Below are positions 1-64,000 of a DNA stretch of 64,000 nucleotides, in pieces. The DNA comes from Proteobacteria bacterium UBA4457. GTDB taxonomy: Bacteria; Pseudomonadota; Gammaproteobacteria; Ga0077536. The DNA lies in NCBI GenBank assembly GCA_002390205.1, contig DGOV01000083.1, positions 1,788-65,787 of the forward strand, read 5' to 3'. Positions within the stretch are counted from its first letter, which is position 1. The number at the start of each line of letters is the position of its first letter. The notes under the pieces are model-generated. The model was not told the DNA's origin. It worked only from the letters and a program-made list of their open reading frames with translations, and did not search any database. The translations under genes and the position numbers were made by a program.

Positions 1-1
1 T

Positions 2-70
2 GTCTGCGATAAGTCGTCGTTTCTTTACGGCGTCATCAGTCAGTTTTACACGAGTCGATTTATTCTTCAT
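2..70 (-). CDS. N-terminal fragment of a probable tyrosine recombinase/integrase (runs off the left edge)
   Basis: Manual translation MKNKSTRVKLTDDAVKKRRLIAD, open to the window edge. The KLTDxAV start resembles the arm-binding N-terminus of P4-like integrases. It lies just downstream of a truncated tRNA and att-like repeats. Only 23 codons are visible. Confidence 0.45.
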   Translation of the reverse strand, partial: MKNKSTRVKLTDDAVKKRRLIAD

Positions 71-106
71 CTGACTAATAGAACACAGGAATATAAAATA
101 CGCAAT

Positions 107-128
107 AAAAGTAGACAAAAAGTAGACA
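107..128. repeat. 11-bp tandem direct repeat AAAAGTAGACA x2, candidate integrase arm-type binding sites
   Basis: AAAAGTAGACA at 107-117 and 118-128, between the tRNA fragment and the putative integrase start. Confidence 0.55.
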
Positions 129-157
129 AATATTTATTTGAAATAAAGATTGAGGGA

Positions 158-170
158 AATAGGTTGATTT
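158..170 (-). promoter_or_regulatory. IHF-like binding site in the putative att region
   Basis: Minus strand reads AATCAACCTATTT versus the consensus WATCAANNNNTTR (one mismatch, last base). Confidence 0.35.
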
Positions 171-264
171 CCTTGAAAGCCTTTTAAATATTAGATTAAT
201 GCTGGTGTAGCAAGGGATTTAGCTTAGAGAGCCAGCTGGAATGAAGTTATTATAGTCTCTAACA

Positions 265-306
265 GCGGAGTCAGAGTCCGCTGTCCTACCGTTAGACGAT
301 ATCCCA
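265..306 (-). pseudogene. 5' half of tRNA-Gln (anticodon CTG); no T-arm or CCA end follows
   Basis: Minus strand TGGGATA-TC-GTCT-AACGGTA-GGAC-A-GCGGA-CTCTGAC-TCCGC gives the acceptor 5' strand, D arm and anticodon arm (CTG at 274-272). The next bases (TGTTAGAGACTATAATAAC...) contain no GGTTCGAATCC T-arm. Confidence 0.8.
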
Positions 307-347
307 TTAAACTATTGGTTCATTCTCTATTATTTCGTCGCAATTAT

Positions 348-2036
348 CTAATAGATGACCGGCATTAGCTCTACATCAGCCAGTTGCCAAACATCCTTAG
401 CTTTGCGCTCTATGATCTCGGCTTCATCAGTTTTACTTTGCGCCTCTAATGACGCGACAAGCCCAAACATCGACCATCCATTTCTAGGATAGAACTTTAA
501 GTCGTCTCTGTAAGTTTGTTCCGCAAGACCAAATTTCTTTTCAAGCATCAGTGATCTGGCTAGAGACTGCCGGGTAGGATAGTACCAAAATGGTGGCTCC
601 ATATACGGGAGTGTATCTTGATAATTAACAGCGTTTTGATAGGATTTTGACGCTAAATCATAGTTTTCTTCGGCCTCATGGATAGCTCCTTGCAGAAGAA
701 ATTGCGCTATGCCGAGCAAGGTCTTAGCGGGGTTAGATGCTTTAACAATTTTGCTGACCTCTTCTGACTCGATAAGGGGAGCAATTTCAACCAGTTCTTT
801 TTTAGCACTGTCTATATCACCTTGTGCTGCTAACGCTGTGCCTCTAGCATAATGTCGTATACCTTTAGAATATTTGAATTCTGCTATGTCTTCTGGAAAA
901 TCAAGCACATCTTCCCACTTAGAGAATCTCACCATAGATAGCAAAGGTAGAGTTCTGAAGTACTCTAGCATTGGGAATTTCTTGATCATTTCTATTCTGA
1001 CGTAGTTTGAAACTTTTATACCTGATTCTATAGATAAAGCACTTCTGCCCTCCATAGCGGCGGATGCCCAGAGAAAATGAATATTGTGGGGGTAGTATGC
1101 AGCGGGGTAGAAACCTTGTGCGTTACATTGTGCAATATATTCTTCATCTACCTGGGCAGCATCTATATTTGCTTGCGACGCGTCGTTATACCTACCTACT
1201 CGCCAGAAAATATGTGATGGCATGTGAACTAGATGGCCAGAGCCGGGTACAAGTTTACCGAGCCTGTCCGCATAAGGCTCTGCTCTTTCGGGTGTTTTTG
1301 AGGCTTCAACCGCATGAATATATAGGTGGATAGCTAAAGGGTGGTCTGGATTAATCGACAGCACAGACTCTAGAGTTGCGAGAACTTTTTTAGTGTCAGG
1401 CTTTGGAGTACCCTCATCTGTCCAATAGTTCCAAGGCATGGTGTTCATTAAAGCCTCAGAAAAAAGAGACGCCGCATCATTATCTTCAGGGTATTTGTTT
1501 TTTAGGGCTTCCATTGCCACAGCATAACTAGTGTCCAGAGGGGCTCTCGGCGTTGATGGTTCTCCGTTATACCGCTGGGATAACGCATCTATATAGTCGC
1601 GCTCATTTTGTGTTAAGTGCCCGCTATTATCTTGGGCTTTTTGTATTGCCGCGAATGCGCCGACTCTTTGTTCGGCACTCATTACTGCTTTACCGCTACT
1701 TGTAACGTTTATGTTGGGGCCAGTAGCTAGAGCTTCTCCCCAGAAGCACATGCCACATGTTGGGTCGAGTTTTTGTGCTGCTCTAAAGCTTCTAATCGAT
1801 TCTGCGTGGTTGAATCCAAAGGCAAGTATCAAGCCTTGGTTAAAATAACGTTGTGCTCCTTCATGCCCGGTGGTTATCAGATGAGAATGATTGCCTAAGC
1901 CTTCGAAGATTGGAGCTCCAGCTTCTTTCGCAAGTTTACTATCATTGGGTTCTATAGAGCCTTCACATCCAATTAGTAATGAAAAGCACAGAAAAAACAG
2001 CAGTTGATAAAAGCATTTCATGTTTTTATTTCCCAT
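348..2036 (-). CDS. TPR-repeat lipoprotein of unknown function
   Basis: Lipobox-like LLIGC after a hydrophobic stretch, helical TPR-like repeats (AQRYFNQGL..., PRNGWSMFGL) and His-rich motifs. The true start may be MKCF at 2021. Confidence 0.8.
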   Translation of the reverse strand: MGNKNMKCFYQLLFFLCFSLLIGCEGSIEPNDSKLAKEAGAPIFEGLGNHSHLITTGHEGAQRYFNQGLILAFGFNHAESIRSFRAAQKLDPTCGMCFWGEALATGPNINVTSSGKAVMSAEQRVGAFAAIQKAQDNSGHLTQNERDYIDALSQRYNGEPSTPRAPLDTSYAVAMEALKNKYPEDNDAASLFSEALMNTMPWNYWTDEGTPKPDTKKVLATLESVLSINPDHPLAIHLYIHAVEASKTPERAEPYADRLGKLVPGSGHLVHMPSHIFWRVGRYNDASQANIDAAQVDEEYIAQCNAQGFYPAAYYPHNIHFLWASAAMEGRSALSIESGIKVSNYVRIEMIKKFPMLEYFRTLPLLSMVRFSKWEDVLDFPEDIAEFKYSKGIRHYARGTALAAQGDIDSAKKELVEIAPLIESEEVSKIVKASNPAKTLLGIAQFLLQGAIHEAEENYDLASKSYQNAVNYQDTLPYMEPPFWYYPTRQSLARSLMLEKKFGLAEQTYRDDLKFYPRNGWSMFGLVASLEAQSKTDEAEIIERKAKDVWQLADVELMPVIY

Positions 2037-2300
2037 TTATTATTCAGATAGGTGGCTTATAAACGTGCAGACGGGCTAGCCAATTTTTTTATCTAACTAG
2101 GCTTACTCGATCGCTATTTAGTATCGAAGGTCTAGGGTAGATTAAAATTTGAAAATTACAAGACCTGGATGTACTTAGCGTCTAGCGCTATGTGGCAGTT
2201 GTTTCGATGAAATCGTGTAATTCGGTTGCTTTTCGGATCTTAATATTACCCTTGTTGGGCGAGATGGCGATAGCAAGTAGGGGACAGGGAGCCTCTCTAA

Positions 2301-2693
2301 TTATCTCTTACTATACTGAGGTCGTTTTCTTGCTTTGTGTAGGCCAACTTTCTTTCTCTCAACTTCTCTCGCATCACGAGTGACAAACCCTGCAGCTTTT
2401 AATGACTGTTTCAAGGTTTCTTCATACTTTATCAACGCTCTTGTAATACCAAGACGAATGGCACCTGCTTGTCCTGTAATGCCGCCACCTTTTACGGTTA
2501 CGTTAATATCGAAATATTTCACCATGTCAACGGTTTCTAGGGGTTGAGCCACCACCATCCGGCCAGTTTCTCTCGGGAAATACTCCATCATTGGCTTTCC
2601 GTTTATGACGATATTTCCCGTTCCCTTAGTCATGAAGACCCGTGCAGTGGAAGATTTTCTTCTGCCAGTACTGTAGTGAATATCTGCTGCCAT
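2301..2693 (-). CDS. rpsI: 30S ribosomal protein S9
   Basis: [30 protein letters not shown]-terminal RKRPQYSKR; directly downstream of rplM. Confidence 0.99.
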
Positions 2694-2697
2694 TGTT

Positions 2698-3126
2698 TTA
2701 TATTTCCAGTGGTATTGGTTGTTGGGCGGTGTGGTCGTGTTGCGGGCCCGAGAAAACTTTTAGTTTTCTGTACATATCTCGACCTAAAGGGCCTTTCGGG
2801 AGCATGCCTTTAACTGCACGCTCGATTATCTGCTCAGGGGCCTTTGCAAGCAATTTCTCAAAATTAATTTGCTTTAGTCCGCCAATATAACCAGAATATC
2901 TATAGTACATCTTATTCTGTGCTTTATTCCCGGTGACTCGGATTTTCTCAGCGTTGATAATGACGATGTAATCACCTGTGTCCATATGAGGCGTATACTC
3001 AGCTTTATGCTTGCCTCTAAGGCGTGATGCTACCTCGGTAGCTAGTCTGCCGAGTACTTTGTCTGTAGCATCGACTACATACCATTTGTGGTTTATTGTT
3101 GCCGGTGTTGCCGTGAACGTTCTCAT
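2698..3126 (-). CDS. rplM: 50S ribosomal protein L13
   Basis: [52 protein letters not shown]. Confidence 0.99.
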
Positions 3127-3158
3127 TTGCGTTTCTGAACTCTAAAAAATGATGCGCA

Positions 3159-3187
3159 ATGTTAAGATTTGCTAGGCGCTCTGTCAA
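3159..3187 (-). promoter_or_regulatory. sigma70 promoter of rplM-rpsI
   Basis: Minus strand TTGACA (3187-3182), 17-nt spacer, TAACAT (3164-3159), 33 nt upstream of the rplM ATG. Confidence 0.75.
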
Positions 3188-3235
3188 TGTGATATTGCAA
3201 TATAGAGGGCTAAGTTTTTAGTTTAGTTAAAAGGA

Positions 3236-3895
3236 GTGTTAGTGGAAAGTAGCTCTAGAGCAATTTTATCCCTTCTTGATCGGGTTATATTAGGCATCGA
3301 TCATGGACTACGTGTGGTTGCAGGGCCTGAAAAGACTGCGGGGCGGGTTTATCCCGCCGAGGGTGTCTCTGAGGCGACCCTGACAAAAGCTGAAAAGGCA
3401 CACAGCGTTGGTCTGATGAGAGTTAATCATGCTGGTGAAGTCAGTGCGCAGGCGCTGTACTTGTCCCAAGCAATGTTTTCTAAAAAGCCTGAGTTATATA
3501 AGGTTTTTATGGATGCAGCGTCAGAGGAAAAGGACCATTTATGGTGGTGCAAAAAGCGGATAACGGAGCTTGGAGGGCGGACCAGCTTGCTCGATGGCTT
3601 TTGGTTCGCGGGCGCTTTTGTTATAGGAACCGGCGTTGCTCGGCGGGGAGATGATGTTTCCTTAGGATTCGTTGAGGAGACCGAAGCCCAAGTTGTAGCA
3701 CATTTGGATAGCCATCTTGAAAAAATGGCGCCGAATGATACGCGAAGCCGTTCTATCATAGAGGAGATGAGACGAGATGAAGCGAAGCACGGAGAGCATG
3801 CAAGCGAACTAGGTGCGCAGCGCTTACCTAAGTTTTTTAGGCTATTGATGAAACTTCAGTCCCGTTGTATGACTTTCTTGGCCTATAAGGTTTAG
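3236..3895 (+). CDS. coq7: Demethoxyubiquinone hydroxylase (di-iron Coq7 family)
   Basis: LMRVNHAGEVSAQALY, EEKDHLWWC, GFVEETEAQVVAHL and DEAKH di-iron motifs; divergent from rplM. Confidence 0.93.
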   Translation: MLVESSSRAILSLLDRVILGIDHGLRVVAGPEKTAGRVYPAEGVSEATLTKAEKAHSVGLMRVNHAGEVSAQALYLSQAMFSKKPELYKVFMDAASEEKDHLWWCKKRITELGGRTSLLDGFWFAGAFVIGTGVARRGDDVSLGFVEETEAQVVAHLDSHLEKMAPNDTRSRSIIEEMRRDEAKHGEHASELGAQRLPKFFRLLMKLQSRCMTFLAYKV

Positions 3896-3957
3896 GCTAA
3901 ATCTTCTGTGATGTTGTTGAGTCGGTAATTACAGATACTTTTTGGTAGACTGGTATT

Positions 3958-5343
3958 GTGCTTAACCTGAATAAAATCCTACATTTGTGGTGTCCTTTGC
4001 CTGCGATAGTTCTCATCGCTAACTGCGGCGCGTGTCTAGCAGCTATTCCTATCTCTATGTTAGGGCAAGGGGTTCCGACTCTGGCTCCAATGCTGGAAGA
4101 GGTTGTACCTACGGTAGTCAACATCGCTACTGAGGGATTTGTAGAGCAAAGTGCTCATCCTTTTTTTTCGGACCCATTTTTCAGCCAATTTCTCGAAATG
4201 CCTCAGCGACGCTCTCGCCGGAAGACCCAAAGCTTGGGTTCGGGCGTTATTGTAGATGCTGGGAATGGCTTAGTTCTTACAAACGCTCACGTAATAGATA
4301 ATGCTCAAAAAATCACAGTCAATCTATTAGATGGCCGAGAGTTTAAAGCCGAGTTAGTAGGTAGCGATCCGGAAACAGACATAGCAGTCATAAAAATAGC
4401 CCCAGATGATCTGATTGGGATTAATTTAGCTGAGTCTAATGATTTAAGGGTTGGCGATTTTGTTATCGCTATTGGGAACCCTTTTGGTTTAGGGCAGACA
4501 GTGACGTCTGGGATTGTAAGTGCCTTGGGTAGAAGTGGGCTTGGAGTTACAGGATATGAAGATTTAATCCAAACAGACGCGTCAATAAACCCAGGTAACT
4601 CAGGAGGAGCGCTCGTCGATCTGAATGGTCGGCTCGTAGGTCTTAATACAGCGATCTACTCGGGGACTGGAGGTAATATTGGCATTGGTTTTGCCATTCC
4701 CATTGATATGGTGAAGCAGGTAATGAGCCAACTTGTGGAGTTTGGAGAAGTCACTCGCGGTTTTATAGGTGTGGAGTATCAGGACTTAACTCGAGAACTA
4801 TCACAAGCATTTGGATTAGACCAATATTTAGAAGGTGTTGTTTTAGTTGAGGTCTTGGACGGCTCCCCTGCCGGGAAAGCTGGATTGGAAGTTGGTGACG
4901 TTATCACACGAATTAATAACAAAAGAATCAAAAATGCAATTCAGTTTGATAATGAAATAGCGATGAATAGGGCAGGTGCCGAAGTTGACATTAGTTACTT
5001 GCGCCGAGGCAGCCAAAAAAGTATTTCCCTATTAATTGGGACTAATGAAGTTCTTGATGACAAGACTATTCTCAAGAATGAACGTTTCTCTAATACTACT
5101 GTAGGAGAGATCCCTAGGGAATCTGATCTGTACGACAAGGTGGCAGGGATCATGGTATATAGCCTTAAGAAAGGCTCAAGGACGTGGAGTTCTGGATTGA
5201 GAGAAGGTGACATAATTGTTTCCGTTAATCGATATGCTTCACCCTCTGTTGGTACTTTTGTGAATTTGTTAGCCAGATTTAAAGGTCCTCTTAGACTAAA
5301 GGTATATAGAGGTTATCAGTCTGGTTTCATCACAGTACCGTAG
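3958..5343 (+). CDS. degQ: Do/DegQ family periplasmic serine endoprotease with two PDZ domains
   Basis: VPTLAPML N-terminus; catalytic triad TNAHV / TDIAV / INPGNSGG; two PDZ-like repeats. Confidence 0.92.
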   Translation: MLNLNKILHLWCPLPAIVLIANCGACLAAIPISMLGQGVPTLAPMLEEVVPTVVNIATEGFVEQSAHPFFSDPFFSQFLEMPQRRSRRKTQSLGSGVIVDAGNGLVLTNAHVIDNAQKITVNLLDGREFKAELVGSDPETDIAVIKIAPDDLIGINLAESNDLRVGDFVIAIGNPFGLGQTVTSGIVSALGRSGLGVTGYEDLIQTDASINPGNSGGALVDLNGRLVGLNTAIYSGTGGNIGIGFAIPIDMVKQVMSQLVEFGEVTRGFIGVEYQDLTRELSQAFGLDQYLEGVVLVEVLDGSPAGKAGLEVGDVITRINNKRIKNAIQFDNEIAMNRAGAEVDISYLRRGSQKSISLLIGTNEVLDDKTILKNERFSNTTVGEIPRESDLYDKVAGIMVYSLKKGSRTWSSGLREGDIIVSVNRYASPSVGTFVNLLARFKGPLRLKVYRGYQSGFITVP

Positions 5344-5346
5344 ACG

Positions 5347-6030
5347 TTATCGTTTCAATAGTCGCAACCATTTCCAGACATTTAGCAAACTAGCAAGAGA
5401 TGCTGCAACATAAGTCAGAGCGCAGACAGTCAGTATTTTTCTTGCGGCGGGAAGGTCAGCATCGTCTAAAAAGCGCCCCCTCAAAATAGGCAAGGCTCTG
5501 TTAAAACTTGCGTCTATTTCTACAGGCAGAGTTATCAAATGAATCCCAATCGGCAAAATCATTGAACAAATAGCTATCGCCAACAGGCCAGCTCCCGCCA
5601 TCGGGGCCCGCGTGAGAAGAGTCACGATGGGCGCTGCTATTAGGATAATAGATGCCATTCGTTCGAAAAAAAATGCTGCGTGAACTAACTTGGTACGTGT
5701 TTTTAGAGGACCGAAACCAATATGATCTTGTATCGCATGTCCCACTTCGTGGGCTGATATCACTACAGCTGAGAGTGACCTTCCATGATAGTTCGGTTCG
5801 CTTAGGACGACACTTTTCGTTTTCGGGTTAAAATGATCACCGACGCCGGGCGCCGCTATCTCAACTTGATACGTTTGAGGAAGTGCTTTCTGTATAAGAA
5901 AGATCGCCAATTCTGCACCGGTTCCGGGTATGTCGGGCCGGTCATTAGAATGGAGCTTTATGATTCTTTTCGCCCAGATTTGAGGGAGGAATGAACCAAT
6001 TAGGAGAACGAATCCCAGGATAATATACAT
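5347..6030 (-). CDS. Zinc metallopeptidase (YugP-like neutral zinc peptidase, membrane-associated)
   Basis: AHEVGHAIQ HExxH motif, DHFNP, TLPVEIDAS, hydrophobic segments. Confidence 0.85.
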   Translation of the reverse strand: MYIILGFVLLIGSFLPQIWAKRIIKLHSNDRPDIPGTGAELAIFLIQKALPQTYQVEIAAPGVGDHFNPKTKSVVLSEPNYHGRSLSAVVISAHEVGHAIQDHIGFGPLKTRTKLVHAAFFFERMASIILIAAPIVTLLTRAPMAGAGLLAIAICSMILPIGIHLITLPVEIDASFNRALPILRGRFLDDADLPAARKILTVCALTYVAASLASLLNVWKWLRLLKR

Positions 6031-6162
6031 ATTATAGGCTTGTCTTTGGTAATAGTTTTAGGAGCATGATAGTCCTGATAACATAATCAAATAGTGTTCT
6101 CATCGCAACTGAGATTTACGATGAGCTAGTTCTGGCCCAGCAAATAGAGAAGTTGTTCAAAT

Positions 6163-7275
6163 ATGACGAGACTCGGTAAATCGCCTGAAGATTGCTATTT
6201 GTCTGATGTGAAATCGGGTGAAGTGGAGCATGATGCGTCTCAGTTGGTCGCAGTGCGCCATCTTCAGAGCATATTTGATAACTTATGTAAGTCACCAGAT
6301 CGTAGATCTTCCAATATACTTTCTAAAGTCCCATTTTTTAAAGGCTCCAAGTGGAAGCCTGTGGCGGGTCTTTACTTGTGGGGTAGTGTCGGTCGTGGGA
6401 AGACTTATGTAGTGGATAGTTTCTATCAGTGCTTGCCTTTTCGCAACAAAACTCGCCTTCACTTCCACAGCTTCATGGAACAGACCCATGAAAAGCTGCA
6501 TTCAGTTAAAAACGAGACTGATCCCTTAGCAATTGTTGCCGCCCAATGGGCGCACAAGATGAGAGTTTTATGTTTAGACGAATTCCATGTGTCTGACATT
6601 GCGGATGCAATGATTCTGGCAAACTTGTTCGCAGGTTTGTTTAAAAACGGAGTTACTATAATTGCGACGTCGAATCAGGCGCCGGACATGCTGTATGCGG
6701 GAGGCTTACAACGAGCCCGGTTTTTGCCTGCTATCGAACTCATTAAAAAGAATATGCAGGTGCTCGAGCTTAAAGGCTCCGATGATCACCGACTACGAGC
6801 TTTAGAACTTGCTCCTGTCTACTATTGTTGTTCTAGTGGGGAGTGTTATGGAGAGTTAGAAAGAAGCTTTCAGTCGTTAGCCCCTGGTGCGCCGCTGGTA
6901 ACAGCAGAAGTTTTAGTGCGTGGCCGATCTATTCCTGTGATACGAAAAGCCGATGGGGTGGTCTGGTTTGACTTTAAAATGCTTTGTGAGGGAAACCGAT
7001 CGGTTTCCGATTACATAGAGCTAGCAAGGCTATACCACACTATCATTTTAAGCGATGTTCCAGTATTTGGGACGGATGACAATGATGCCGCAAAAAGATT
7101 CGTGAATTTCGTGGATGAAATCTACGATAGGAATGTGAATTTAGTAGTGTCGGCTGAGCAACAACCCACTCAATTATATAGAGGTTCTCGTCTAAGCGCT
7201 CAGTTTTTGAGAACGGCAAGCCGTCTTCACGAGATGAGGTCACATGAATATCTGGCAGCATCCCATAACCCATAA
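6163..7275 (+). CDS. zapE: Cell division ATPase ZapE (AFG1 family)
   Basis: GLYLWGSVGRGKT Walker A, CLDEFHV Walker B, RFVNFVDEIYD, FLRTASRLHEM. Confidence 0.93.
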   Translation: MTRLGKSPEDCYLSDVKSGEVEHDASQLVAVRHLQSIFDNLCKSPDRRSSNILSKVPFFKGSKWKPVAGLYLWGSVGRGKTYVVDSFYQCLPFRNKTRLHFHSFMEQTHEKLHSVKNETDPLAIVAAQWAHKMRVLCLDEFHVSDIADAMILANLFAGLFKNGVTIIATSNQAPDMLYAGGLQRARFLPAIELIKKNMQVLELKGSDDHRLRALELAPVYYCCSSGECYGELERSFQSLAPGAPLVTAEVLVRGRSIPVIRKADGVVWFDFKMLCEGNRSVSDYIELARLYHTIILSDVPVFGTDDNDAAKRFVNFVDEIYDRNVNLVVSAEQQPTQLYRGSRLSAQFLRTASRLHEMRSHEYLAASHNP

Positions 7276-7290
7276 CCCATAATCCATAAT
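7263..7290. repeat. 7-bp short tandem repeat CCATAA(C/T) x4
   Basis: CCATAAC CCATAAC CCATAAT CCATAAT, spanning the zapE stop codon. Confidence 0.8.
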
Positions 7291-7335
7291 CCAATAGGTA
7301 AAATAGTATAATAAACAATATATTAAACGTGCATA

Positions 7336-7363
7336 TTGACAATATATATTATTAATATACGCT
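7336..7363 (+). promoter_or_regulatory. Putative sigma70 promoter for the small ORF at 7397
   Basis: TTGACA (7336-7341), 16-nt AT-rich spacer, TACGCT (7358-7363; TAnnnT). Confidence 0.5.
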
Positions 7364-7396
7364 ATGTTATCTTAAGTTACGTTTACAAAAGATGTT

Positions 7397-7618
7397 TTGG
7401 GGATGGATAGGTTGTCAATAAAAGCATATGACTCCGGGTCAATTGAGATCGATATCGCCAGGTTAATTGGCAGACATTACGGAGATGGTGGTATCTACCT
7501 TTCTCAAGATGGCCGTCAACAAGAAACTTTTTCTAGAGCCATTTCGGGTGGTTTCGTGAGTAGCGAAGGTTTTTTGACTCGAAAAGGAAGAGAGCTTTTA
7601 GCGCAGTTTAATTTCTAA
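7397..7618 (+). CDS. Small hypothetical protein (ATG at 7403 is the likely start)
   Basis: 73-aa ORF fills the zapE-MFS gap and has its own promoter-like sequence and terminator hairpin; no family recognised. Confidence 0.6.
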   Translation: MGMDRLSIKAYDSGSIEIDIARLIGRHYGDGGIYLSQDGRQQETFSRAISGGFVSSEGFLTRKGRELLAQFNF

Positions 7619-7639
7619 AGTAGCGGTTCCTGCTACTTT
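7617..7639. terminator. Putative bidirectional intrinsic terminator
   Basis: AAAGTAGC-GGTTCCT-GCTACTTT hairpin between the convergent small ORF and the MFS gene. Confidence 0.55.
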
Positions 7640-7663
7640 CAAGAAAAATAGTTCATTATCTGG

Positions 7664-8956
7664 TCAACACGGATCCTTTGAATTGAGATGGAGATCGGGC
7701 CACGATTTCCATGCCCACCCTAATCCTATCAGGCTTGCGCAGCTGACAATGCCGAATAATTGAGGCTCGTTAAAACCGAAACTATAGATAACAATTGCCA
7801 CAAGTGCTGAAAGTACCATAAATAAAGCATTAAATATGTTCAGGCCAGCTAAAGTTCTAGCGCTTCGTAATCGGTTTAGGTCTCTTTGAAGGCAAGCGTA
7901 GAGAGGAATAATATAGAGAGCCCCAAAAAATCCGATTGCAAATAAATCGAATAATAAGCGGTTAGCGACGGCGGAATGCATGAAATTAGCCAGGGTAGTC
8001 GTGTTAAGTGCCAATGCAGGAGTACCTATTAAAAACACGTCAAAAGCAGCAAGTATTGCACCGCCGCCGCCTATGGTTACTAAGGACAATTTGATTTTGT
8101 TTTTAGAGATGAGCGTGCATATGAATGCACCGGTGCCGATACCAGTTGTGAACATGACGTTCAATAGTGTAATAAATTGATTATCAGAATTAAGCAGTGT
8201 CTTTGCGTAGGTGGGCAGTGCCGCTAGGTAACTCGAGCCGCAAAACCAGAAAGTCGAGATCATCATTGTGACAAGTAATAGTCGATTATCAGAAGTGATT
8301 TCCCGAAGAGTTGTGGTAGTTGCCCGCATAGCATTCATTTCAAACTGTAAAGTAGGGTCACTAGCACTCGCATCAGGAATGAACTGTGCAGTCAGTCTTC
8401 CAAGGATTGCAATAGACACGCACACGACAACAATTAGAAGAGCCTGATTTTCGCCTTGACCCGCTAAAAGCCCACCCGAAATAGTACCTAGAAGGATTGC
8501 CATGTATGTAGTTGCTTGAAGTGCGGCATTCGCGGAAGTAAGTTCTTCTTTTTTGACGTGTTGAGGAAGAATTGCGTACTTTAATGGTCCGAAAAAAGTG
8601 GATTGAGTACCCATCAGGAAAAGAGCAAGCAGTAGTAAATAGTAATTACTCGCGACAAATCCATAACCTGATATCACTACCAGTCCTATCTCTGTGGACT
8701 TGATTTGTCTTATGAGTCTCGCTTTTTCAAATTTGTCAGCTATCTGCCCCGCTATGGCAGAAAAGACGAGAAATGGCGCTATGAATATGGCACCTGTGAG
8801 CGCGATGAGAGAACGACTGGCACTGTCGTCAATTGTTCCACCTGTGGCAAAGAGCATAATAATAGCGAATCGCAGGGTATTGTCGTTGAACGCACCAAGG
8901 AACTGAGTGGCGAGGAGTGGCCCTAGTCGTCTAGATAAAATGAGTTGCGTTTTCAC
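7664..8956 (-). CDS. MFS transporter, LplT / Aas-associated lysophospholipid transporter-like
   Basis: TQFLGAFNDN, GQIADKFEK, QSTFFGPLKYAILPQ; about 12 TM segments. Confidence 0.82.
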   Translation of the reverse strand: MKTQLILSRRLGPLLATQFLGAFNDNTLRFAIIMLFATGGTIDDSASRSLIALTGAIFIAPFLVFSAIAGQIADKFEKARLIRQIKSTEIGLVVISGYGFVASNYYLLLLALFLMGTQSTFFGPLKYAILPQHVKKEELTSANAALQATTYMAILLGTISGGLLAGQGENQALLIVVVCVSIAILGRLTAQFIPDASASDPTLQFEMNAMRATTTTLREITSDNRLLLVTMMISTFWFCGSSYLAALPTYAKTLLNSDNQFITLLNVMFTTGIGTGAFICTLISKNKIKLSLVTIGGGGAILAAFDVFLIGTPALALNTTTLANFMHSAVANRLLFDLFAIGFFGALYIIPLYACLQRDLNRLRSARTLAGLNIFNALFMVLSALVAIVIYSFGFNEPQLFGIVSCASLIGLGWAWKSWPDLHLNSKDPC

Positions 8957-9008
8957 GGCTTATATGGCCGCGTTTGATGCACAGGGCCAGTTTTGGCCTT
9001 TTATTCTT

Positions 9009-9470
9009 CTAGAATGGAATGTCGTCATCAAACGGCTGAGACACTGCTTTATTGACTGGCTGATCTCCCGTTCCACTTGTCGATGGTTGCTGGGCATTGC
9101 GTGAGGATGGTTGTGGTGCATTGCTAGTGCCCCCTTTGCCCCCAAGCATTTGCATTTCATTCGCGACGATCTCGGTAGTGTAACGATCGTTACCGTCTTT
9201 ATCTTGCCATTTTTGTGTCCTGATCCTGCCTTCGATATAGATCTGCGATCCCTTTGTTAGATATTGCGTGACTACTTCCGCGGTCCTTCCAAAAAAAACG
9301 ACACGGTGCCATTCAGTTCTTTCTTGGAGCTCTTGAGTTTCTTTATCGCGCCAAGATTCTGCAGTAGCAAGACGAACCGTAGATACGGCACCCCCGTTCT
9401 GGGTAGTCCTACTTTCAGGATCCGCGCCTAGATTGCCAATTAGTGTTACTTTGTTTACGCCTCTTGCCAT
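9009..9470 (-). CDS. ssb: Single-stranded DNA-binding protein
   Basis: [30 protein letters not shown]-terminal FDDDIPF; divergent from uvrA. Confidence 0.99.
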
Positions 9471-9649
9471 TTTTCAAATCTCCTATAAATCTGTTCGCTA
9501 CTTCATGATAGAATCTTTCTCGCAAATTTCCTATTGAGTTAAACAAACAAATTCAACAACTTCTATAAGAACCCAATATAGTCGATGGTTGACATTAAAA
9601 TTATGCTTCCTATTTAAGCACTTATTTGTAGGAAGACACAACGGAGCCC

Positions 9650-12505
9650 ATGGATACAATTCTTTTACGCGGCGCGCGGACCCACAATTTAAAAAATATC
9701 GACCTTGACTTACCTCGTGACAAGCTGATTGTCATTACTGGGTTGTCCGGTTCAGGAAAATCTTCACTTGCCTTTGACACAATCTATGCCGAGGGACAGA
9801 GGAGATATGTCGAGTCTTTGTCTGCTTATGCGAGACAGTTTTTGTCGGTTATGGAAAAGCCTGATATTGATCATATTGAGGGACTATCTCCGGCAATTTC
9901 AATTGAGCAAAAATCTACATCTCATAACCCTCGATCTACGGTAGGGACGATAACGGAGATCTATGACTACCTGAGGCTACTCTTTTCTAGAGTGGGCCAA
10001 CCTCTTTGTCCGGATCATCGCGAGAATTTGGCCGCTCAGTCTGTGTCACAGATGGTTGACAACGTACTGAGTCAAGATACGGACCGACGTTGGATGTTGG
10101 TAGCACCTATAATTCGAGATAAGAAGGGAGAACACCAACAGGTGTTCGATAATTTGGCTCGGTTGGGTTACGTACGCGCGCTAGTAGATGGTGACGTTGT
10201 AGCCTTAGACGACCCGCCAGCTTTGGAGTTAAGGAAAAAACATAACATAGACGTTGTTGTTGACAGGTTTCGTATTCGCGATGACTTGAAACAGCGACTT
10301 GCCGAGTCTTTTGAGTCTGCTCTAGAGCTAGGAGATGGTTTTGCCAGACTCTGTTCGATGGATGATGGACAACCAATTGACATCCTCTTCTCATCGAGAT
10401 TTGCCTGCCCGTTATGCGGCTTTAGTATCGAAGAGCTCGAGCCTAGACTCTTTTCATTTAACAACCCTGTTGGGGCCTGTCTCACTTGCGATGGACTTGG
10501 TAACGCTCAGTACTTCGATGAAGAGCTCATTGTGCAGCAACCAGAGGCAAGTCTCCCGGCTGGCGCAATTCGAGGTTGGGATAGACGTAACACCTACTAC
10601 GCGCAATTAATTGATTCATTGGCTCGTCACTATGGTTTTGATATTGATACTCCTTTTGAGGACCTCCCTGACAATATTAAAAAAGTTGTTCTTCGAGGGA
10701 GTGGAGAAGAGGAGATCGGGTTTCGATACTCCAAGTCAAATGGAAAAATTGAAGTTCGAAGCCATGTTTTCGAGGGCGTGGTTGCTAATATGGAACGACG
10801 ATATAAAGACGCTGATTCGAATATCGTACGGGAAGAGTTAGGGCGTTACGTTGGTATTAAAGTCTGTGGCTCCTGCGATGGGACCAGATTAAATAGAGCA
10901 GCTCGGAATGTTTTTATCGGAGGCTTTAACCTGTCGCAAATTACCTCAATGTCGATAGAAGAAAGTCAGGTGTTTTTTGACGATTTGCGTTTGGAAGGCC
11001 AGCGTGCGGAGATATCTGAGCGAATAATTAAGGAAGTTAATTTACGTTTACAGTTTTTAATTAATGTTGGACTTAATTATTTGACGCTTGACCGAAGCGC
11101 AAACACGCTTTCCGGAGGCGAAGCTCAAAGGATAAGACTTGCAAGCCAAATAGGTGCGGGCTTAGTCGGGGTTATGTATGTGTTAGATGAACCTTCTATT
11201 GGTCTTCACCAAAGAGATAATCAGCGGTTACTGGACACTTTAGTCGATCTTAGGGATCGGGGTAACACTGTGATTGTTGTTGAGCACGATGAAGATGCTA
11301 TTAAAATGGCTGATTATGTCGTTGACATGGGGCCTGGAGCAGGTATCCATGGTGGACACATAGTAGCGCAAGGGACGCCGCTTGAGGTCGCTAATTGCAC
11401 AGACTCAGTCACTGGACAATATCTTTCCGGACGACGCGCAATAGAAATACCAGAGCAGCGTACCCCCTATGATGCAAGTCGTGTCCTAGAAATAATAGCA
11501 GCAAGTGGGAACAACTTAGATAATGTTACAACAGCGATTCCAGTCGGATTACTGACTTGCGTCACGGGTGTTTCTGGTTCTGGTAAATCGACACTGATAA
11601 ACGATACTCTTTACTTGACGGCAGCTCGAGACATAAATGGTGCGTCAGCGATTCCTTCAGAGTGTGGGGAGATTTTAGGTTTAGGTTATTTCGATAAGGT
11701 CGTGGATATCGATCAAAGCCCTATTGGCAGGACCCCTCGGTCTAATCCGGCAACCTACACAGGCTTATTTACTCCGATAAGAGACCTATTCGCAGCGGTC
11801 CCGGAATCAAGAGCAAGGGGGTATAACCCAGGCCGATTTAGTTTTAACGTCAAAGGTGGTCGCTGTGAAGCCTGTCAGGGTGATGGATTAATTAAAGTTG
11901 AAATGCACTTCCTGCCTGATGTGTACGTTCCATGTGACGAATGCAAAGCAAAACGATATAACAGAGAGACTCTGACTATATCGTATAAAGGGCGGACGAT
12001 CAGTGAAGTGTTGGATATGACCGTCGAGGAAGCTTGCAAATTTTTCGCATCTGTCCCTGTTCTTTCCACGAAACTAAAAACACTTATGGAAGTAGGTCTT
12101 TCTTATATACGCATCGGTCAAAATGCGACAACTCTGTCTGGGGGGGAGGCTCAGAGAGTTAAACTGTCTCGAGAGCTTTCCAAGCGCGACACGGGCAAAA
12201 CGCTTTATATCCTTGATGAGCCGACAACGGGACTTCATTTTCACGATATTGAGCAGTTGTTAAAGGTATTGCATAGTCTCCGCGATCGGGGAAATACAGT
12301 GGTAATTATAGAGCACAATTTGGACGTCATCAAAACCGCTGACTGGGTTATCGACCTAGGTCCAGAGGGTGGTAAGAATGGCGGACGGATTATTGGAGTA
12401 GGTACTCCCGAGGACCTTGCTAAGAATAGTGATTCGTATACTGGAAAATATCTCTCAGCCACTTTGAAACGAAAAAAAATGATGTCTTCAGCGGACACAG
12501 AATAA
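9650..12505 (+). CDS. uvrA: Excinuclease ABC subunit A
   Basis: Two ABC ATPase domains ([26 protein letters not shown] x2) and zinc-finger Cys motifs. Confidence 0.99.
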
Positions 12506-12525
12506 ATATATAGGAGAAAAATAAA

Positions 12526-13464
12526 ATGTCTATTTTGATTTGTGGATCTTTTGCGTATGACAACATAATGAGTTTTGGAGAGAGATTTAAAGATCATATC
12601 CTTCCAGAGCAGCTGGATATTCTAAATGTATGTTTCTTAACGCCGACTTTGAGAAGGGAGTATGGCGGTGTGGCAGGGAATATTGCATATAATTTAAAAA
12701 TGATAGGTGCAGAACCTATTCCTATGGGGACTGTAGGCGAAGATTTTGCCCCTTATGCGGCTTGGATAGACAAACTCGGTATTTCTCGAAACAGTGTTGT
12801 TGGTGTTCCAGGGACTATGACTGCACAAGCTTTTATTACAACTGATCTTGATGGGAATCAGATTACACTTTTTCATCCTGGAGCTATGGATGCTTCTGCT
12901 CAGAATAGCGTTAACGACGCGCGAAAATCTCGGTTGGCAATTGTCTCTCCTGACGGACGAGAAGGTATGATTCTGCATGCTGAACAGTTGGTTTCAGCAG
13001 ATATCCCTTTTGTTTTTGACCCTGGGCAAGGTTTACCTATGTTTAGTGGTCCTGAGTTGGTTAAGTTTATAAAGCAGGCACAGTGGATTACAGTCAATGC
13101 TTATGAGGCTGAGTTAATGCAAGAGAAGACAGGGATGGCGATAGCTGAAATCGCCGGTCAATTAGACGCTTTGATTGTTACAAGAGGTAGTGAAGGTTCT
13201 GATATTTATACTGATGGTAAACATGTGAAAATACCTGTAGCTCCCGTTTCTGCAGCTTTAGATCCGACAGGCTGTGGAGATGCTTATCGTGCCGGGATTT
13301 TGTTTGGGATTGAACAAGGCCTCTCTTGGGAGGTGTCCGGTCGGGTTGCTGCTTTATTAGGAGCAATCAAAATCGAGAGTCACGGGACGCAGAACCATAA
13401 GTTGACTCGTTCTGACTTTGAGGCACGATACCTTATTAGTTTCGGCCTACCCTTGGTCTGGTGA
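12526..13464 (+). CDS. PfkB family carbohydrate/nucleoside kinase (adenosine kinase-like)
   Basis: GGVAGNIAYNL and DPTGCGDAYRAG PfkB signatures. Confidence 0.88.
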   Translation: MSILICGSFAYDNIMSFGERFKDHILPEQLDILNVCFLTPTLRREYGGVAGNIAYNLKMIGAEPIPMGTVGEDFAPYAAWIDKLGISRNSVVGVPGTMTAQAFITTDLDGNQITLFHPGAMDASAQNSVNDARKSRLAIVSPDGREGMILHAEQLVSADIPFVFDPGQGLPMFSGPELVKFIKQAQWITVNAYEAELMQEKTGMAIAEIAGQLDALIVTRGSEGSDIYTDGKHVKIPVAPVSAALDPTGCGDAYRAGILFGIEQGLSWEVSGRVAALLGAIKIESHGTQNHKLTRSDFEARYLISFGLPLVW

Positions 13465-13486
13465 TAATACAGAGGCTCATTTCCTT

Positions 13487-14269
13487 GTGATTTTTTTCCC
13501 CGATATTGATCCTGTTGCACTGCGTATTGGTCCGCTGAGTATTTATTGGTATGGGTTGTCTTATTTAGTGGGGATTGCCATAGCTTGGAAATATTTATCG
13601 GCCAAAGGCAAGCGATTAGGTCCAGCATGGGATGGGGAAAAGGTGTCGGACGTTATTTTCTGCGCTGCTCTAGGTGGCATAGTAGGTGGGCGTCTTGGTT
13701 ATATTCTATTTTACAATGCTGCAAGTTATTTTGATGCTCCTCTGAGTATTTTTTCTATTTGGGAAGGTGGCATGTCCTTTCATGGGGGAGTCTTGGGAGT
13801 TACTGTAGCTCTCTTTTGGCTATCTCGAAAATGGGGAAAGACTTTTTTGTCGCTGACTGACTTCATTGTTCCGGCACTTCCTATATGCTTAGGGTTAGGT
13901 AGAGTTGCTAATTTTGTTAATCAAGAACTATGGGGTGCCCAGACTTCTCTCCCATGGGGTGTTGTCTTCACAAACCCTGCCGCTGGCTTTGTAGCGAGAC
14001 ACCCCACCCAGCTATATGAAGCGCTGTTGGAAGGGTTGGTGCTATTCTATCTACTGCACCTCCTTGGCAGACAGGCGAAACCCTTAGGAGTGCTTTCAGG
14101 TTGGTTTCTTTGTCTTTATGGTACTTTTCGTTGTGGTGTAGAGTTTTTCAGAGAGCCTGATGCTCATATAGGTTACCTTGCGGCAGATTGGTTCACTATG
14201 GGCCAAGCTTTGAGCGTTCCGATGATATTGATCGGGCTAATATTAGTCCTGCGTAATAGAGCTTTATAG
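13487..14269 (+). CDS. lgt: Prolipoprotein diacylglyceryl transferase
   Basis: WYGLSY, GGRLGYILFY, GGMSFHGG, GRVANFVNQELWG, RHPTQLYE. Start moved to the GTG at 13487. Confidence 0.97.
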   Translation: MIFFPDIDPVALRIGPLSIYWYGLSYLVGIAIAWKYLSAKGKRLGPAWDGEKVSDVIFCAALGGIVGGRLGYILFYNAASYFDAPLSIFSIWEGGMSFHGGVLGVTVALFWLSRKWGKTFLSLTDFIVPALPICLGLGRVANFVNQELWGAQTSLPWGVVFTNPAAGFVARHPTQLYEALLEGLVLFYLLHLLGRQAKPLGVLSGWFLCLYGTFRCGVEFFREPDAHIGYLAADWFTMGQALSVPMILIGLILVLRNRAL

Positions 14270-14364
14270 GCAATAAGATTTCCACGCGTACTGCATTGGT
14301 TCAAGGCGTTAGCTTGATAATTAGTCATCGACGAGATATAAAGCAATGATGTTGAGTAAAGAAT

Positions 14365-15159
14365 ATGAATAGCTATTTACAGCTGCTTCGTCATGTCCGT
14401 GATCATGGTGTTAGAAAGCAAGATCGCACTGGCACTGGAACATTAAGTGTCTTCGGGTACCAGATGAGATTTAAGCTATCCGAAGGCTTTCCCTTATTAA
14501 CGACTAAAAAAGTTCATTTGAAGTCTATTATTCACGAATTAATTTGGTTTCTCCGTGGGGACTCTAATATCGCTTATCTGAAAGAAAATGGGGTAAGTAT
14601 TTGGGACGAGTGGGCTGATGAGGCAGGAGAGCTAGGTCCAGTATATGGGGTTCAATGGAGGTCTTGGGAAAATCCGAACGGCGAAACGATAGATCAGGTA
14701 AGAGACGTTTTAAAAGAGATAGCGGTAAATCCAGATTCGCGACGCCTAATCATCAGTGCCTGGAATGTGAGTGATGTCGGCAATATGGCGCTTGCGCCCT
14801 GCCATGCTTTGTTTCAATTTTATGTCGCCGAAGGTAAGTTATCTTGCCAGTTGTACCAGCGCAGTGGTGATGTTTTCTTAGGCATTCCTTTTAATATCGC
14901 TTCCTACGCTTTGTTAACAATGATGATTGCGCAAGTATGTGAACTGGAGGTTGGCGACTTTGTGCATACTATTGGAGATGCACATATATATCTTAACCAC
15001 TTGGAGCAGACTGAGTTACAGCTATCTAGAGAGTGTCGGACCCTTCCTGAGATGAGAATAAATTCTTCAGTGTCGAGTCTTTTTGACTTTAAATACGAGG
15101 ATTTTCAATTGGTCAACTACAACCCACACCCTCATATTAGCGCTCCTGTTGCAATTTGA
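14365..15159 (+). CDS. thyA: Thymidylate synthase
   Basis: [34 protein letters not shown]. Confidence 0.99.
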
Positions 15160-15176
15160 ACTAGGCTTAACTAATA

Positions 15177-15674
15177 GTGTCCGTATTAAAATTAAGTATG
15201 ATAGCTGCGGTTGATATGGCGCGAGTTATCGGTGTAAGGGGCGAGCTGCCTTGGCATCTGCCTAACGACCTTAAGAGATTTAAACAGCTTACGATGGGTA
15301 AGCCAATCATTATGGGTCGTAAAACCTTCGAGTCGATAGGGAGGCCTTTGCCAGGGCGCAAAAATATAGTTTTGACTAAGAATATGGATTTTTCTTCGGA
15401 TGGGATTGAATGCTATTCCTCTCTAGTTTCGGCTTTAAGTGCGTTAGAAAACGAAGAAGAAGTTTTTGTTATCGGAGGCGGGATGATTTATAAAGAGGCC
15501 TTGTCTCGGGTTACAACAATTTATCTTACCGAAGTCAGGACGCTGTTGGATGGTGACGCGTACTTTCCCAATTTCGATTTGTCTGAATGGAAAGAGGTGT
15601 CTTCAGAGTTACGTGACAGTGATGCCGACCATCTTTATTCATATCGTTTCTGCCATCTGGAAAAAATCGTCTAG
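15177..15674 (+). CDS. folA: Dihydrofolate reductase
   Basis: IAAVD, LPWHLPNDLKRFKQLT, IMGRKTFESIGRPLPGRKNIVL, IGGGMIY. Confidence 0.97.
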   Translation: MSVLKLSMIAAVDMARVIGVRGELPWHLPNDLKRFKQLTMGKPIIMGRKTFESIGRPLPGRKNIVLTKNMDFSSDGIECYSSLVSALSALENEEEVFVIGGGMIYKEALSRVTTIYLTEVRTLLDGDAYFPNFDLSEWKEVSSELRDSDADHLYSYRFCHLEKIV

Positions 15675-16510
15675 TCGACTGGGTGTTGTTGCGCTTCCAC
15701 CGAGAATGTTTCTCTGTCTTCAAGTCGCATGGCAGTTAACTTCCTACCCCATACCGCTCCTGTGTCTAGCGGATATACCGAGTGTTTTTCCCATTCTACT
15801 CTAGGTAGATTTAACGATGCCCAGTGCCCAAATAGGATGCGGATGTTTGCCGTTTTCCTAGCTGGCATTAAGTACCAAGGGACCAGCTCTGCAGAAACGG
15901 CCACCGGAGTCCTTTTCTCGGAGAAGTTCATAGCCCCTTGTTTGGTAAAATACCTACACCGAGTCAAGCAATTTGCTATGAACCTTAGCCGGTCATTACC
16001 CGCTAGCTTATCGTTCCAAGTAGTAGGCTCATTACCATACATTGACAGAAGAAACTCGCTACTTGTGCCTTCGTTAGCCAACACTGACTCTAGCTCCTCA
16101 GCTAAATCAAGAGTTTTTTCTAGCGACCATTCTGGAGGGACGCCAGCATGAACCATTGCAAAATTAAGTTTTGCATCCCAGTGGAAAAATGATTGATTTT
16201 TCAGCCATTCAACAATTTTACTGCAGTTTGGAGAAGCCAAAATATCGTGAAAAGTATCTTTTGAGTTTTTTATTGGCGCTCCTGAAGCAACTAACGCAAG
16301 TAGGTGTAACTCGTGATTTCCGAGGACAATTTTTGCAGCGCTCCCTAGCCTCATAACTTGGTCCATAACGGCTAATGAAGATGGTCCCCTGTTTATGAGA
16401 TCTCCAGCTAACCACAGTATATCGGTGCGTTTGTTGAAATCGATCAATTTCAGGAGTCTTGATAACTCATTGTGGCAACCTTGAACATCGCCCACTGCAT
16501 AGGTCGACAA
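15671..16510 (-). CDS. apaH: Symmetrical bis(5'-nucleosyl)-tetraphosphatase
   Basis: YAVGDVQGC, GDLINRGP, VLGNHE, FGHWASL, LDTGAVWG. Confidence 0.96.
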   Translation of the reverse strand: MSTYAVGDVQGCHNELSRLLKLIDFNKRTDILWLAGDLINRGPSSLAVMDQVMRLGSAAKIVLGNHELHLLALVASGAPIKNSKDTFHDILASPNCSKIVEWLKNQSFFHWDAKLNFAMVHAGVPPEWSLEKTLDLAEELESVLANEGTSSEFLLSMYGNEPTTWNDKLAGNDRLRFIANCLTRCRYFTKQGAMNFSEKRTPVAVSAELVPWYLMPARKTANIRILFGHWASLNLPRVEWEKHSVYPLDTGAVWGRKLTAMRLEDRETFSVEAQQHPVD

Positions 16511-16528
16511 CTTTATCTACCTGTTGTG

Positions 16529-16933
16529 TTAATGAAGGGCATTTGGAATCGCCAAGCGGAAACTAGGCACTGAAGCCTTAAACCTCGTTCCGTCAGATGC
16601 TAGCATTCCATAGGAGCCTTTCATTGTGCCAAAGACTGTTGAGATTTGAGAGGCGCTGCTATAGGTGAATATTTCTCCAGGCTCTAAAAGAGGTTCTTCG
16701 CCTACAACTCCTCTACCACGGACTTCCTGTGTAGCTCCTTCGCCGTCAATAATTATCCAATGTCTATCTTCTAGACGAGCGGCTATCTGTCCCGTATTCG
16801 TTAGGGTAATCGTATATGCGAACACGTATCGGTTCGTCTCTGGAGCAGATTGGGCTTCAAGGTAGTTACTTACTCCATTGACCGAGATCTGGTAGATGCT
16901 TTTCCCTTTAGGTTCCTGAAGCAAGCGGCTCAT
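16529..16933 (-). CDS. apaG: ApaG protein
   Basis: YVFAYTITLTN, RHWIIIDG, VRGRGVVGEEP, GTMKGSY. Confidence 0.96.
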   Translation of the reverse strand: MSRLLQEPKGKSIYQISVNGVSNYLEAQSAPETNRYVFAYTITLTNTGQIAARLEDRHWIIIDGEGATQEVRGRGVVGEEPLLEPGEIFTYSSASQISTVFGTMKGSYGMLASDGTRFKASVPSFRLAIPNALH

Positions 16934-16943
16934 TCCTTTCTCA

Positions 16944-17183
16944 TTAAGTACTTTTTATATTTTTGATAATAGCTTCTAAATCTTCTAATTGTTTTTGAGC
17001 CTTCTGCAGTAATTCATTTTGTGCATCAAACTCTTCTCGAGTCACTAGATTGGCTCGCTTCAGAAAAGAATGTACCAGTGGTTTGGAAGTGTTTTTGAAT
17101 TCTTCTGCCAGTATCCGGGGATCTTCTGGGAGAATTTTTTTAATTCGCTGTGCCAAGATTTCTATTTTTTGAAAATCAAACAA
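16944..17183 (-). CDS. ubiK: Ubiquinone biosynthesis accessory factor UbiK (BMFP family)
   Basis: LVTREEFDAQNELL coiled-coil motif; divergent from glnK, as in other gammaproteobacteria. Confidence 0.85.
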   Translation of the reverse strand: MFDFQKIEILAQRIKKILPEDPRILAEEFKNTSKPLVHSFLKRANLVTREEFDAQNELLQKAQKQLEDLEAIIKNIKST

Positions 17184-17251
17184 TTTGGTGCCCTCTATAG
17201 ATTAGCTATTTTAAGCTAATCGCCCTTAGTCAAGTCAAGCGGCGATAAAAT

Positions 17252-17268
17252 TGCATTATTGTGGTGCG
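17252..17268. promoter_or_regulatory. NtrC-type enhancer site
   Basis: TGCATTATTGTGGTGCG versus the consensus TGCACCAnnnTGGTGCA, about 65 bp upstream of a sigma54 promoter. Confidence 0.6.
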
Positions 17269-17331
17269 CTTTTACGATTCAGTAAATATGACCCTAGCAA
17301 GCTAAGGCACAAATAATAATAGTTTTTCTAT

Positions 17332-17347
17332 TGGCACGCATAATGCA
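17332..17347 (+). promoter_or_regulatory. sigma54 (-24/-12) promoter of glnK1-amt1
   Basis: TGGCACGCATAATGCA: GG-N10-GC with a TGGCAC core. Confidence 0.8.
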
Positions 17348-17409
17348 TGTATCTAGATACTTCAGCAAGAGGTGCTTAACCTTCCTTGCTTTTTTTAAGT
17401 TTATTTTAA

Positions 17410-17766
<357 letters not shown>

Positions 17767-17803
17767 GAGTTTACATAATTTATATAATTTGGAGGATTTT
17801 AAA

Positions 17804-19054
17804 GTGGATGCGTCTGTAATTGAAGTCAAGTACGCAATGGATACCTTCTACTTCCTAGTCATGGGTGCGTTCGTCATGTTAATGGCGTGCGGTTTTTCTA
17901 TGCTCGAGGCTGGATTGGTTAGAAGTAAAAACACAGCGGAAATTTTAACGAAAAACATCGTTCTCTACGCAGTAGCATGTACCATGTACTTGCTCTGCGG
18001 ATATGCGTTCATGTACCCAGGGGAAGGAGTTAATCTGCTCTGGCCTGGTCTACCTAGTATTCTTGGAGGCGTCGATAATACTGCTGCTGATGTTATCGCT
18101 AGTGAGGGCGATATTTATTACTCAGGGTTGTCGGACTTTTTCTTTCAAGCGGTCTTCGTTGCCGCTGCAATGTCAGTGGTTTCAGGAGCCGTCGCTGAGA
18201 GGATGAAGCTATGGTCCTTTCTGGCATTTGCAGTTGTGATGACAGGGTTTATTTATCCTATCGAAGGCTATTGGAAGTGGGGTGGTGGCTACCTTAATGA
18301 AGCAGGGTTCCTTGATTTTGCAGGCTCTGGAGTTGTGCATATGACTGGCGCGGTTGCCGCTCTAGCTGGCGTAATGCTTCTCGGTGCCAGGAAAGGCAAG
18401 TATGCTTCAGACGGAACTGTTAATCCTATCCCAGGGGCCAACTTGCCTCTTGCCACTCTTGGAACATTTCTATTGTGGTTTGGTTGGTTCGGTTTTAATG
18501 GCGGTTCTGAGCTGGTTATGTCTAATGTGGCCGAAGCTAATGCGGTGGCAATGATTTTTGTCAACACAAATGCGGCAGCAGCAGGTGGTTGTATTGCGGC
18601 TTTAATCACGGCTAGATTGCTTTTTGGTAAAGCTGATCTGACCATGGTTCTAAATGGCGCATTGGCAGGACTCGTCTCTATCACAGCTGAACCTTTAACT
18701 CCGACTCCTTTGCTAGCCACCATAATTGGTGGGATAGGCGGGATCATAGTAGTGTTCTCAATAGTTGGTCTTGACAAGTTCAAGCTTGACGATCCGGTCG
18801 GTGCCATCTCCGTTCATGGTACTGCAGGAATTTGGGGCTTACTTGCTGTCTGTCTCAGCAATTCGGATGCTACTTTGTATGCCCAGTTGCTAGGTATTGC
18901 AATGATATTCGCTTGGGTGTTCATCACATCGCTCATAGTTTGGGCAGTAATAAAAGCTGTAGCCGGTATAAGAGTTAGCGAAGAAGAAGAAATAGAGGGT
19001 GTTGATAAATCAGAGTGTGGTTTAGATGCATATCCGGAATTTACTAAACGTTAA
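17804..19054 (+). CDS. amt: Ammonium transporter, divergent (marine-type) Amt without signal peptide
   Basis: GFSMLEAG, DFAGSGVVH, WFGWFGFNGGS, DDPVGAISVHG (twin His). Start moved to the GTG at 17804, after a GGAGGA RBS. Confidence 0.93.
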   Translation: MDASVIEVKYAMDTFYFLVMGAFVMLMACGFSMLEAGLVRSKNTAEILTKNIVLYAVACTMYLLCGYAFMYPGEGVNLLWPGLPSILGGVDNTAADVIASEGDIYYSGLSDFFFQAVFVAAAMSVVSGAVAERMKLWSFLAFAVVMTGFIYPIEGYWKWGGGYLNEAGFLDFAGSGVVHMTGAVAALAGVMLLGARKGKYASDGTVNPIPGANLPLATLGTFLLWFGWFGFNGGSELVMSNVAEANAVAMIFVNTNAAAAGGCIAALITARLLFGKADLTMVLNGALAGLVSITAEPLTPTPLLATIIGGIGGIIVVFSIVGLDKFKLDDPVGAISVHGTAGIWGLLAVCLSNSDATLYAQLLGIAMIFAWVFITSLIVWAVIKAVAGIRVSEEEEIEGVDKSECGLDAYPEFTKR

Positions 19055-19083
19055 ACTGTGCCTGACTATATAAATAGTCAAAT

Positions 19084-19121
19084 AAAAGAGCTGGGGGGCA
19101 GAGATGTTCTCCAGTTCTTTT
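19084..19121 (+). terminator. Intrinsic terminator after amt copy 1
   Basis: AAAAGAGCTGGGGG...TCTCCAGTTCTTTT stem with G-U pairs and a U tract. Confidence 0.6.
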
Positions 19122-19255
19122 GTCTTAAAAAATATTTCTTTGCCCTTTGATAGAGTGAAAGCAATACAAAACTGGTATAGTTTGGTTAGGAAAAGCTAGC
19201 CGCTAATTAAGTAAAGTTGAATACTTTTTGTAGGCGCTTTCTATTTTGAACCTGA

Positions 19256-19621
<366 letters not shown>

Positions 19622-19674
19622 GCTTCTCATGGTTAATGATTTTTTTACTTAGTATTCTGAGGGAGTTGAAAAAT

Positions 19675-20952
19675 ATGTGGTATTTTATTGGTATATTGGG
19701 TTTGGCTACCTTACCCAGTTTAGCTTTGGCGGATGGATTGGATACCGGAGATACGGCCTGGCTTTTGACTGCGACCGCCTTAGTTTTGTTTATGACAATC
19801 CCAGGTTTGGCTCTTTTTTATAGTGGTCTAGTCCGCGCAAAGAACACACTGTCTGTACTGATGCAGTGCTTTGCGATTACTTGCCTGATGTCTTTACTGT
19901 GGATGTTTGCGGGTTATGGGCTAGCCTTTGGAGATGGTGGGGCGTGGAATAATTTTATCGGCAGTGGCAACATTATGCTGGCGGATGTGACTCGTGCCGG
20001 GATGAGTGGGGCTATTCCAGAAACTGTATTCATTATGTTTCAAATGACATTTGCCGTGATTACCCCCGCTCTTATAGTTGGAGGCTTCGCCGAAAGGATG
20101 AAGTTTTCCGCTGTTCTTGTATTTAGTACTCTCTGGATGTTTGTTGTATATGTGCCCGTATGCCATTGGGTATGGGGTGACGGTTGGCTCGCTCAGATGG
20201 GTTTGCTTGATTTTGCGGGCGGCACTGTTGTCCATATCAATGCTGGCGTCGCCGCGATAATTGCGGCGATGGTTCTGGGGAAACGTAAGGGATTTCCTAA
20301 TAGTGCTATGCCACCGCATAACTTAACTATGACTGTCACTGGGGCTGCAATGCTTTGGGTTGGATGGTTTGGTTTTAATGCTGGTAGCGCAGTTGCCGCA
20401 AATGGGGATGCTGGAATGGCGATGTTAGTGACACATATATCAGCAGCAGCAGGTTCTCTGGCATGGATGTGTATTGAATGGGTAAAACATGGGAAACCGA
20501 GTGTCCTAGGCATAGTAACCGGAATGGTCGCCGGACTAGGTACTATTACCCCTGCATCAGGATATGTGGGCCCCATTGGCGCGCTAGTCATTGGGATTTC
20601 GGCCGGGATAGTCTGCTATTACAGCACTCAATATATTAAGCGGACGTTAAAAATCGACGACTCGCTGGATGTTTTTCCTGTGCATGGGGTAGGAGGGATA
20701 TTAGGTACTATTCTTGCTGGCGTTTTCGTAGCAGAGCAGTTTGGTGGGATTGGATATGCTGAGGGATTTACTATGAGTTCTCAGCTTATTGTGCAACTGT
20801 ATGGAGTTCTTGCCACTACTTTTTGGTGCGGTATTATGACATTAGTGTTGTTATTGTTAACCAAGAAGCTAGTTGGTTTAAGAATCACTGAGGATCAAGA
20901 AAATGTTGGTTTAGACGTTTCTGAGCACGACGAGCGAGGCTACATCATATAG
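19675..20952 (+). CDS. amtB: Ammonium transporter AmtB (canonical type)
   Basis: DTGDTAW, PGLALFYSGLVR, DFAGGTVVH, PHNL, DDSLDVFPVHG. Start moved to the ATG at 19675. Confidence 0.95.
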   Translation: MWYFIGILGLATLPSLALADGLDTGDTAWLLTATALVLFMTIPGLALFYSGLVRAKNTLSVLMQCFAITCLMSLLWMFAGYGLAFGDGGAWNNFIGSGNIMLADVTRAGMSGAIPETVFIMFQMTFAVITPALIVGGFAERMKFSAVLVFSTLWMFVVYVPVCHWVWGDGWLAQMGLLDFAGGTVVHINAGVAAIIAAMVLGKRKGFPNSAMPPHNLTMTVTGAAMLWVGWFGFNAGSAVAANGDAGMAMLVTHISAAAGSLAWMCIEWVKHGKPSVLGIVTGMVAGLGTITPASGYVGPIGALVIGISAGIVCYYSTQYIKRTLKIDDSLDVFPVHGVGGILGTILAGVFVAEQFGGIGYAEGFTMSSQLIVQLYGVLATTFWCGIMTLVLLLLTKKLVGLRITEDQENVGLDVSEHDERGYII

Positions 20953-21004
20953 TTATAAGGCTTGCTTGCTTTAGTTAGTCAGCGAGTCTAACTATTAGTA
21001 AATA

Positions 21005-21862
21005 ATGAAAAATTACTTTGAAAAAAAGATAAGGTCTAGCAATTTTTTCTGCGTTGTAGGTATGCCGATAGCGCATAGTAAATCCCCTGTGATTCATGCC
21101 TTGTTTGGTGAGGGCGTGAATCTAGAATTGACATATGAAAAAATTGAGGTGAGTTCTGGGTGCTTAAGAGTAGCGATAGAGCAGTTTAAAAAAGCCGGTG
21201 GGATAGGAATGAATGTCACAGTTCCTTTAAAGGAAGAGGCTTTTGAGATTGCGGATGAGCAGTCCGATAGAGCTGTTAAAGCTGGTGCAGCAAATACGTT
21301 GTGTTTCAAAGATGGCAGAATAGTTGCTGACAATACCGATGGTAGCGGAATTGTTCGTGATCTTAAGCTGAATAATTCTATTACTTTAGAAGGAAAAACG
21401 ATCTTGATTTTGGGAGCGGGAGGCGCTGCCAAGGGCGTTATTCCTGCCTTGATTAAGGAAAACCCTTCCTCGATAAAGGTCAGTAACCGCACAATTTCAC
21501 GTGCTGAAGCGTTGGTAGAATTCACCAGAGACTATCCTTTAGAGGCACTAGAATGGGGGGCAAACTTAAGTTATCGTCCAGACATCGTCATAAACGCTAC
21601 GTCTTTAAGCTTGTCAAATGATCTACCGGAGATTGGTAGTCAAACCATAGGGCCTGGCAGCGTTGTTTACGACATGGCGTACACTGTTGGACCCACCAGT
21701 TTTATGCGCTTTTCCGAATCACTGGGTGCCTCTCAAATATTGGACGGACTTGGTATGCTGGTTGAGCAAGCTGCGGAAGCGTTTTTCCTCTGGCATGGTA
21801 TATTTCCAGAAACTTCTTCTGTTATTGAATATTTGCGTAATGAAAATAGTTCAAAGAGCTAG
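21005..21862 (+). CDS. aroE: Shikimate dehydrogenase
   Basis: HSKSPVIH, NVTVPLKE, NTDG, GAGGAA, NRT, GLGMLVEQAA. Confidence 0.96.
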   Translation: MKNYFEKKIRSSNFFCVVGMPIAHSKSPVIHALFGEGVNLELTYEKIEVSSGCLRVAIEQFKKAGGIGMNVTVPLKEEAFEIADEQSDRAVKAGAANTLCFKDGRIVADNTDGSGIVRDLKLNNSITLEGKTILILGAGGAAKGVIPALIKENPSSIKVSNRTISRAEALVEFTRDYPLEALEWGANLSYRPDIVINATSLSLSNDLPEIGSQTIGPGSVVYDMAYTVGPTSFMRFSESLGASQILDGLGMLVEQAAEAFFLWHGIFPETSSVIEYLRNENSSKS

Positions 21863-23178
21863 AGCAGGCCGTTCATTTTATCGACAGTGTTTGGCAGCCA
21901 TAATACGGCATTAGGGAAGGATATAATCAGAGCAAGCACAACGATCTGTATAAGCACAAAGGGAGTGATCCCTTTATAAATGTGAGAGAGCTTTATCTCG
22001 GGTGGGGAGACCGCTTTGAGATAAAAAAGTGAAAAGCCGAATGGTGGTGTTAGAAAAGACGTTTGAAGATTGACTGCTATGATTAGCGCGAACCACAGCA
22101 AGTCGATGCCAAGGCTTCTAGCTATCGGTTCGAGTATAGGCACCACAATAAAACAAATTTCAACGAAATCTAGGAAAAATCCTAGAATGAAAATAACTAC
22201 CATACTCACGACAATAAACGTTAATTGGCTGCCACCACCAGTTGAATAAAAAAAGCTACTCACAGCATGATCGCCACCTAGACTCTTAAAAACCAGCCCG
22301 AAAGCCGTTGCTCCGACAAGAATCAGAAAAACCATGCTCGTTAGCTTCACTGTCTCTAGGGCGGCACTGTTCAGTATTGACCACCGCATTCGTTTTCGGC
22401 TAACGGCAATGAGAATAGCGCCTAAGGCGCCAAGGGCGGCAGACTCAGTTGGTGACGCTATCCCAAGAAAAATCGAGCCTAGTACTGATAGCATTAAGAC
22501 AAGTGGGGGCGTTAGGGATTTGATAATTTCGGCCCTCGAGAGAGTGCTTTCTTTTAATATTATAGCAGGAGCGACAAGAGGGTTTTTCATAGAAATCACC
22601 ATCACGTACGAGATATATAAGCCCACGAGTACTAAGCCAGGCAGCAGTGTTGCCATGAAGAGTCTGCCTACAGGGACTCCCATAATGTCAGCAAGAAGTA
22701 TCGCTACTATACTTGGTGGAATTACCTGTCCTAGGGTTCCTGAGGCCGCTATGGTGCCACAAGCCAGAGAGCGGTCATATCCATGTCTCAGCATTGTTGG
22801 CAGTGCAATCACTCCCATAGTGACTACCGTGGCGCCGGCCACTCCTGTAGTGGCAGCGAGTAAAGCACCAACGAGTATCACTGCAATAGCAAGGCCGCCC
22901 TTTTTTTTCCCAAAAAGCGCAGCGCTAGTTTCTAGTAAGTCTTGTGCTAGCCCAGATTTTTCGAGAATGACTCCCATTAATACGAACAAAGGGACTGCCA
23001 GTAAGGTAAAGTTAGTCATTATTCCCCAAATTCGAAGGGGTAGTAGCTGAAAGAAATCTATTCCTAAGGCAAATGTGCCGAAGAAGACAGATACTGCACC
23101 AAGAGTAAAAGCGACGGGGTAGCCGAATAAAAGAGCAGGAATTATCACTACGAACATTCCTAATGCATAATATTCCAT
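21859..23178 (-). CDS. TRAP transporter large permease subunit (DctM)
   Basis: LLAVPLFVLMG, GTLGQVIPPS, NLQTSFLTPPFG; very hydrophobic. Confidence 0.93.
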   Translation of the reverse strand: MEYYALGMFVVIIPALLFGYPVAFTLGAVSVFFGTFALGIDFFQLLPLRIWGIMTNFTLLAVPLFVLMGVILEKSGLAQDLLETSAALFGKKKGGLAIAVILVGALLAATTGVAGATVVTMGVIALPTMLRHGYDRSLACGTIAASGTLGQVIPPSIVAILLADIMGVPVGRLFMATLLPGLVLVGLYISYVMVISMKNPLVAPAIILKESTLSRAEIIKSLTPPLVLMLSVLGSIFLGIASPTESAALGALGAILIAVSRKRMRWSILNSAALETVKLTSMVFLILVGATAFGLVFKSLGGDHAVSSFFYSTGGGSQLTFIVVSMVVIFILGFFLDFVEICFIVVPILEPIARSLGIDLLWFALIIAVNLQTSFLTPPFGFSLFYLKAVSPPEIKLSHIYKGITPFVLIQIVVLALIISFPNAVLWLPNTVDKMNGLL

Positions 23179-23183
23179 AGGGA

Positions 23184-23693
23184 TTAAACTTTATTCCACT
23201 CGCGAAAGGCTGCTAAGGCAGTGATAATGCCTTGAACACACAGTAATGAGGCCCCTAACGGAATCAATGACTTAACTATCCACCGGTGAGTCAGGCCACC
23301 AGGGTCTGGAGAAGTTTCAGCATAATGGAATGCATCGAATACAAAAGCACCTGAGCTCCATACGATAACGCCACAAAAAGGGAGTAGAAAAAAGAGAGCT
23401 CCAAGCAAGTCAATCAGCTTTCTTGTGCGTTGGCTGCAGAATCTACTTTTAAAAAACATATCCACTCTAACATGCTGGTCACACCTTAAGGTGTAAGCCG
23501 AACCTAGCAAGAAAACCGCACTAAAAAGGTGCCATTCGAGCTCTTGAAAAGCTACGGAGCCTTGATTTAAGAAGTAGCGCATGAACACATCAAGAGCAGT
23601 CACTGTCATTAGAAGAACTAAAGCGTAAGCCGATAACTGTCCGAAGGTATCGATAATAAGGCCAGGGGCTTTTGTAATTCGTTTGCTAAACAT
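23184..23693 (-). CDS. TRAP transporter small permease subunit (DctQ)
   Basis: DVFMRYFLN, QELEWHLFSAVFLLG, HVRVD; 4 TM segments; directly upstream of dctM. Confidence 0.92.
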   Translation of the reverse strand: MFSKRITKAPGLIIDTFGQLSAYALVLLMTVTALDVFMRYFLNQGSVAFQELEWHLFSAVFLLGSAYTLRCDQHVRVDMFFKSRFCSQRTRKLIDLLGALFFLLPFCGVIVWSSGAFVFDAFHYAETSPDPGGLTHRWIVKSLIPLGASLLCVQGIITALAAFREWNKV

Positions 23694-23827
23694 TGCGCTT
23701 GTTGAGGTACACTTTAATTATTACTGATAATTATTTATATTATCATGAACAAAGCAGGCATTCTTCATAGATGATTCGAGGCTTTAAGGCGTTTGAAAAT
23801 GCTCTTTTTCTCAGCCTGTTTCATAAT

Positions 23828-24054
23828 TTATGCACACTTACTTTACTCGAACAAGGTAGAAGTAGTAACTTATCGGATAAAAGCACTAATTAGCTCTTAC
23901 ATAACCTCATAAGTTATTGTTTATATTAAGTATATTTTAAAGATGGCTAAATTTTGACCGATCTATCAATGTAAGCCTGTTTTGCGGCCTTAAGGAACTC
24001 TTTGTCTAGCTTGTTCACAAGGTTATCCACAGAAACTGTGGGTAACCTTGTGAA
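23828..24054. promoter_or_regulatory. DnaA-box cluster with IHF-like site and 19-bp inverted repeat
   Basis: TTATGCACA 23828-23836; TTGTTCACA 24011-24019; TTATCCACA 24023-24031; TGTGGGTAA 24037-24045. IHF-like TAAGTTATTGTTT at 23910-23922. AT-rich intergenic region of about 430 bp. Confidence 0.6.
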
Positions 24055-24124
24055 GTCTTCTGCAGCAGGTCTAGTGTTTACGGTGAATATCTCCGTGACT
24101 GGCCACGCAGGTTGTAGAGGCGAA

Positions 24125-24910
24125 CTAAAGTGAATGTAATTTCATCTTTGCCAGTGTTTCATAAGAGGAGATAGAGATACTTTCCGCGCGGTCTTTGGGA
24201 TCTATTCCAGCTTCTATCAGAGAATCTACAGTGAAAATTTTACGCAGTGAGTTCGCGATAGTTTTCCGCCTGGTATTAAATGCAGTTCGGACGATATCTT
24301 CCAGGCATTTTTCGAAATCAGGTAATACGATATGCTCTTTTTTGATGAATCTCACGATGGCGGATTGTACTTTTGGTATTGGCTCAAAAGAGTTCTTGTC
24401 AACCTCAAAATGGTATTCTATTTGTGCTTTCCTTTGGGCCATTATTGATAAGCGACCATATGATTTTGAACCACATATCGCGGTGAAACGCTCAGCAACC
24501 TCCTTCTGAAGCATGAATATCATTTCCGACCATATTCCTTGGTAATTTAATAGTTTGATAATTAGAGGTGTAGCGATATTGTAAGGAAGGTTGCCGACAA
24601 TCTTCCACTGTGTAGAATTGATAGTTAGCTTTTCTATATCACAAGTTAAAATATCTTCGTTCGAAATTAAAAAATTATCAGCACCCCTATAGTGATTTTT
24701 CATTTGTGCATATAGGTTTCGGTCAATCTCTACCGCTGTTACTCTCGAACCAGCATCTACAAGATGATCAGTAAGGGCTCTTGCTCCTGGCCCGATCTCT
24801 AATATGTGTTCATCAGGCTGTGGGCGAATTAGGCTAATTATTTTGTCGATAATATATTCATCGGTAAGGAAATTTTGACCGAACCGTTTTCGAGCTCTTG
24901 GAAGGTTCAT
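24125..24910 (-). CDS. rsmA: 16S rRNA m6(2)A1518/1519 dimethyltransferase
   Basis: RKRFGQNFL, LEIGPG, VGNLPYNIATP, MLQKEVAER, RRKTIANSL. Confidence 0.97.
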   Translation of the reverse strand: MNLPRARKRFGQNFLTDEYIIDKIISLIRPQPDEHILEIGPGARALTDHLVDAGSRVTAVEIDRNLYAQMKNHYRGADNFLISNEDILTCDIEKLTINSTQWKIVGNLPYNIATPLIIKLLNYQGIWSEMIFMLQKEVAERFTAICGSKSYGRLSIMAQRKAQIEYHFEVDKNSFEPIPKVQSAIVRFIKKEHIVLPDFEKCLEDIVRTAFNTRRKTIANSLRKIFTVDSLIEAGIDPKDRAESISISSYETLAKMKLHSL

Positions 24911-25977
24911 TTCTCTTGGGTTTTTTTGATTTTTACCATCGATTTTGCAAGGTCGATGGCTGCGATAAGACTTCCTGCAGAAGATTTTCCAGTACCTGCT
25001 ATATCTAATCCCGTTCCATGATCCACGGACGTTCTTACTATAGGGATGCCTAAAGTAACGTTGACAGCCTCCCCAAAACCAAGTGTTTTGAGAGCTGTTA
25101 AGCCTTGATCATGGTACATACTGATAATAGCATCGTATTTTTTTCGCTGAGACGTCGTAAATGCACTATCTGCAGAGACTGGCCCCGTAATTTTTATGCC
25201 TGTATTTCTCAACTCCTTGGCTGTAGGAGAGATCACTGTAGTCTCTTCCTGACCTAGGTAGCCGCCCTCTCCGGCATGAGGGTTGAGACCACATAACCAG
25301 ATGTTGGGTGAACTGATCCCAAATTTGTCGTTTAATTCTTGATGAACGATAGTGGCGACGTGTTTTATTAGTGTGCTAGTTACAGCATTAGAAACGTCTT
25401 TTAAAGGGATATGGGTAGTTAATAGGACTACTCGGAGTTTGCCAGCTACTAGCATCATCACAGGCCGCTGCGAGCCTAGCCTGTCTGCCAGATATTGAGT
25501 ATGGCCAGAAAATGTAACCCCAGCCTGATTAATGACTTCTTTACTAATAGGACCAGTCGTTATCGCGTCCAGCTTAGAGGAACTACAGGCATCTATTGCT
25601 TGGTCAAGACAGTCCAAGACGTAACTCGAATTCTCGGGATTAGGCTTACCAGGAACTACTTTTACTTTTGACTGTACCGGGACGATCTGCATCGTGCCAG
25701 GTTTATGTGGTTGTGCAAACTGCGCATCTTCAAGCTCGGCGATATTGAGATTGATACCAAGCAATTTAGCACGGTCTGCAATTATTTCAGGATCTGCATA
25801 AACAAGAGTTTTTTCGGTTCTTTGAAGCTGGCTAATTGTGATGGCAATATCCGGACCTATGCCGCTTGGCTCTCCTGGAGATAGCGCAATCTTCAGGTTC
25901 TGTTCTGGATCAGTTATTACGGTGTTCGACATAGGCTTCGTCTCGGAGTCGCCTGAGCCAATACTGTCGTCGCTCAT
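24907..25977 (-). CDS. pdxA: 4-hydroxythreonine-4-phosphate dehydrogenase
   Basis: GEPSGIGPD, FSGHT, GLNPHAGE, MYHDQG, RTSVDHGT. The true start may be 25932. Confidence 0.96.
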   Translation of the reverse strand: MSDDSIGSGDSETKPMSNTVITDPEQNLKIALSPGEPSGIGPDIAITISQLQRTEKTLVYADPEIIADRAKLLGINLNIAELEDAQFAQPHKPGTMQIVPVQSKVKVVPGKPNPENSSYVLDCLDQAIDACSSSKLDAITTGPISKEVINQAGVTFSGHTQYLADRLGSQRPVMMLVAGKLRVVLLTTHIPLKDVSNAVTSTLIKHVATIVHQELNDKFGISSPNIWLCGLNPHAGEGGYLGQEETTVISPTAKELRNTGIKITGPVSADSAFTTSQRKKYDAIISMYHDQGLTALKTLGFGEAVNVTLGIPIVRTSVDHGTGLDIAGTGKSSAGSLIAAIDLAKSMVKIKKTQEK

Positions 25978-27292
25978 CTAGTTTTTGTTGCCGAATAGCT
26001 CTTCGGGCTCTATCTCGTCGAATTGCCTCTGTCCCATCGAAATTTCTTGTTTCTGTAACTTGGAGAATATGGAAGCCAAACTCTGTTTCAAATGGGGGAC
26101 TCACCATTCCGATGTCGATTGCTGTCATAATTTCTTCAAATTCAGGAACCATTTCCCCTTCACTTACCCACCCTAGATCGCCTCCTTGCAGGGCAGAAGT
26201 CCTGTCATCAGAGTTTGTTCGGGCAATTTGTGCAAAATTGTCGTCTCCCTCTAAGTCAAAACGTTTTTTCAAATTACTTATTCTATTTGCAACTTGTTCC
26301 ATAGGTAGTAATTCATTAGGAGAAATAAGTATATGCCGGGTTTTATATTGCGGGATCATGAATTCTTCTAGATTACGCTTATCAGTAAGTTGAATGATAT
26401 GAAATCCACTGGCATTAGTTATTATGCCGCTATTCTCGCCGACTTTTAATGCGCTGATAGAGTCGGCGAAAAGCCCGGGCACTTGGCTTCCTTTCCTCCA
26501 CCCGAGGTCTCCCCCTTCCAGCGCTTGTTGCCCGTCAGAAACACGTATCGCAACTTCACCGAAGTCATCGCCAGCCTCTATCAAACCTAGCGCTTCCTCT
26601 GTTTTTTCCCGAGCTTTTTGGATTTGTTTGTTGTCGGCTTCAGAGGGGACAGATATCAAAATATGCGAGATGCGATATTCTTGAAGTTCCGCAGTATTCG
26701 ACTCGTTACGCAGGTAGTTATCTATTTCGGTTTCTCGCACACGAATTTTATTATCCACTTCAGTTTTTCTGAGCTTGGATATAATAATTTCTTGACGGAT
26801 TTGTTCTTTGAAGACATCAAACTGATAGTTTTCAGAGGCTAGTACTTCTTTGAACTGCTCTAGGTTGAGATTGTTTTGTTTGGCCATGTCCATTATTGCT
26901 AGTTTTAATACATCGTCTCCGACCTCAATTTTCACTTGCTCAGCATATTGGAGCTGGACTTTTTCTAGGACTAATCTCTCCATCACTTGCCGCTGTAGGA
27001 CGGCATTTGGAGGCATTCGAGTCGCTTGTTGCTGCATTTGAAATTTGACGCGATCAGTTTGCTCGTTCACCTCGCTTTGCATCACTACGTCCATCTCTAC
27101 TATAGCCACTATTCGGTCAAGTTCTTCTGCACAGATGCTGAAACTAGTCCATGGGAGGGCAACAATAGCAAGAACAGCAAATAAAGATGAAAGCCCGGTG
27201 GGTTTCTTTTTAGCTGCTATAGGAGGAGAAATTGGGTTCGGCAACACAAACATACGGCTACTTTTTTTTGTCGATGAGGAATTATACCGCAA
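25910..27292 (-). CDS. surA: Periplasmic chaperone/PPIase SurA
   Basis: LDRIVAIVE and two parvulin domains (ISHILI...GGDLGW; TRHILI...GGDLGW); between lptD and pdxA. Start uncertain. Confidence 0.95.
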   Translation of the reverse strand: MRYNSSSTKKSSRMFVLPNPISPPIAAKKKPTGLSSLFAVLAIVALPWTSFSICAEELDRIVAIVEMDVVMQSEVNEQTDRVKFQMQQQATRMPPNAVLQRQVMERLVLEKVQLQYAEQVKIEVGDDVLKLAIMDMAKQNNLNLEQFKEVLASENYQFDVFKEQIRQEIIISKLRKTEVDNKIRVRETEIDNYLRNESNTAELQEYRISHILISVPSEADNKQIQKAREKTEEALGLIEAGDDFGEVAIRVSDGQQALEGGDLGWRKGSQVPGLFADSISALKVGENSGIITNASGFHIIQLTDKRNLEEFMIPQYKTRHILISPNELLPMEQVANRISNLKKRFDLEGDDNFAQIARTNSDDRTSALQGGDLGWVSEGEMVPEFEEIMTAIDIGMVSPPFETEFGFHILQVTETRNFDGTEAIRRDRARRAIRQQKLDERRQYWLRRLRDEAYVEHRNN

Positions 27293-27346
27293 AACTGTCA
27301 GCGTAAGACATTCGTTTTCTATCTTTTTCTTTGTGAGGGATGGATT

Positions 27347-29644
27347 TTAATCAAATGGACTTCTAGATTCAGGTAGGTGTCTAGATATTAGTGGATCGCG
27401 TCCTTTACCGAGTCCCATTAGCCCTCTTAGCCTCAACTGTATAAACATACCGGTAATGAATTCGGGTTGAGAGCTTATGTTGGTCCCGTTCAAATATCTC
27501 TGCCCGATTACACTGATACTCCAACAACAACTGTCATACTCTATCCCTCCAAAAGCCTCGAGAGTCGTCTTGTCATGCAGTGTGTAGCTCCACTGCCCGA
27601 TCATCGACGTATTCTTGAATGTAGGAATAGGGAATCGAAATGAAGTGTCCACTTGTTCTATATTCTGGCTCCAACTATTAGGTGCCCTAGTGAATCGATA
27701 GGCAGCTTTTAAGATGGTGTTTTGTTCTGGTTGGTAAAGCAACGAGATAGCTTTTCTTTCAGTTTTTTTCGATTCAGGCTCCCATACTAGGGAACCTGTT
27801 ATCTTTGTTGTAGACGACAGGTTGATTTCTCCCTCAGCGAATAGGTTTGAGAGCGCCTTGTTGGAGTATGTTTGTCCAGGGAGAGTGATTTCTCGTCTAT
27901 CTAGATGGAATACCTGTCCAATGCCAATCGACATGATTTGCCGTCCAGTGTCTTTGTGAGATAGCCGGGATGACACCCCTAAAGTCATTCGGTTCGCATC
28001 GCCAATTCTGTCGCCACCAAACTGAGTATAACCTCCTGAAAAACGATGAGGCAGGTACATGGTATGAGTGTTTATATCCATTGCCCCGGTATCAAAAATA
28101 GGGAGGTTATCTTGGTTTACTTTAGGGACATATAGATAGTAGGCTCTTGGCTCTAGAGTCTGAAAGAGAGTCTTTCCCCAGAGCGAGAAATTACGCTCGG
28201 CAAAGAGAGTCGCATCGATGCTTATAATAGGAACCGTTCGAGATTGGTCTTCATAGACGCCACTGGGGTCATCGTTAAAATACTCTGTGTGGGCGACTAC
28301 AATTTTAGGAATGACCTGCAGGTATGGTTTTCGGTAACTGTAAGCTAGAGATGGGGCAGCTGTCGCGCGAATACTACTAAGGCTCTGAGACTTATAGAAG
28401 TAACTAGCATCCGATTTAATTGCAGCTTCAAATCCCCCCTTTGTTTTGAAAGTGTGCCCAAGTTCTACGCGTGGGAGGAGTTTATAAGGTTTGTATGCCG
28501 CCGGCAGATCATCTATCAACGTCTGATAGTCTCGTGTCACGGCATAGAATCGAGTCCCCAGGTTATTATAGGTAAACTCTAACTTACGCTCCATGAATGC
28601 TTGGGATGAAGCCCCAATAGTGTTGCCAAAATCTTTGAAATACTCGTTGTCAGATACGTTGTTAAACAAAAGGTCTAAGCGTGCGCGATTACCTAAAAAT
28701 AACTGGTGGTGTTCGATTGAGAGGTAAGATCTGTCTTCATTATTTCGTATATTATCCCCAGACAAGTACTCCGCATTAATGGTGCCAGAATAAGTGGAAT
28801 TAAGATATCGATATTCTCCGTCAAGCATAACACCGCGCTCTTGCATTAGCCGAGGAGCAATGGTGGCGTCCCGTGAGGGGGCGATATTCCAATAATAAGG
28901 CAGTTGCGTATCGAATCCAGATTCGTTGCTGGTACCGAATACAGGAGCTAAAAAGCCTGATTTTCTCCGTTTTGTAGTGGGGAAGTTGACATAAGGCATA
29001 TAGAAGACCGGTACGTCCATAAATCGTACGATGGCATTACTTGCAGAGGCACGGTCATTACTATGGTCGACTCTTAGCGCGCTCGCATGTAATCGCCAAG
29101 CCTCGGAGGTCACGGGACATGTGGTGTACTCGACGTCCTTAAATATACTGATGTCACGTGCTGAGTCATGCTCGATTTTAGAGGCAGACCCCCTCCCTGG
29201 GCCATTACCAAGCCAATATTTCCCGTCCGAGAGTAAAGCGATTTCTTTTTGTGAGTCGAATTTTATGGTGTCACCGGCCCAAACCATCCCTTTGTCCCAC
29301 AGATGCGCACGTCCTTCGGCATTATAGGTCCCCGTATCCTTATCATAAGTGACTACTTCGGCTCTAATTGACTGAGAATTTTTGATTACTTCGACATTTC
29401 CCTGAAATTGACTTGGGCCAGCCTGCACAATCCTCGAACTCTGCGCTCTGATTTCTGTACTTCCAAATTCAATATTCTCGGGATCGCTGTATAAGGGACG
29501 TTCGGGTTTGAATTGCCCGCTTGGGCAGAATTGCCAAGTCCTCCCCCCAACTTCGTTCGCTAGTGAGCCTTGTGAATAGTAAATACAGATACAAATAACA
29601 GAGTAGATGATCTGTTTAAGTGACAAGCCATGTCGTGTTTTCAA
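27347..29644 (-). CDS. lptD: LPS assembly outer-membrane protein LptD
   Basis: YTTCP, PVFYMPY, RKSGFLAP, PYYWNIAP, QTLEPRAYY, GDANR, YDSCCW. Confidence 0.96.
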   Translation of the reverse strand: MKTRHGLSLKQIIYSVICICIYYSQGSLANEVGGRTWQFCPSGQFKPERPLYSDPENIEFGSTEIRAQSSRIVQAGPSQFQGNVEVIKNSQSIRAEVVTYDKDTGTYNAEGRAHLWDKGMVWAGDTIKFDSQKEIALLSDGKYWLGNGPGRGSASKIEHDSARDISIFKDVEYTTCPVTSEAWRLHASALRVDHSNDRASASNAIVRFMDVPVFYMPYVNFPTTKRRKSGFLAPVFGTSNESGFDTQLPYYWNIAPSRDATIAPRLMQERGVMLDGEYRYLNSTYSGTINAEYLSGDNIRNNEDRSYLSIEHHQLFLGNRARLDLLFNNVSDNEYFKDFGNTIGASSQAFMERKLEFTYNNLGTRFYAVTRDYQTLIDDLPAAYKPYKLLPRVELGHTFKTKGGFEAAIKSDASYFYKSQSLSSIRATAAPSLAYSYRKPYLQVIPKIVVAHTEYFNDDPSGVYEDQSRTVPIISIDATLFAERNFSLWGKTLFQTLEPRAYYLYVPKVNQDNLPIFDTGAMDINTHTMYLPHRFSGGYTQFGGDRIGDANRMTLGVSSRLSHKDTGRQIMSIGIGQVFHLDRREITLPGQTYSNKALSNLFAEGEINLSSTTKITGSLVWEPESKKTERKAISLLYQPEQNTILKAAYRFTRAPNSWSQNIEQVDTSFRFPIPTFKNTSMIGQWSYTLHDKTTLEAFGGIEYDSCCWSISVIGQRYLNGTNISSQPEFITGMFIQLRLRGLMGLGKGRDPLISRHLPESRSPFD

Positions 29645-29784
29645 TAGTGAGCTAACTGTTGTGTCCTCAATTAATCTAAGCCGGCGGGCACGGTATGTAA
29701 AAGTGTCATAGATTGACTAGCCATTCAATAGGCCTTTATTGGTTTGTTCATGTTGCACAATTATATTAAGCCAATTTGAGTTTT

Positions 29785-30387
29785 TTAATAGTCGGAGTTG
29801 CGGCTCTTAATGATTTTTTCTACTTTATCAAGTTTTAGCTGGGCATTACTTTCCGCTAGGATTGCTAATTTTTCTTGGTTGGTGGGTTCCAAAAACTCAG
29901 CAAGGCGATAAGCAACCCAGCTGGCCTCTCCAAGTATTGGTGGTGTGAGTATGTCGGGTTCTCGACTATTCATTAAAATCTTTTTTAGTAAGCTTACTGG
30001 CTTTGAATGTGAATCTAATATCTTTTCATTCTGAGTCAGATGAGGTTGGGTTCGACCTAGTATTAGTCCATTACTTTCAAGGCTATAACTATTTACTTGG
30101 AAGGGCTCGGTGCCTTGAACTGTGATATGGAGCAAGCCGTCGGGCCCTTGATCAAACGATACTATTTTTGCGAGCGTCCCTATTTCTTCGATATCTAGAT
30201 TAATAGTATTTTTTGAATCTGCCTTAATTAGGACGACTCCAAACTCTTTTTGCTTCTTTAGACAATCCTTAATCATGTCTAGATATCGTATTTCAAAAAT
30301 CCTTAGCTCTAATAACCCCTTTGGAAATAAAACGAGGTTCAGCGGAAATAAAGGGATCGTGTCTGGGCATTGTGTAGGTGTTGTCAT
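29785..30387 (-). CDS. LON peptidase substrate-binding (N-terminal) domain protein
   Basis: IPLFPLNLVLFP and LRIFEIRYLDM; no ATPase domain. Confidence 0.88.
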   Translation of the reverse strand: MTTPTQCPDTIPLFPLNLVLFPKGLLELRIFEIRYLDMIKDCLKKQKEFGVVLIKADSKNTINLDIEEIGTLAKIVSFDQGPDGLLHITVQGTEPFQVNSYSLESNGLILGRTQPHLTQNEKILDSHSKPVSLLKKILMNSREPDILTPPILGEASWVAYRLAEFLEPTNQEKLAILAESNAQLKLDKVEKIIKSRNSDY

Positions 30388-31742
30388 AGGTTTTTTATCT
30401 TTTGCATTAATGTGCTCGGAATCTTTGCAGCTGAGCTGTTACTCATCGACAAGACAGTATCGCCATGCCGTATTCTTTTCAGAACACTTTGAGTTAATTC
30501 ACTGGGAGAGTGGTGGAACTCAAGCATACGAGCGTCTGCGAGCAGTCCTTGGACATCCCATTGGCAATCTCGAGGAAGTAGGATGAAAACTTCATCGGCA
30601 TTCTCTAGAGCATTGGCAAGTTGGTGCCTGTTGGCACCCATTATCAGGCTATTCGAACGAAATTCGACAATGGCGAGCAATCTACGGTCACCAGGTAGAC
30701 TGTTTATAGCGTTGATAGCGACTTTGATAGCGGTAGGGTGATGGGCAAAGTCATCAAAAATATGCACTCCGTTATGCTCGCCATAAAACTCTAATCGTCG
30801 GCGGACATTTTTGAATTCCACCATTGCGGAAAGTCCGCTTTCTATATCTTCTGGCAGCGAAGCTGCGGCACACATCGCAGCGACCATATTTTCCGCATTG
30901 TGCTCGCCAAATATCGGGCATTCAGTTTGTAATTCTTTCCCGTCCGCATCTATGATGGTAATCCTATTACTTGCATCGTTTTCTCCGTTTGTCTTCCATT
31001 CACAATCACCGTCCATGCCAAAAGTCCGCACCTCTGACCAGCAGCCCATTTTTATCGTATCTTTTATTGTCTGAACATGCTCAGAGTGGATTATAGTTGC
31101 CTCGGCAGGCATGGTCCGTATTAAGTGATGAAATTGCTTTTTTATCGCTTCTAGATCTTTAAAAATATCCGCATGATCAAATTCTAAATTGTTAATAACT
31201 AAAGTTCTTGGCCGGTAGTGAACGAATTTCGAGCGCTTGTCGAAAAAGGCGGTGTCATACTCGTCAGCCTCGATTACAAAGTATTTAGATTCTCCCAGTC
31301 TTGCAGAGACGTTAAAATTGCCTGGGACCCCTCCGACAAGGAAGCCAGGACAGAGGCCAGAATTCTCGAGAATCCAAGCAATCATGCTCGTAACCGTAGT
31401 TTTCCCATGGGTCCCAGATACCGCGATTACATGGCGTCCCGATAGCACTTCTTTTTTGAGCCATTCAGGGCCTGACATGTAAGGTATATCGTTGGTTAAC
31501 ACAAATTCTACACATTCATTGCCGCGGGTAAGCGCGTTACCGATCAAAACTAAATCGGGCTTCTCACGCAAGTTATTGGCTGAATAGGAATCAAAGACTT
31601 TTATATCCATTCCGGCAAGTATGTCGCTCATGGGTGGGTAAATGGACAAGTCTGTTCCTGAGACAATATGCCCTTTTTCCTTGGCAAGAGAGGCTAACCC
31701 TGCCATGAATGTTCCGGCAATCCCTAGGATGTGAATGTGCAT
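30384..31742 (-). CDS. mpl: Murein peptide ligase
   Basis: HIHILGIAGTFMAGLA, GTHGKTT, EADEYDTAFFDKRSKF, DDFAHHPTAI. Confidence 0.96.
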   Translation of the reverse strand: MHIHILGIAGTFMAGLASLAKEKGHIVSGTDLSIYPPMSDILAGMDIKVFDSYSANNLREKPDLVLIGNALTRGNECVEFVLTNDIPYMSGPEWLKKEVLSGRHVIAVSGTHGKTTVTSMIAWILENSGLCPGFLVGGVPGNFNVSARLGESKYFVIEADEYDTAFFDKRSKFVHYRPRTLVINNLEFDHADIFKDLEAIKKQFHHLIRTMPAEATIIHSEHVQTIKDTIKMGCWSEVRTFGMDGDCEWKTNGENDASNRITIIDADGKELQTECPIFGEHNAENMVAAMCAAASLPEDIESGLSAMVEFKNVRRRLEFYGEHNGVHIFDDFAHHPTAIKVAINAINSLPGDRRLLAIVEFRSNSLIMGANRHQLANALENADEVFILLPRDCQWDVQGLLADARMLEFHHSPSELTQSVLKRIRHGDTVLSMSNSSAAKIPSTLMQKIKNL

Positions 31743-31833
31743 ATTATTTCAGCATTTATAGTTTGGGTCTCAGACCAGAGCATCAACACTTGCCAGCGCA
31801 ATTCGATGCATGAAAAGCGATGTTTTCAGGCGA

Positions 31834-33057
31834 TTAAGAGTAATGGGACACCACATACTGTTCTAGTAGCTGCTTAAACTCACTAGCGATGTGTTCTCCT
31901 CGAAGAGTTACATGCTTCTCGCCATCTATGAACACCGGAGCTGCCAACCCTTCCCCTGTTCCAGGAAGGCTTATCCCTATGTTAGCGTGCTTGCTTTCTC
32001 CGGGACCATTCACTACGCATCCCATTACTGCGAGACTCATATCTTCTACTCCGGGATGAATGTCTTTCCACTTCGGCATTTGGGTCCTTACATATGCTTG
32101 TATGTCTTGCGCCAGCTCTTGGAATACCGTACTGGTGGTTCTGCCGCAGCCAGGACAAGCGATTACGAGGGGAGTAAAAGACCTTAGACCCATGACTTGT
32201 AAAAGCTCTTGCGCGACTATGACCTCTTGTGTTCGATCCCCGCCAGGCTCGGGCGTTAAGGATATCCTAACTGTGTCTCCAATCCCCTCTTGCATCAGTA
32301 TACTCATGGCGGCAGAGGAGGCGACAATTCCTTTTGAACCCATGCCGGCTTCAGTGAGGCCCAGATGCAAAGGGTAGCTGCACTGTTTTCCAATTCTTCT
32401 GTATACGTTGATAAGATCCTGTACATCACTGCATTTACAAGAAAGGATGATTTTCGACTTGTCGAGTCCAATTTCTTCGGCCTGACGAGCGCTGTTAAGC
32501 GCCGAGAAAATAAGGGCGTCATAGGCGACTTCTTTCGAAGATTTTGGCACCTTTAGTTCGTTATTTTTATCCATCATTTTCGCAACTAGAGAGGGATCTA
32601 AACTGCCATAATTCACGCCGATCCGAACTGGCTTGTTTTGCGCAATGGCAACCTCGATTATGGTTGCGAATTGGTCATCTCGTTTCCTCCCAAATCCAAC
32701 ATTGCCGGGGTTTATCCTATATTTGGCGAGTGCTTCCGCGCAGTCTGGATATTTAGTCAGTAGAATATGTCCGTTGTAGTGAAAATCTCCAACAAGCGGG
32801 ACTGTACAGCCCGTAGAGTCAAGTAGCTCGCGGATTTTGCTCACCTTCTGCGCAGCTTCTTCGGTGTCGACCGTTATTCGGACAAGTTCTGACCCCGCGG
32901 CTGCCAGAGCTTTAACCTGTTTGACAGTGCTAATTGCGTCTGATGTGTCTGTGTTAGTCATTGATTGAACGACAATCGGCGCGCCACCGCCTACTGGAAC
33001 ACTACCTACCAGGGTTTGTAAAGACTGTCTGCGGACATATAAATCAGAATTACTCAA
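31834..33057 (-). CDS. ispG: (E)-4-hydroxy-3-methylbut-2-enyl-diphosphate synthase
   Basis: [46 protein letters not shown]. Confidence 0.97.
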
Positions 33058-33265
33058 TTATTTTCTCGTAGATTTTTAGGGCTTCCAAGGACAAGAGTAT
33101 ATTATACACTAGCTGGACACGCTTGGAGCCTATTGGTTCAGGGACCGCCCTCTAAATACTCTTATGTTCACGATTCTAAGATAGAGTACTATCTTGACCT
33201 GCTGCTTTACAACAGCTTGCCACATTCTTTAGGGCAACAGGTCTAGAAAAGTCGAGGACAGATGT

Positions 33266-33661
33266 ATGAAAAAAATAAGCAAGACAAACGATGAGTGGCG
33301 AGTAGTACTTACGCCGGCTGCCTATACGGTGTGTCGGGAGCATGGTACCGAAGCACCCTTTTCCGGCGAGTATGATGGATGCAAAAAGAAAGGAATATAT
33401 GAGTGTGTTTGTTGTCAGGCTAGTTTGTTTCGCTCTGAAGACAAATATGATTCAGGTTCAGGTTGGCCTAGTTTTTGGCAAGCGCTCGATGACATGAGCG
33501 TAGTGCTTAAGGAAGACCATAGTCTTGGCATGACGCGTACCGAAGTGATGTGTGCGGTTTGTGATTCTCATTTAGGCCATGTTTTCCCCGATGGGCCTCA
33601 GCCGACAGGCTCGCGTTACTGCATCAATTCTGTGGCGTTACTGCTCAACGATGCAGAGTAG
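33266..33661 (+). CDS. msrB: Peptide-methionine (R)-S-oxide reductase
   Basis: GTEAPFSG, SGSGWPSF, HLGHVFPDGP, RYCINS, two CxxC motifs. Confidence 0.97.
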   Translation: MKKISKTNDEWRVVLTPAAYTVCREHGTEAPFSGEYDGCKKKGIYECVCCQASLFRSEDKYDSGSGWPSFWQALDDMSVVLKEDHSLGMTRTEVMCAVCDSHLGHVFPDGPQPTGSRYCINSVALLLNDAE

Positions 33662-33700
33662 AGTTATCTCTATATTTTGGGACTTAGCGCGAAGAAGATA

Positions 33701-34267
33701 TTAAGTCTTCGGCAAGGTGACTCCTATTTGCCCTTGATATTTACCCTGTCTATCTGCGTAGGATGTTTCACAAGGATCGTCTGATTGGAGAAAGATAAGC
33801 TGAGCTACTCCTTCGTTGGCATAAATTTTTGCAGGTAAAGAGGTGGTGTTTGAAAATTCTAGAGTGATATGACCCTCCCACTCAGGTTCTAATGGAGTGA
33901 CATTAACAATGATGCCGCATCTTGCATAGGTCGATTTACCCAAACATATAGTTAGAATATCTCGTGGGATTTTGAAATATTCGATTGTGCGAGCTAAAGC
34001 AAAAGAGTTTGGAGGAATGACGCAAACGTCTTTTTGAACATCGACAAAGTTACCTGAGTCGAAATTTTTAGGGTCGACAGTTGTTGAGTTCAGGTTGGTA
34101 AATACTTTGAATTCACCAGCACACCTGACATCGTACCCATAGCTTGATGTTCCAAAAGAAATAATTCTTTCTCCTTCAAGTGTTTTAACTTGATAGGGTG
34201 CGAAAGGGTTAATAAGGTCATGGCTTTGTGCCATTTTCCTTATCCATTTGTCTGACTTTATTGGCAA
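33701..34267 (-). CDS. dcd: dCTP deaminase
   Basis: [33 protein letters not shown]. Confidence 0.97.
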
Positions 34268-34287
34268 TTTATTGGATCTCCATAGGT

Positions 34288-35373
34288 TTAAGTATTTTGG
34301 ATAACTATTTTAGGGAACTTAGAGGAGAAGTCACGGGCCTTTAGTGCTAGCCGAGCAGCTATTTTCCTTGCTATCTCTCGGTAGCTTTTCGCTATTTCTG
34401 AATCAGGTTCAATCGCCGTGGTAGGCCTACCATTGTCGACTCCTTCGCGAATTCTAATATCTAGCGGAAGCGACCCTAACATCTCTATTTCATATTGTTT
34501 TGCCATTGATTCTCCTCCTCCCGAGCCAAAAATATGTTCCGAGTGCCCGCACTTACTGCATATGTGGACGCTCATATTCTCGATAACTCCAAGGACCGGG
34601 ACGTTAACTTTTTCGAACATCTTAAGTCCTTTTCTCGCGTCGAGTAATGCAATGTCTTGCGGAGTGGTGACGATTACTGCCCCACTCACTGGAATTTTTT
34701 GGCACAAGGTAAGTTGTATGTCTCCCGTGCCCGGTGGGAGGTCGATTATCAAATAATCTAGATCGTGCCAGTTGGTATCGTTGATCAGCTGTTCTAAAGC
34801 CCCTGTTGCCATGGGTCCACGCCAAATCATAGGAGTGTCTTCTTCTATTAGGTTGCCGATAGACATCGTCTGTAATTGATAGCTAACTTTGGGCTCCATA
34901 GATTTCCCGTCCTTACTGTCAGGACGGCCTTGGGTGCCAAGCATTCGAGTCTGGCTGGGCCCGTATATATCCGCATCCAGAACTCCTACTTTGCCACCCT
35001 CTTGTTGTAACGCTATGGCTAAATTCGCAGCGGTGGTCGATTTCCCTACTCCACCTTTTCCCGATGCAATGGCAATAATGTTTTTAACTTGGCTGAGAGG
35101 TTTTGTACCTTTTTGGACTTCTCTAGCAAGTATTTTTGAGGTAACTTGAAAATCAATGTTGCCAACACTCAGCCCAGCGCATAGGGATTCTAGTCTTCTG
35201 ACTAGAATTTCTCGGTAATTATCAATAGGGAACCCGAGTTCAATCTCTACTGTAGTTCCTTGGTCGTGCGTATGGATGTTTTTAAGAGCTCCTGAACTTA
35301 TTAGATCTTTGCCAAGATACGGATCTATTTCATTTTCAATTAGCCTTTTGATTTCAGTTTCTGTCGTGCTCAT
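34288..35373 (-). CDS. apbC: Fe-S cluster carrier ATPase ApbC/Mrp
   Basis: [41 protein letters not shown]. Confidence 0.96.
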
Positions 35374-35487
35374 TTCGGGATTCCGAGGATAGAAAAGATT
35401 TATTTTACACTAATAGCCGTATTTGCGGTTGCTTACTATAATGATCCATATATTTTCATTAATAAATGGTTGTGATGTCGGACGATT

Positions 35488-37509
35488 ATGGAAGAACCCA
35501 AGAGAAAAATCTTAGTAACGAGTGCGCTGCCATACGCAAACGGACCGATTCACATAGGTCATATGGTGGAATATATCCAGACAGATGTATGGGTCCGGTT
35601 TCAGAAAATGAGGGGTCATGAGTGTTATTTTGTTTGCGCGGATGATGCGCATGGAACCCCAATCATGCTTAAGGCTGAAGCTGAGCAGGTGCCACCAGAG
35701 ATGTTGATTGAGCGAATTAGCCGAGAACATCAGCGAGACTTTAGTGCTTTTGGCATTGAGTTTGACAATTATCACTCAACGCATTCAGACGAAAACCGAA
35801 ACATATCTGAGTTTATATACGAACAGCTAAGGAAAGATGACTTGATTGTAGCCCGCACGATAGAGCAGGCGTACGATCCAGTTAAGGGAATGTTCCTTCC
35901 AGATCGTTTCGTTCGAGGAACATGCCCAAGGTGCGCTGCAGTAGAACAATATGGGGACAGTTGCGAGGCTTGTGGCGCAACATATTCGCCTACCGATTTA
36001 ATTGACCCCCTTTCTGTAGTATCTGGCGTTACGCCGGAGTTGAAAAAATCAGAACATCTTTTCTTTACTCTTGCTAAATTCCAGGACGTCCTTCGTGACT
36101 GGATAGCGAACACTGATTTACACTCTGGTGTGGTAAAAAAACTGGAAGACTGGTTTGAAACAGGGCTGAAAGATTGGGATATTTCGCGAGATGCACCTTA
36201 CTTTGGTTTTGAAATACCTGATAATCCCGGAAAGTACTTCTACGTATGGTTGGATGCTCCCATCGGCTATCTTGCTAGTTTTAAAAACCTTTGCGAGTCT
36301 GAAAAGATAGACTTCGAATTATTCCTTCGACCTGAAAGCGACGCTGAGCTTTACCATTTTATTGGTAAAGATATTATGTATTTTCACACTCTTTTTTGGC
36401 CTGCGATGCTTAAAGGAGCTGGCTATCGGTTGCCTACGAACGTTTTCGTGCATGGGTTTCTTACTATAGATGGCAAGAAAATGTCCAAATCAAGGGGGAG
36501 TTTTATAAAAGCTGAAACTTACCTTTCTTTCCTTAGTCCGGATTACCTGCGGTATTATTTTTCTGCGAAATTGACGTCGGGAATTGAGGACATTGACCTG
36601 AACTGGGATGATTTTGAAGCTCGAGTTAATAGTGACCTTGTAGGCAAGTTCGTGAATATTGGAAGCCGTTGTGCAGGTTTCATAACGAAACGCTTCGATA
36701 GCAAGCTTGCTGATGAAATTGCAAACACAGAATTAATGCTATCGTTTTCATCTGCCTCTGCTGATATCGCCAGCTTTTATGAGGAGCGAGAATATGGAAA
36801 GGCGATACGGGAAATTATGGGGCTTGCTGATCTGGCGAATCGGTACATTGATAGTGAGAAGCCGTGGGTTCTAGCAAAAGAAGAAGGTGCCGATAGACAT
36901 CTCCATCTGGTTGTTACAATGGGGATTTTGCTATTTCGTGTTTTAGCGATCTATCTAAAGCCTGTTATTCCTGACATTATTATAGAAATTGAAAAATTTT
37001 TAGGCGAGCCTTCTTTGTCTTGGTCTGATATTCATGCCGCTCCCCTAGGGAACACTATTAATAAATTTATCCCATTAATTGAACGGGTGGAATCAGGGGA
37101 AATCGTGAAAATGATAGACGAAGTCAAAAGAGATGTAGAAGAAGAAAAGACAATAGTCAAAGAGGAGTCTGAGGAGCAAGGGCATCAAATTTCTATTGAG
37201 GACTTCTTAAAAATCGACTTACGGGTGGCGAAGATAGTTACGGCTTCTAGTGTAGTTGGTGCTGATAAACTTTTGAAACTGGATCTAGACGTCGGCGGTG
37301 AGCCGCGGCAAGTATTCGCAGGGATAAAGCAATCCTATGATCCAGAGGAATTAGTCGGGAAGTTGGTTGTAGTTGTTGCTAATTTAGCGCCTCGGAAAAT
37401 GCGGTTTGGCGTCTCTGAAGGGATGATATTGGCTGCCGGCCCAGGTGGCAGCGAAGTATTTTTGCTGGAACCTTCCAATGGGTCAGAGCCTGGTATGAAA
37501 ATTAAATAA
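35488..37509 (+). CDS. metG: Methionine--tRNA ligase with C-terminal tRNA-binding domain
   Basis: [11 protein letters not shown] (HIGH), KMSKS, zinc knuckle, C-terminal IDLRVAKI domain. Confidence 0.98.
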
Positions 37510-37541
37510 TTTAGCTACACTTAATAAGTGGTGGTGTTTCT

Positions 37542-38138
37542 TTGAAACAAATGAATAGAAAAGAACTGCTGCATAATCTGCTTCCGCAAACACAGTGTAG
37601 ACGTTGTGGCTTTGCTGATTGCAAGGCCTATGCTGACTCTATGGATAGGGGCATTTCCTCACCAAACTTATGCCCTCCTGGCGGAGAGGCTACCCGCGAA
37701 GCACTTTTCAGCGTTCTAGGGATGCCGGTCGATCCGATAGGAGCAATCCATAAAGACGAGGAGATATTGATTGCGCGAATATATGAGGATGAATGTATCG
37801 GATGCACGAAATGTATTCAGCAGTGCCCCACTGATGCCATAATTGGTGCACAATCAGTTATTCATACTGTGGTTGAACAGTGGTGTACCGGTTGTTCTTT
37901 ATGCGTTAGTGTTTGCCCAACAGACTGCATAACGCTTGTTCCTATCTCGGACCTTGCGTTGCGTATTTCCGCTCATGAGAGCGGTGTTCGCTATTCTGAA
38001 ATGAAAGAACGCTTGGCCGTTCATGGCCGTCTTGAAGAGCAAAGAGAATATCTAGATGTTGAAGATCATGAGCAGGAATCTCTAAAAGATATTGTGGCTG
38101 CCGCATTGGATCGCAAGGGACAGGTTCTTGAAGAATAG
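37542..38138 (+). CDS. rsxB: RnfB/RsxB-like Fe-S protein (stand-alone)
   Basis: LPQTQCRRCG..C, NLCPPGG, and two ferredoxin motifs CIGCTKCIQQCP and CTGCSLCVSVCP. Likely ATG start at 37551. Confidence 0.85.
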   Translation: MKQMNRKELLHNLLPQTQCRRCGFADCKAYADSMDRGISSPNLCPPGGEATREALFSVLGMPVDPIGAIHKDEEILIARIYEDECIGCTKCIQQCPTDAIIGAQSVIHTVVEQWCTGCSLCVSVCPTDCITLVPISDLALRISAHESGVRYSEMKERLAVHGRLEEQREYLDVEDHEQESLKDIVAAALDRKGQVLEE

Positions 38139-38170
38139 GGAGATTAGATTGCGAGAAGGATTTATGTCTA

Positions 38171-38815
38171 GTGAACGCTGATATGAGAGCTCAATTTTTT
38201 ACGCGTTTAAGAAATGTAACTCCTATCCCAAAAACTGAACTTAATTATCAATCTAACTTCCAACTATTGATCGCCGTCATCCTATCTGCCCAAGCAACTG
38301 ATGTAAGCGTTAATAAGGCGACGAAGGCATTGTTCGCCGTAGCTCCTGATGCTAAAAAAATGGTTGCGCTCAAAGAGAAAAACCTTAAAGAATATATTAA
38401 AACTATTGGTCTTTTTAATACCAAAGCGTCTAATGTGTTTAAAACTTGTCGAATACTTTGTGAAGAATATAGTGGAGTAGTGCCGAGTACTCGTAGCGAG
38501 TTAGAGGCTCTACCTGGGGTAGGCAGGAAAACAGCTAATGTTATTTTAAATACGGCGTTTGGCGAGCCAACTATAGCGGTGGACACGCATATATTCCGTG
38601 TTTCTAATCGAACTAAACTGGCTCCAGGTAAAACACCGCTGCAAGTCGAGAAAAACTTAATGAAGCGTATACCCGCCGATTTCCACCGTTATGCACATCA
38701 TTGGTTGATCATGCATGGTCGGTATACATGTCTGGCGCGCTCGCCAAAATGTGGAGAATGTTCAGTTTCAGACTGCTGTTCTTGGAATAAGAAAGGAAAC
38801 CATAGTGGTGTCTAG
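38171..38815 (+). CDS. nth: Endonuclease III
   Basis: LLIAVILSAQATD, LPGVGRKTANV, AVDTH, C-X6-C-X2-C-X5-C. Confidence 0.98.
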   Translation: MNADMRAQFFTRLRNVTPIPKTELNYQSNFQLLIAVILSAQATDVSVNKATKALFAVAPDAKKMVALKEKNLKEYIKTIGLFNTKASNVFKTCRILCEEYSGVVPSTRSELEALPGVGRKTANVILNTAFGEPTIAVDTHIFRVSNRTKLAPGKTPLQVEKNLMKRIPADFHRYAHHWLIMHGRYTCLARSPKCGECSVSDCCSWNKKGNHSGV

Positions 38816-38844
38816 CAGAGTTTTTCTGGCTCGGATGGAAGAAA

Positions 38845-39285
38845 ATGGGGAACATTATGTTTGTTGAAGACAAGAACGACGCTAGGCAATTTTTTTTTCA
38901 GGTCTGGGATAAAATGTCCCAAGAAGTAAGGCTTGAACCTCTGGAGTCAGTGATTTCCGATGTAATAAAAACACACCCAGAGTACCATGAGGTGCTTCGA
39001 TCGAAAGACTTGGAGTTCTCTGTAGGATCTAACGGTGATGATGGAGCAAAAAATCCGTTTCTTCATATGGGATTGCATATTGCCCTTATCGAACAGCTCC
39101 AAACGGATCGCCCATCTGGAATTCGAGGCGTATTTCAGGAGCTTGTCTCTAAATATGGCAAGGATGTTCATCGAGCCGAACATTCCGCCATGTCCTGCTT
39201 GGCGGAAGTTCTCCGAGTGGCTACAGGTGATGGCCATGCGCCTGATGAGCAAGAATATTTGAAGAGTATAAGAAAATTAATTTAA
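38845..39285 (+). CDS. DUF1841 family protein
   Basis: RQFFFQVWDK, HPEYH, NPFLHMGLHIAL.EQ..DRP.GI; usual position after nth. Confidence 0.85.
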   Translation: MGNIMFVEDKNDARQFFFQVWDKMSQEVRLEPLESVISDVIKTHPEYHEVLRSKDLEFSVGSNGDDGAKNPFLHMGLHIALIEQLQTDRPSGIRGVFQELVSKYGKDVHRAEHSAMSCLAEVLRVATGDGHAPDEQEYLKSIRKLI

Positions 39286-39504
39286 CTTTTAGAAGATATG
39301 TTTTTGCGAAAGGTCGTTTATGGATAAAAAATCATATAGCCGAACCCAGAAGGATAAAAACCTAGAGAGTTTCAGCTTAGATAGAGTCCTTTAAACAGGG
39401 TTTTTTTGATCATCCGCGTGCTGCTTTAGAAAGTAACGGTTTTCTTTTAAACAGTTCACAATTTCGCTGGCAGGAATTAAACGCAGATTTATTGTGATAA
39501 CAGC

Positions 39505-39828
39505 CTATCTCTCTAGCAAAGAGAGTTTTCCTTCTTTCCCTGCCCATTCTTCAGCGTCAGGAAGAGGGTCAGACATTTCTGTTATAACGGGCCAAGATTT
39601 AGCTAGTTCTGCATTTAACTCAATGAATTGTTGTTCATCATCCGTGAGGTCATCTTCGGATTTTATTGCTTCTACTGGGCATTCTGGCTCACAGAGTGTG
39701 CAATCAATGCACTCGTCCGGATCTATCACAAGGAAATTAGGGCCTTCATGAAAACAGTCAACGGGACACACTTCGACGCAATCCGTATGCTTACACTTAA
39801 TACAATCTTCAAGAACTACAAATGTCAT
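39505..39828 (-). CDS. fdxA: 7Fe ferredoxin (Azotobacter FdI type)
   Basis: [18 protein letters not shown] and [12 protein letters not shown]; next to mutS. Confidence 0.95.
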
Positions 39829-39895
39829 TGGTTAAATCTCGTATTCGATAAAATACCTATTATAACCTTGTCAGCACAAACAGCCCAATGGTTTT

Positions 39896-42439
39896 TTATT
39901 TACTGATTTTTCCTTTCATCTCCGCAAGCAAAGCAAGGGCTTGTATTGGGGTGGTGTTATTTACGTCTAGCTTCTGGAGATTTGATCTGAAGTCTTGGAA
40001 TTCGTCTGGTGACAACCGCTCAGTAGAGGGTAGAACTCTGGCGATACTCTGAGGCTCCAGTTTTGACAAAATTTGTTTTGCACGAGTGAGCGTTGCCGCT
40101 GGCACCCCTGCACGTTTTGCAACAACTAACCCGAAGCTTTCGCTGGCAGAACCTTCGCGTACTTTGTGGGTAAACACAACTTCGTCGTTGAAAGAAATAG
40201 CTTCAACCTTAACGTTAGATATTGCTTTTTCTAATACTTCTAGCTTAGTGAGCTCGAAAAAATGCGTCGCGAATAAAGTATAGCCTTTAGTATGGTTTGC
40301 GAGGTATTCGGCTGCTGACCATGCGAGGGCTAGCCCATCATAAGTACTGGTTCCTCTTCCGACTTCATCTATCAGAACAAGACTTTTTTGACTACAATTG
40401 TTGAGAATATGAGCCAGCTCACTCATTTCGACCATAAATGTGCTCTGGCCACCAGATAGATTGTCTGAAGCTCCGATTCGGGTATAGATTGCATCTATAG
40501 GCCCAATACTGGCTTCATCAGCGGGGACAAAGCTTCCGACATAGGCAAGAAGAACGATAATAGCTGTTTGCCGCATATAGGTAGACTTCCCTCCCATATT
40601 GGGCCCTGTAATGAGGAGTAGCCTTCGATCTTCGTCAAAATGAACATCATTTTTCACAAATACTTTTTTCTGCTGATGCTCCACTATAGGGTGTCTACCT
40701 CCTTCTATATGGATGCCATCCTCTGAGTTCAATCTCGGTCGAGTCCATTTGAGTGAGTCCGCCCGTTCGGCAAAAGTTGATAGCACGTCGATTTCAGCAA
40801 TGGCATGAGCCATCTGCAACAGACTGGCCACATTTACTGAAATCGTATTTATGAGGTCAGAGTAAAGCTCTTTTTCCTTGTTTAACGCTTTCTCTTTGGC
40901 GGTGAGTATTCGTGACTCAAAGCTTCGTAATTCTGGAGTGACATATCTTTCGGAGGTTTTAAGTGTCTGTCTTCTCTGGTAGTCTTTAGGAGCCTTGGAG
41001 GAATAGATTTTTCCTATTTCTAAATAATATCCGTGTACTCGGTTGTAACCAATTTTTAACCCACCAATACCGCTTCTTTCTTGCTCTCTTTTTTCGATAG
41101 ACAACAGGTCTTGATTCGCTGTTAGATATATTTTTCTGAGTTCGTCTAGCTCCGCATCATAGCCCTCAGCAATCACGGCATGCTCTTTTATTATCTGGGG
41201 TGGTTCATCTACCAAAGCATTGGCTAATATTTCTTTCAGAGAAGCATGTTCGTTCATGCGACCAGTTATTTCTTTGAGTAGACCAGTGTTTTTTTCTGCA
41301 AGCTCTTTTTTTACGCTAGGTATTTTTATGAGCGTGGCTCTGAGTGACGCTAATTCTTTGGGTTTTACTGTCCCCAGAGCACAACGTGATGCTATTCTTC
41401 CTACGTCACGGAGGCCGGACAACGTCTTTCTTAGGCTGTCTAAAGAGCCGTTTAACAGAAGCTCTGAGACACTATCTTGTCTCTCAGTTAGTTCTTCATG
41501 ACTTGTTATGGGTTCATTTATCCAGCGTTTTAATAAACGGCTTCCCATAGGCGTTTTCGTCGTATTCATTAAGTTATACAGAGACGGAGTTGAATCTTTT
41601 AACCGAGTATTTGCCAGCTCGAGGTTGCCTCTCGTTTTGTCATCAAGGTGTAACATCTTCCCCGGATGTTCGACGATAATCTTACTGACGTGGGTCAGAG
41701 GAGCGCCTTGCATTTTTTCGCAATACTCCAATAGCGAGCCACCGGCACTTATGGCCCCGTCTAGGTCCTGGCAACCGAAACCGTGTAAATTGTCGACTTC
41801 AAAATGGTCGCATAGAGTTTTAAAGCAAGTCATGAGGCTGAAGTGCCAAGCAGGCAATCGCTTGGTTAGGGATTCCCATTTATTATCTAGAGTAGGCATG
41901 TTTTCCGACAATATTATTTCTGAGGCCCTAAGTCTTGATAACTGTTCATATACTTCTTGCAGATTGTTTAGTTGCATCAGACTAAATCGAGCTTCACTTA
42001 TTTCTAATACCGCTAGACCGTAACAACTCTTATCGTTAACTAAAGAGATTATTAAGCTTTCATGTTGCTCGCCTAACAAGTTCTCATCGGAGAGTGTCCC
42101 AGGAGTAAGAGTTCTACTGACTTTTCTTTCGACAGGTTCTTTGGAGTCACTAGATCCACCGACTTGTTCGCAGATTGTCACAGTTTCACCGAGCTTCAAT
42201 AATCGCTGCAGATAGTTATCTGCAGCATGAGCTGGGACTCCAGCCATCGGTATTGGGGTTCCATTACTTTTCCCACGAGAGGTGAGAGTGATATTTAGCA
42301 ACTCGGATGCCCGTTTTGCATCCTCATAGAAAAGCTCGTAAAAGTCGCCCATACGATAAAACAAGAGGTTATCAGGGTGGTCGGCTTTAATTCTTAGGTA
42401 TTGGACCATTCCTGGTGTATGTTTTGTTGACTTATTCAT
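39896..42439 (-). CDS. mutS: DNA mismatch repair protein MutS
   Basis: [37 protein letters not shown]. Start moved to the ATG at 42439 (MNKSTKHTP). Confidence 0.98.
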
Positions 42440-42664
42440 AGCTGTGTTTAGTTTAGCATTAGAAAATAGGATTGATCGTTTATTTCTGGTTGCCGGTGTA
42501 AGCAGGAGTATTTTTTTCAATACTAAAACTTGTATAATCAACTATTGAACGCCCAACATACGAAAATGGCTTCATTTACCAGCCAAGAAAGTTCGCGGCG
42601 AGTCGATAGACATCTAAATAATAAGAAAGCACTAACTGCATTCACAAGCTAATAGAGGATTCAC

Positions 42665-44542
42665 ATGGCAACGGAAACACAAAAAGAAGAACGCGGATTT
42701 GAGTCGGAAGTACAACAGCTCCTCGACCTAGTCATAAACTCTCTGTATAGCAATAAGGAAATATTTTTACGCGAGCTTGTATCAAATTCTTCTGATGCCA
42801 TTGATAAATTGCGCTTTTTATCATTATCTGATGCTGGTCTTCTAGAAGGATTAGCGGAGCTTGAAATCACCATTGATTTTAATGAAAAAAAGAAAACAGT
42901 CACGATTAAAGATAACGGTATCGGGATGACCAAAGAAGAGGTTATTTCGAATCTGGGTACGATTGCTAAATCTGGAACAAAAGAGTTTTTTGGTGCACTT
43001 AGTGGAGATCAAACAAAAGACTCACAACTGATCGGACAATTTGGTGTTGGTTTTTATGCCGCATTTATTGTCGCGGATCGTGTAGTAGTGACGACCAGAA
43101 AAGCGGGGATTTCTGAAGATAAAGGCGTTCGTTGGGAATCTGAGGGCAAAGGGGCTTACACCGTGGAGACTGTCAGTGTAGAACAACGAGGCACTGAAAT
43201 TGTCTTACACCTCAAGAAAGAAGCTAAAGAATTTGCAGCTAACCACAGGCTGAGGAATATCTGCAAAAAATATTCAGATCATATATCTGTGCCTATAAGA
43301 ATGCCTTTAGTGGGTGATGAAGAAGGTTACGAAGTGATCAACGAAGCTACTGCTATGTGGCAAAAATCAAAAAGCGAATTAAAAGACGAAGATTATCAGA
43401 CGTTCTATAAACTCATCTCTCATGATTTCATGGATCCTTTGAAATGGGTTCATTCAAAAGTAGAAGGGAAAATAGAATACACAACGCTATTTTATATTCC
43501 TCAAATTGCTCCTTTTGACTTATGGGACAGAGAGGCAAAACACGGCGTGAAATTATACGTTCAGCGTGTCTTTATCATGGACGATGCGGAAGAGTTGTTG
43601 CCGCGATACTTAAGGTTCGTGAGAGGAGTGATAGACACTAATGAACTGCCTCTCAATGTATCACGAGAAATACTACAAAAAGATAAATCCTTAGACAAAA
43701 TTCGGACTGCTTCTATAAAGAAGATACTGGGGTTAATCGAGCGGCTAGCAAAAGGTGAATCTTATGAGAAATTCTGGAGCACATTTGGTAAGGTTCTGAA
43801 GGAAGGGATCATCGAGGACACAGTTAATCGGGAGCGGATAGCAAAGCTTCTTCGGTTTTCCTCAACAATAGATGACAATGAAAACCCAACGGTTTCCTTA
43901 AGTGACTATGTTTCTCGAATGGGAGAAGAACAGACCAATATTTACTATATTACGACTGAGAGCTTCTCTACCGCTAAGAACAGCCCGCATATTGAATATT
44001 TTCGTGGGCAAGGCACTGAGGTGTTGTTGCTGCATGATCAAATCGATGAATGGTTGGTTTCTCACTTAACTGAATTTGAAGGTAAAAACCTAAAATCTAT
44101 TGTGCATGCGGATTTAGAGGGGAAAAATGAAGAGGGAAAAGCAGACGAGAATGACGAGGCTAAAGAAATTGGTGAGCATGATGAGTTTTTTGCGAAAATA
44201 AAAGAAGCTTTGTCAGAAGAAGTGGAAGATGTTCGTTCGAGTAAGCGGTTAACAACGTCACCTGCATGCTTGGTTTCTAGCGCAGAGCAACCAAGTGCGA
44301 ATCTCGAGAGATTACTTCAAGCGGCCGGCCAAGAGGTGCCGAAGACCAAGCGGATTCTCGAGCTTAATATGGAGCACCCAGTTATTGCATTGGCCCAGGA
44401 AAATCAAGATTCTGCCGATCTAAAGGACTGGTCTGAAATGTTATATGAGCAGTCTATCCTCGCAGAAGGAGGAAAACTAGAAGATCCTTCAGGTTTTATT
44501 AAACGAATGAATGAGATGATGTTGAAGTTGTCCGGTGCATAA
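42665..44542 (+). CDS. htpG: Chaperone HtpG (Hsp90)
   Basis: LYSNKEIFLRELVSN, DNGIGMT, IGQFGVGFY, LPLNVSREILQ. Confidence 0.99.
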   Translation: MATETQKEERGFESEVQQLLDLVINSLYSNKEIFLRELVSNSSDAIDKLRFLSLSDAGLLEGLAELEITIDFNEKKKTVTIKDNGIGMTKEEVISNLGTIAKSGTKEFFGALSGDQTKDSQLIGQFGVGFYAAFIVADRVVVTTRKAGISEDKGVRWESEGKGAYTVETVSVEQRGTEIVLHLKKEAKEFAANHRLRNICKKYSDHISVPIRMPLVGDEEGYEVINEATAMWQKSKSELKDEDYQTFYKLISHDFMDPLKWVHSKVEGKIEYTTLFYIPQIAPFDLWDREAKHGVKLYVQRVFIMDDAEELLPRYLRFVRGVIDTNELPLNVSREILQKDKSLDKIRTASIKKILGLIERLAKGESYEKFWSTFGKVLKEGIIEDTVNRERIAKLLRFSSTIDDNENPTVSLSDYVSRMGEEQTNIYYITTESFSTAKNSPHIEYFRGQGTEVLLLHDQIDEWLVSHLTEFEGKNLKSIVHADLEGKNEEGKADENDEAKEIGEHDEFFAKIKEALSEEVEDVRSSKRLTTSPACLVSSAEQPSANLERLLQAAGQEVPKTKRILELNMEHPVIALAQENQDSADLKDWSEMLYEQSILAEGGKLEDPSGFIKRMNEMMLKLSGA

Positions 44543-44544
44543 AA

Positions 44545-45429
44545 TTGAATGTTTTCGATGTTGTCGCTATGGGAGCCGAACGCTTAGAAAAGGCTGACGT
44601 CCACTTTGGGCATGGTACTGATAATGCTAGTGATGAAGCGCTTTTTTTATCACTCCATGCGCTTGGCTACTCATACGATACGTCAGAAGACCTCCTTAGT
44701 GCGGAGCTGAGCGCGGATCAAGCTCTCAAAGTCAGCCAATGGATAGATAAACGTATCTCTTCCCGCAAGCCAGCTGCATACCTTACTGGTTATACTTGGT
44801 TCTGTGGGTATAAATTTTTAACTGACTTGAATACATTGGTTCCTCGGTCGCCATTCGCTGAATTAGTAGAGAATTTTTTTGAACCTTGGTGCGTCCCCGA
44901 TAATATAAAACACGTTTTAGAAATTGGAACTGGAGGTGGTTGTATCGCTATCGCAATAGCGAAGCAATTCAATAACGCCCTTGTTGATGCAAGTGATATT
45001 AGCGAGTTGGCGTTAGCTGTTGCAAAAAATAATGCTGATTATCATAAAGTGACTCATCAAGTAGAGTTTTATTGTGCTGACTTGTTCCCTGATACGGAGA
45101 AAAAGTATGACGTGATTGTTAGCAATCCGCCTTACGTGCCAAGTGATGTCTACGATAAGCTTCCTGTGGAATACCATGCGGAACCTAAACAAGCTCTATT
45201 AGCAGGGCAAGACGGTTTAGATTGTGTGACGCGTATCCTCGACCATGCTTACGATTTTTTATCCGATGAAGGTATGCTTTTCCTCGAAGTAGGGGAGATT
45301 TGGCGTGAATTAGAGGTCGCGTACCCATCGGTTCCATTTACATGGATAGAGTTCGCTCGAGGTGGAGAAGGCGTCTTCGTGCTCAGTAAGGAACAACTTT
45401 TAAGCCTACGCGCATCTAGGAAAGGTTAG
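44545..45429 (+). CDS. prmB: 50S ribosomal protein L3 N5-glutamine methyltransferase
   Basis: HFGHGTDNA.DEA, PAAYLTG, VPRSPFAELV, NPPY; upstream of aroC. Confidence 0.95.
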   Translation: MNVFDVVAMGAERLEKADVHFGHGTDNASDEALFLSLHALGYSYDTSEDLLSAELSADQALKVSQWIDKRISSRKPAAYLTGYTWFCGYKFLTDLNTLVPRSPFAELVENFFEPWCVPDNIKHVLEIGTGGGCIAIAIAKQFNNALVDASDISELALAVAKNNADYHKVTHQVEFYCADLFPDTEKKYDVIVSNPPYVPSDVYDKLPVEYHAEPKQALLAGQDGLDCVTRILDHAYDFLSDEGMLFLEVGEIWRELEVAYPSVPFTWIEFARGGEGVFVLSKEQLLSLRASRKG

Positions 45430-45477
45430 AATACTTTTATTGGTTAAATATTTAATTACGCTGGTACAATAAAGCCT

Positions 45478-46548
45478 ATGTCTGGAAATACGAATGGAAA
45501 GTTACTTACGCTAACCACAGCAGGCGAAAGTCATGGTTTGGGGTACCTTGGAATCCTGGATGGGTGTCCGCCGGGACTGTGCATTAGTGAGTCTGATTTA
45601 CAAGCAGATTTAGATAGACGGAAGCCAGGTAGTTCTAGACACACTACTCAGCGCAGGGAAGATGATTGTGTCACTATCATTTCTGGAGTCTATGAGGGAG
45701 TTACTACAGGTACACCAATTGGTTTGCTGATAAATAATACCGATCAAAAGTCGAAAGATTATTCTGCGATCGAGGACAAATTTAGACCTGGGCACGCGGA
45801 TTACACTTACTGGAAGAAGTATGGTGTTCGTGATCCTCGTGGGGGAGGTAGAGCTTCTGCGCGTGAGACATGCATGCGAGTAGCAGCCGGGGCAGTTGCT
45901 AAAAAATTCCTGAGCAGTAATTATGGCGTCTCTATTTTAGGGTACCTAGCTCAGTTAGGACCTATTAAACTTAATTTAGACGATAAGAATGCGATCAATA
46001 GTAATGATTTCTTTTGCGGACAGCCAGATAAGATAAGTGAGCTAGAAACGTTTATGGATTCTTTGCGAAAAGAAGGAGAATCTATCGGGGCCAGAGTAGG
46101 TGTTTTAGCCACGGGTGTTCCCGTAGGATGGGGTGAGCCTGTTTTCGATCGGTTGGATGCTGATATCGCAAAAGCGATGATGGGGATTAACGCTGTTAAA
46201 GGTGTGGAAATTGGTGATGGGTTTGCGGTCATTGAACAAAAAGGAACTGGTCATAGGGACGAAATAGACGGTCAAGGGTTTAGAAGCAATCATGCAGGTG
46301 GAGTTTTAGGAGGCATTTCAAGTGGCCAAGATATTCTGGTTAGCGTGGCACTCAAGCCAACATCGAGTATCCGGATAGAAGGCGACACTATAGATAAAAA
46401 AGGCAAGCCTGCAACTATAAAAACGCTAGGACGGCACGACCCTTGCGTTGGAATACGTGCAGTACCTATTGTTGAGGCCATGCTTGCGCTTGTTCTAATG
46501 GACCACTGTTTACGGGATCGCGGCCAGAATCCCGAAAATAGCATTTAG
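45478..46548 (+). CDS. aroC: Chorismate synthase
   Basis: [35 protein letters not shown]. Confidence 0.98.
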
Positions 46549-46616
46549 GCCGTGAACCGAATCAATCTAGTAGTTATGAGGAGATGGTACTCTTCCTTTT
46601 GTCTTCCTGAGCTCCT

Positions 46617-47693
46617 ATGAGTCTTCCAACATCACTTTCTCGGATTATAGAGCAAATACTAACCGCCCAAGCTAATAAAAAACCTTTGCGTATCGTAGGT
46701 GGAGACACGAAAAAATTCCTTCGCAAAGGGGCTGTTTCCGAGACCCTGTCGACGCTGGAACACTCTGGCATTATATCTTATCAACCCTCTGAATTAGTGA
46801 TTACCGCGAAATCAGGAACAAAGCTATCTGATATTGAATTGGAATTAGACAAGAGCGATCAGATGCTTGCTTTTGAACCTCCTAGATTAGGTTCGCTGAC
46901 TACGATTGGAGGGGTCGTATCCTCTGGATTTTCTGGCCCATCCATGCCTTATCGTGGGAGCGTCAGAGATTATGTTTTAGGAGTGAAACTCATTACTAGC
47001 AAAGGTGCTGCACTTCGTTTTGGAGGCGAAGTAATTAAAAACGTAGCGGGCTACGATATTTCAAGATTAGTGAGTGGGGCATTCGGGAGTTTGGGAGTGA
47101 TAAGTGAGGTGTCATTGCGTGTCATACCGAAAACCACTTCAGAACTAGGTCTTGAATGGACTAGTCTATCTTATTCTGAAGCGTGGTCGATGATGTTAGC
47201 CTTGGCTAAAAAGCCCTGGCCTATTACGGGTATGGCGTGGGCTGAAGATGTTCTGAGAGTTAGAGTGTCGGGCAGTCTTGAGGCGGTAAATGACGCGAAG
47301 AGACGTCTTTCCCCAAGTGAAGTTACAACTGATTTACAATATTGGAAAAACCTGCGCGATTATTCCTTACCAGCAATGCGTCCGAGAGAAAATCTTTCAC
47401 TTTGGCGAATCGCACTAGCTCGTGGAATTGATGGACCAGATGAAAAAATAGCATGGTCTGATTGGGGTGGGTCTCAGCGTTGGGTTTGGACGGAGGTCAG
47501 CGGGGGCGATGCTATGCGTGACTTCTGCGTTGAGAATGGCGGACATGCAACATGCTTTTATAGAGGGCAGAACGAATCCTCCTCAGTTTTTACGAGCCCT
47601 TTGCCTTTAGTCAAAAACTTAATGATAAGGCTGAAAAGTGGATTCGATGATCGACAAATATTCAACCCAAGAGAATATTTTGATTGGATGTGA
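46617..47693 (+). CDS. glcE: Glycolate oxidase FAD-binding subunit GlcE
   Basis: YQPSELVITA, MLAFEPP, FGGEVIKNVAGYDISRL, FNP near the C-terminus. Confidence 0.9.
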   Translation: MSLPTSLSRIIEQILTAQANKKPLRIVGGDTKKFLRKGAVSETLSTLEHSGIISYQPSELVITAKSGTKLSDIELELDKSDQMLAFEPPRLGSLTTIGGVVSSGFSGPSMPYRGSVRDYVLGVKLITSKGAALRFGGEVIKNVAGYDISRLVSGAFGSLGVISEVSLRVIPKTTSELGLEWTSLSYSEAWSMMLALAKKPWPITGMAWAEDVLRVRVSGSLEAVNDAKRRLSPSEVTTDLQYWKNLRDYSLPAMRPRENLSLWRIALARGIDGPDEKIAWSDWGGSQRWVWTEVSGGDAMRDFCVENGGHATCFYRGQNESSSVFTSPLPLVKNLMIRLKSGFDDRQIFNPREYFDWM

Positions 47694-47702
47694 GGAGAAG
47701 AT

Positions 47703-48920
47703 ATGCGTGCCCGATTAGCCGAATCTAACAGCTCAAAATCTTTCGCTCTTGCTGCGACAGAAATCATACGTTCATGTGTTCATTGTGGGATGTGTAACGC
47801 TTCCTGTCCGACGTATCAGTTGACGGGTGATGAACTGGAGGGCCCCCGTGGGCGTATTTATCTAATTAAAGGGATACTTGAGACTGGCGAGACGTCAGAT
47901 GTCGCTCGAACACATCTTGATCAATGCTTGGTTTGCAGGAGTTGTGAAGCCTCATGCCCCTCTGGCGTAAAGTATGGGGAGTTACTAGAGCTGACCAAGC
48001 CGCACATAGAGTCTTCCAATCGCAGTCCACTTCGATTAAGGATAAAACGGTATTTGATCGTTCAAATAGTTCCCAACAAGGTATTGTTTTCAATGTTTTT
48101 CGCGGTGGGACGGCTTTTAAAGCCGCTGCTCTCTTCTAATTTGAAGATACTTATTCCTGAGCGTGCATCTTTGCAAGCGTCGCGCAGAGTCGCACATAAA
48201 AGGAAAGCACTCTTGCTTTCGACGTGTGCACAATCAGTAGTGCGGCCGAGCATAGATACTGCGGCTATTAAAATTTTTGATCGTCTTGGGATTACCCTAA
48301 TTCCGGTTGCAGGGGCAGGTTGTTGTGGGGCATTAGCCTTACACTGTGGCTATGAAGAAAAGGCTATTGTTCAAGCGAAAGCAAACATTGATGCTTGGTG
48401 GCCTTATATCGAGCTAGGAGCTGAATCTATCATTGCCACGTCTTCAGGTTGTGGCCTGCAACTTAAAGGGTATGAAAGATTATTGAAAGAATTCCCAGAT
48501 TACAGCGCGAAATCGAAATATCTAGCGGGCTTGATTAAAGATCCTATAGAATTGATAGACGATCAAAAACTGTCGGCAGTTACTAAAGATTCAGATCGTT
48601 GCAGTATCGCTTTTCAGTCGCCTTGTTCTCAACAACACGGACTTAAGATTAATGGACGGGTTGAAGCTGTGCTCGAGAGGTTAGGTTGGAATTTCACTAA
48701 GGTGAAGGATCCGCACTTATGTTGCGGTTCAGCAGGGAGCTACTCAATTCTCTATCCAGAAACCTCGGCTAGATTAAGAGAAGAAAAACTCAATGCCTTA
48801 AGCCAAGGGAGCCCAGAGCTGATAGTCACTGCAAACATCGGATGCCAGCTTCATTTAGGGGCTAAGAGTGCAGTGCCAGTTATCCATTGGCTCGAGCTAA
48901 TTGAAAGAGAATTGAATTAA
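47703..48920 (+). CDS. glcF: Glycolate oxidase Fe-S subunit GlcF
   Basis: CVHCGMCNASCP, GPRGRI, CLVCRSCEASCP, two CCG domains, TANIGCQLHL. Confidence 0.92.
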   Translation: MRARLAESNSSKSFALAATEIIRSCVHCGMCNASCPTYQLTGDELEGPRGRIYLIKGILETGETSDVARTHLDQCLVCRSCEASCPSGVKYGELLELTKPHIESSNRSPLRLRIKRYLIVQIVPNKVLFSMFFAVGRLLKPLLSSNLKILIPERASLQASRRVAHKRKALLLSTCAQSVVRPSIDTAAIKIFDRLGITLIPVAGAGCCGALALHCGYEEKAIVQAKANIDAWWPYIELGAESIIATSSGCGLQLKGYERLLKEFPDYSAKSKYLAGLIKDPIELIDDQKLSAVTKDSDRCSIAFQSPCSQQHGLKINGRVEAVLERLGWNFTKVKDPHLCCGSAGSYSILYPETSARLREEKLNALSQGSPELIVTANIGCQLHLGAKSAVPVIHWLELIERELN

Positions 48921-48949
48921 TAAAGATTTTGCTGTTCGAGCTCTAATAA

Positions 48950-49705
48950 TCAGTATATTCTCAGTATTGCGGCATCACCTTCGCCATCGATGAAATCATC
49001 AAATCCATCACCAGGAGGATTACCATCATATAAAGAGTACTCTCTCTGCTGGCGCCAAGCTTCTCTTACGAAGGCATAAGGATCTAGCGCAGCTTGATCT
49101 CTTAATCGACTGGCTTCGAGCAGATTCGCACGTGAATTAATTGCACGCACAACTCCGGCCGGAACTGTTACTACTGCAGCTAAATAAGTTAAGGGATTGG
49201 TGAAAATACTCATTACCGGCGCAGAAACGTCTCTGTAGGAGCTTGGCCCCATAAAAGGAAGAGTCAGATAAGCTCCTTGGTCCGCGCCCCATTTTCCGAG
49301 TGTTTGTCCCAGATCTTCTTTGCGCAAAGGCATCCCTAGCGCAGTCGCTGGATCAAATAGTCCTCCGATTCCTAGAGTACTATTTACTATAAATCTTCCT
49401 GTATCTTTAAAGAAATCCTTAGGTTTTCCTTGCAATATATCGTTTGTGATCGTGTTCAGATAGCTTGCATTATCGAAGAAATTTGTCACACCTTTTCGTA
49501 CTACTGCGGGTGTCACAGCTACGTATTTTTCAGCGACAGGCTCTATAAATTTTTTGTCCAACGTATCATTGAAGGCGTAAATTTTTCTATTTATAGGCTC
49601 GTGAGGATCATTGTTAGATGTTTTCGATGTCGAGGCACAGCCGGTAAACAGTACGATGCACAAAGTACTTAATAGACATTTCAGCTGTATATGATTCTTT
49701 AACAT
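48950..49705 (-). CDS. mlaA: VacJ/MlaA family lipoprotein (hopanoid cluster-associated)
   Basis: Lipobox FTGC, DPHEPINRKIY, NSTLGIGGLFD, EDLGQTL, LPFMGPSSYRD, DPYAFVR. Confidence 0.92.
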   Translation of the reverse strand: MLKNHIQLKCLLSTLCIVLFTGCASTSKTSNNDPHEPINRKIYAFNDTLDKKFIEPVAEKYVAVTPAVVRKGVTNFFDNASYLNTITNDILQGKPKDFFKDTGRFIVNSTLGIGGLFDPATALGMPLRKEDLGQTLGKWGADQGAYLTLPFMGPSSYRDVSAPVMSIFTNPLTYLAAVVTVPAGVVRAINSRANLLEASRLRDQAALDPYAFVREAWRQQREYSLYDGNPPGDGFDDFIDGEGDAAILRIY

Positions 49706-49780
49706 TTAGTTTAGTCTCCCTTCGTGTCCTTGATTTCCCATATTACCTTAATCGCACGGGCGGGCACCATATTTTTCTTT

Positions 49781-50398
49781 CTAACCTAATTCTTTCAGGG
49801 CCTCGATCTTCGTTGTTAATTGCCGAAGGAGACTTTTAATGCCATCTTTTTCCATTATGTAAGAATATTCAGCTTTCTTAAGGGCTAGGTCTGAGACTCC
49901 TTCCGAAATCACATTTACGATAAGCCAGCCTTGTGAATTTTTTCTCAGGAGGTATTTCAGTGAGGTCCTGTCTCCGTTGTCCGATACCAGGGTAGTACTT
50001 AGGGAAAGGGAGTTGTTTCTTGATTTTCGTTCAACAATTACAAATTTCTGACCGGAGTAGTTTGAAAAGTGATGCGCGTAGGTTGATATGCTGAGCGATC
50101 GCATGACGCTCACGAACTCCTGTTGATCCTCATGGGACAGTACTCCCCATTTTTCCCCGAGGACTACTTTACTGATTAGTGGAAAGTTAAAACTTTCACT
50201 CACAACGTTTCTGATTATGTCTATTCGGCCGGCATGGCCCAAGCTCTTTTCAGATTTCATTGCTGTTAGAAGCACTTCGTGCAAATTGACGACTATTTCC
50301 TCGCCCCCGAGCGAGCGATCTCCTCCCCAACCAGGAGCACTAAATAGGCACAGAATAGAAAAAATTATGGTTGTTCGATAGAAATTGGCTTTACCCAT
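49781..50398 (-). CDS. hpnM: MlaC/Ttg2D-family periplasmic lipid carrier (HpnM-like)
   Basis: Signal peptide, VLGEKW, YAHHFSNYSG, W.IVNVISEGVSDLALKKAEY; in the hopanoid cluster. Confidence 0.82.
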   Translation of the reverse strand: MGKANFYRTTIIFSILCLFSAPGWGGDRSLGGEEIVVNLHEVLLTAMKSEKSLGHAGRIDIIRNVVSESFNFPLISKVVLGEKWGVLSHEDQQEFVSVMRSLSISTYAHHFSNYSGQKFVIVERKSRNNSLSLSTTLVSDNGDRTSLKYLLRKNSQGWLIVNVISEGVSDLALKKAEYSYIMEKDGIKSLLRQLTTKIEALKELG

Positions 50399-50422
50399 AT
50401 GGCATCCTGATTAGAATATTTA

Positions 50423-51538
50423 TTAATTCACTTTACGGTACGTTCTATTTTTCCAACGTGTCCGTTCACCACGCCAGTAGCGAATGGCGGAAGTCCACGT
50501 CATAGCTAAGAACAGCGAACTAGCAAACGGTAAAGAGAAAACCCAGAAAGATGAGCATCGGTAATGTCTTATAGTGGGCAAGTATGCGAGACACATCACT
50601 ATCAGACTTATTGCGGACAATAGTCGAACATAGCTATTATCGGATAGAATTCCAGCCAACGGCGTTAGAAAAGTGATCACCAAGAGTGCAGAGCAGAGTA
50701 GAAGCAAAGGTAGTGAATATTTTAGTTGTGTGAATGCAGTTCTCGCGACCATGTTCCATATGTTGGATAAAGTGCCATAAGGGCGAATAGCCTCAACATC
50801 GTGGCTGAGTCCGATCCACGTCCGGCCTCCTGCTTTTTTAATCAGTTTTGCAAGTGTGCAATCATCAATGATCGCATCGTGTAGTGCTGTAAAACCTCCT
50901 ATATCGTCCAACTTTGATGCCTTTATTAGAATGCAGCCGCCAGCTGCACCCGCAATCTTGGAGTTTGGATCATTACTTAATGCAAAAGGATAGATAAGTT
51001 TGAAAAAAAAGATAAAAGCGGGAAGCAAAAGTTTTTCCCATAGGTTCGCTATGGGTAACATAGCCATTATGGAGACAAGGTCTAAGTTCTTTTTTTGTTG
51101 AAGCCGGAAGAGGTCTGTTAGAGCTTGGGGAGCGAGCCTTATATCAGCATCCAGCAAAAGCAAATAAGGTGTTGAGATCTTCTTCCTACCCTGCTCTAAG
51201 GCCCAGAGCTTTCCTGTCCAGCCTGGAGGGGGAGGTTGACCTTCTACCAAACTAAGATTTTTTATATTGAGGTTTGTAACGGCGCTCGCTGTCTCATCCG
51301 TACTTTGATCATCTATCACAACGATCCCGCCCAGAGAGCCTTGCGACGCTAAAGCCAAAATAGTTTCTACTATGCATTCTGCCTCATCTCTTGCAGGTAT
51401 CAACGCAGTAATATGGGCGAGGGAAGGAGTACTTTTATCAACTCTTTCTAATTTCTCGCTCGTAGACCATGGGCGCCAAGGCAAGCACAATAGCGTTAGC
51501 CAAAGTATTACCGAAATTGAGGAAAGAGCTATTAGCAT
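50423..51538 (-). CDS. hpnB: Hopene-associated GT2 glycosyltransferase HpnB
   Basis: IPARDEA, DDQSTD, PPGWTGKLWAL, LDAD, AGAAGGCIL, IIDDCTLA, WNMVARTAFTQL. Confidence 0.85.
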   Translation of the reverse strand: MLIALSSISVILWLTLLCLPWRPWSTSEKLERVDKSTPSLAHITALIPARDEAECIVETILALASQGSLGGIVVIDDQSTDETASAVTNLNIKNLSLVEGQPPPPGWTGKLWALEQGRKKISTPYLLLLDADIRLAPQALTDLFRLQQKKNLDLVSIMAMLPIANLWEKLLLPAFIFFFKLIYPFALSNDPNSKIAGAAGGCILIKASKLDDIGGFTALHDAIIDDCTLAKLIKKAGGRTWIGLSHDVEAIRPYGTLSNIWNMVARTAFTQLKYSLPLLLLCSALLVITFLTPLAGILSDNSYVRLLSAISLIVMCLAYLPTIRHYRCSSFWVFSLPFASSLFLAMTWTSAIRYWRGERTRWKNRTYRKVN

Positions 51539-51589
51539 AGGAGTCTATACCTCCGGGTGTCGCGGCGGCGTCTAGAACGGAAGCTTTTG

Positions 51590-52726
51590 TTAAGCGACTT
51601 CTCTTTTTTCCGTACCAGCTTTTTCTATAGTATTTCCCATTGGGATAATAGTCTGAGACTCAGCTTCAGGCTCTTCTTCATAGTAGAATGGCACCTCTGG
51701 TGCAAGATCTCCTTGAGTCTTTGGACCAGCTAAAAATACTTTCAGTGCCTTAAGCGGGTTGTTAAACGTATCGTCAACCGCAGTCGCTTCATATCCGCAA
51801 TGAACCATGCAGTCAGCGCACTTTGGATTAACGCCAGTCCCGTATTTATCCCACTCGGTATCGTTTAACAACTCATCGAATGTGGACGCGTAGCCTTCTC
51901 CTACGAGCAGGTAACACGGTTTCTGCCACCCAAAAACATTCCGAGTGGGGTTCCCCCAAGGGGTACAGTGATAGGTCTGGTTTCCGGCCAAAAAATCTAA
52001 ATATAAGGTAGATTGATTAAAGCGCCATTTTTTGCCCTTGCCCGCTTTAAATATATCTCTAAACAGATTTTTACTCGCTGATTTTTTAAGAAAGACGTCT
52101 TGCTTTGGGGCTCTTTCATAGGAATAGCCGGGAGATATGGTGACGCCTTCTACGCCAAGAGCCATCATTTCGTCCATAAAGTCACTTACTTCATCTGGTG
52201 TTTCACCTTGGAACAACGTGCAGTTCACAGTGACGCGAAAGCCTCGTTGAAGTGCTTTTTGAATGACGCTTACGCACTTATCATATACGCCTTTTCGGCA
52301 TACAGACGCATCATGTCGTTCTCGACCTCCGTCCAAATGTATAGAAAATGTAAGGTATTTTGACGGCTCATACGAATCCATGTGCTTATCAAGAAGAATG
52401 GCGTTAGTACACAAATAAACAAATTTCTTTCGATCGAGATATCCTTGCACTATCTGCCGCATTTCTTTGTGTATGAGAGGTTCTCCACCTGCAATAGAGA
52501 CCATTGGTGCTCCGCACTCATCGATGGCTTCCATACATTTTTCATAGCTCAGGCGCTTGTTAAGTATGTCAGACGGATAGTCTATTTTTCCACAACCAGA
52601 ACAAGCTAGATTACAACGGAATAATGGCTCTAGCATTAAGACGAGTGGATACCTCTTAACGCGTTTCAGTTTTTGGCTGAGAATATATCGACCTACTCGA
52701 TATTGCTGGATTAGTGGGACACCCAT
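51590..52726 (-). CDS. hpnH: Radical SAM adenosylhopane synthase HpnH
   Basis: YPLVLMLEPLFRCNLACSGCGKI (CX3CX2C), CTPWGNPT, WQKPCYL, KCADCMVHCGYE. Confidence 0.95.
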   Translation of the reverse strand: MGVPLIQQYRVGRYILSQKLKRVKRYPLVLMLEPLFRCNLACSGCGKIDYPSDILNKRLSYEKCMEAIDECGAPMVSIAGGEPLIHKEMRQIVQGYLDRKKFVYLCTNAILLDKHMDSYEPSKYLTFSIHLDGGRERHDASVCRKGVYDKCVSVIQKALQRGFRVTVNCTLFQGETPDEVSDFMDEMMALGVEGVTISPGYSYERAPKQDVFLKKSASKNLFRDIFKAGKGKKWRFNQSTLYLDFLAGNQTYHCTPWGNPTRNVFGWQKPCYLLVGEGYASTFDELLNDTEWDKYGTGVNPKCADCMVHCGYEATAVDDTFNNPLKALKVFLAGPKTQGDLAPEVPFYYEEEPEAESQTIIPMGNTIEKAGTEKREVA

Positions 52727-52958
52727 GCGATTTTCCTAGTTTTGAGGAGAAATTGTATATGATTATTATATATTTACGACGTATTTTATATATATTACTA
52801 ACAGTACTGTAATAGAGCGTGAAAGTACAGCTTTGTTGCAGGGGAAAAGTGTTAAAATACTTTCAGAGAGAAAGAAGGTTAGCTTGCAACCAAGCGGTCT
52901 GCTCTCCATAATTCACACCCTAGGGTAATTGCTGGCAAATTGTGAGAAAAATAAGAAT

Positions 52959-54815
52959 ATGACGAATGGAAAGAAATACTCGCTACTCGACGAAATAGAT
53001 AGTCCAAAGAGTATGAGAAAGTTATCGGAGGATCAGTTAAGTGATTTGGCCTCCGAAGTTAGAGAGTTCCTTTTGAATAGTGTTAGCCAGGTCGGTGGTC
53101 ATTTTGCTTCAGGTTTAGGAACTGTAGAACTTACCATCGCACTTCATTATTTGTTTAACACGCCAGAAGATCGGATAGTCTGGGATGTAGGGCATCAAGC
53201 TTATCCGCACAAAATTTTGACAGGGCGAAAAGATCGACTGCACACCATCCGGCAGCACGAAGGGCTTGCACCGTTTCCGAAGAGAGATGAGAGCCCATAC
53301 GATACTTTTGGAGTTGGTCACTCTAGCACTTCTATAAGTGCTGCCCTAGGGATGGCTATAGCTGCAGAGCATGACGGCTCCGGTCGGCGTGCGGTAGCTG
53401 TTATCGGGGATGGAGCGATGACGGCCGGAGTAGCTTTTGAGGCAATGAATCATGCCGGAGATCTTGGTACTGATTTACTTGTTGTTTTGAACGACAACAA
53501 CATGTCTATTTCTCCAAATGTGGGAGCACTTTCTAACAGGTTTGCGCAAATACTATCTGGAAAACTTTATACCAGTGTGCGAGAAGGAAGTAAGAAAATG
53601 TTGGCTCAGATGCCGTCCGTCTGGGAATTGGCTAGGCGGGCTGAGGAGCATGTCAAAGGTTTGATTGTCCCTGGAACGCTATTTGAAGAGTTTGGTTTTA
53701 ATTATATCGGCCCTATAGATGGACATGATTTGCCCACTTTACTCTCTACTCTGAAAAATATTAAAAATCTTTCAGGGCCTCAATTGCTGCATGTAATAAC
53801 AAAGAAAGGTAAAGGTTATGCTCCTGCGGAGTCTGATCCGATTAAATATCATGGTGTTTCCCCCTTCGATCCAGAGGTCGGGATAAAGAAATCTACTGTT
53901 AAAAAAGCTCCAAACTATAGCGATGTCTTTGGCGATTGGATCTGTGATATGGCAGATCAGGATAGGAGACTAGTAGCTATTACTCCTGCGATGAGAGAAG
54001 GCTCAGGTCTCGTCCGTTTTGAAAAAGAATTTCCAAAGAGATACTTCGATGTAGCGATAGCAGAACAGCACAGTATAAATGTAGCCGCAGGTATGGCCTG
54101 TGATGGTGTTAAACCCGTAGTGGCCATTTACTCAACCTTTTTGCAGAGAGGTTACGACCAAGTAGTGCATGACGTTTGTAATCAGAACCTTCCTGTTCTT
54201 TTTGCCCTAGACCGTGCCGGATTAGTTGGTGCAGATGGACCAACACATAATGGGTGTTATGACTTATCTATTTTGCGGTGCTTGCCAAATATGACGATTA
54301 TGGCGCCGTCTGATGAGAATGAGTGCAGACAAATGTTGTACACGGGGTTTATGATGGATAGTCCAGTGGCTGTTCGCTATCCCCGAGGAACTGGTCCTGG
54401 CGCAGAAGTAGAGCAACAGATGACAGCAATACCCCTAGGAAAAGCCAGCTTAAAGCGGAAAGGGGCTAAAGTTGCTTTGTTAAGTTTTGGCACGACGTTA
54501 CAGATCGCGTTGAACGTGGGCGAACGTTTAGACGCTACAGTCGTTAACATGCGTTATGTTAAGCCGCTCGATATGGATATGATCATAGAAATGGCTGGTT
54601 CTCATGACATCCTCGTAACAATAGAAGAAAATATGGTTGCTGGTGGCGCCGGTAGTGCCGTTAATGAAGTTTTAGCCTTACATGGTAGGCACTTGAAGAT
54701 TTTAAACTATGGGTTACCAGACAGGCTTATTGAGCATGGATCACGAGATGACATGCTCTTGGATGCGGGCTTGACCGAGGAAGGTTTTGAGGCATTTGTA
54801 AAAGCGAGGTTGTGA
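52959..54815 (+). CDS. dxs: 1-deoxy-D-xylulose-5-phosphate synthase
   Basis: [46 protein letters not shown]. Start moved to the ATG at 52959. Confidence 0.98.
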
Positions 54816-54829
54816 AATTACTGAGGAGA

Positions 54830-55903
54830 CTATCTTAGAGTTTTAGTTAAAGCTTCTAAGAGTCTGCTCATATCGTTTTCAGAGATTGCACCCATCAGAG
54901 ATAATCTGAAAACCTTGGTTGAAAAGTGTCCTTGGCCTGCGTAGATAATGAAGCCAAGCGACTTGAGTTCATCGTGTAAATGTTGATATACCTTGCCTAC
55001 TGGCAGTTGGAACGTGTTGAGAACGCACGAAGATTCAGATAGTTCTATTAACGGTTTTATCCCGAAAGAGAGCAACTTTTTCTGCACCTTTGACATTCGG
55101 TTAGAAAACAACTTATGCCGAGCTTGCCAGCCCCCTTGCTCTAAAAACTCGTTCATCGCCTCATCAAAGGCGTAGAAGCATTGCACCGATTGCGTGAAAG
55201 GCGTTTCACCTAGATCTTGCTTAACAAGGTACTGGGCTAGGTCCAGGTAAACTGATTTTGCAGGGTGGGTTGTTTGAAAAAGTACTCGTCGGGCAACAAC
55301 GAAAGCTGTTCCTGGAACACCATGTAGGCACTTGTTCGCTGTCGCGGCACAGGCATCAAGTTCCCACTTTTCGAAGTCTATACTTTCCCCCCCAAAACTA
55401 CTTACACCATCCATCAATACGCGTACTCCGTGCTTGCGGCACACTTCGGAAATCGCTGAAATATCATTCAGACGTCCAGTGGTAGTTTCGTGATGGACTA
55501 TCGCTACATGTGAGTATCGAGATCCATCAAGCGCTTTATCTAGCTTTTCCAGTGAGATTACTTGATCCCATCCTGTACTTAGCTTTTCATGATCTATGTT
55601 ATGCGCGACTGCAATTTTGGTCATGCGTTCACCATAAACGCCATTTTCTAGGATCAGGATCTTTCCACCCGGAGGAATGCAGCTTACAAGCATGGCTTCT
55701 ACGGCCGCGGTTCCTGACCCAGTCAATAAAACACTTGCCCAAGTTTTATTATCGAGCGCATATGTCGCAAGAATCTTTTGCCTAATGTTTCCCTGCAAGT
55801 TAGAGAATTCGATTTCCCTGTGACAAAGATCTTGGCCTTGCAGAGCGTCTCGCACTCGTTGGCTAAGTGTTACTGGTCCAGGGTTTAAAAGAATCTGTTT
55901 CAC
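54830..55903 (-). CDS. aepZ: 2-aminoethylphosphonate aminotransferase (AepZ/PhnW family, PLP)
   Basis: LLNPGP, GSGTAAVE, NGVYGERM, HHETTTG, DGVSSFGG, ANKCLHGVPG, PFT. Likely GTG start at 55903. Confidence 0.92.
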   Translation of the reverse strand: MKQILLNPGPVTLSQRVRDALQGQDLCHREIEFSNLQGNIRQKILATYALDNKTWASVLLTGSGTAAVEAMLVSCIPPGGKILILENGVYGERMTKIAVAHNIDHEKLSTGWDQVISLEKLDKALDGSRYSHVAIVHHETTTGRLNDISAISEVCRKHGVRVLMDGVSSFGGESIDFEKWELDACAATANKCLHGVPGTAFVVARRVLFQTTHPAKSVYLDLAQYLVKQDLGETPFTQSVQCFYAFDEAMNEFLEQGGWQARHKLFSNRMSKVQKKLLSFGIKPLIELSESSCVLNTFQLPVGKVYQHLHDELKSLGFIIYAGQGHFSTKVFRLSLMGAISENDMSRLLEALTKTLR

Positions 55904-55940
55904 TATGCCTCTTGTCCTTATTAACTGGTGAGTTATTGTT

Positions 55941-57080
55941 CTATCCAATATGGCTTTTGAGACGGACTAAAACATCTGATGGAGCTATTGTAGGCCGAGG
56001 TAGATCTTTTGGCACCCCAGTTTGGATTTTCATATGCATGAACCGAGCGCCGCTATGGCTGGGCTCAGCTAGGAAGTCGTGTAAAACTTCTAATTTATTG
56101 CTGCGCCAGACATTAGAGTAACCACAGGCAACAGCTATTCCATCAAACTGGGTATCTTTAGAAACAGTCGCTTGGCCACCAGTAGAGTCATGCGCTTCGT
56201 TGTCTAGTAACAAATGAGAAAAGTTAGGTGGATTGTATGCCCCTGCGGTTGCAAGATTACCCAGTCGCATTAGGGCGGCCCCATCACCGTCTATGACTAG
56301 TACTTTTAAATCAGGCCGACTAAGCGCTAATCCTAGACCAAGCGAGGAAGCGCACCCCATAGATCCGACCATATAGAAATAATTAGGGAGATCGGCGATA
56401 GAGTAAAGCTCGCGGCCGGTATATCCGGTAGTGGCTATGACGACGGTATTCGTTTGTTGAGTGGTCTTTACTACCGATTGTAAAACTTGGTTTCTCGTTA
56501 GTGCAGTAACGTCAATATTTTCATCACTCTGGTAAAAAGTATTTTGTTTCTTGTTTGGGAGTTGATTTTTTAGATTAAAGTTCGCCACCGATCCTTTTTG
56601 CATAATCAAAGAGTAGGATTCACGTTTTTCTTCTATGCTTTGCGAGATGTTGGCTAGGGTTGAATTAATTTCCTGAGTTGCTCGGGGGAAACTCTCATAG
56701 CCTATGCCAATACAATCGAATAACTCTTTTGTGATATTGCCCATCAGTTCATGTTGTGGTTCGTCCTTTAGGCCAGGTTCACCTCGATGAGTGCAGATTA
56801 CCAAGACGGGGATCTTAAAAGTATGTATGAGAGAAGTGAGCGGGCTAATAGCATTACCGAGCCCTGAGTTTTGCATTAGGGCAACACTTTTTTTTCCACC
56901 TATAGAAGCACCTGCTGCTATAGCTATTGCATCGCCTTCATTCGCGGCTGAAACATAATTGAGCGAACTTGCGCTGATTACATAGTTTATTAGTGGGGTT
57001 AAAAAAGAGCATGGCACTCCTGCGTACCAATCATACCCTTGATTTTTTAGCGGCAATATAAACTCTTCTGCTCGTATCAC
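55941..57080 (-). CDS. aepY: Phosphonopyruvate decarboxylase
   Basis: GVPCSFL, NEGDAIA, MQNSGLGN, RGEPG..DEPQH, VGSMG, DGDGAALMR, HDSTGGQ. Confidence 0.95.
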   Translation of the reverse strand: MIRAEEFILPLKNQGYDWYAGVPCSFLTPLINYVISASSLNYVSAANEGDAIAIAAGASIGGKKSVALMQNSGLGNAISPLTSLIHTFKIPVLVICTHRGEPGLKDEPQHELMGNITKELFDCIGIGYESFPRATQEINSTLANISQSIEEKRESYSLIMQKGSVANFNLKNQLPNKKQNTFYQSDENIDVTALTRNQVLQSVVKTTQQTNTVVIATTGYTGRELYSIADLPNYFYMVGSMGCASSLGLGLALSRPDLKVLVIDGDGAALMRLGNLATAGAYNPPNFSHLLLDNEAHDSTGGQATVSKDTQFDGIAVACGYSNVWRSNKLEVLHDFLAEPSHSGARFMHMKIQTGVPKDLPRPTIAPSDVLVRLKSHIG

Positions 57081-57091
57081 GTATTAGGGCC

Positions 57092-58738
57092 TTATTTTGC
57101 GTGGTTTGCGGCAAATTCGCTAGCACGCTCGAGGTCATGCAAGGAATTCACATTTATCCAGTGACCATGAATGTATATCACACGAATGGGACGACCATTT
57201 AATACAAGCTTGTTTAACAAATCTTTCATATCAAACGAAGGAAATTTATTGTTTTCTGACAGCTGATCTAAAGCTTCTTCTATCCATTTCCTGCCTTCTC
57301 CATGGACTCGCATCATGCCGATCCAGCGTCCATCGGAGCTTGAATTCTCTGTATAAGACTGATCACTGATCTGCTGGAGAAGAATGTCTTGGCCCCATAA
57401 AGACCGGTCATCTGGTCCGCTACAATAGGCATAATCTGGAGTCTCATTTGTAGATGATTCCAGCATTTGGGAGTCTACAATGACAGTTATTTCACGATCA
57501 GACTCTACAAGACTTCTGAGTACATACCCTCGGAACAAGACATCACCATACATAAGCACCATATCATCGGAGAAACTCTTTTTTGCGCATAATAGAGATG
57601 TCAACTCTCCAGTTGTCGCGTGCAAATCATTGACAATCAGTTCTATTTTTTTAGAAGGGATAGTTTCATGTTTGTAGCCACCCACTACAGCAAGATTGTC
57701 TACCCCATGTTTCTTGAATTGATCTATAAGTCTGCCGAGTAAAGGCTTGCCGTTAACGGGTAACATTACTTTTGGTCGGTCTGCAGTCAGATTTTCCAAA
57801 CCAGAACCTTGTGCGGCAGCGAGTAGGATGGCTTTTAAGTCTCTTTTTGTGCCTAAGAAATACTGTTTTTCTGCTGCTTGCAACTCGTCAGCCCCTTGCA
57901 AGCGAAAAATTTCTTTTACAGTCGCGATGTTGTCTTCTACCTCAACTAAATTTTCTTTCAACTGAATTTTTCTTGCAGTATCTTGCATTGCGGTTACTGA
58001 GCTTCTAATTAAATGGTTGGCCCAAATCACAAGATTTATCTTCGCGTCTCGAAAGACTTTCGTGGGGGTGCTGTAGTACTTTGTAGGGACTATTACAAGC
58101 GGAGCTCTGCCGGCCCATTCGTGAGCAAATTCGATGATTTGATCTGCTTCAGAGTGAGCGCTATGAATTAATATTGCATCGGCTCCTGCCTTTCTATAGG
58201 CCTCAGCTCTTCGCAGTGCTTCTGCTGTATTCCAACCTGCAATATATGCCTCGACGCGGGCTACAATACAAAAATCATCGTCTGTTTGCGAATCTTTTCC
58301 TGCGGCAATTTTCCCACAAAATTCATCTATATTTGCTAGCTCTTGTCTCTCTCCTGAAATAAAGCTATTTGTCTTAGGGAATAATTTATCTTCTATGCAT
58401 ACACCAGATACTCCACGTTGTTCCAGCTTTCGAACTAGACGACGCATATTGTTGAAATTTCCATACCCGGTGTCGCCATCCAAAAGAATTGGGATATTGC
58501 AGGCGTCGACCATAAATTCGACCATATCGACCACCTGAGTCCAACTGGCTTCGTTGTTATCTCTAACGCCGTATTGAGCCGATAAGGCAAGGCCACTGGC
58601 CCATATTCCACGAAAGCCTGCTTCTTCTGCGATTCGTGCGCTTATTCCATTGTGTGCTTCTAAAATGAATTCGAGGTTGTCCGAGAGCAGGAGAGCTTTC
58701 AGCTTTGAGGTATTTGTTTTTTGTTGATTAAGTGACAT
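57092..58738 (-). CDS. aepX: Phosphoenolpyruvate mutase fused to a C-terminal nucleotidyltransferase domain
   Basis: PepM-diagnostic EDKX5NS motif ([10 protein letters not shown]), DGDTGYG, EAHNG. C-terminal [10 protein letters not shown] / RPKVML / YGD domain. Confidence 0.96.
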
Positions 58739-59471
58739 TTATTTTAGGCAATATTTCATGTGAAGCTCGCTCAATATCCTCGGGGTAATCTATTTCTATC
58801 CAAGGGAGTCCGGTTATGTCCTCCACTCCTATATTATAGTCTGTATTTATCGCAAGTTCTCGCAGCGCTTCTTCATGCGGTTGAGATTCCATACCAGCTT
58901 CAATAAATCCAGCGATAATTTCTTTCAGTCTTACCGCAGTACTTGCGCAAAATTTGAAGAAACCGACTGACTCTCCGATTCGGTCATATACCAGGCTAGG
59001 GTCTATTTTTTTTCTGAATTCCACAATTTTCTCATTCTCTATGCATATTTTTACGGGCTCATCTCCGTCTATGTAATGACGGTCAATTAAGAAGCAATCT
59101 TTAGAAGGGCTGTGGATTAGCCGAGATAATATCTCAGGATGATATAAGACATCAGCATCCATAACTAAAACATCACTGGTACTATCGCACAAAACATCTC
59201 GCATACTCCAAAGACTAACAATCGATCCCAAATTGTATAAAGGGTTGTGCTTATGAGATATATCCGTCAACCCTTTTTGCTGAAGCCTTTCGAGTACGGC
59301 GGGTGCCTCGTGTCCAAGGCAGAGATTGATGTCAGTTACTCCTAGTTTCCTAAGTACCCGAATGTGTCTTTCAAGAAGAGACGTACCGTCAAATTCTAGG
59401 AGGCACTTTGCAGTCGCATGCGCAGAGCTAATGCGATTCCCAACTCCTGCGGCCAGTATTATAGCCTTCAC
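58728..59471 (-). CDS. Phosphocholine/phosphonate cytidylyltransferase (LicC/PntC-like)
   Basis: [43 protein letters not shown]; overlaps aepX. Confidence 0.88.
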
Positions 59472-60220
59472 TGTGCCTTCTTAAGTAGGCGCGCCAGAGT
59501 GTTGCCAACGCCAAAATATGCGAATGCGTCTTTCAGCTGTCCGTAGAAATGTCCAAAGTTTGAAATACTCGTATCCGTAAGGTACTCAAGCGTCAATACG
59601 GTACGCTTATCTCGCGGTTTGGCGGGTGTAACTCGATGTCGAATATTATCGCCATTAAAAAAAACGAGAGAACCGGGTGAAATTTTCGTGCTATGCATTA
59701 CAGTTTCCTTACAATCGTCTTTGCTGAACAGCTCGTATTCGAGCGCACAGCAAGATTCGTCTACGATGCCTATCAGACAGGTATATCGAGAACCTCTATA
59801 GTATGATTTGTCGTAATGAAATCCAATGTGGTCCCCTTCTCGGGCGTAGGAATATAGAGCATAGGCATGAGGATCGTTCTCAGGGCAGTATATGAGTGAT
59901 TTGCCGACTACAGAACTTAAGAAGCTCCTGAGCGAAGCTGAAGTGTAGATAGAGCTGAATATTGGGGCATTCAGATCCAGATCAAATCTCGAGATGCTAC
60001 CACCTTTTTTGTGTTTAGGTATAAAACTCCTGTGAATATATGGTTCGAGTTGAGGTAGAATCTTTTGTATGGAGCAAAGAAGAGAGTCAGGTAAAAAATT
60101 GTCTATTTGCATAAACTCGTCGTTTGTTCGAAATTCAGTCTGTGAGCTGTTGGCTTTTATACTACTCAATTGATTTAAAGGGTCGATTTCGGCAGCCGAT
60201 TTGTAATTAGCGATACTCAT
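59468..60220 (-). CDS. 2OG-Fe(II) oxygenase (H-x-D...H facial triad)
   Basis: GDHIGFHYD, G.LVFFNG..IRHRVTP, KRTVL; first gene of the phosphonate operon. Confidence 0.82.
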   Translation of the reverse strand: MSIANYKSAAEIDPLNQLSSIKANSSQTEFRTNDEFMQIDNFLPDSLLCSIQKILPQLEPYIHRSFIPKHKKGGSISRFDLDLNAPIFSSIYTSASLRSFLSSVVGKSLIYCPENDPHAYALYSYAREGDHIGFHYDKSYYRGSRYTCLIGIVDESCCALEYELFSKDDCKETVMHSTKISPGSLVFFNGDNIRHRVTPAKPRDKRTVLTLEYLTDTSISNFGHFYGQLKDAFAYFGVGNTLARLLKKAQ

Positions 60221-60359
60221 GTGACGTTAAACAACCTTTTATCCAGCGGCACTCATCTGTGGAGAGGGCTTCTCCAGACAAAGAGGGCCTGTTTTTCATA
60301 GCGTAATTTGCTGAGCTTTCGCTGATTATGCCATAGTCGGACAATGCGCAACCACAGAA

Positions 60360-61382
60360 TTGGCTAATAAAATGTCAAAAATCATTAAGTTTCTATTTTT
60401 ATTATTAGGTATCGGGTTGCTGGTAACGGTTACTTACCAGACTGACTTGGCCCAATTAGCGCAGCACATTTCCGCTATTGGGTTCTTTGGGGTTGCTTTA
60501 ATTCTTATCGTTTATAGTCTTTACTTCGGGGCCGATGTTCTGAGTTGGCAAATCACTATGCCGAAAATTCCGCTGACAATCCTTTGGTTTGGTCGTCTCT
60601 ATGTAGTCCGGATGATCGGTGAAGCCTATAATAACCTTACGCCAACTGCCTCTTTAGGAGGAGAACCCATTAAGGCGTGGTTGTTGAAATCGAATTGGGC
60701 GATTCCCATTAGAGATTCGGCCTCCTCGTTAGTTATTGCGAAAACAGCAAGTATGTTCTCGTTATCTATTTTTGGTTGCGTGGGTGTCATCTTTCTTTTT
60801 CAAAGTTCTGCATTTGCTGGGGAGGAGAAAAATATTGCGCTAGGCGGATTGATTTTTATAATATTTTCCTCCATTGTTTTTTTTATGATGCAGTATTTTC
60901 GTTTTTCGTCATATGTAGTGGGTAAAATTTCAAGTAATCGATTTGCTGGATTATTACAAAAAGCTTTTAGTACAGTAGAAGATATAGACAAAAAGTTTGA
61001 TGTTTTCTATCGGGAACATGGTTTGCGTTTCGGTGTCGCTTGCTTGGCGGCTATGGCTAATTGGTTGATTGGCATTGTTGAGGTTTTTGTGGTTTTGCAT
61101 CTTATTGGCTATCCATTATCCCTGGCGGAGGTTTTTATTATAGAGAGCCTTGTCCAATTAGTCCGCACGATTACATTTTTCATACCGGCAGGGCTGGGCA
61201 CTCAAGAAGGAACATTTTTTATTGTCGTAGGTGCCCTTACTGGGGTGTCTTCTGCAGGTTTGGCAGTGGCTCTCATCAGACGGTTTAGAGAGTTGATTTG
61301 GTTGGCAGTAAGTTTTTTATTAGCGATATTTTACTCAGTCAGGCCGAGTACAATCTCAAAATTAGATCTTGAAGAGCTATAG
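60360..61382 (+). CDS. HpnL-like / lysylphosphatidylglycerol-synthase-TM flippase-like membrane protein
   Basis: IGEAYNNLTPTASLGGEPIKA, FFIPAGLGTQEG, IRRFRELIW; many TM segments. Confidence 0.8.
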   Translation: MANKMSKIIKFLFLLLGIGLLVTVTYQTDLAQLAQHISAIGFFGVALILIVYSLYFGADVLSWQITMPKIPLTILWFGRLYVVRMIGEAYNNLTPTASLGGEPIKAWLLKSNWAIPIRDSASSLVIAKTASMFSLSIFGCVGVIFLFQSSAFAGEEKNIALGGLIFIIFSSIVFFMMQYFRFSSYVVGKISSNRFAGLLQKAFSTVEDIDKKFDVFYREHGLRFGVACLAAMANWLIGIVEVFVVLHLIGYPLSLAEVFIIESLVQLVRTITFFIPAGLGTQEGTFFIVVGALTGVSSAGLAVALIRRFRELIWLAVSFLLAIFYSVRPSTISKLDLEEL

Positions 61383-61391
61383 TTCTTTCGT

Positions 61392-62384
61392 TCAACCTAT
61401 CATTTTCATTTTTCGGAACCACTCTAATGAGTCATGAATGGCTATTTTTGCAGGGCGCGCACTATAGCCAAGTTCCTTAGAGGCTCGTGCCGATGAAAAG
61501 AACATTTTATGTGCAGCCATCCTTAACCCATCAACTGTGGCTTGCGGTTCCGGACCATTAGTTAGGCCGGCCCAAATCTCGGAGGCAAATGCAATGGGGT
61601 AGACAACCGCTCTAGGGATTCTTAGTCGAGGGGGGGGATGGTTACAGTATGCTGCAACGATATCGAGGATCTCTTTTAGAGTTTGGTTTTCGCCACCAAG
61701 AATATACCTTCGTCCAATTTGGCCTTTATCGTAAGCCAGCAAATGCCCTTTTGCTACATCATCTACATGAGCGACATTAAGTCCCGTATCAATGTATGCA
61801 GGCATATGACGATTAGCGGCATCTCGTATGATTCTTCCTGTAGGAGTCGGTTTAGGATCACGCGGTCCGATCGGTGTAGATGGATTCACAATGACAGCAG
61901 GTAGATTTTCTTCCACTACAAGACGATCGACAACTTTTTCAGCTAAAAATTTTGAACGTTTGTAGTGACCAATCATGTCCTTAAGATTTGAGGGCGTATC
62001 TTCGCAAGATGAATTTTCATCATCCGTTAGGCCAATAGTTGCGACACTGCTGGTATAAATGATTTTACTAACTCCTGCTCGCATTGCGGCACGCATAATG
62101 TTTTCTGTTCCTGCTACGTTATTAGCATACAGTTCATCGTGATTTTTAACCCACAACCTATAGTCGGCTGCGACATGATAGAGAGTATCGCATCCTCGTA
62201 ACGCGCGTTCTAGCGAGCCACTATCTTGGAGATCTCCGTTCACAACTGGAACATCTAGATCAGAGATTGTTCGGGTATCACTCGAGATCCGCTTGAGTAT
62301 CTTTAAAGAGACCCCTTGACTTAAGAGAGCTCTCGCTACTGCATTTCCGAGGAAGCCGGTTGCACCAGTTACAAGAGTCGTCAT
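61392..62384 (-). CDS. hpnA: Hopanoid-associated sugar epimerase/dehydratase HpnA
   Basis: VTGATGFLG, HVAADYRLW, YKRSK, VNPSTPIGPRD.KPTPTG, YILGGEN. Start moved to the ATG at 62384. Confidence 0.92.
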   Translation of the reverse strand: MTTLVTGATGFLGNAVARALLSQGVSLKILKRISSDTRTISDLDVPVVNGDLQDSGSLERALRGCDTLYHVAADYRLWVKNHDELYANNVAGTENIMRAAMRAGVSKIIYTSSVATIGLTDDENSSCEDTPSNLKDMIGHYKRSKFLAEKVVDRLVVEENLPAVIVNPSTPIGPRDPKPTPTGRIIRDAANRHMPAYIDTGLNVAHVDDVAKGHLLAYDKGQIGRRYILGGENQTLKEILDIVAAYCNHPPPRLRIPRAVVYPIAFASEIWAGLTNGPEPQATVDGLRMAAHKMFFSSARASKELGYSARPAKIAIHDSLEWFRKMKMIG

Positions 62385-62980
62385 TTTCCTTCGACCATAA
62401 TTTTTCTGTACTGGAGAATGACAAATAGAGCAGCTATAGGAGCTCCTAGACTGGCTAGATATAAAAAGGAATTTAAGCCCTCTAGCAGGGTCACGATCGG
62501 AATTAAATACAGAATATCTTCTGCTTCGAAGCCACCCCAAAGAGGCTGGTGGATTCTCGACTTTCCATGCTTTTCTTCTATTAAGTAGCGTAGGTGAAAG
62601 ATAAGCGCTACTGACACTCCTGAAATTATGCCGGCTTCCAAGGCATAATTAGCTTCTGAGAAAAGGGCAACACCAACTCCTATTCCTACAAACATTGATA
62701 CGGTGACTAAAGCATCTGATGCTAGATCGAAAATATGTCCAAACCGACTTTGTTTATTTGCAAGTCTAGCTAACTCTCCGTCCATATGGTCAATAAAGTT
62801 AGATGAGATTATCAGTAATGCAGCTATATTAGGATAAGCTCCTTTAGCAAAGAGCCATGCGCCTGCAAGTCCTACAATCAGTCTTAGTAGAGTGAAGTGA
62901 TTAGGGTGGATTGTATTAGAGTCTTTAAAAGGGGTTATCATCCAAGCTGCGGCTTTCGCATCCCAAGGTTTATCTCGCAA
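62381..62980 (-). CDS. CDP-alcohol phosphatidyltransferase family protein
   Basis: HPNHFT and the signature DHMDGELAR-X8-G-X3-D-X3-D. TTG start with an AGGAG RBS; overlaps hpnN and hpnA. Confidence 0.9.
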   Translation of the reverse strand: MRDKPWDAKAAAWMITPFKDSNTIHPNHFTLLRLIVGLAGAWLFAKGAYPNIAALLIISSNFIDHMDGELARLANKQSRFGHIFDLASDALVTVSMFVGIGVGVALFSEANYALEAGIISGVSVALIFHLRYLIEEKHGKSRIHQPLWGGFEAEDILYLIPIVTLLEGLNSFLYLASLGAPIAALFVILQYRKIMVEGK

Positions 62981-64000
62981 TTTCGGCGCTCCTTTTTACA
63001 TATCTGCGAAGTAGTAGTGGAAGACATCCTAGCGTACTAATCAAAGTTACTGAAAGGCCTAAGCTGAGCAAAAGACCCATACTTCCTGTGCCCGCATGAG
63101 GTGATATAGCCAAGTTCCCAAAGCTAGCCATGGTAGTTAGAGTGCTTAGAATAACTCCTCTTGCGGTACTGGTTCGCATGAAATTCATCGATAATCCATC
63201 GTGGTTAATATGGCGATGAATAATATGAAGCGTGCTATCAACACCAATGCCCACGATCAACGGGAGAGCAATGATGTTGGCAAAATTAAATGGCAAACCG
63301 ATTAAAACCATAATTGAAGTTGTTGCCACACATGCTAAGAGCATAGGTATAAGAGCGATTACTACGTGAGACGTTCTCTTCAAAGATACCCACAGCACTC
63401 CAATGATAACGAGACAGGCCGTCGCAAATGCTTGAGCGAACGAGGTGAGTACTGAACGACTTGCTTCAAGGCTGACAATAGGGGTGCCAGTAGCGCTATG
63501 GCCAGTAACTTTCCTTACCTCCGATATAAAGCCAGAGATTTTATCATTCGAATCTAATGATTCCTCAGGATTAATTTGTAGTCGGATAAGTCCTTCTTCC
63601 GATACCCATCGACTTTTAAGAGTGACAGGTAAATTCTCAAGGGTAACCATATTTGGAGATAGCCCATCATTTATTTTTTTTATCAGTGGAGAGAAATGGC
63701 GCATAGTCAGAGCATCTAAATTTCTTGCATATGTGACGTTTTGGTTGTGATCGGCAGTACTCAGTTGATTTAATATGTTTTGCAGCTGAGATTTGTAAAG
63801 GAGTGATGCTTTTGAAGGTTCGAACTGTTTGTCAATCGTTTCAATATTGCGAATTAAATTAATTTTGAGAGCTTTAAGATCAAGACTTGGTGCGTCTATG
63901 TCTTTGGTAAGTTGAAATTCCCCTCCGATCACCAGCCCTAGCTCATCGATGACAGCTAGTTTTGAAGCTTGCTTTTGCGGGATGAAAGATGAGATGAAAG
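62970..64000 (-). CDS. hpnN: HpnN-type MMPL/RND hopanoid transporter, C-terminal part (5' end beyond the window)
   Basis: Frame is open to the window edge (SSFIPQKQASKLAVI). ATGTPI, PFNFANIIALPLIVGIGVD, TTMASFGNL, HAGTGSMG. Confidence 0.88.
   Translation of the reverse strand, partial: FISSFIPQKQASKLAVIDELGLVIGGEFQLTKDIDAPSLDLKALKINLIRNIETIDKQFEPSKASLLYKSQLQNILNQLSTADHNQNVTYARNLDALTMRHFSPLIKKINDGLSPNMVTLENLPVTLKSRWVSEEGLIRLQINPEESLDSNDKISGFISEVRKVTGHSATGTPIVSLEASRSVLTSFAQAFATACLVIIGVLWVSLKRTSHVVIALIPMLLACVATTSIMVLIGLPFNFANIIALPLIVGIGVDSTLHIIHRHINHDGLSMNFMRTSTARGVILSTLTTMASFGNLAISPHAGTGSMGLLLSLGLSVTLISTLGCLPLLLRRYVKRSAEIAR

Follow-up and report, generated by a model that had tools for sequence, protein, structure and literature searches.

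A phosphonolipid gene set interleaved with hopanoid genes in a gammaproteobacterium: a candidate phosphono-hopanoid locus

Among the polar head groups of hopanoids, those of BHT-glucosamine and the cyclitol ether are made by HpnI, HpnK and HpnJ, and that of the aminotriol by HpnO. The 'Group 1 phosphonolipid' cluster reportedly goes back to Yu et al. in 2013. It is equivalent to the 'Burkholderiales_CDP-OH' gene-cluster families, whose product is uncharacterised (Li & Horsman 2022, PMC8942020), and its core has also been drawn for a lichen Nostoc and for Burkholderia, with diacylglycerol as the acceptor (PMC5987646, Fig. 7). A 'phosphonate-terpene' cluster was called by antiSMASH in Nitrosococcus oceani (PMC7285500), its gene-cluster family, GCF 731, has been labelled a 'possible phosphonoterpene' (PMC8942020), and linkage of a PEP mutase to terpenoid genes in Acetobacteraceae led to speculation about a terpene-phosphonate (PMC8776678). 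Bacteriovorax (Bdellovibrio) stolpii contains a 1-hydroxy-2-aminoethylphosphonate sphingophosphonolipid (Watanabe et al. 2001, cited in PMC8942020), and HpnL, HpnA and HpnB are conserved in hpn clusters with unknown roles (PMC12583986).

We analysed a 64,000-nucleotide stretch (hereafter the window) of contig DGOV01000083.1 from UBA4457, the metagenome-assembled genome (MAG) of an uncultured bacterium (GCA_002390205.1; Gammaproteobacteria, Ga0077536). Profile searches and motifs placed all genes named in a preliminary description of this DNA where it had located them:

48950..49705, minus strand: MlaA/VacJ-like lipoprotein, final gene of the hpnH-hpnB-hpnM-mlaA operon (NF011672, 125.6 bits, under the cut-off of 375)
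49781..50398, minus strand: HpnM, MlaC-like periplasmic lipid-binding protein (TIGR03481, 176.3 bits, cut-off 160.1)
50423..51538, minus strand: HpnB-like glycosyltransferase (TIGR03469, 378.3 bits, cut-off 379.25, marginal)
51590..52726, minus strand: HpnH, adenosylhopane synthase, radical SAM (TIGR03470, 553.6 bits, cut-off 225.05)
52929..54815, plus strand: Dxs (Pfam DXP_synthase_N, 410 bits)
54830..55948, minus strand: AepZ/PhnW-type 2-aminoethylphosphonate aminotransferase (TIGR03301, 386 bits, cut-off 360.8)
55941..57080, minus strand: phosphonopyruvate decarboxylase, Ppd (TIGR03297, 424.8 bits, cut-off 312.5)
57092..58738, minus strand: PEP mutase with fused C-terminal PntC-like nucleotidyltransferase domain (TIGR02320, 390.4 bits, cut-off 319.55; PF13714 and PF12804)
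58728..59471, minus strand: stand-alone PntC-like cytidylyltransferase, NT2 (PF12804)
59468..60220, minus strand: Fe(II)/2OG oxygenase of HalD/BesD fold, predicted phosphonate hydroxylase (PF23169, 42.8 bits)
60360..61382, plus strand: HpnL-like flippase-type membrane protein, LPG_synthase_TM (PF03706, 103 bits; TIGR03476, 147.4 bits, under the cut-off of 195.65)
61392..62384, minus strand: HpnA, SDR-type 'hopanoid-associated sugar epimerase' (TIGR03466, 463.9 bits, cut-off 367.65, residues 53-380)
62381..62980, minus strand: CDP-alcohol phosphotransferase, ortholog of the Group 1 module transferase (PF01066; motif DHMDGELARLANKQSRFGHIFDLASD)
62970..64000, continuing past the window, minus strand: 3' part of hpnN, RND hopanoid transporter (full-length 877 aa, TIGR03480, 792.5 bits, cut-off 751.85)

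The proposed identities thus held above cut-off for AepZ, Ppd, PEP mutase, HpnA, HpnH, HpnM and HpnN, whereas the HpnL-like, HpnB and MlaA-like proteins scored below theirs. For hpnA, the start of the 382-aa open reading frame was replaced by M53 (61392-62384), which gives an ATGA overlap with the transferase gene.

The 2-aminoethylphosphonate (AEP) genes form a close-set, overlapping operon on the minus strand (54830-60220), in which 2OG hydroxylase, NT2, PEP mutase-NTP transferase fusion, Ppd and AepZ are separated by -4, -11, +11 and -8 nt. The PEP mutase carries the EDKxxxxxNS motif and its C-terminal domain is NTP_transf_3; NT2 has as its best PDB match the AEP cytidylyltransferase Tde-PntC (6pd1, E 6.6e-10, full length), followed by LicC (1jyk); and the oxygenase shows an HxD triad consisting of H135-Y-D137, aligned with the halogenase HWG, and H195. 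The transferase gene lies outside this operon and is translationally coupled between hpnN (11 nt overlap) and hpnA (4 nt), the junctions along sqs-hpnG-hpnN-CDPOH-hpnA being +2, -10, -11 and -4 nt; the proposed interleaving of AEP and hopanoid genes holds. Its 199-aa, 6-TM product has a complete DxxDGxxARx8GxxxDxxxD motif and is 47-52% identical to the module genes of Cupriavidus, Paraburkholderia and Nostoc; its closest solved relatives, DIPPS, AF2299 and CHPT1, are weak matches that are uninformative on the acceptor. Both dxs (a single tblastn match) and the HpnL-like gene are the only copies of their type in the assembly.

Past the right edge of the window follow the remainder of hpnN, an HpnG-like gene (161.4 bits, cut-off 187.1), a squalene-synthase-like gene (110 bits) and a DEAD-box helicase, after which the contig stops; of the genes that the preliminary description had proposed to look for beyond this edge, the HpnG-like one is there, whereas neither the squalene-hopene cyclase gene (shc) nor hpnCDE was found up to the contig end. 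A search of the whole UBA4457 assembly (87.7% complete) likewise found no shc, but a near-identical congener carries it, and its absence from UBA4457 is most likely an assembly gap.

The gene set itself is not new: it is the published seven-gene Group 1/Burkholderiales_CDP-OH core (PMC8942020, PMC5987646), and, with phosphonoterpenes already speculated upon for Nitrosococcus and Acetobacteraceae, the idea is less novel than first implied. All seven core genes (Ppm-PntC fusion, Ppd, AEPT, aKG/Fe(II) oxygenase, second PntC, CDP-OH transferase and LPG_synthase_TM/HpnL-type protein) occur in UBA4457 and are 40-63% identical to those of Cupriavidus, Paraburkholderia and Nostoc, except for the flippase-like protein, which is only 25-28% identical to the Burkholderiales one. 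The UBA4457 locus differs in that the core is split, with the transferase in the hpnN-hpnA operon and a divergent flippase-like gene that scores under the HpnL cut-off, and in that sqs-hpnG-hpnN and dxs-hpnH-hpnB-hpnM flank the entire set.

The locus has a 16-gene layout that is kept in all family members examined, a mlaA-like gene adjoins hpnM in relatives too, and other gammaproteobacterial families have the order sqs-shc-hpnG-(PhnY*-like hydroxylase)-hpnN-CDPOH-hpnA-HpnL-2OG-NT2-pepM-ppd-aepZ, with shc within the same operon; the interleaving is kept in all nine gammaproteobacterial families examined. Linkage of the module to hopanoid genes recurs independently in Burkholderiales, where in Pandoraea and Pararobbsia the module is accompanied by dxs, hpnN and hpnH, with shc another 3-4 kb away, and in Nostocales, where five loci have both hpnH and hpnA within 10 kb of the module and a sixth has only hpnA; most loci of Cupriavidus, Paraburkholderia and Nostoc, however, keep the module apart from hpn genes. 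Relatives thus do not carry the AEP block at unrelated positions, the outcome that the preliminary description had named as refuting; the layout is conserved throughout the family and recurs in other families and phyla. Chance adjacency of two unrelated pathways in this lineage, to which the nearby housekeeping genes dxs, glcEF and mutS/htpG might point, is effectively refuted by this conservation and recurrence and by the co-occurrence described below.

Across 400 evenly drawn genomes of the class, shc was present in 26/28 genomes with the transferase and in 40/372 without it (Fisher p = 1e-20). Both shc-negative transferase genomes, the UBA4457 MAG and another of 62% completeness, do carry hpnH; with hpnH counted, hopanoid genes occur in 28/28 transferase-positive genomes against a background of 16%. 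True PepM was found in 27 of these 28, whereas PepM-positive genomes lacking the transferase have shc at the background rate (2/14). In 20 further genomes with PepM clusters (Nostoc, Calothrix, Cupriavidus, Burkholderia, Streptomyces and Planctomycetota), 14 of which have the transferase beside PepM, shc was always present. The transferase family is thus nearly confined to hopanoid producers, a stronger link than could be seen from the sequence alone, although the co-occurrence could reflect functional or transport dependence and not necessarily a shared molecule. HpnL homologs (E<=1e-25) were found in 45 genomes of the class, and since 43 of them are shc-positive and 19 are without PepM, HpnL is hopanoid-linked irrespective of phosphonate; in the Cupriavidus module the flippase, at 342 bits, is a bona fide HpnL.

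The product of these genes is very probably a CMP-activated (hydroxy)AEP head group destined for a membrane lipid. PepM, Ppd and AepZ would yield AEP by chemistry established for these families, the HxD oxygenase would hydroxylate it, probably to 1-hydroxy-AEP, and the free and PepM-fused PntC-like enzymes, judged by their similarity to Tde-PntC, would form CMP-(hydroxy)AEP. The CDP-alcohol phosphotransferase would then move the phosphonyl head group onto a membrane alcohol, most likely a hydroxyl on the side chain of an extended hopanoid (bacteriohopanetetrol or a derivative, formed through HpnH, HpnG and HpnA), and the predicted zwitterionic phosphono-hopanoid could be flipped by the HpnL-like protein and delivered to the outer membrane by HpnN, HpnM and the MlaA-like protein. 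Because the head-group transferase is almost restricted to hopanoid producers, such a hopanoid with a phosphonate cap is plausible and open to test, if unproven. Our tentative preference, which we place just short of an evenly balanced call, is for a cluster for hopanoid synthesis and export into which the Group 1/CDP-OH pathway has been taken up, hopanoid acceptor included.

An ordinary phosphonolipid, in which (hydroxy)AEP is carried by diacylglycerol or by some other membrane lipid that is not a hopanoid and the tie to hopanoids is purely functional, is a serious possibility, somewhat less likely than the phosphono-hopanoid. It requires that the lipid depend on hopanoid-ordered outer membranes or on export by HpnN/HpnM/HpnL, hence the co-evolution and co-localisation of the genes. 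To our knowledge all characterised CDP-alcohol phosphotransferases have glycerolipid, ceramide or polyol partners, which counts for this product, and we know of none with a triterpenoid acceptor. Our literature search found no report of a phosphorus-containing bacteriohopanepolyol, which also favours it; the hopanoids of Burkholderia, Nostoc and nitrifiers are frequently analysed, but the customary derivatisation could overlook a phosphono-hopanoid. Published models draw a diacylglycerol-type product for the core (PMC5987646, PMC8942020), and the module's separation from hpn genes in most of the Cupriavidus, Paraburkholderia and Nostoc loci fits it. Yet diacylglycerol is universal while the transferase occurs, within the 400-genome sample, solely in genomes with hopanoid genes, the transferase gene lies within the hopanoid core operon rather than the AEP operon, HpnL is hopanoid-restricted even without phosphonate, and this very common cluster family is without any characterised phosphonolipid (PMC8942020).

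Transfer of the head group to an envelope acceptor other than a lipid, such as a glycan, the LPS core or a protein, with the hopanoid neighbourhood as a general 'envelope island', is unlikely: known bacterial AEP tailoring is mostly on glycans (PMC6697681) and the cluster includes an HpnB-like glycosyltransferase and the HpnA 'sugar epimerase', but glycan phosphonylation is served by LicD-type transferases rather than 6-TM CDP-OH enzymes (PMC6697681), the cluster has no polysaccharide export or polymerase genes, and the shc co-occurrence would go unexplained. Equally hard to sustain, and if anything still less credible, is a reversed, PssA/PgsA-like transferase that joins a CDP-diacylglycerol donor to the hydroxyl of 1-hydroxy-AEP to give phosphatidyl-hydroxy-AEP; the best NCBIfam matches, AIP synthase (53 bits) and PgsA (40 bits), use CDP-DAG or CDP-archaeol and the hydroxylase belongs to the conserved core, but two conserved PntC-like cytidylyltransferases would be roleless unless the phosphonate is CMP-activated (PMC6697681), and the restriction to hopanoid producers would have no explanation.

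The nearest described systems match in part. As in Nitrosococcus (compared by its published description) and Acetobacteraceae, a proteobacterium that produces hopanoids has its AEP genes beside those for squalene synthase, cyclase and further hopanoid functions, although those reports give the idea a single sentence and offer no comparative or statistical backing, and in the UBA4457 family shc has moved out of the cluster. The B. stolpii lipid shows that hydroxylated AEP head groups exist in a bacterial membrane, but its anchor is ceramide and its cluster belongs to the distant family GCF 761. Kennedy-type CDP-ethanolamine/CMP-AEP:diacylglycerol phosphotransferases (CEPT/CHPT1; PDB 9uet) share the catalytic motif and the transfer of a CMP-activated head group to a lipid hydroxyl, but the similarity is just 19.6 bits and the eukaryotic enzymes have about 400 aa against 199 aa in UBA4457. 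Established hopanoid tailoring likewise has the genes for polar modification of the C35 side chain within hpn clusters, but the HpnI/HpnK/HpnJ and HpnO routes involve neither phosphorus nor CMP activation. To the known gene set our analysis adds the conservation of its layout, the statistics of its co-occurrence with shc and the recognition of the Cupriavidus module flippase as a bona fide HpnL.

The window interleaves, at the level of operons, an AEP pathway and the genes for CMP activation and CDP-alcohol (CDP-OH) transfer with hopanoid side-chain and export genes. ORF listing and HMM scans at curated cut-offs bore out the gene list of the preliminary description; its PEP mutase (PepM or Ppm), phosphonopyruvate decarboxylase (Ppd), AepZ, HpnA, HpnH, HpnN and HpnM scored above cut-off, whereas the HpnL-like protein and HpnB fell below.

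Genes of the cluster in the window (coordinates, strand, description)
left of dxs, minus strand: hpnH-hpnB-hpnM-mlaA operon; HpnH 553.6 and HpnM 176.3 bits, both above cut-off
52929-54815, plus strand: dxs, the assembly's sole detectable copy, lying between the AEP and hpnH operons
54830-55948, minus strand: AepZ/PhnW aminotransferase; TIGR03301, 386 bits, above cut-off
55941-57080, minus strand: Ppd; TIGR03297, 424.8 bits, above cut-off
57092-58738, minus strand: PEP mutase fused to an NTP_transf_3 domain; TIGR02320, 390.4 bits; EDKxxxxxNS motif
58728-59471, minus strand: stand-alone NTP transferase (NT2), second in the AEP operon
59468-60220, minus strand: Fe/2OG oxygenase, first gene of the AEP operon in transcription order
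60360-61382, plus strand: HpnL-like LPG_synthase_TM protein; TIGR03476, 147.4 bits, below the cut-off of 195.65
61392-62384, minus strand: hpnA, start at M53; TIGR03466, 463.9 bits, above cut-off
62381-62980, minus strand: CDP-alcohol phosphotransferase, 199 aa; PF01066, full DxxDGxxARx8GxxxDxxxD signature
from 62970 past the window edge, minus strand: hpnN; full protein 877 aa, 792.5 bits, above cut-off

The five AEP genes are tightly packed (junctions of -4, -11, +11 and -8 nt), with the overlapping Ppd and AEP aminotransferase genes adjoining the Ppm gene. The PEP mutase fusion retains the catalytic EDKxxxxxNS motif and carries a PntC-type nucleotidyltransferase domain (PF12804) at residues 303-417. 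The closest solved structure to NT2 is Tde-PntC (6pd1, E 6.6e-10), a characterised AEP cytidylyltransferase, followed by LicC, and this suggests that NT2 is PntC-like and a predicted AEP cytidylyltransferase. The 2OG enzyme has a HalD/BesD fold in which H135-Y-D137 aligns to the HWG of the halogenases, with H195 as distal ligand; a halogenase reading was rejected because BesD/HalD halogenases have HxG/A rather than this HxD triad, and the enzyme is therefore a predicted hydroxylase, in agreement with the 1-hydroxy-AEP predicted for Group 1 clusters (PMC8942020). Orthologs in the Nostoc and Cupriavidus modules (seven-gene Group 1 phosphonolipid cores) are 40-52% identical for the oxygenase and 43-48% for NT2. 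The hydroxylation step, the CMP-(H)AEP donor and the acceptor of the transferase are all inferred.

The transferase gene itself belongs to the hopanoid side of the cluster. In the remaining 4.7 kb of contig to the right, hpnN is completed and is preceded by HpnG-like and squalene-synthase-like (sqs) genes, with a DEAD-box helicase gene at the contig end; of the further genes that the preliminary description proposed to look for there, the HpnG-like one was found, but shc (squalene-hopene cyclase) and hpnCDE were absent up to the contig end. The HpnG-like protein (161.4 bits versus a cut-off of 187.1), the squalene-synthase-like protein (110 versus 286.75, TIGR01559) and HpnB (378.3 versus 379.25) are homologs under threshold. 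Because the successive junctions in sqs-hpnG-hpnN-CDPOH-hpnA (CDPOH denoting the transferase gene) are +2, -10, -11 and -4 nt, these five genes are a single translationally coupled operon. The 382-aa hpnA ORF (61392-62540) is over-long: homology to the family begins only at residue 53, whose ATG (62384-62382) forms an ATGA overlap with the TGA that ends the CDP-OH gene, and a GAAGGA Shine-Dalgarno-like sequence precedes the M53 start. At residues 64-89 the transferase has DHMDGELARLANKQSRFGHIFDLASD, which matches the signature D(x)2DG(x)2AR(x)8G(x)3D(x)3D. Its closest solved relatives are IPCT/DIPPS (4mnd), AF2299 (4o6m) and CHPT1 (9uet), every match being below 25 bits, too weak for donor or acceptor inference, which was dropped; a homolog search with the protein returned close orthologs alone (at least 51% identity). 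A promoter and terminator scan of 48500-64000 gave fewer matches than shuffled sequence and was uninformative. The position of dxs places the housekeeping entry enzyme of the MEP pathway within the phosphonate/hopanoid cluster.

A search with a PepM-NT fusion alignment yielded 80 loci from species-representative genomes, and the window proteins were mapped onto these and onto 20 relatives' loci. All examined members of the window's family have the order sqs-hpnG-hpnN-CDPOH-hpnA / hpnL-like / 2OG-NT2-pepM_NT-ppd-aepZ / dxs / hpnH-hpnB-hpnM-mlaA, with occasional loss of single genes, and other gammaproteobacterial families have the same string with shc between sqs and hpnG (loci L034, L100, L116, L126, L127, L128 and L129). 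In three other families a PhnY*-like (PhyH-type) 2OG phosphonate hydroxylase lies between hpnG and hpnN, with a sub-threshold score of about 200 bits to NF052437 (methylphosphonate hydroxylase); it seems to take the place of the HalD-like oxygenase in L034 and L116.

PhnY*-like hydroxylase genes inside the sqs-shc-hpnG-hpnN core operon
L034, 14403-15164, minus strand
L116, 3892-4653, plus strand
L129, 4646-5572, plus strand

Among Burkholderiales the module stands alone in Cupriavidus and Paraburkholderia, while Pandoraea nosoerga and Pararobbsia alpina have dxs, hpnN and hpnH after it and, another 3-4 kb along that contig, shc; among Nostocales, five loci have both hpnH and hpnA no more than 10 kb from the module, and a sixth has hpnA only. 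The tie of the AEP block to hopanoid genes in relatives, which the preliminary description had made a test of its proposal, thus holds within the family and recurs in other families, in some Burkholderiales and in Nostocales; the interleaving is an ancient, recurring arrangement. The large-genome family member G016 has a cluster (contig C9; loci L028 and L046) that has lost the transferase, 2OG oxygenase, hpnL-like gene and hpnN, keeping NT2-pepM-ppd-aepZ between hpnA and dxs, and carries a more distant (tier-2) transferase paired with HpnL elsewhere (C61). The glcE-glcF genes for glycolate oxidase subunits (window 46617-48920) are kept left of mlaA in most relatives' clusters and have no evident tie to the lipid genes. 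A transferase fusion in one locus of a high-G+C relative (L122) was rejected as a Rosetta stone: the 1149-aa ORF has only a C-terminal PF01066 domain and is a high-G+C artefact. ORFs of about 1150 aa run on both strands over that transferase gene (L122:10795-14244), whose real domain is the C-terminal 170 aa, a caution for automated gene calls.

Co-occurrence with shc was assessed at two scales. Twenty further genomes with the fused-PepM cluster (Nostoc, Calothrix, Chroococcales, five Cupriavidus, Burkholderia, two Paraburkholderia, Pararobbsia, Pandoraea, Streptomyces, Planctomycetota and gammaproteobacterial MAGs) all had shc above cut-off (20/20), and the transferase adjoins PepM in 14 of these 20 loci. 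The control was 400 genomes spread evenly over the Gammaproteobacteria (about 240 families), with transferase homologs called at E<=1e-15.

Presence of shc in the class sample
transferase homolog present: 28 genomes, 26 with shc
transferase homolog absent: 372 genomes, 40 with shc
true PepM without transferase: 14 genomes, 2 with shc

The association of transferase with shc is strong (Fisher p = 1e-20), and the two shc-negative carriers are the window's MAG and one of 62% completeness, each of which has hpnH. True PepM is present in 27 of the 28 transferase-positive genomes, whereas PepM without the transferase has shc at the background rate (p = 0.70), so the transferase itself is the hopanoid-linked part: the transferase family, not phosphonate synthesis as such, is nearly confined to hopanoid producers. 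Repeating the analysis in Cyanobacteria gave no usable test because the seed Nostoc genome was the only transferase carrier among 151.

The flippase-like protein follows a similar pattern. Against TIGR03476 the Cupriavidus module protein scores 342 bits and, with those of L034 and L116, falls in a range of 338-351 bits, above 195.65; judged by score, the Cupriavidus module flippase is a bona fide HpnL. HpnL homologs (E<=1e-25) occur in 45 class-sample genomes, 43 of them shc-positive and the other two again the window's MAG and the 62%-complete MAG. Since PepM is absent from 19 of these 45 and HpnL is shc-linked even without it, HpnL is a hopanoid-linked protein recruited by the phosphonate module. 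A CDP-OH transferase lies directly beside bona fide HpnL in seven genomes.

Transferase-HpnL pairs (genome, contig, coordinates where available)
G015, C57, 5941-7499
G016, C61, 104983-106719
G142, C1
G184, C1363
G247, C63
G350, C202
G423, C25

Five of these seven transferases are a second paralog, 30-34% identical to the window's and often distant from PepM; those of G184 and G350 are 49-51% orthologs of it. Some clusters hold two CDP-OH transferases (L127, L092, L086), which could serve two acceptors or two head groups; the window's genome has the window-type (tier-1) copy only.

The preliminary description had taken a genome lacking shc as grounds against a hopanoid product, and assembly-wide the window's MAG gave neither a TIGR01507 match nor a tblastn match with a congener's Shc. 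The MAG comprises 144 contigs at 87.7% completeness, and shc is present in five of six congeners. In the congener G001, whose cluster proteins are 92-98% identical to the window's, shc lies outside the hopanoid cluster, between acyl-CoA dehydrogenase and NYN-domain genes (L121, G001:C17:36001-53000), and not one of the genes flanking shc in that block (acyl-CoA dehydrogenase, NYN protein, MtnA, FMN dehydrogenase) has an ortholog in the window's assembly. Because the whole flanking block is missing, the absence of shc says little, and although no shc match came from a congener of 91% completeness or from a family member of 97% completeness either, these data argue for an assembly gap and make true loss unlikely. 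In the window's family, shc has left the hopanoid cluster.

What, then, does the transferase modify? We tentatively favour an extended hopanoid, because a universal acceptor such as diacylglycerol leaves the restriction to hopanoid producers unexplained and because the transferase gene belongs to the hopanoid core operon, next to the gene for HpnA, an SDR that might plausibly generate the side-chain alcohol. The phosphono-hopanoid of the preliminary description is supported in part: it fits the interleaving and the shc co-occurrence, while its acceptor is one that we infer. It is quite possible that Group 1 clusters make no glycerophosphonolipid and instead cap bacteriohopanepolyols with (hydroxy)aminoethylphosphonate, with HpnL as flippase and HpnN/HpnM as exporters. 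The main rival, a glycerophosphonolipid dependent on hopanoids or on the HpnN/HpnM/HpnL route, is possible too, though somewhat less likely: it has enzymological precedent, and our literature search turned up neither a phosphorus-containing hopanoid nor the product of a Group 1 cluster, but its universal acceptor does not account for the restriction. The hpnH gene cannot separate the two acceptors because 43 of the 46 module genomes carry it, and so do 34 of the 40 shc-positive genomes that lack the transferase; its use as a discriminator of C35 from C30 hopanoids was dropped for the same lack of discriminating power. A hopanoid acceptor, if true, would explain the product of the most abundant predicted phosphonolipid cluster family, unknown since 2013 (PMC8942020), and would give a role to HpnL and perhaps HpnA; as late as 2025, hpnA, hpnB, hpnL and hpnM appeared in a survey with no function assigned (PMC12583986). 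The product would be a previously undescribed hopanoid class containing phosphorus and a C-P bond, answering whether hopanoids ever carry phosphorus, and its phosphatase-resistant cap would be relevant to phosphorus-limited oceans. It would also be a new biomarker and a source of marine and soil phosphonate, bearing on how hopanoid biomarkers and the phosphonate pool are read. For bacteriohopanetetrol (BHT) as acceptor, the calculated [M+H]+ is 654.4857 for BHT-AEP and 670.4806 for BHT-hydroxyAEP. The idea is now sharply testable in culturable carriers.

The window itself, from an incomplete MAG, adds only a further example of a cluster type that is already published. The Burkholderiales_CDP-OH gene-cluster families are the Group 1 phosphonolipids described by Yu et al. 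2013; they are the commonest kind of ppm neighbourhood in RefSeq, with 318 of the 882, and their lipid product was never characterised; their core comprises Ppm-PntC, Ppd, AEPT, an aKG/Fe oxygenase, a second PntC, a CDP-OH transferase and LPG_synthase_TM/"hpnL" (PMC8942020). The same cluster, including "hpnL", has been drawn for a lichen Nostoc and Burkholderia (PMC5987646), antiSMASH called a "phosphonate-terpene" in N. oceani (PMC7285500), and "an undiscovered terpene-phosphonate" was suggested for Acetobacteraceae (PMC8776678). Like Group 1, the window has the Ppm-PntC fusion, Ppd, AEPT, aKG/Fe(II) oxygenase, second PntC, CDP-OH transferase and an LPG_synthase_TM/HpnL-type gene. Unlike the contiguous seven-gene core, it has its transferase in the hpnN-hpnA operon, apart from the AEP operon, and its flippase-like protein is only 25-28% identical to the Burkholderiales counterpart. 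The window cluster is a further member of a known, product-uncharacterised family whose hopanoid association had already been speculated in print, to which our analysis adds the operon-level anatomy, the breadth of the conserved interleaving and the co-occurrence statistics.

What the first reader, a model, noticed from the sequence alone, without database searches (positions are those of the whole stretch)
59468..60220. 2OG-Fe(II) oxygenase heading the AEP operon: candidate biosynthetic phosphonate hydroxylase
Seen: H-Y-D...H triad and a distal Arg (KRTV); its stop overlaps the GTG start of the cytidylyltransferase. Established: an Asp in HxD indicates hydroxylase chemistry, whereas halogenases have Gly/Ala there. 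1-hydroxy-2-AEP head groups are known in some bacterial phosphonolipids, and PhnY/TmpA are 2OG enzymes that hydroxylate AEP-type substrates in catabolism. Inference: this enzyme makes 1-hydroxy-AEP (free or CMP/lipid-bound) or hydroxylates the lipid acceptor. No PhnZ partner is present, which argues against a catabolic role.
Basis: partly seen in the sequence, partly recalled or inferred. Interest (0 to 1): 0.6.

Follow-up and report, generated by a model that had tools for sequence, protein, structure and literature searches.

The report
Phosphonolipid head-group hydroxylase candidate (BesD fold)

Summary
Observation confirmed: intact 250-aa ORF with H135-Y-D137…H195 and R206, overlapping the nucleotidyltransferase start by 4 bp. 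Its fold is BesD/HalD-type (HalB Z 22.8), not PhnY*-type. Asp137 and Thr210 argue against halogenation.

It is the uncharacterised oxygenase of the published seven-gene 'Group 1 phosphonolipid / Burkholderiales_CDP-OH' cluster, for which 1-hydroxy-AEP synthesis was already proposed. This scan has noted it on other genomes too.

New here:
(1) 79 of 80 close relatives come from genomes with a true pepM, even when unlinked.
(2) The gene is optional: found in 6 of 21 pepM+shc gammaproteobacteria, 0 of 20 shc-only, and cleanly missing from otherwise intact clusters.
(3) It is fused to, or travels with, the CDP-alcohol phosphotransferase, suggesting a late step.
(4) A membrane-anchored sister clade with the same basic motifs lies away from phosphonate genes, often beside btaA-like betaine-lipid genes, so the motifs are not phosphonate-specific.

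Best reading: optional hydroxylation of the AEP head, probably CMP- or lipid-bound (0.55). Rival: hydroxylation of the acceptor, possibly a hopanoid (0.22). No substrate is shown.

The parts
59468..60220 (-). Fe(II)/2OG oxygenase, BesD/HalD fold, 250 aa (the finding)
   Evidence: Pfam HalD E 5.5e-11; model pLDDT 88.7 (19); Foldseek HalD/HalB E about 1e-13 (26); VIA HalB Z 22.8, rmsd 2.6 over 207 aa (27)
59810..59818 (-). H135-Y-D137 iron-ligand motif (Gly at the Asp position in BesD/HalB/HalD)
59636..59638 (-). H195, distal iron ligand
   Evidence: invariant in 86 homologues; aligns with the halogenases' distal His
59603..59605 (-). R206, predicted 2OG-binding Arg (KRTV)
   Evidence: invariant; aligns with the Arg of the halogenases' TRII/TRTI strand; the role is from established family knowledge
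58728..59471 (-). Stand-alone NTP transferase (PntC/LicC-like), GTG start overlapping the oxygenase stop by 4 bp
   Evidence: Pfam NTP_transf_3 over cut-off; junction
57092..58738 (-). aepX: PEP mutase fused to an NTP-transferase domain, motif [10 protein letters not shown]
   Evidence: TIGR02320 over cut-off; motif
55941..57080 (-). Phosphonopyruvate decarboxylase (aepY/ppd)
   Evidence: TIGR03297 424.8 bits
54830..55948 (-). 2-aminoethylphosphonate aminotransferase (aepZ)
   Evidence: TIGR03301 386 bits
60360..61382 (+). LPG_synthase_TM / HpnL-like membrane protein, divergent from the oxygenase
   Evidence: PF03706 over cut-off; TIGR03476 below cut-off
61392..62384 (-). hpnA, hopanoid-associated epimerase (likely start near 62384; the longest ORF begins at 62540)
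   Evidence: TIGR03466 over cut-off from residue 53 of the long ORF
62381..62980 (-). CDP-alcohol phosphotransferase; fused to or paired with the oxygenase in other genomes
   Evidence: PF01066; fusions
62970..64000 (-). 3' part of hpnN (MMPL/RND transporter, 877 aa in the contig); an hpnG-like and a squalene/phytoene-synthase-like gene follow beyond the window
   Evidence: TIGR03480 partial match; contig tail, the last two labels by resemblance to L112 genes
52929..54815 (+). dxs, convergent with aepZ, closing the operon
   Evidence: TIGR00204 over cut-off
49781..52726 (-). hpnH, hpnB, hpnM (hopanoid side-chain and transport genes)
   Evidence: TIGR03470 and TIGR03481 over cut-off; TIGR03469 378.3 vs cut-off 379.25

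Best explanation
A soluble Fe(II)/2-oxoglutarate hydroxylase of the BesD/HalD fold that performs an optional tailoring step in the Group 1 phosphonolipid pathway. AepX, Ppd and AepZ make AEP. An NTP-transferase domain activates it to CMP-AEP, and the CDP-alcohol phosphotransferase moves it onto a lipid alcohol (acceptor unknown, possibly a hopanoid). This enzyme uses O2 and 2OG to put an OH on the aminoethylphosphonate unit, most plausibly at C1 to give 1-hydroxy-AEP. It more likely acts late (CMP-AEP or lipid-bound AEP at the cytoplasmic face) than on free AEP. Shown here: gene identity, fold, intact His-Asp-His site, co-occurrence, dispensability and fusion to the transferase. Inferred: hydroxylation as the outcome, the AEP unit as substrate, C1 and the timing.
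For: 2-His-1-Asp triad and R206 are invariant; halogenases have Gly/Ala in place of the carboxylate (bioRxiv 2023.05.25.542349). The second halogenase position, HalA N224, is Thr here. 65 of 80 related loci have pepM within 10 kb; 14 of the other 15 genomes have a true pepM elsewhere. In an even sample of 300 genomes of the class, the clade was found in 6 of 21 pepM+shc genomes, 0 of 20 shc-only, 0 of 6 pepM-only and none of the rest. It is cleanly absent between hpnA or hpnL and the NTP transferase in G031, G039 and G053 (97-100% complete), so it is not needed to make AEP. It is fused to the CDP-alcohol phosphotransferase in Pandoraea and one Steroidobacteraceae genome. It sits beside that gene, away from pepM, in several Nostoc, a Nitrospinota MAG, L048 and G119. 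The anion-binding hairpin of HalB (Arg83; bioRxiv 2022.08.04.502814) maps by sequence alignment via HalD to K71 within R64…HKKGGS, and the model has a helical C-terminal lid, which fits a small zwitterionic substrate. 1-hydroxy-AEP is a real bacterial lipid head group in B. stolpii (PMC8154272).
Against: No biochemical data exist in the papers I could search, and no product of this cluster type has been isolated. R64, K71, K230 and D231 are also kept in a sister clade whose loci hold no pepM, and whose two checked genomes lack pepM and shc, so they do not prove phosphonate binding. Other relatives sit among ACP, ketoacyl-synthase and fatty-acid-hydroxylase genes. A PhnY*-like PhyH dioxygenase, from a family known for C1 hydroxylation, lies in the same cluster as this gene in L040 and beside shc in G054, which also carries this gene; there C1 hydroxylation might be the other enzyme's job. 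The B. stolpii cluster belongs to a different family and could not be searched. One close homologue (Acidobacteriota, L059) is in a genome with only a non-canonical PepM-like gene and no shc.
Confidence: 0.55

Rival explanations
1. The enzyme hydroxylates the lipid acceptor of the phosphonolipid (hopanoid side chain, or an acyl/long-chain base), before or after AEP transfer; the head group stays plain AEP.
For: Fusion and co-travel with the membrane transferase. shc matched in 44 of 50 genomes carrying the clade (40 over cut-off) against 41 of 301 in the class sample. In two Nostoc loci the transferase-oxygenase pair follows genes that look like hpnJ/hpnK/hpnI by their N-termini (not tested with family models). 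Distant relatives lie in fatty-acid/ACP clusters. The enzymes that make BH-pentols and -hexols are unknown (PMC12583986).
Against: Found in 0 of 20 shc-positive, pepM-negative genomes (Fisher p 0.02, kin not independent), so it is not a general hopanoid hydroxylase. The fold's solved members bind small amino acids under a lid (PMC10041140). The conserved pocket residues are polar and charged (R64, K71, D116, H118, E212, K230, D231). There is no transmembrane segment (max Kyte-Doolittle 19-mer 1.07).
Confidence: 0.22
2. It acts on the phosphonate unit but with another outcome or site: oxidation of phosphonoacetaldehyde to phosphonoacetate (as FzmG can do), desaturation, or oxidation next to the amine.
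For: Fe/2OG enzymes of this fold class include epimerases and cyclases (SnoN, SnoK). A second, PhnY*-like dioxygenase co-occurs in some clusters, implying two different oxidations.
Against: The nearest relatives with a carboxylate ligand are plain hydroxylases (Hydrox, prolyl hydroxylases). aepZ is retained in most full loci (53 of 80, many cut by contig ends), so flux is to AEP.
Confidence: 0.1
3. Catabolic or salvage enzyme working like PhnY* ahead of PhnZ or PbfA.
For: PhnY* converts AEP to (R)-HAEP in catabolism.
Against: 4-bp overlap with biosynthetic genes; no phnZ over cut-off in the genome; no PhnY model matched; profile comparison with a PhnY*-like protein gave probability 3%; the clade is confined to pepM genomes.
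Confidence: 0.04
4. A radical halogenase, as the Pfam and Atlas label 'HalD/BesD family halogenase' suggests.
For: Best sequence and structure matches are HalD, HalB and BesD; automatic names.
Against: Asp137 fills the halide site in all 86 aligned homologues; Thr at the HalA N224 position; the BesD equivalog model scores 18.8 bits against a cut-off of 450.
Confidence: 0.02

Closest known systems
Putative alpha-ketoglutarate/Fe(II) oxygenase of the 'Group 1 phosphonolipid' (Yu et al. 2013) = 'Burkholderiales_CDP-OH' seven-gene core (Li & Horsman, PMC8942020 / bioRxiv 2021.04.07.438883)
   Same: All seven core gene types are present in the window. The protein is 38-43% identical to the oxygenase in Burkholderia, Cupriavidus and Mycetohabitans clusters and falls in one clade with them. 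The same 1-hydroxy-AEP role is already proposed.
   Different: Gene order: here the oxygenase starts the operon, the LPG_synthase_TM gene is divergent, hpnA and the CDP-alcohol transferase lie upstream, and the set is embedded among hpnN, hpnH, hpnB, hpnM and dxs. The papers I read give no fold assignment, no dispensability and no transferase fusion.
BesD/HalB/HalD amino-acid halogenases and the lysine hydroxylase Hydrox (PF23169)
   Same: Fold (HalB Z 22.8, rmsd 2.6 A over 207 aa; next family Z 19.3), GDxxGxH motif, anion-binding hairpin, helical C-terminal lid.
   Different: Only 12-20% identity. Asp instead of Gly at the halide site; Thr instead of Asn at HalA 224. Lipid-pathway context instead of amino-acid natural-product clusters.
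PhnY* (AEP/methylphosphonate 1-hydroxylase, PhyH family) and TmpA
   Same: The proposed chemistry: 2OG-dependent hydroxylation of the carbon next to phosphorus (TmpA from my own knowledge).
   Different: Different protein family: no PhyH or PhnY model matched, and hhalign probability was 3% against a PhnY*-like protein. They are catabolic and paired with PhnZ/TmpB.
S-HAEP formation in hydroxyphosphonocystoximate biosynthesis (Streptomyces regensis) and FzmG
   Same: Biosynthetic C1 hydroxylation of a phosphonate is precedented (PMC12366243).
   Different: Small-molecule pathways. FzmG is a PhnY* homologue. I could not obtain the Streptomyces enzyme's sequence to compare.

Membership tests
Fe(II)/2OG hydroxylases (HxD/E…H) | Double-stranded beta-helix fold | tested here: met
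   Model pLDDT 88.7; the Foldseek and VIA lists are headed by Fe/2OG oxygenases
Fe(II)/2OG hydroxylases (HxD/E…H) | 2-His-1-carboxylate triad plus 2OG-binding Arg | tested here: met
   H135, D137, H195 and R206 invariant in 86 sequences and aligned with the BesD-family sites
Fe(II)/2OG hydroxylases (HxD/E…H) | 2OG/O2-coupled hydroxylation of a substrate | not testable with these tools
   Needs an assay
BesD/HalD radical halogenases | Gly/Ala replacing the carboxylate ligand (HxG/A) | tested here: not met
   Asp137 invariant; criterion from bioRxiv 2023.05.25.542349
BesD/HalD radical halogenases | BesD equivalog model NF042920 over cut-off | tested here: not met
   18.8 bits vs 450
BesD/HalD structural family (PF23169) | Pfam HalD over gathering score and nearest fold | tested here: met
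   42.8 vs 26 bits; HalB top at Z 22.8
PhnY* (PhyH-family phosphonate hydroxylases) | PhyH / PhnY family sequence match | tested here: not met
   No PF05721 or NF052437 match at E<=0.01, whereas a control PhyH gene matched both; hhalign probability 3%
PhnY* (PhyH-family phosphonate hydroxylases) | phnZ partner | tested here: not met
   None in the locus; none over cut-off in an 87.7% complete genome
TmpA | Sequence or fold match to TmpA | tested here: inconclusive
   No TmpA sequence was in hand and no direct comparison was made; the fold lists do not exclude unlisted families
Group 1 phosphonolipid / Burkholderiales_CDP-OH cluster | Ppm, Ppd and AEPT | tested here: met
   All over NCBIfam cut-offs
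Group 1 phosphonolipid / Burkholderiales_CDP-OH cluster | Two NTP-transferase domains, one fused to Ppm | tested here: met
Group 1 phosphonolipid / Burkholderiales_CDP-OH cluster | 2OG-Fe(II) oxygenase orthologous to the Burkholderiales gene | tested here: met
   40% identical to the annotated oxygenase in the Mycetohabitans seven-gene cluster; one clade, SH-aLRT 93, quick tree
Group 1 phosphonolipid / Burkholderiales_CDP-OH cluster | CDP-alcohol phosphotransferase and LPG_synthase_TM genes | tested here: met
   62381-62980 and 60360-61382
Group 1 phosphonolipid / Burkholderiales_CDP-OH cluster | A 1-hydroxy-AEP lipid as product | not testable with these tools
   Not isolated for this family

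The most novel reading that the evidence does not exclude
The enzyme belongs to an undescribed branch of the BesD fold that hydroxylates zwitterionic head groups already attached to membrane lipids. This clade would convert an AEP-capped hopanoid into a 1-hydroxy-AEP-capped hopanoid, a molecule never reported, while its membrane-anchored sister clade would modify betaine lipids made by BtaA/BtaB-like enzymes.
Probability: 0.2. Interest if true: 0.75.

Novelty: new member of a known kind. Interest (0 to 1): 0.35.

Why it matters
This cluster family made up 36% of the ppm neighbourhoods in Li & Horsman's survey, yet has no isolated product and, in the papers I could search, no tested oxygenase. 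Catabolic enzymes for both HAEP enantiomers (PbfA, PbfF) are widespread, while the natural source of HAEP is unclear. If this enzyme makes HAEP, it is a likely main bacterial source, and its stereochemistry would say which route it feeds. It would also be a second, independent protein solution to phosphonate C1 hydroxylation beside PhnY*. It corrects an automatic 'halogenase' label. Natural pairs of clusters with and without the gene make the question directly testable by lipidomics. The basic proposal, however, is more than ten years old, so surprise for a specialist is modest.

Tried and rejected
Complex prediction of the oxygenase with the CDP-alcohol phosphotransferase gave no verdict (score 0.00); it is not used as evidence either way.

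'PhnY*-like PhyH gene as non-orthologous replacement' was considered after finding it in the oxygenase-less cluster of G053. It was rejected as a rule: it is in 9 of 15 oxygenase-less and 3 of 6 oxygenase-bearing pepM+shc genomes of the class sample, and both genes are in one cluster in L040 and in one genome in G054.

'Basic HKKGG hairpin proves phosphonate binding' was rejected because the pepM-free sister clade keeps it. 'General hopanoid hydroxylase' was rejected because it was found in 0 of 20 shc-only genomes.

The promoter and terminator scan gave fewer sites than shuffles and none at the operon start. TmpA was not among the listed fold matches, which excludes nothing. The cyanobacterial phylum sample had only 2 of 151 positives and was too thin for a co-occurrence test.

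Yu et al. 2013 and Goettge et al. 2018 are not held and are cited second-hand; a search for HpxV found nothing relevant. BesD residue numbers recalled from memory (Arg74, Thr221) could not be confirmed in the papers read, so only HalB Arg83 and HalA N224 are used. B. stolpii could not be reached with the tools. A link between ethenolamine-hopanoids and HAEP breakdown was considered and left as unsupported speculation.

Full report
1. Observation. The ORF at 59468-60220 (minus strand) encodes 250 aa without internal stops. It carries H135-Y-D137, H195 and K205-R-T-V, and its TGA overlaps the GTG of the next gene by four bases. The following genes are an NTP transferase, aepX (PEP mutase plus NTP-transferase domain), ppd and aepZ; the three AEP genes pass their NCBIfam cut-offs. 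A convergent dxs closes the run. Around it lie hpnH, hpnB, hpnM, an LPG_synthase_TM gene (divergent), hpnA, a CDP-alcohol phosphotransferase and hpnN. The host is an uncultured gammaproteobacterium (2.17 Mb, 87.7% complete). It has one copy of the gene and no phnZ over cut-off. shc was not found in this assembly but was found in 5 of 6 congeners.

2. Protein family. Pfam gives HalD over cut-off; NCBIfam gives only a trace of the BesD model. The AlphaFold model (pLDDT 88.7) matches HalD, HalB, HalA, BesD and Hydrox first in Foldseek, and HalB at Z 22.8 in the wide VIA search, ahead of prolyl hydroxylases at about 19. The halide-site Gly of the halogenases is an invariant Asp here, and HalA N224 corresponds to T210, so halogenation is unlikely (criterion). 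No PhyH or PhnY model matches, and a profile comparison with a PhnY*-like protein gives 3% probability. In HalB a beta-hairpin binds the substrate carboxylate through Arg83, and a C-terminal lid sets selectivity. By sequence alignment through HalD, that Arg corresponds to K71 in the model's 63-76 hairpin, and the model ends in a lid-like helix (221-248) holding invariant K230, D231, Y235, F236 and G237. This mapping is inference from alignments at low identity, not a structural superposition.

3. Genomic context of the clade. Of the 80 best loci in GTDB genomes (Gammaproteobacteria, Burkholderiales, Nostoc, Symploca, Nitrospinota, one Acidobacteriota), 65 have pepM, 69 the NTP transferase and 64 the CDP-alcohol transferase within 10 kb (the Dxs hits in that call came from a wrong-strand query and are not used). 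For the 15 loci without pepM, all 15 genomes gave a PepM-like hit. Fourteen have the canonical motif, and the two divergent Nitrospinota proteins pass the TIGR02320 cut-off. The Acidobacteriota protein lacks the motif and is under cut-off. In an even sample of 300 genomes of the class, pepM was found in 27 and shc in 41, both in 21. The oxygenase clade was in 6 of those 21 and in none of the others. One of the six is G078, flagged unpublished; without it the count is 5 of 20. Kin are not independent, so the p-values overstate. The gene is therefore pepM-dependent but optional. G031, G039 and G053 have the rest of the cluster with no gene at this position.

4. Timing. The oxygenase is fused to the CDP-alcohol phosphotransferase in five Pandoraea loci and one Steroidobacteraceae locus, and in many database proteins, several named Pandoraea. 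Where the cluster is split, the two genes often stay together away from pepM: five Nostoc genomes, L020, L048 and G119, where the pair is 1.3 Mb from pepM. Some copies stand alone (Symploca, Caldora, L059). This suggests, but does not show, action at or after the transfer step.

5. Deeper relatives. A profile search of 1.84 billion representatives found 139 proteins at E<=1e-30. A quick tree separates this clade, a sister clade with an N-terminal hydrophobic segment, and several others (support 93, careful search unfinished). None of 82 sister loci holds pepM, the NTP transferase or the CDP-alcohol transferase, though many are short (38 of at least 7 kb). Twelve hold a DUF3419 gene (btaA-like, from my own knowledge), most with a methyltransferase and seven with a metallophosphoesterase, and none of the 80 core loci does. 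The two sister-bearing genomes checked lack pepM and shc but have DUF3419. Two further relatives lie among ACP and fatty-acid-hydroxylase genes, one also with ketoacyl synthases. The sister clade keeps R64, K71, K230 and D231 but has Ser for H118 and Thr for E212. So the wider family is lipid-associated, the basic residues are not phosphonate-specific, and H118 and E212 are the candidates for substrate specificity.

6. Mechanism. Most likely: Fe(IV)=O abstracts H from the carbon next to phosphorus of an AEP unit and rebounds OH, giving a 1-hydroxy-AEP head on the cluster's lipid, probably at the CMP or lipid stage (0.55). Rivals: hydroxylation of the acceptor (0.22), another oxidation of the phosphonate (0.10), catabolism (0.04), halogenation (0.02). 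The acceptor is unknown. shc matched in 44 of 50 genomes carrying the clade, and pepM is strongly enriched among shc genomes of the class (21 of 41 vs 6 of 258), which keeps a hopanoid acceptor open. A PhnY*-like dioxygenase also tracks pepM+shc genomes (12 of 21 vs 0 of 20) and sometimes co-occurs with this gene, which lowers confidence in the exact site.

7. What is known. Li & Horsman describe this seven-gene core, including the oxygenase, as predicted to make 1-hydroxy-substituted phosphonates, with no product characterised. The supplement of PMC5987646 states, citing Yu et al. 2013, that PepM, Ppd, the transaminase and the 2OG-Fe(II) oxygenase form HAEP. The Mycetohabitans cluster confirms orthology. 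A terpene-phosphonate link has been suggested for Roseomonas (PMC8776678). Earlier agents of this scan reached the same cluster assignment and hopanoid link on other genomes; I had the literature assignment before reading their follow-ups.

8. Verdict. Real gene, sound but already published hypothesis, untested enzyme. New member of a known kind; interest 0.35.

Noticed in passing
L112:14407-15165 (-); also L273-L277, L040:2137-2886: A PhnY*-like PhyH dioxygenase (NF052437 E 3e-60, under cut-off) sits inside hopanoid clusters, after an hpnG-like gene (usually next to shc) and before hpnN or hpnA, with no phnZ recognised beside it. Found in 12 of 21 pepM+shc genomes and 0 of 20 shc-only genomes. 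A good second candidate for biosynthetic C1 hydroxylation.
   Followed up: partly
L113:8524-9414 (-), L197, L210, L225, L244: Membrane-anchored sister clade of the oxygenase next to DUF3419 (btaA-like), a methyltransferase and a metallophosphoesterase in 12 of 82 loci, without pepM: possible betaine-lipid head-group hydroxylase. L240 and L244 also have a phnW-like gene nearby.
   Followed up: partly
L141:8001-9629 and L142:3037-3771: More distant homologues, one fused to a short-chain dehydrogenase, lie in ACP / radical SAM / fatty-acid hydroxylase clusters, with ketoacyl synthases in L141 and an aminotransferase in L142.
   Followed up: no
class sample: pepM is found in 21 of 41 shc-positive but only 6 of 258 shc-negative gammaproteobacterial genomes.
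   Followed up: partly
window 59468-60220: This copy departs from the family at K138 (usually T) and G227-Q228 (usually S-N) and has a longish branch, while keeping all invariant residues.
   Followed up: no
P0132, P0137, P0283, P0285: Database proteins in which the oxygenase is joined to a phospholipid methyltransferase or a diacylglycerol-kinase domain; not checked for gene-calling artefacts.
   Followed up: no
L124-L129: A further HalD-like group with HFD/HYD motifs in unrelated gene contexts, used only as outgroup.
   Followed up: no
G000 genome: No squalene-hopene cyclase found although hpnH, hpnB, hpnA, hpnM and hpnN are present; probably missing from the 87.7% complete assembly, as 5 of 6 congeners have it.
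   Followed up: partly

Follow-up and report, generated by a model that had tools for sequence, protein, structure and literature searches.

A CDP-alcohol phosphotransferase gene shared by phosphonate and hopanoid loci suggests an undescribed phosphono-hopanoid lipid

Introduction

At the locus studied here, a gene for a CDP-alcohol phosphotransferase (CAPT) lies between the hopanoid genes hpnN and hpnA and near a phosphonate cluster, which raises the question of what this enzyme transfers and to which acceptor. Open questions from two fields meet at this locus, namely the product of the commonest PEP mutase (Ppm) cluster family and the function of HpnL, HpnA and HpnB. A phosphonate core of seven genes, including a CDP-OH gene, has already been described (Li & Horsman 2022, PMC8942020). 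The corresponding Group 1 phosphonolipid cluster family is the commonest Ppm cluster family, with 36% of the RefSeq neighbourhoods in one analysis, and its product has never been characterised (PMC8942020). In Burkholderiales, the CDP-OH gene heads the phosphonate operon (PMC8942020), and the classification 'Burkholderiales_CDP-OH' goes back to Yu et al. 2013, as cited in PMC8942020 and PMC5987646. On the hopanoid side, HpnA, HpnB and HpnL are still without a function (PMC12583986, PMC12324291), and PEP phosphomutase appeared among the domains correlated with squalene-hopene cyclase (SHC) in an independent survey, where it was left uninterpreted (PMC12324291, Table 2). A link between this phosphonate module and hopanoids was not found in the phosphonate or hopanoid literature searched. 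To our knowledge, hopanoids whose head group is a phosphonate or phosphate ester, or that contain phosphorus in any other form, have not been described.

Results

Gene arrangement in the window

The features of the window, i.e. the whole stretch of 64,000 nucleotides that was analysed, are listed in Table 1.

Table 1. Phosphonate and hopanoid features around the CAPT gene, in order of position in the window.
Feature	Position	Strand	Evidence
MlaA/VacJ-like lipoprotein	48950-49705	minus	NF011672 125.6 bits, below cut-off
hpnM, MlaC-like	49781-50398	minus	TIGR03481 176 bits, above cut-off of 160
hpnB-like glycosyltransferase	50423..51538	minus	TIGR03469 378.3 bits, just below cut-off of 379.25
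hpnH, adenosyl-hopene transferase	51590..52726	minus	TIGR03470 553.6 bits, above cut-off of 225
DXS copy, between phosphonate operon and hpnH	52929..54815	plus	syntenic, 72-96% identity in related loci
2-aminoethylphosphonate (AEP) aminotransferase	54830..55948	minus	TIGR03301 386 bits, above cut-off of 360.8
Phosphonopyruvate decarboxylase (Ppd)	55941..57080	minus	TIGR03297 424.8 bits, above cut-off of 312.5
Ppm-PntC, fusion of PEP mutase and nucleotidyltransferase	57092..58738	minus	TIGR02320 390 bits, above 319.55; PF12804 at residues 303-417
Stand-alone nucleotidyltransferase, second PntC-like enzyme, IPCT-domain-like, 247 aa	58728..59471	minus	PF12804; NF041135 positions 1-218, 67.9 bits
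2OG/Fe(II) oxygenase, HalD-like, H-Y-D motif, predicted AEP hydroxylase	59468..60220	minus	PF23169 42.8 bits; FHYD in translation
HpnL-like membrane protein (LPG_synthase_TM/flippase-like)	60360..61382	plus	PF03706 103 bits; TIGR03476 147 bits, below cut-off of 195.65
hpnA, hopanoid-associated SDR/'sugar epimerase'	61392..62384	minus	TIGR03466 464.6 bits, above 367.65
CAPT, 199 aa, TTG start	62381..62980	minus	PF01066, catalytic motif, AF2 model, 'hpnN-X-hpnA' clade with SH-aLRT 98
hpnN 3' part, RND hopanoid transporter, gene runs past the window	62970..63998	minus	TIGR03480 positions 532-858
AAGGAG Shine-Dalgarno of CAPT, within hpnN 3' end	62989..62994	minus	sequence reading

Read on the minus strand, the TTG of CAPT occupies 62980-62978, with the perfect AAGGAG (62994-62989) located 8 nt 5' of it. 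An in-frame TAA at 62998-62996 precedes both, and the TTG is therefore the first possible start. The hpnN frame ends with EIAR-TAA at 62972-62970 and thus overlaps CAPT by 11 nt (62970-62980). At the other end, the CAPT stop codon TGA (62383-62381) and the hpnA start codon ATG (62384-62382) form a joint ATGA (62384-62381), and this hpnA start is supported by the full-length TIGR03466 match (residues 1-328 to model positions 1-326). Both overlaps had been proposed in the first-pass annotation and were confirmed by reading the sequence. In 22 related hpnN-CAPT-hpnA loci, the overlap between hpnN and CAPT measures 4 nt in 15, 11 nt in 3 and 8 nt in 1, and CAPT and hpnA overlap by 4 nt in 17/22. 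The overlaps at these junctions are conserved, not accidental. A promoter and terminator scan of 59000-64000 gave counts below the shuffle expectation. For the full hpnN on the contig (G000:C13:64790-67360), the score is 792 bits and the cut-off 752.

All seven families of the Group 1 phosphonolipid core are present within 54830-62980, the HpnL-like protein being one of the two 'lipid' genes of this core. The core is not contiguous, since hpnA and the inverted hpnL-like gene lie between CAPT and the other five genes, and CAPT is coupled to hpnN and hpnA, apart from the remaining core genes. The first-pass annotation had placed CAPT outside the phosphonate operon. This is correct for the window but does not hold for the CAPT family, which belongs to the described seven-gene core. 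CAPT is the orthologue of the CDP-OH gene of the Group 1 phosphonolipid or Burkholderiales_CDP-OH module, and because this gene is the first of the phosphonate operon in Burkholderiales, its position here is a lineage-specific arrangement.

The CAPT protein

A Pfam profile search matched CAPT to PF01066 with 60.8 bits against a cut-off of 22 over residues 25-169. The catalytic motif D64xxD67G68xxA71R72...G81xxxD85xxxD89 is intact, and its residues are invariant in 29 homologues. The AF2 model (pLDDT 89.6) has 7 helices, which fits the six-helix membrane fold with an N-terminal interfacial helix, and reaches TM-scores of 0.73-0.79 to PIPS 6h59 and AF2299 4o6n. Profile match, motif and model are each in agreement with a CDP-alcohol phosphotransferase. 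Ahead of the last pair of helices, the CAPT family has a conserved acidic motif of its own, GF(E/D)x(E/D)D. CAPT is predicted to be a CMP-(hydroxy)AEP:lipid-alcohol phosphonotransferase; comparing folds, the model did not tell a diacylglycerol from a hopanoid acceptor.

A housekeeping phospholipid synthase (PgsA, PssA or Pcs) that came to lie between hpnN and hpnA by chance would have the Pfam family in common with CAPT, and nothing else speaks for it. CAPT stays far below every NCBIfam equivalog cut-off (AIPS 53.3/180, PgsA 40.2/109.1, PIPS 34.1/170, PssA 26.1/107 and DIPPS 32.1/580 bits), and a separate PgsA (170 bits) and PssA (119 bits) are encoded elsewhere in the same genome. In the tree, these two are remote outgroups and the CAPT family forms one well-separated group, in which CAPT clusters with the CAPTs of phosphonate clusters and those at the hpnN-X-hpnA position form one clade (SH-aLRT 98). 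Together with the presence of Ppm in 27/28 carriers (see below), these scores, the tree and the separate synthases refute a housekeeping identity, which is next to impossible. The separation from ordinary phospholipid synthases had been made a condition of the first-pass proposal, and it was found.

Gene layouts in other genomes

The 80 homologous CAPT loci listed by a scan were compared, and more than 450 further loci were also matched by it. In most of the 80 listed loci that are long enough, oxygenase, NTP transferase, Ppm-NTP fusion, Ppd and transaminase lie beside CAPT, and in most of the 80 an HpnL-like gene adjoins CAPT or the oxygenase. Sphingolipid, glycan or LPS genes were not recurrent among these 80 loci. 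The tightest gene pair is CAPT and the oxygenase, which are adjacent in Burkholderiales-type loci and stay together even when apart from Ppm, as in G128; in some genomes (G128, Paraburkholderia), CAPT and Ppm are distant from any hpn gene. Two genomes (L052 and L054) keep CAPT-oxy-hpnL-NTP with no Ppm seen, and some genomes (G138, G055) have two CAPTs in one locus. In Chlorogloeopsis, a B12 radical-SAM gene overlaps CAPT, and the profile libraries searched did not identify it as HpnP.

The order hpnN-CAPT-hpnA is found here and in more than 30 loci among the matches listed. When 400 genomes were sampled evenly across the class, 28 carried the family, and 10 of these, from 9 GTDB families, have a CAPT directly beside hpnN. 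Three gene orders occur at hpnN: hpnN-CAPT-hpnA, CAPT-hpnN-hpnA and hpnN-hpnL-CAPT. The hpnN-adjacent CAPTs include distant paralogues at 31-34% identity. In other layouts, the whole module lies inside the hopanoid island, as in L068 (shc-hpnA-CAPT-oxy-hpnL-NTP-Ppm) and in Pandoraea, where dxs, hpnN and shc follow just downstream. An apparent CAPT-HpnN fusion in G122 was rejected because its open frame of 1156 aa runs antisense to gyrA in GC-rich DNA; the two genes are separate there, 6 nt apart (stop 13795, start 13802).

Co-occurrence with PEP mutase and SHC

Nearly all bacteria with the CAPT family are producers of phosphonates as well as hopanoids. In the sample of 400 class genomes, in which shared ancestry confounds co-occurrence, it was present in 28, spanning 17 GTDB families. 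These 17 families do not equal 17 independent events. Ppm is present in 27/28 carriers, the sole exception being 75% complete, so that the family is not common in hpn operons of genomes without PEP mutase. SHC was detected in 26/28 CAPT-positive versus 37/372 CAPT-negative genomes (Fisher p = 2e-21, without correction for phylogeny). The two SHC-negative carriers are 62% and 88% complete, and both have hpnN and hpnH. Grouped by pathway, CAPT occurs in 25/27 genomes with Ppm and SHC, and in 2/12 with Ppm and no SHC, both of them incomplete. In the genomes holding homologous CAPT loci among the matches listed, SHC exceeded its cut-off in 39/41. Over both sets (26/28 and 39/41), three of the four SHC exceptions are known incomplete assemblies and the fourth is G006. 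In addition, six Ppm clusters with complete flanks were examined in SHC-less genomes, four of them with the same Ppm-NTP fusion. Up to a distance of about 10 kb, no CAPT-like open reading frame was present, even when E<=1 was allowed. A phylum-level sample of 300 genomes yielded three strong CAPT matches and a weak, probably different subfamily (77-93 bits; one family only).

SHC was not found in the assembly to which the window belongs (87.7% complete). The SHC neighbourhood of the closest relative, 22 kb in length, is without any counterpart there, and the CAPT locus of this relative aligns to the window at 92% over 16 kb. Since the whole neighbourhood is missing while the CAPT locus aligns, the absence of SHC is tentatively read as an assembly gap. 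HpnH was present in 59/66 genomes searched, and for this reason its co-occurrence was discarded as a non-discriminating test for a C35 acceptor.

Discussion

The placement of the gene and the distribution of the family suggest, without proving it, an undescribed phosphono-hopanoid lipid. In the pathway we propose, PEP would be converted to phosphonopyruvate, phosphonoacetaldehyde and AEP by enzymes whose genes are identified in the window. By analogy with characterised PntC enzymes, AEP or its hydroxylated form would then be activated to a CMP conjugate. CMP-AEP is a plausible donor for CAPT because two cytidylyltransferases are encoded at the locus and PntC enzymes have been shown to make it (PMC6697681). 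At the cytoplasmic face of the inner membrane, the six-helix CAPT would transfer the phosphonyl group to a membrane-embedded alcohol and release CMP. This acceptor would most likely be the terminal hydroxyl of a bacteriohopanetetrol-type extended hopanoid, giving a phosphono-hopanoid, which the HpnL-like flippase-type protein would flip and HpnN with HpnM and MlaA-like proteins would export. Translational coupling from hpnN over CAPT to hpnA would ensure that the transferase is co-expressed with the hopanoid exporter. Acceptor, flipping and export are what we infer from two sources, gene linkage and phyletic pattern. In our preferred reading, which has a little less than an even chance of being right, CAPT takes (hydroxy)AEP from the CMP conjugate and attaches it to an alcohol in the membrane, with an extended hopanoid as the likeliest acceptor. 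The linkage of CAPT to hopanoid genes could reflect a shared envelope-remodelling regulon rather than a common substrate.

The main rival to the hopanoid acceptor is diacylglycerol, to which a classical phosphonolipid synthase would transfer (hydroxy)AEP from the CMP conjugate like a choline/ethanolamine phosphotransferase, with co-regulation or HpnN/Mla-like co-export to the outer membrane explaining the placement in hopanoid islands. Such a synthase is what the literature predicts for the cluster family, under the name 'Group 1 phosphonolipids' (PMC8942020; Nostoc paper PMC5987646), and it agrees with CEPT1 and CHPT1, which use a CDP-alcohol and diacylglycerol and have the same fold, as well as with the CAPT-oxygenase pair being unlinked from hpn genes in some genomes. 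However, diacylglycerol is universal, yet the CAPT family is essentially absent from the 337 SHC-less genomes of the sample and is absent from the six SHC-less Ppm clusters, including the four with the same Ppm-NTP fusion. Moreover, a diacylglycerol acceptor does not require the repeated, independently arranged adjacency to hpnN. We consider it unlikely, with a chance that still has to be taken seriously.

The donor and acceptor roles might also be reversed, with CDP-diacylglycerol as donor and the hydroxyl of 1-hydroxy-2-AEP as acceptor, yielding phosphatidyl-hydroxyAEP with a free phosphonate. Such a reaction would be PgsA- or PIPS-like, and the oxygenase would provide the 1-hydroxy-2-AEP. 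The closest NCBIfam and PDB relatives of CAPT do include the CDP-diacylglycerol- or CDP-archaeol-dependent AIPS, PIPS and PgsA, and it is with the oxygenase that CAPT is most tightly paired, even apart from Ppm in G128. Since this reaction leaves no role for two conserved cytidylyltransferases and does not explain the restriction to hopanoid producers, it is very improbable. Another alcohol, such as ceramide, a soluble polyol as in DIPP synthase, or a glycan or lipid A hydroxyl, would make the hopanoid association indirect. In favour of this, the best sequence matches are DIPPS/AF2299-type enzymes using small CDP-alcohols, the CDP-alcohol phosphotransferase family includes a ceramide phosphoethanolamine synthase, and the paired CAPTs of G138 and G055 suggest more than one transfer. 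The lack of recurrent sphingolipid, glycan and LPS genes in the 80 loci listed and the HpnL-like flippase-type partner, which points to a membrane lipid product, make such an acceptor improbable.

The first-pass annotation had regarded CAPT as the link between the CMP-phosphonate supply and the hopanoid genes. This is supported by the separation of CAPT from ordinary phospholipid synthases and its rarity where Ppm is lacking, while the target of the attachment can only be surmised. Extended to the cluster family, the preferred hopanoid acceptor leads to the tentative proposal that Group 1 clusters of Burkholderiales, many uncultured Gammaproteobacteria and Nostocales might make phosphono-hopanoids instead of decorating glycerolipids. 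In these, CAPT would esterify bacteriohopanepolyols with (hydroxy)aminoethylphosphonate, the HpnL-like protein would flip the product and HpnN would export it. As the CAPT family is essentially confined to genomes with both Ppm and SHC, and recurs beside hpnN, the questions of the two fields become one experiment. If the proposal is true, phosphono-hopanoids would constitute a novel class of composite hopanoids, and HpnL would have a function for the first time. A hopanoid with a C-P bond would withstand phosphatases as well as phospholipases and would represent a novel type of biomarker lipid. Since the window stems from an uncultured marine-type gammaproteobacterium, such a lipid would be relevant to marine phosphonate cycling, too. 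If diacylglycerol is the acceptor, phosphonolipid synthesis would still be tied to hopanoid-containing envelopes.

Comparison with known systems

The best PDB sequence matches of CAPT are the archaeal IPCT-DIPPS and AF2299 (PDB 4mnd, 4o6m; E ~3e-4), to which its model has TM-scores of 0.69-0.79 at an identity of only 18-22%. The likeness extends to the 247-aa NTP transferase, which resembles the IPCT domain, and to the division of labour, in which a cytidylyltransferase makes a small CDP/CMP-alcohol that a membrane enzyme transfers. In contrast to IPCT-DIPPS, the activities in the window are in separate genes with no fusion, and a CMP-phosphonate donor and a lipid acceptor are predicted instead of inositol phosphate.

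The proposed reaction type, in which a lipid alcohol of the membrane receives an amino-alcohol head group from a cytidine nucleotide, is that of CEPT1 and CHPT1 and also of ceramide phosphoethanolamine synthase. CAPT is much more distant from the larger, eukaryotic CEPT1 and CHPT1 (Foldseek E 7e-3 or worse), and the GF(E/D)x(E/D)D motif sets its family apart from them. With HpnG, HpnH, HpnI, HpnJ, HpnK, HpnO, HpnP and HpnR, CAPT shares the same islands and the same restriction to shc-positive genomes, but none of these uses a nucleotide-activated phospho or phosphono donor as predicted for CAPT.

The closest system is the Group 1 or Burkholderiales_CDP-OH core, which has the same seven gene families, the Ppm-NTP fusion and a second NTP transferase. 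The CAPT of the window is 48-53% identical to those of Pandoraea, Paraburkholderia and Nostoc, with which it forms one family in the tree. The window differs from this core in its detached CAPT gene, whose translational coupling is to hpnN and hpnA on either side, and in the inversion of the hpnL-like gene. The CAPTs in this position form a clade of their own.

CDP-alcohol phosphotransferase gene and protein family

The CDP-alcohol phosphotransferase (CAPT) gene cannot start earlier than its TTG codon because of an upstream in-frame TAA, and an AAGGAG is located 8 nt 5' of this TTG. The position of the hpnN stop codon results in an 11-nt overlap of hpnN and CAPT. The upstream gene encodes HpnN, with the full-length copy on the contig scoring 792 bits on TIGR03480, above the cut-off, and the downstream gene encodes HpnA (TIGR03466, 464.6 bits). 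Both junction overlaps, of 4 nt or 11 nt, are kept across 22 loci. The first-pass annotation had described these two overlaps and a position inside hpnN-hpnA, apart from the phosphonate operon; its reading of the junctions is right throughout, and the arrangement holds for the window.

CAPT matches PF01066 (60.8 bits) with a complete DxxDGxxAR...GxxxDxxxD motif, and its AlphaFold model (pLDDT 89.6) reaches TM-scores of 0.73-0.79 against AF2299 and the mycobacterial PIP synthase. Relatives of similar size (about 200 AA) number in the hundreds in a database search, at 50-95% identity. An acidic motif before the last helix pair, GF(E/D)x(E/D)D, is specific to the family, kept in all clades and absent from PgsA and PssA; speculatively, it is a candidate site for binding the head-group amine. 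A role as a housekeeping phospholipid synthase was rejected since all NCBIfam equivalog scores are far below their cut-offs and the UBA4457 genome has separate PgsA and PssA proteins. A third CAPT encoded in this genome measures 396 AA, of which about 170 AA make up an additional N-terminal domain. Its gene has one for an HpnA-like SDR on one side and one for an NTP247-like nucleotidyltransferase on the other, and the region may represent a second, unrelated CDP-alcohol head-group system.

Coordinates and arrangement of features in the window and in compared genomes
Feature	Position	Strand	Remark
CAPT	62980-62381	minus	199 codons, TTG to TGA
In-frame TAA upstream of CAPT	62998-62996		
hpnN stop (TAA)	62972-62970		
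hpnA start (ATG in ATGA)	62384-62381		overlaps CAPT end
HpnL-like LPG_synthase_TM protein		divergent	beyond hpnA
HalD-like 2OG oxygenase		minus	operon beyond HpnL-like gene
Nucleotidyltransferase, 247 AA		minus	same operon
PEP mutase-nucleotidyltransferase fusion		minus	same operon
Phosphonopyruvate decarboxylase		minus	same operon
AEP aminotransferase		minus	same operon
dxs copy	52929-54815	opposite	between AEP aminotransferase gene and hpnH
hpnH, hpnB-like gene			beyond dxs
hpnM (MlaC-like), MlaA/VacJ-like lipoprotein gene	48950-50398		after hpnB-like gene
Third CAPT, same genome	C66:21078-22277		outside window; region C66:17779-26631
Paired CAPTs, G138 (contig C10, L081)	12266-12841; 15713-16279		
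Paired CAPTs, G055 (L083; L084)	12449-12964; 12950-13519		
CAPT locus of Chlorogloeopsis fritschii PCC 6912 (L041)	8338-10621		
Split hpnH, G401 (L086)	1429-2450		two overlapping frames

Gene orders and phylogeny

A scan with one genome per species compared 80 of at least 535 CAPT loci with the window proteins. Nearly all of these 80 loci of sufficient length contain the oxygenase (oxy), both nucleotidyltransferases (NTP), PEP mutase (Ppm), phosphonopyruvate decarboxylase (Ppd) and the AEP transaminase (TA). The module, to whose CAPT the window gene is orthologous, is the known seven-gene core termed 'Group 1 phosphonolipids' or 'Burkholderiales_CDP-OH'. No other family of Ppm neighbourhoods in RefSeq is as large, and its product is uncharacterised (PMC8942020); the core is also depicted for a lichen Nostoc (PMC5987646). 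In Burkholderiales and Steroidobacteraceae, CAPT heads the operon CAPT-oxy-hpnL-NTP-Ppm-Ppd-TA. In the window, as in many uncultured Gammaproteobacteria, the order is hpnN-CAPT-hpnA with the remaining module just beyond. The position of dxs is kept in most related loci, including Pandoraea, with 72-96% identity. The hpnM and MlaA/VacJ-like genes agree with a proposed hopanoid-trafficking pair (PMC12324291) and are syntenic in two loci (L086, L095).

In a maximum-likelihood tree of 97 sequences, the genes between hpnN and hpnA form one clade (30 sequences, SH-aLRT 98) and the operon-head genes another (42 sequences, SH-aLRT 98), besides a cyanobacterial group and two long-branch paralogue groups. 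PgsA and PssA of UBA4457 are remote from CAPT, which, together with the equivalog scores, answers the question of grouping with ordinary phospholipid synthases raised in the first-pass annotation. Some genomes (G138, G055) carry one CAPT between hpnN and hpnA and one heading an oxy-NTP-Ppm operon, with 33-38% identity to the window CAPT. Two paralogues per genome suggest two distinct transfers, with two donors or two acceptors.

Several variants were observed. Two loci (L089, L090; G054, G272) contain the island shc...hpnN-hpnA-hpnL-NTP-Ppm-Ppd-TA-dxs-hpnH-hpnB (shc, squalene-hopene cyclase) without CAPT and oxygenase in the cluster; a distant CAPT lies on another G054 contig. In C. fritschii, CAPT is about 300 kb from Ppm, and its start overlaps the 3' end of a B12-binding radical-SAM/DUF4070 gene whose best NCBIfam matches, all weak, are PhpK-type P-methyltransferase, HpnJ and HpnR; this gene could encode a hopanoid or phosphonate methylase. 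The split hpnH of G401 has two internal stops (one TGA, one TAA), explained either by pseudogenisation or by an error in sequencing; this genome retains the full CAPT-phosphonate module.

Association with hopanoid biosynthesis

The CAPT family is associated with hopanoid genes both phyletically and physically. Squalene-hopene cyclase (SHC) was found above the curated cut-off in 39 of the 41 genomes with homologous CAPT loci. CAPT, SHC and Ppm were also searched in 400 genomes sampled evenly from the window's class, of which 28, from 17 GTDB families, carry CAPT. SHC is present in 26 of these carriers vs 37 of 372 non-carriers (Fisher p = 2e-21), and Ppm in 27 of the 28 (p = 2e-31), both values ignoring kinship between genomes. 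CAPT is therefore not common without PEP mutase, a co-occurrence proposed for checking in the first-pass annotation. Assemblies that are 62%, 75% and 88% complete account for the exceptions, and the two SHC-less carriers nonetheless have hpnN and hpnH. CAPT occurs in 25 of 27 sampled genomes with both Ppm and SHC, and in two of 12 with Ppm but no SHC, both incomplete. SHC was not found in the window's own assembly (87.7% complete), probably due to an assembly gap.

No CAPT-like ORF was found, even at E<=1, in any of ten Ppm neighbourhoods; eight came from SHC-less genomes, and two (G107 and the SHC-positive G210) have an unfused Ppm. The four among them that share the window's Ppm-NTP fusion and Ppd (transaminase in three) are all SHC-less, though the contig of one spans just 3.3 kb. 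Ten of the 28 carriers, from nine families, have CAPT directly adjoining hpnN, distant paralogues included, in the orders hpnN-CAPT-hpnA, CAPT-hpnN-hpnA (G122) and hpnN-hpnL-CAPT (G244). Further layouts are shc-hpnA-CAPT-oxy-hpnL-NTP-Ppm (L068) and module-dxs-hpnN-shc in Pandoraea.

Proposed reaction and acceptor

For related enzymes, experiments have shown that PntC forms CMP-AEP (PMC6697681). Since the locus encodes two cytidylyltransferases and an H-x-D oxygenase, the CAPT donor would be CMP-AEP or CMP-hydroxy-AEP. CAPT would move the phosphonyl group onto a membrane alcohol, and the HpnL-like flippase-type protein and HpnN may then process the product.

An extended hopanoid is tentatively favoured as this alcohol, falling somewhat short of probable. 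Diacylglycerol, the published assumption, is a serious rival but rather unlikely: it occurs in every bacterium, whereas the CAPT family is essentially restricted to hopanoid producers and repeatedly joined to the hopanoid exporter gene hpnN. The remaining probability is shared by other acceptors, e.g. ceramide, a polyol or a glycan, and by a reverse polarity with CDP-diacylglycerol as donor and hydroxy-AEP as acceptor. Caveats to the hopanoid acceptor are genomes with dispersed parts (G128, Paraburkholderia) and two genomes that retain CAPT-oxy-hpnL-NTP but in which Ppm was not detected. Four loci hold this remnant without Ppm, Ppd and transaminase. In Paraburkholderia (L065, L066), the Ppm fusion is located elsewhere in the genome. 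In G023 and G024 (L052, L054), Ppm was not detected anywhere in the genome, so that scavenged AEP or a phosphate-ester donor is a possibility. The earlier inference that CAPT links the CMP-phosphonate supply to the hopanoid genes survives, as the family neither groups with ordinary synthases nor is common without PEP mutase.

Hopanoids are unmentioned in the phosphonate papers covered on the core and PntC (PMC8942020, PMC6697681), as are phosphonates in the hopanoid papers covered, where HpnL, HpnA and HpnB are stated to be without known function (PMC12583986, PMC12324291). In a 2025 preprint, 'phosphoenolpyruvate phosphomutase' is one of the domains positively correlated with SHC in 5,568 genomes, filed under 'glyoxylate pathway' without discussion (PMC12324291, Table 2), which independently supports the association. 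CAPT belongs to an already known, uncharacterised family, and the novel aspect is how systematically this family is linked to hopanoid biosynthesis. This link opens the product of the core, the most common of bacterial phosphonate clusters, and the role of HpnL to direct testing.
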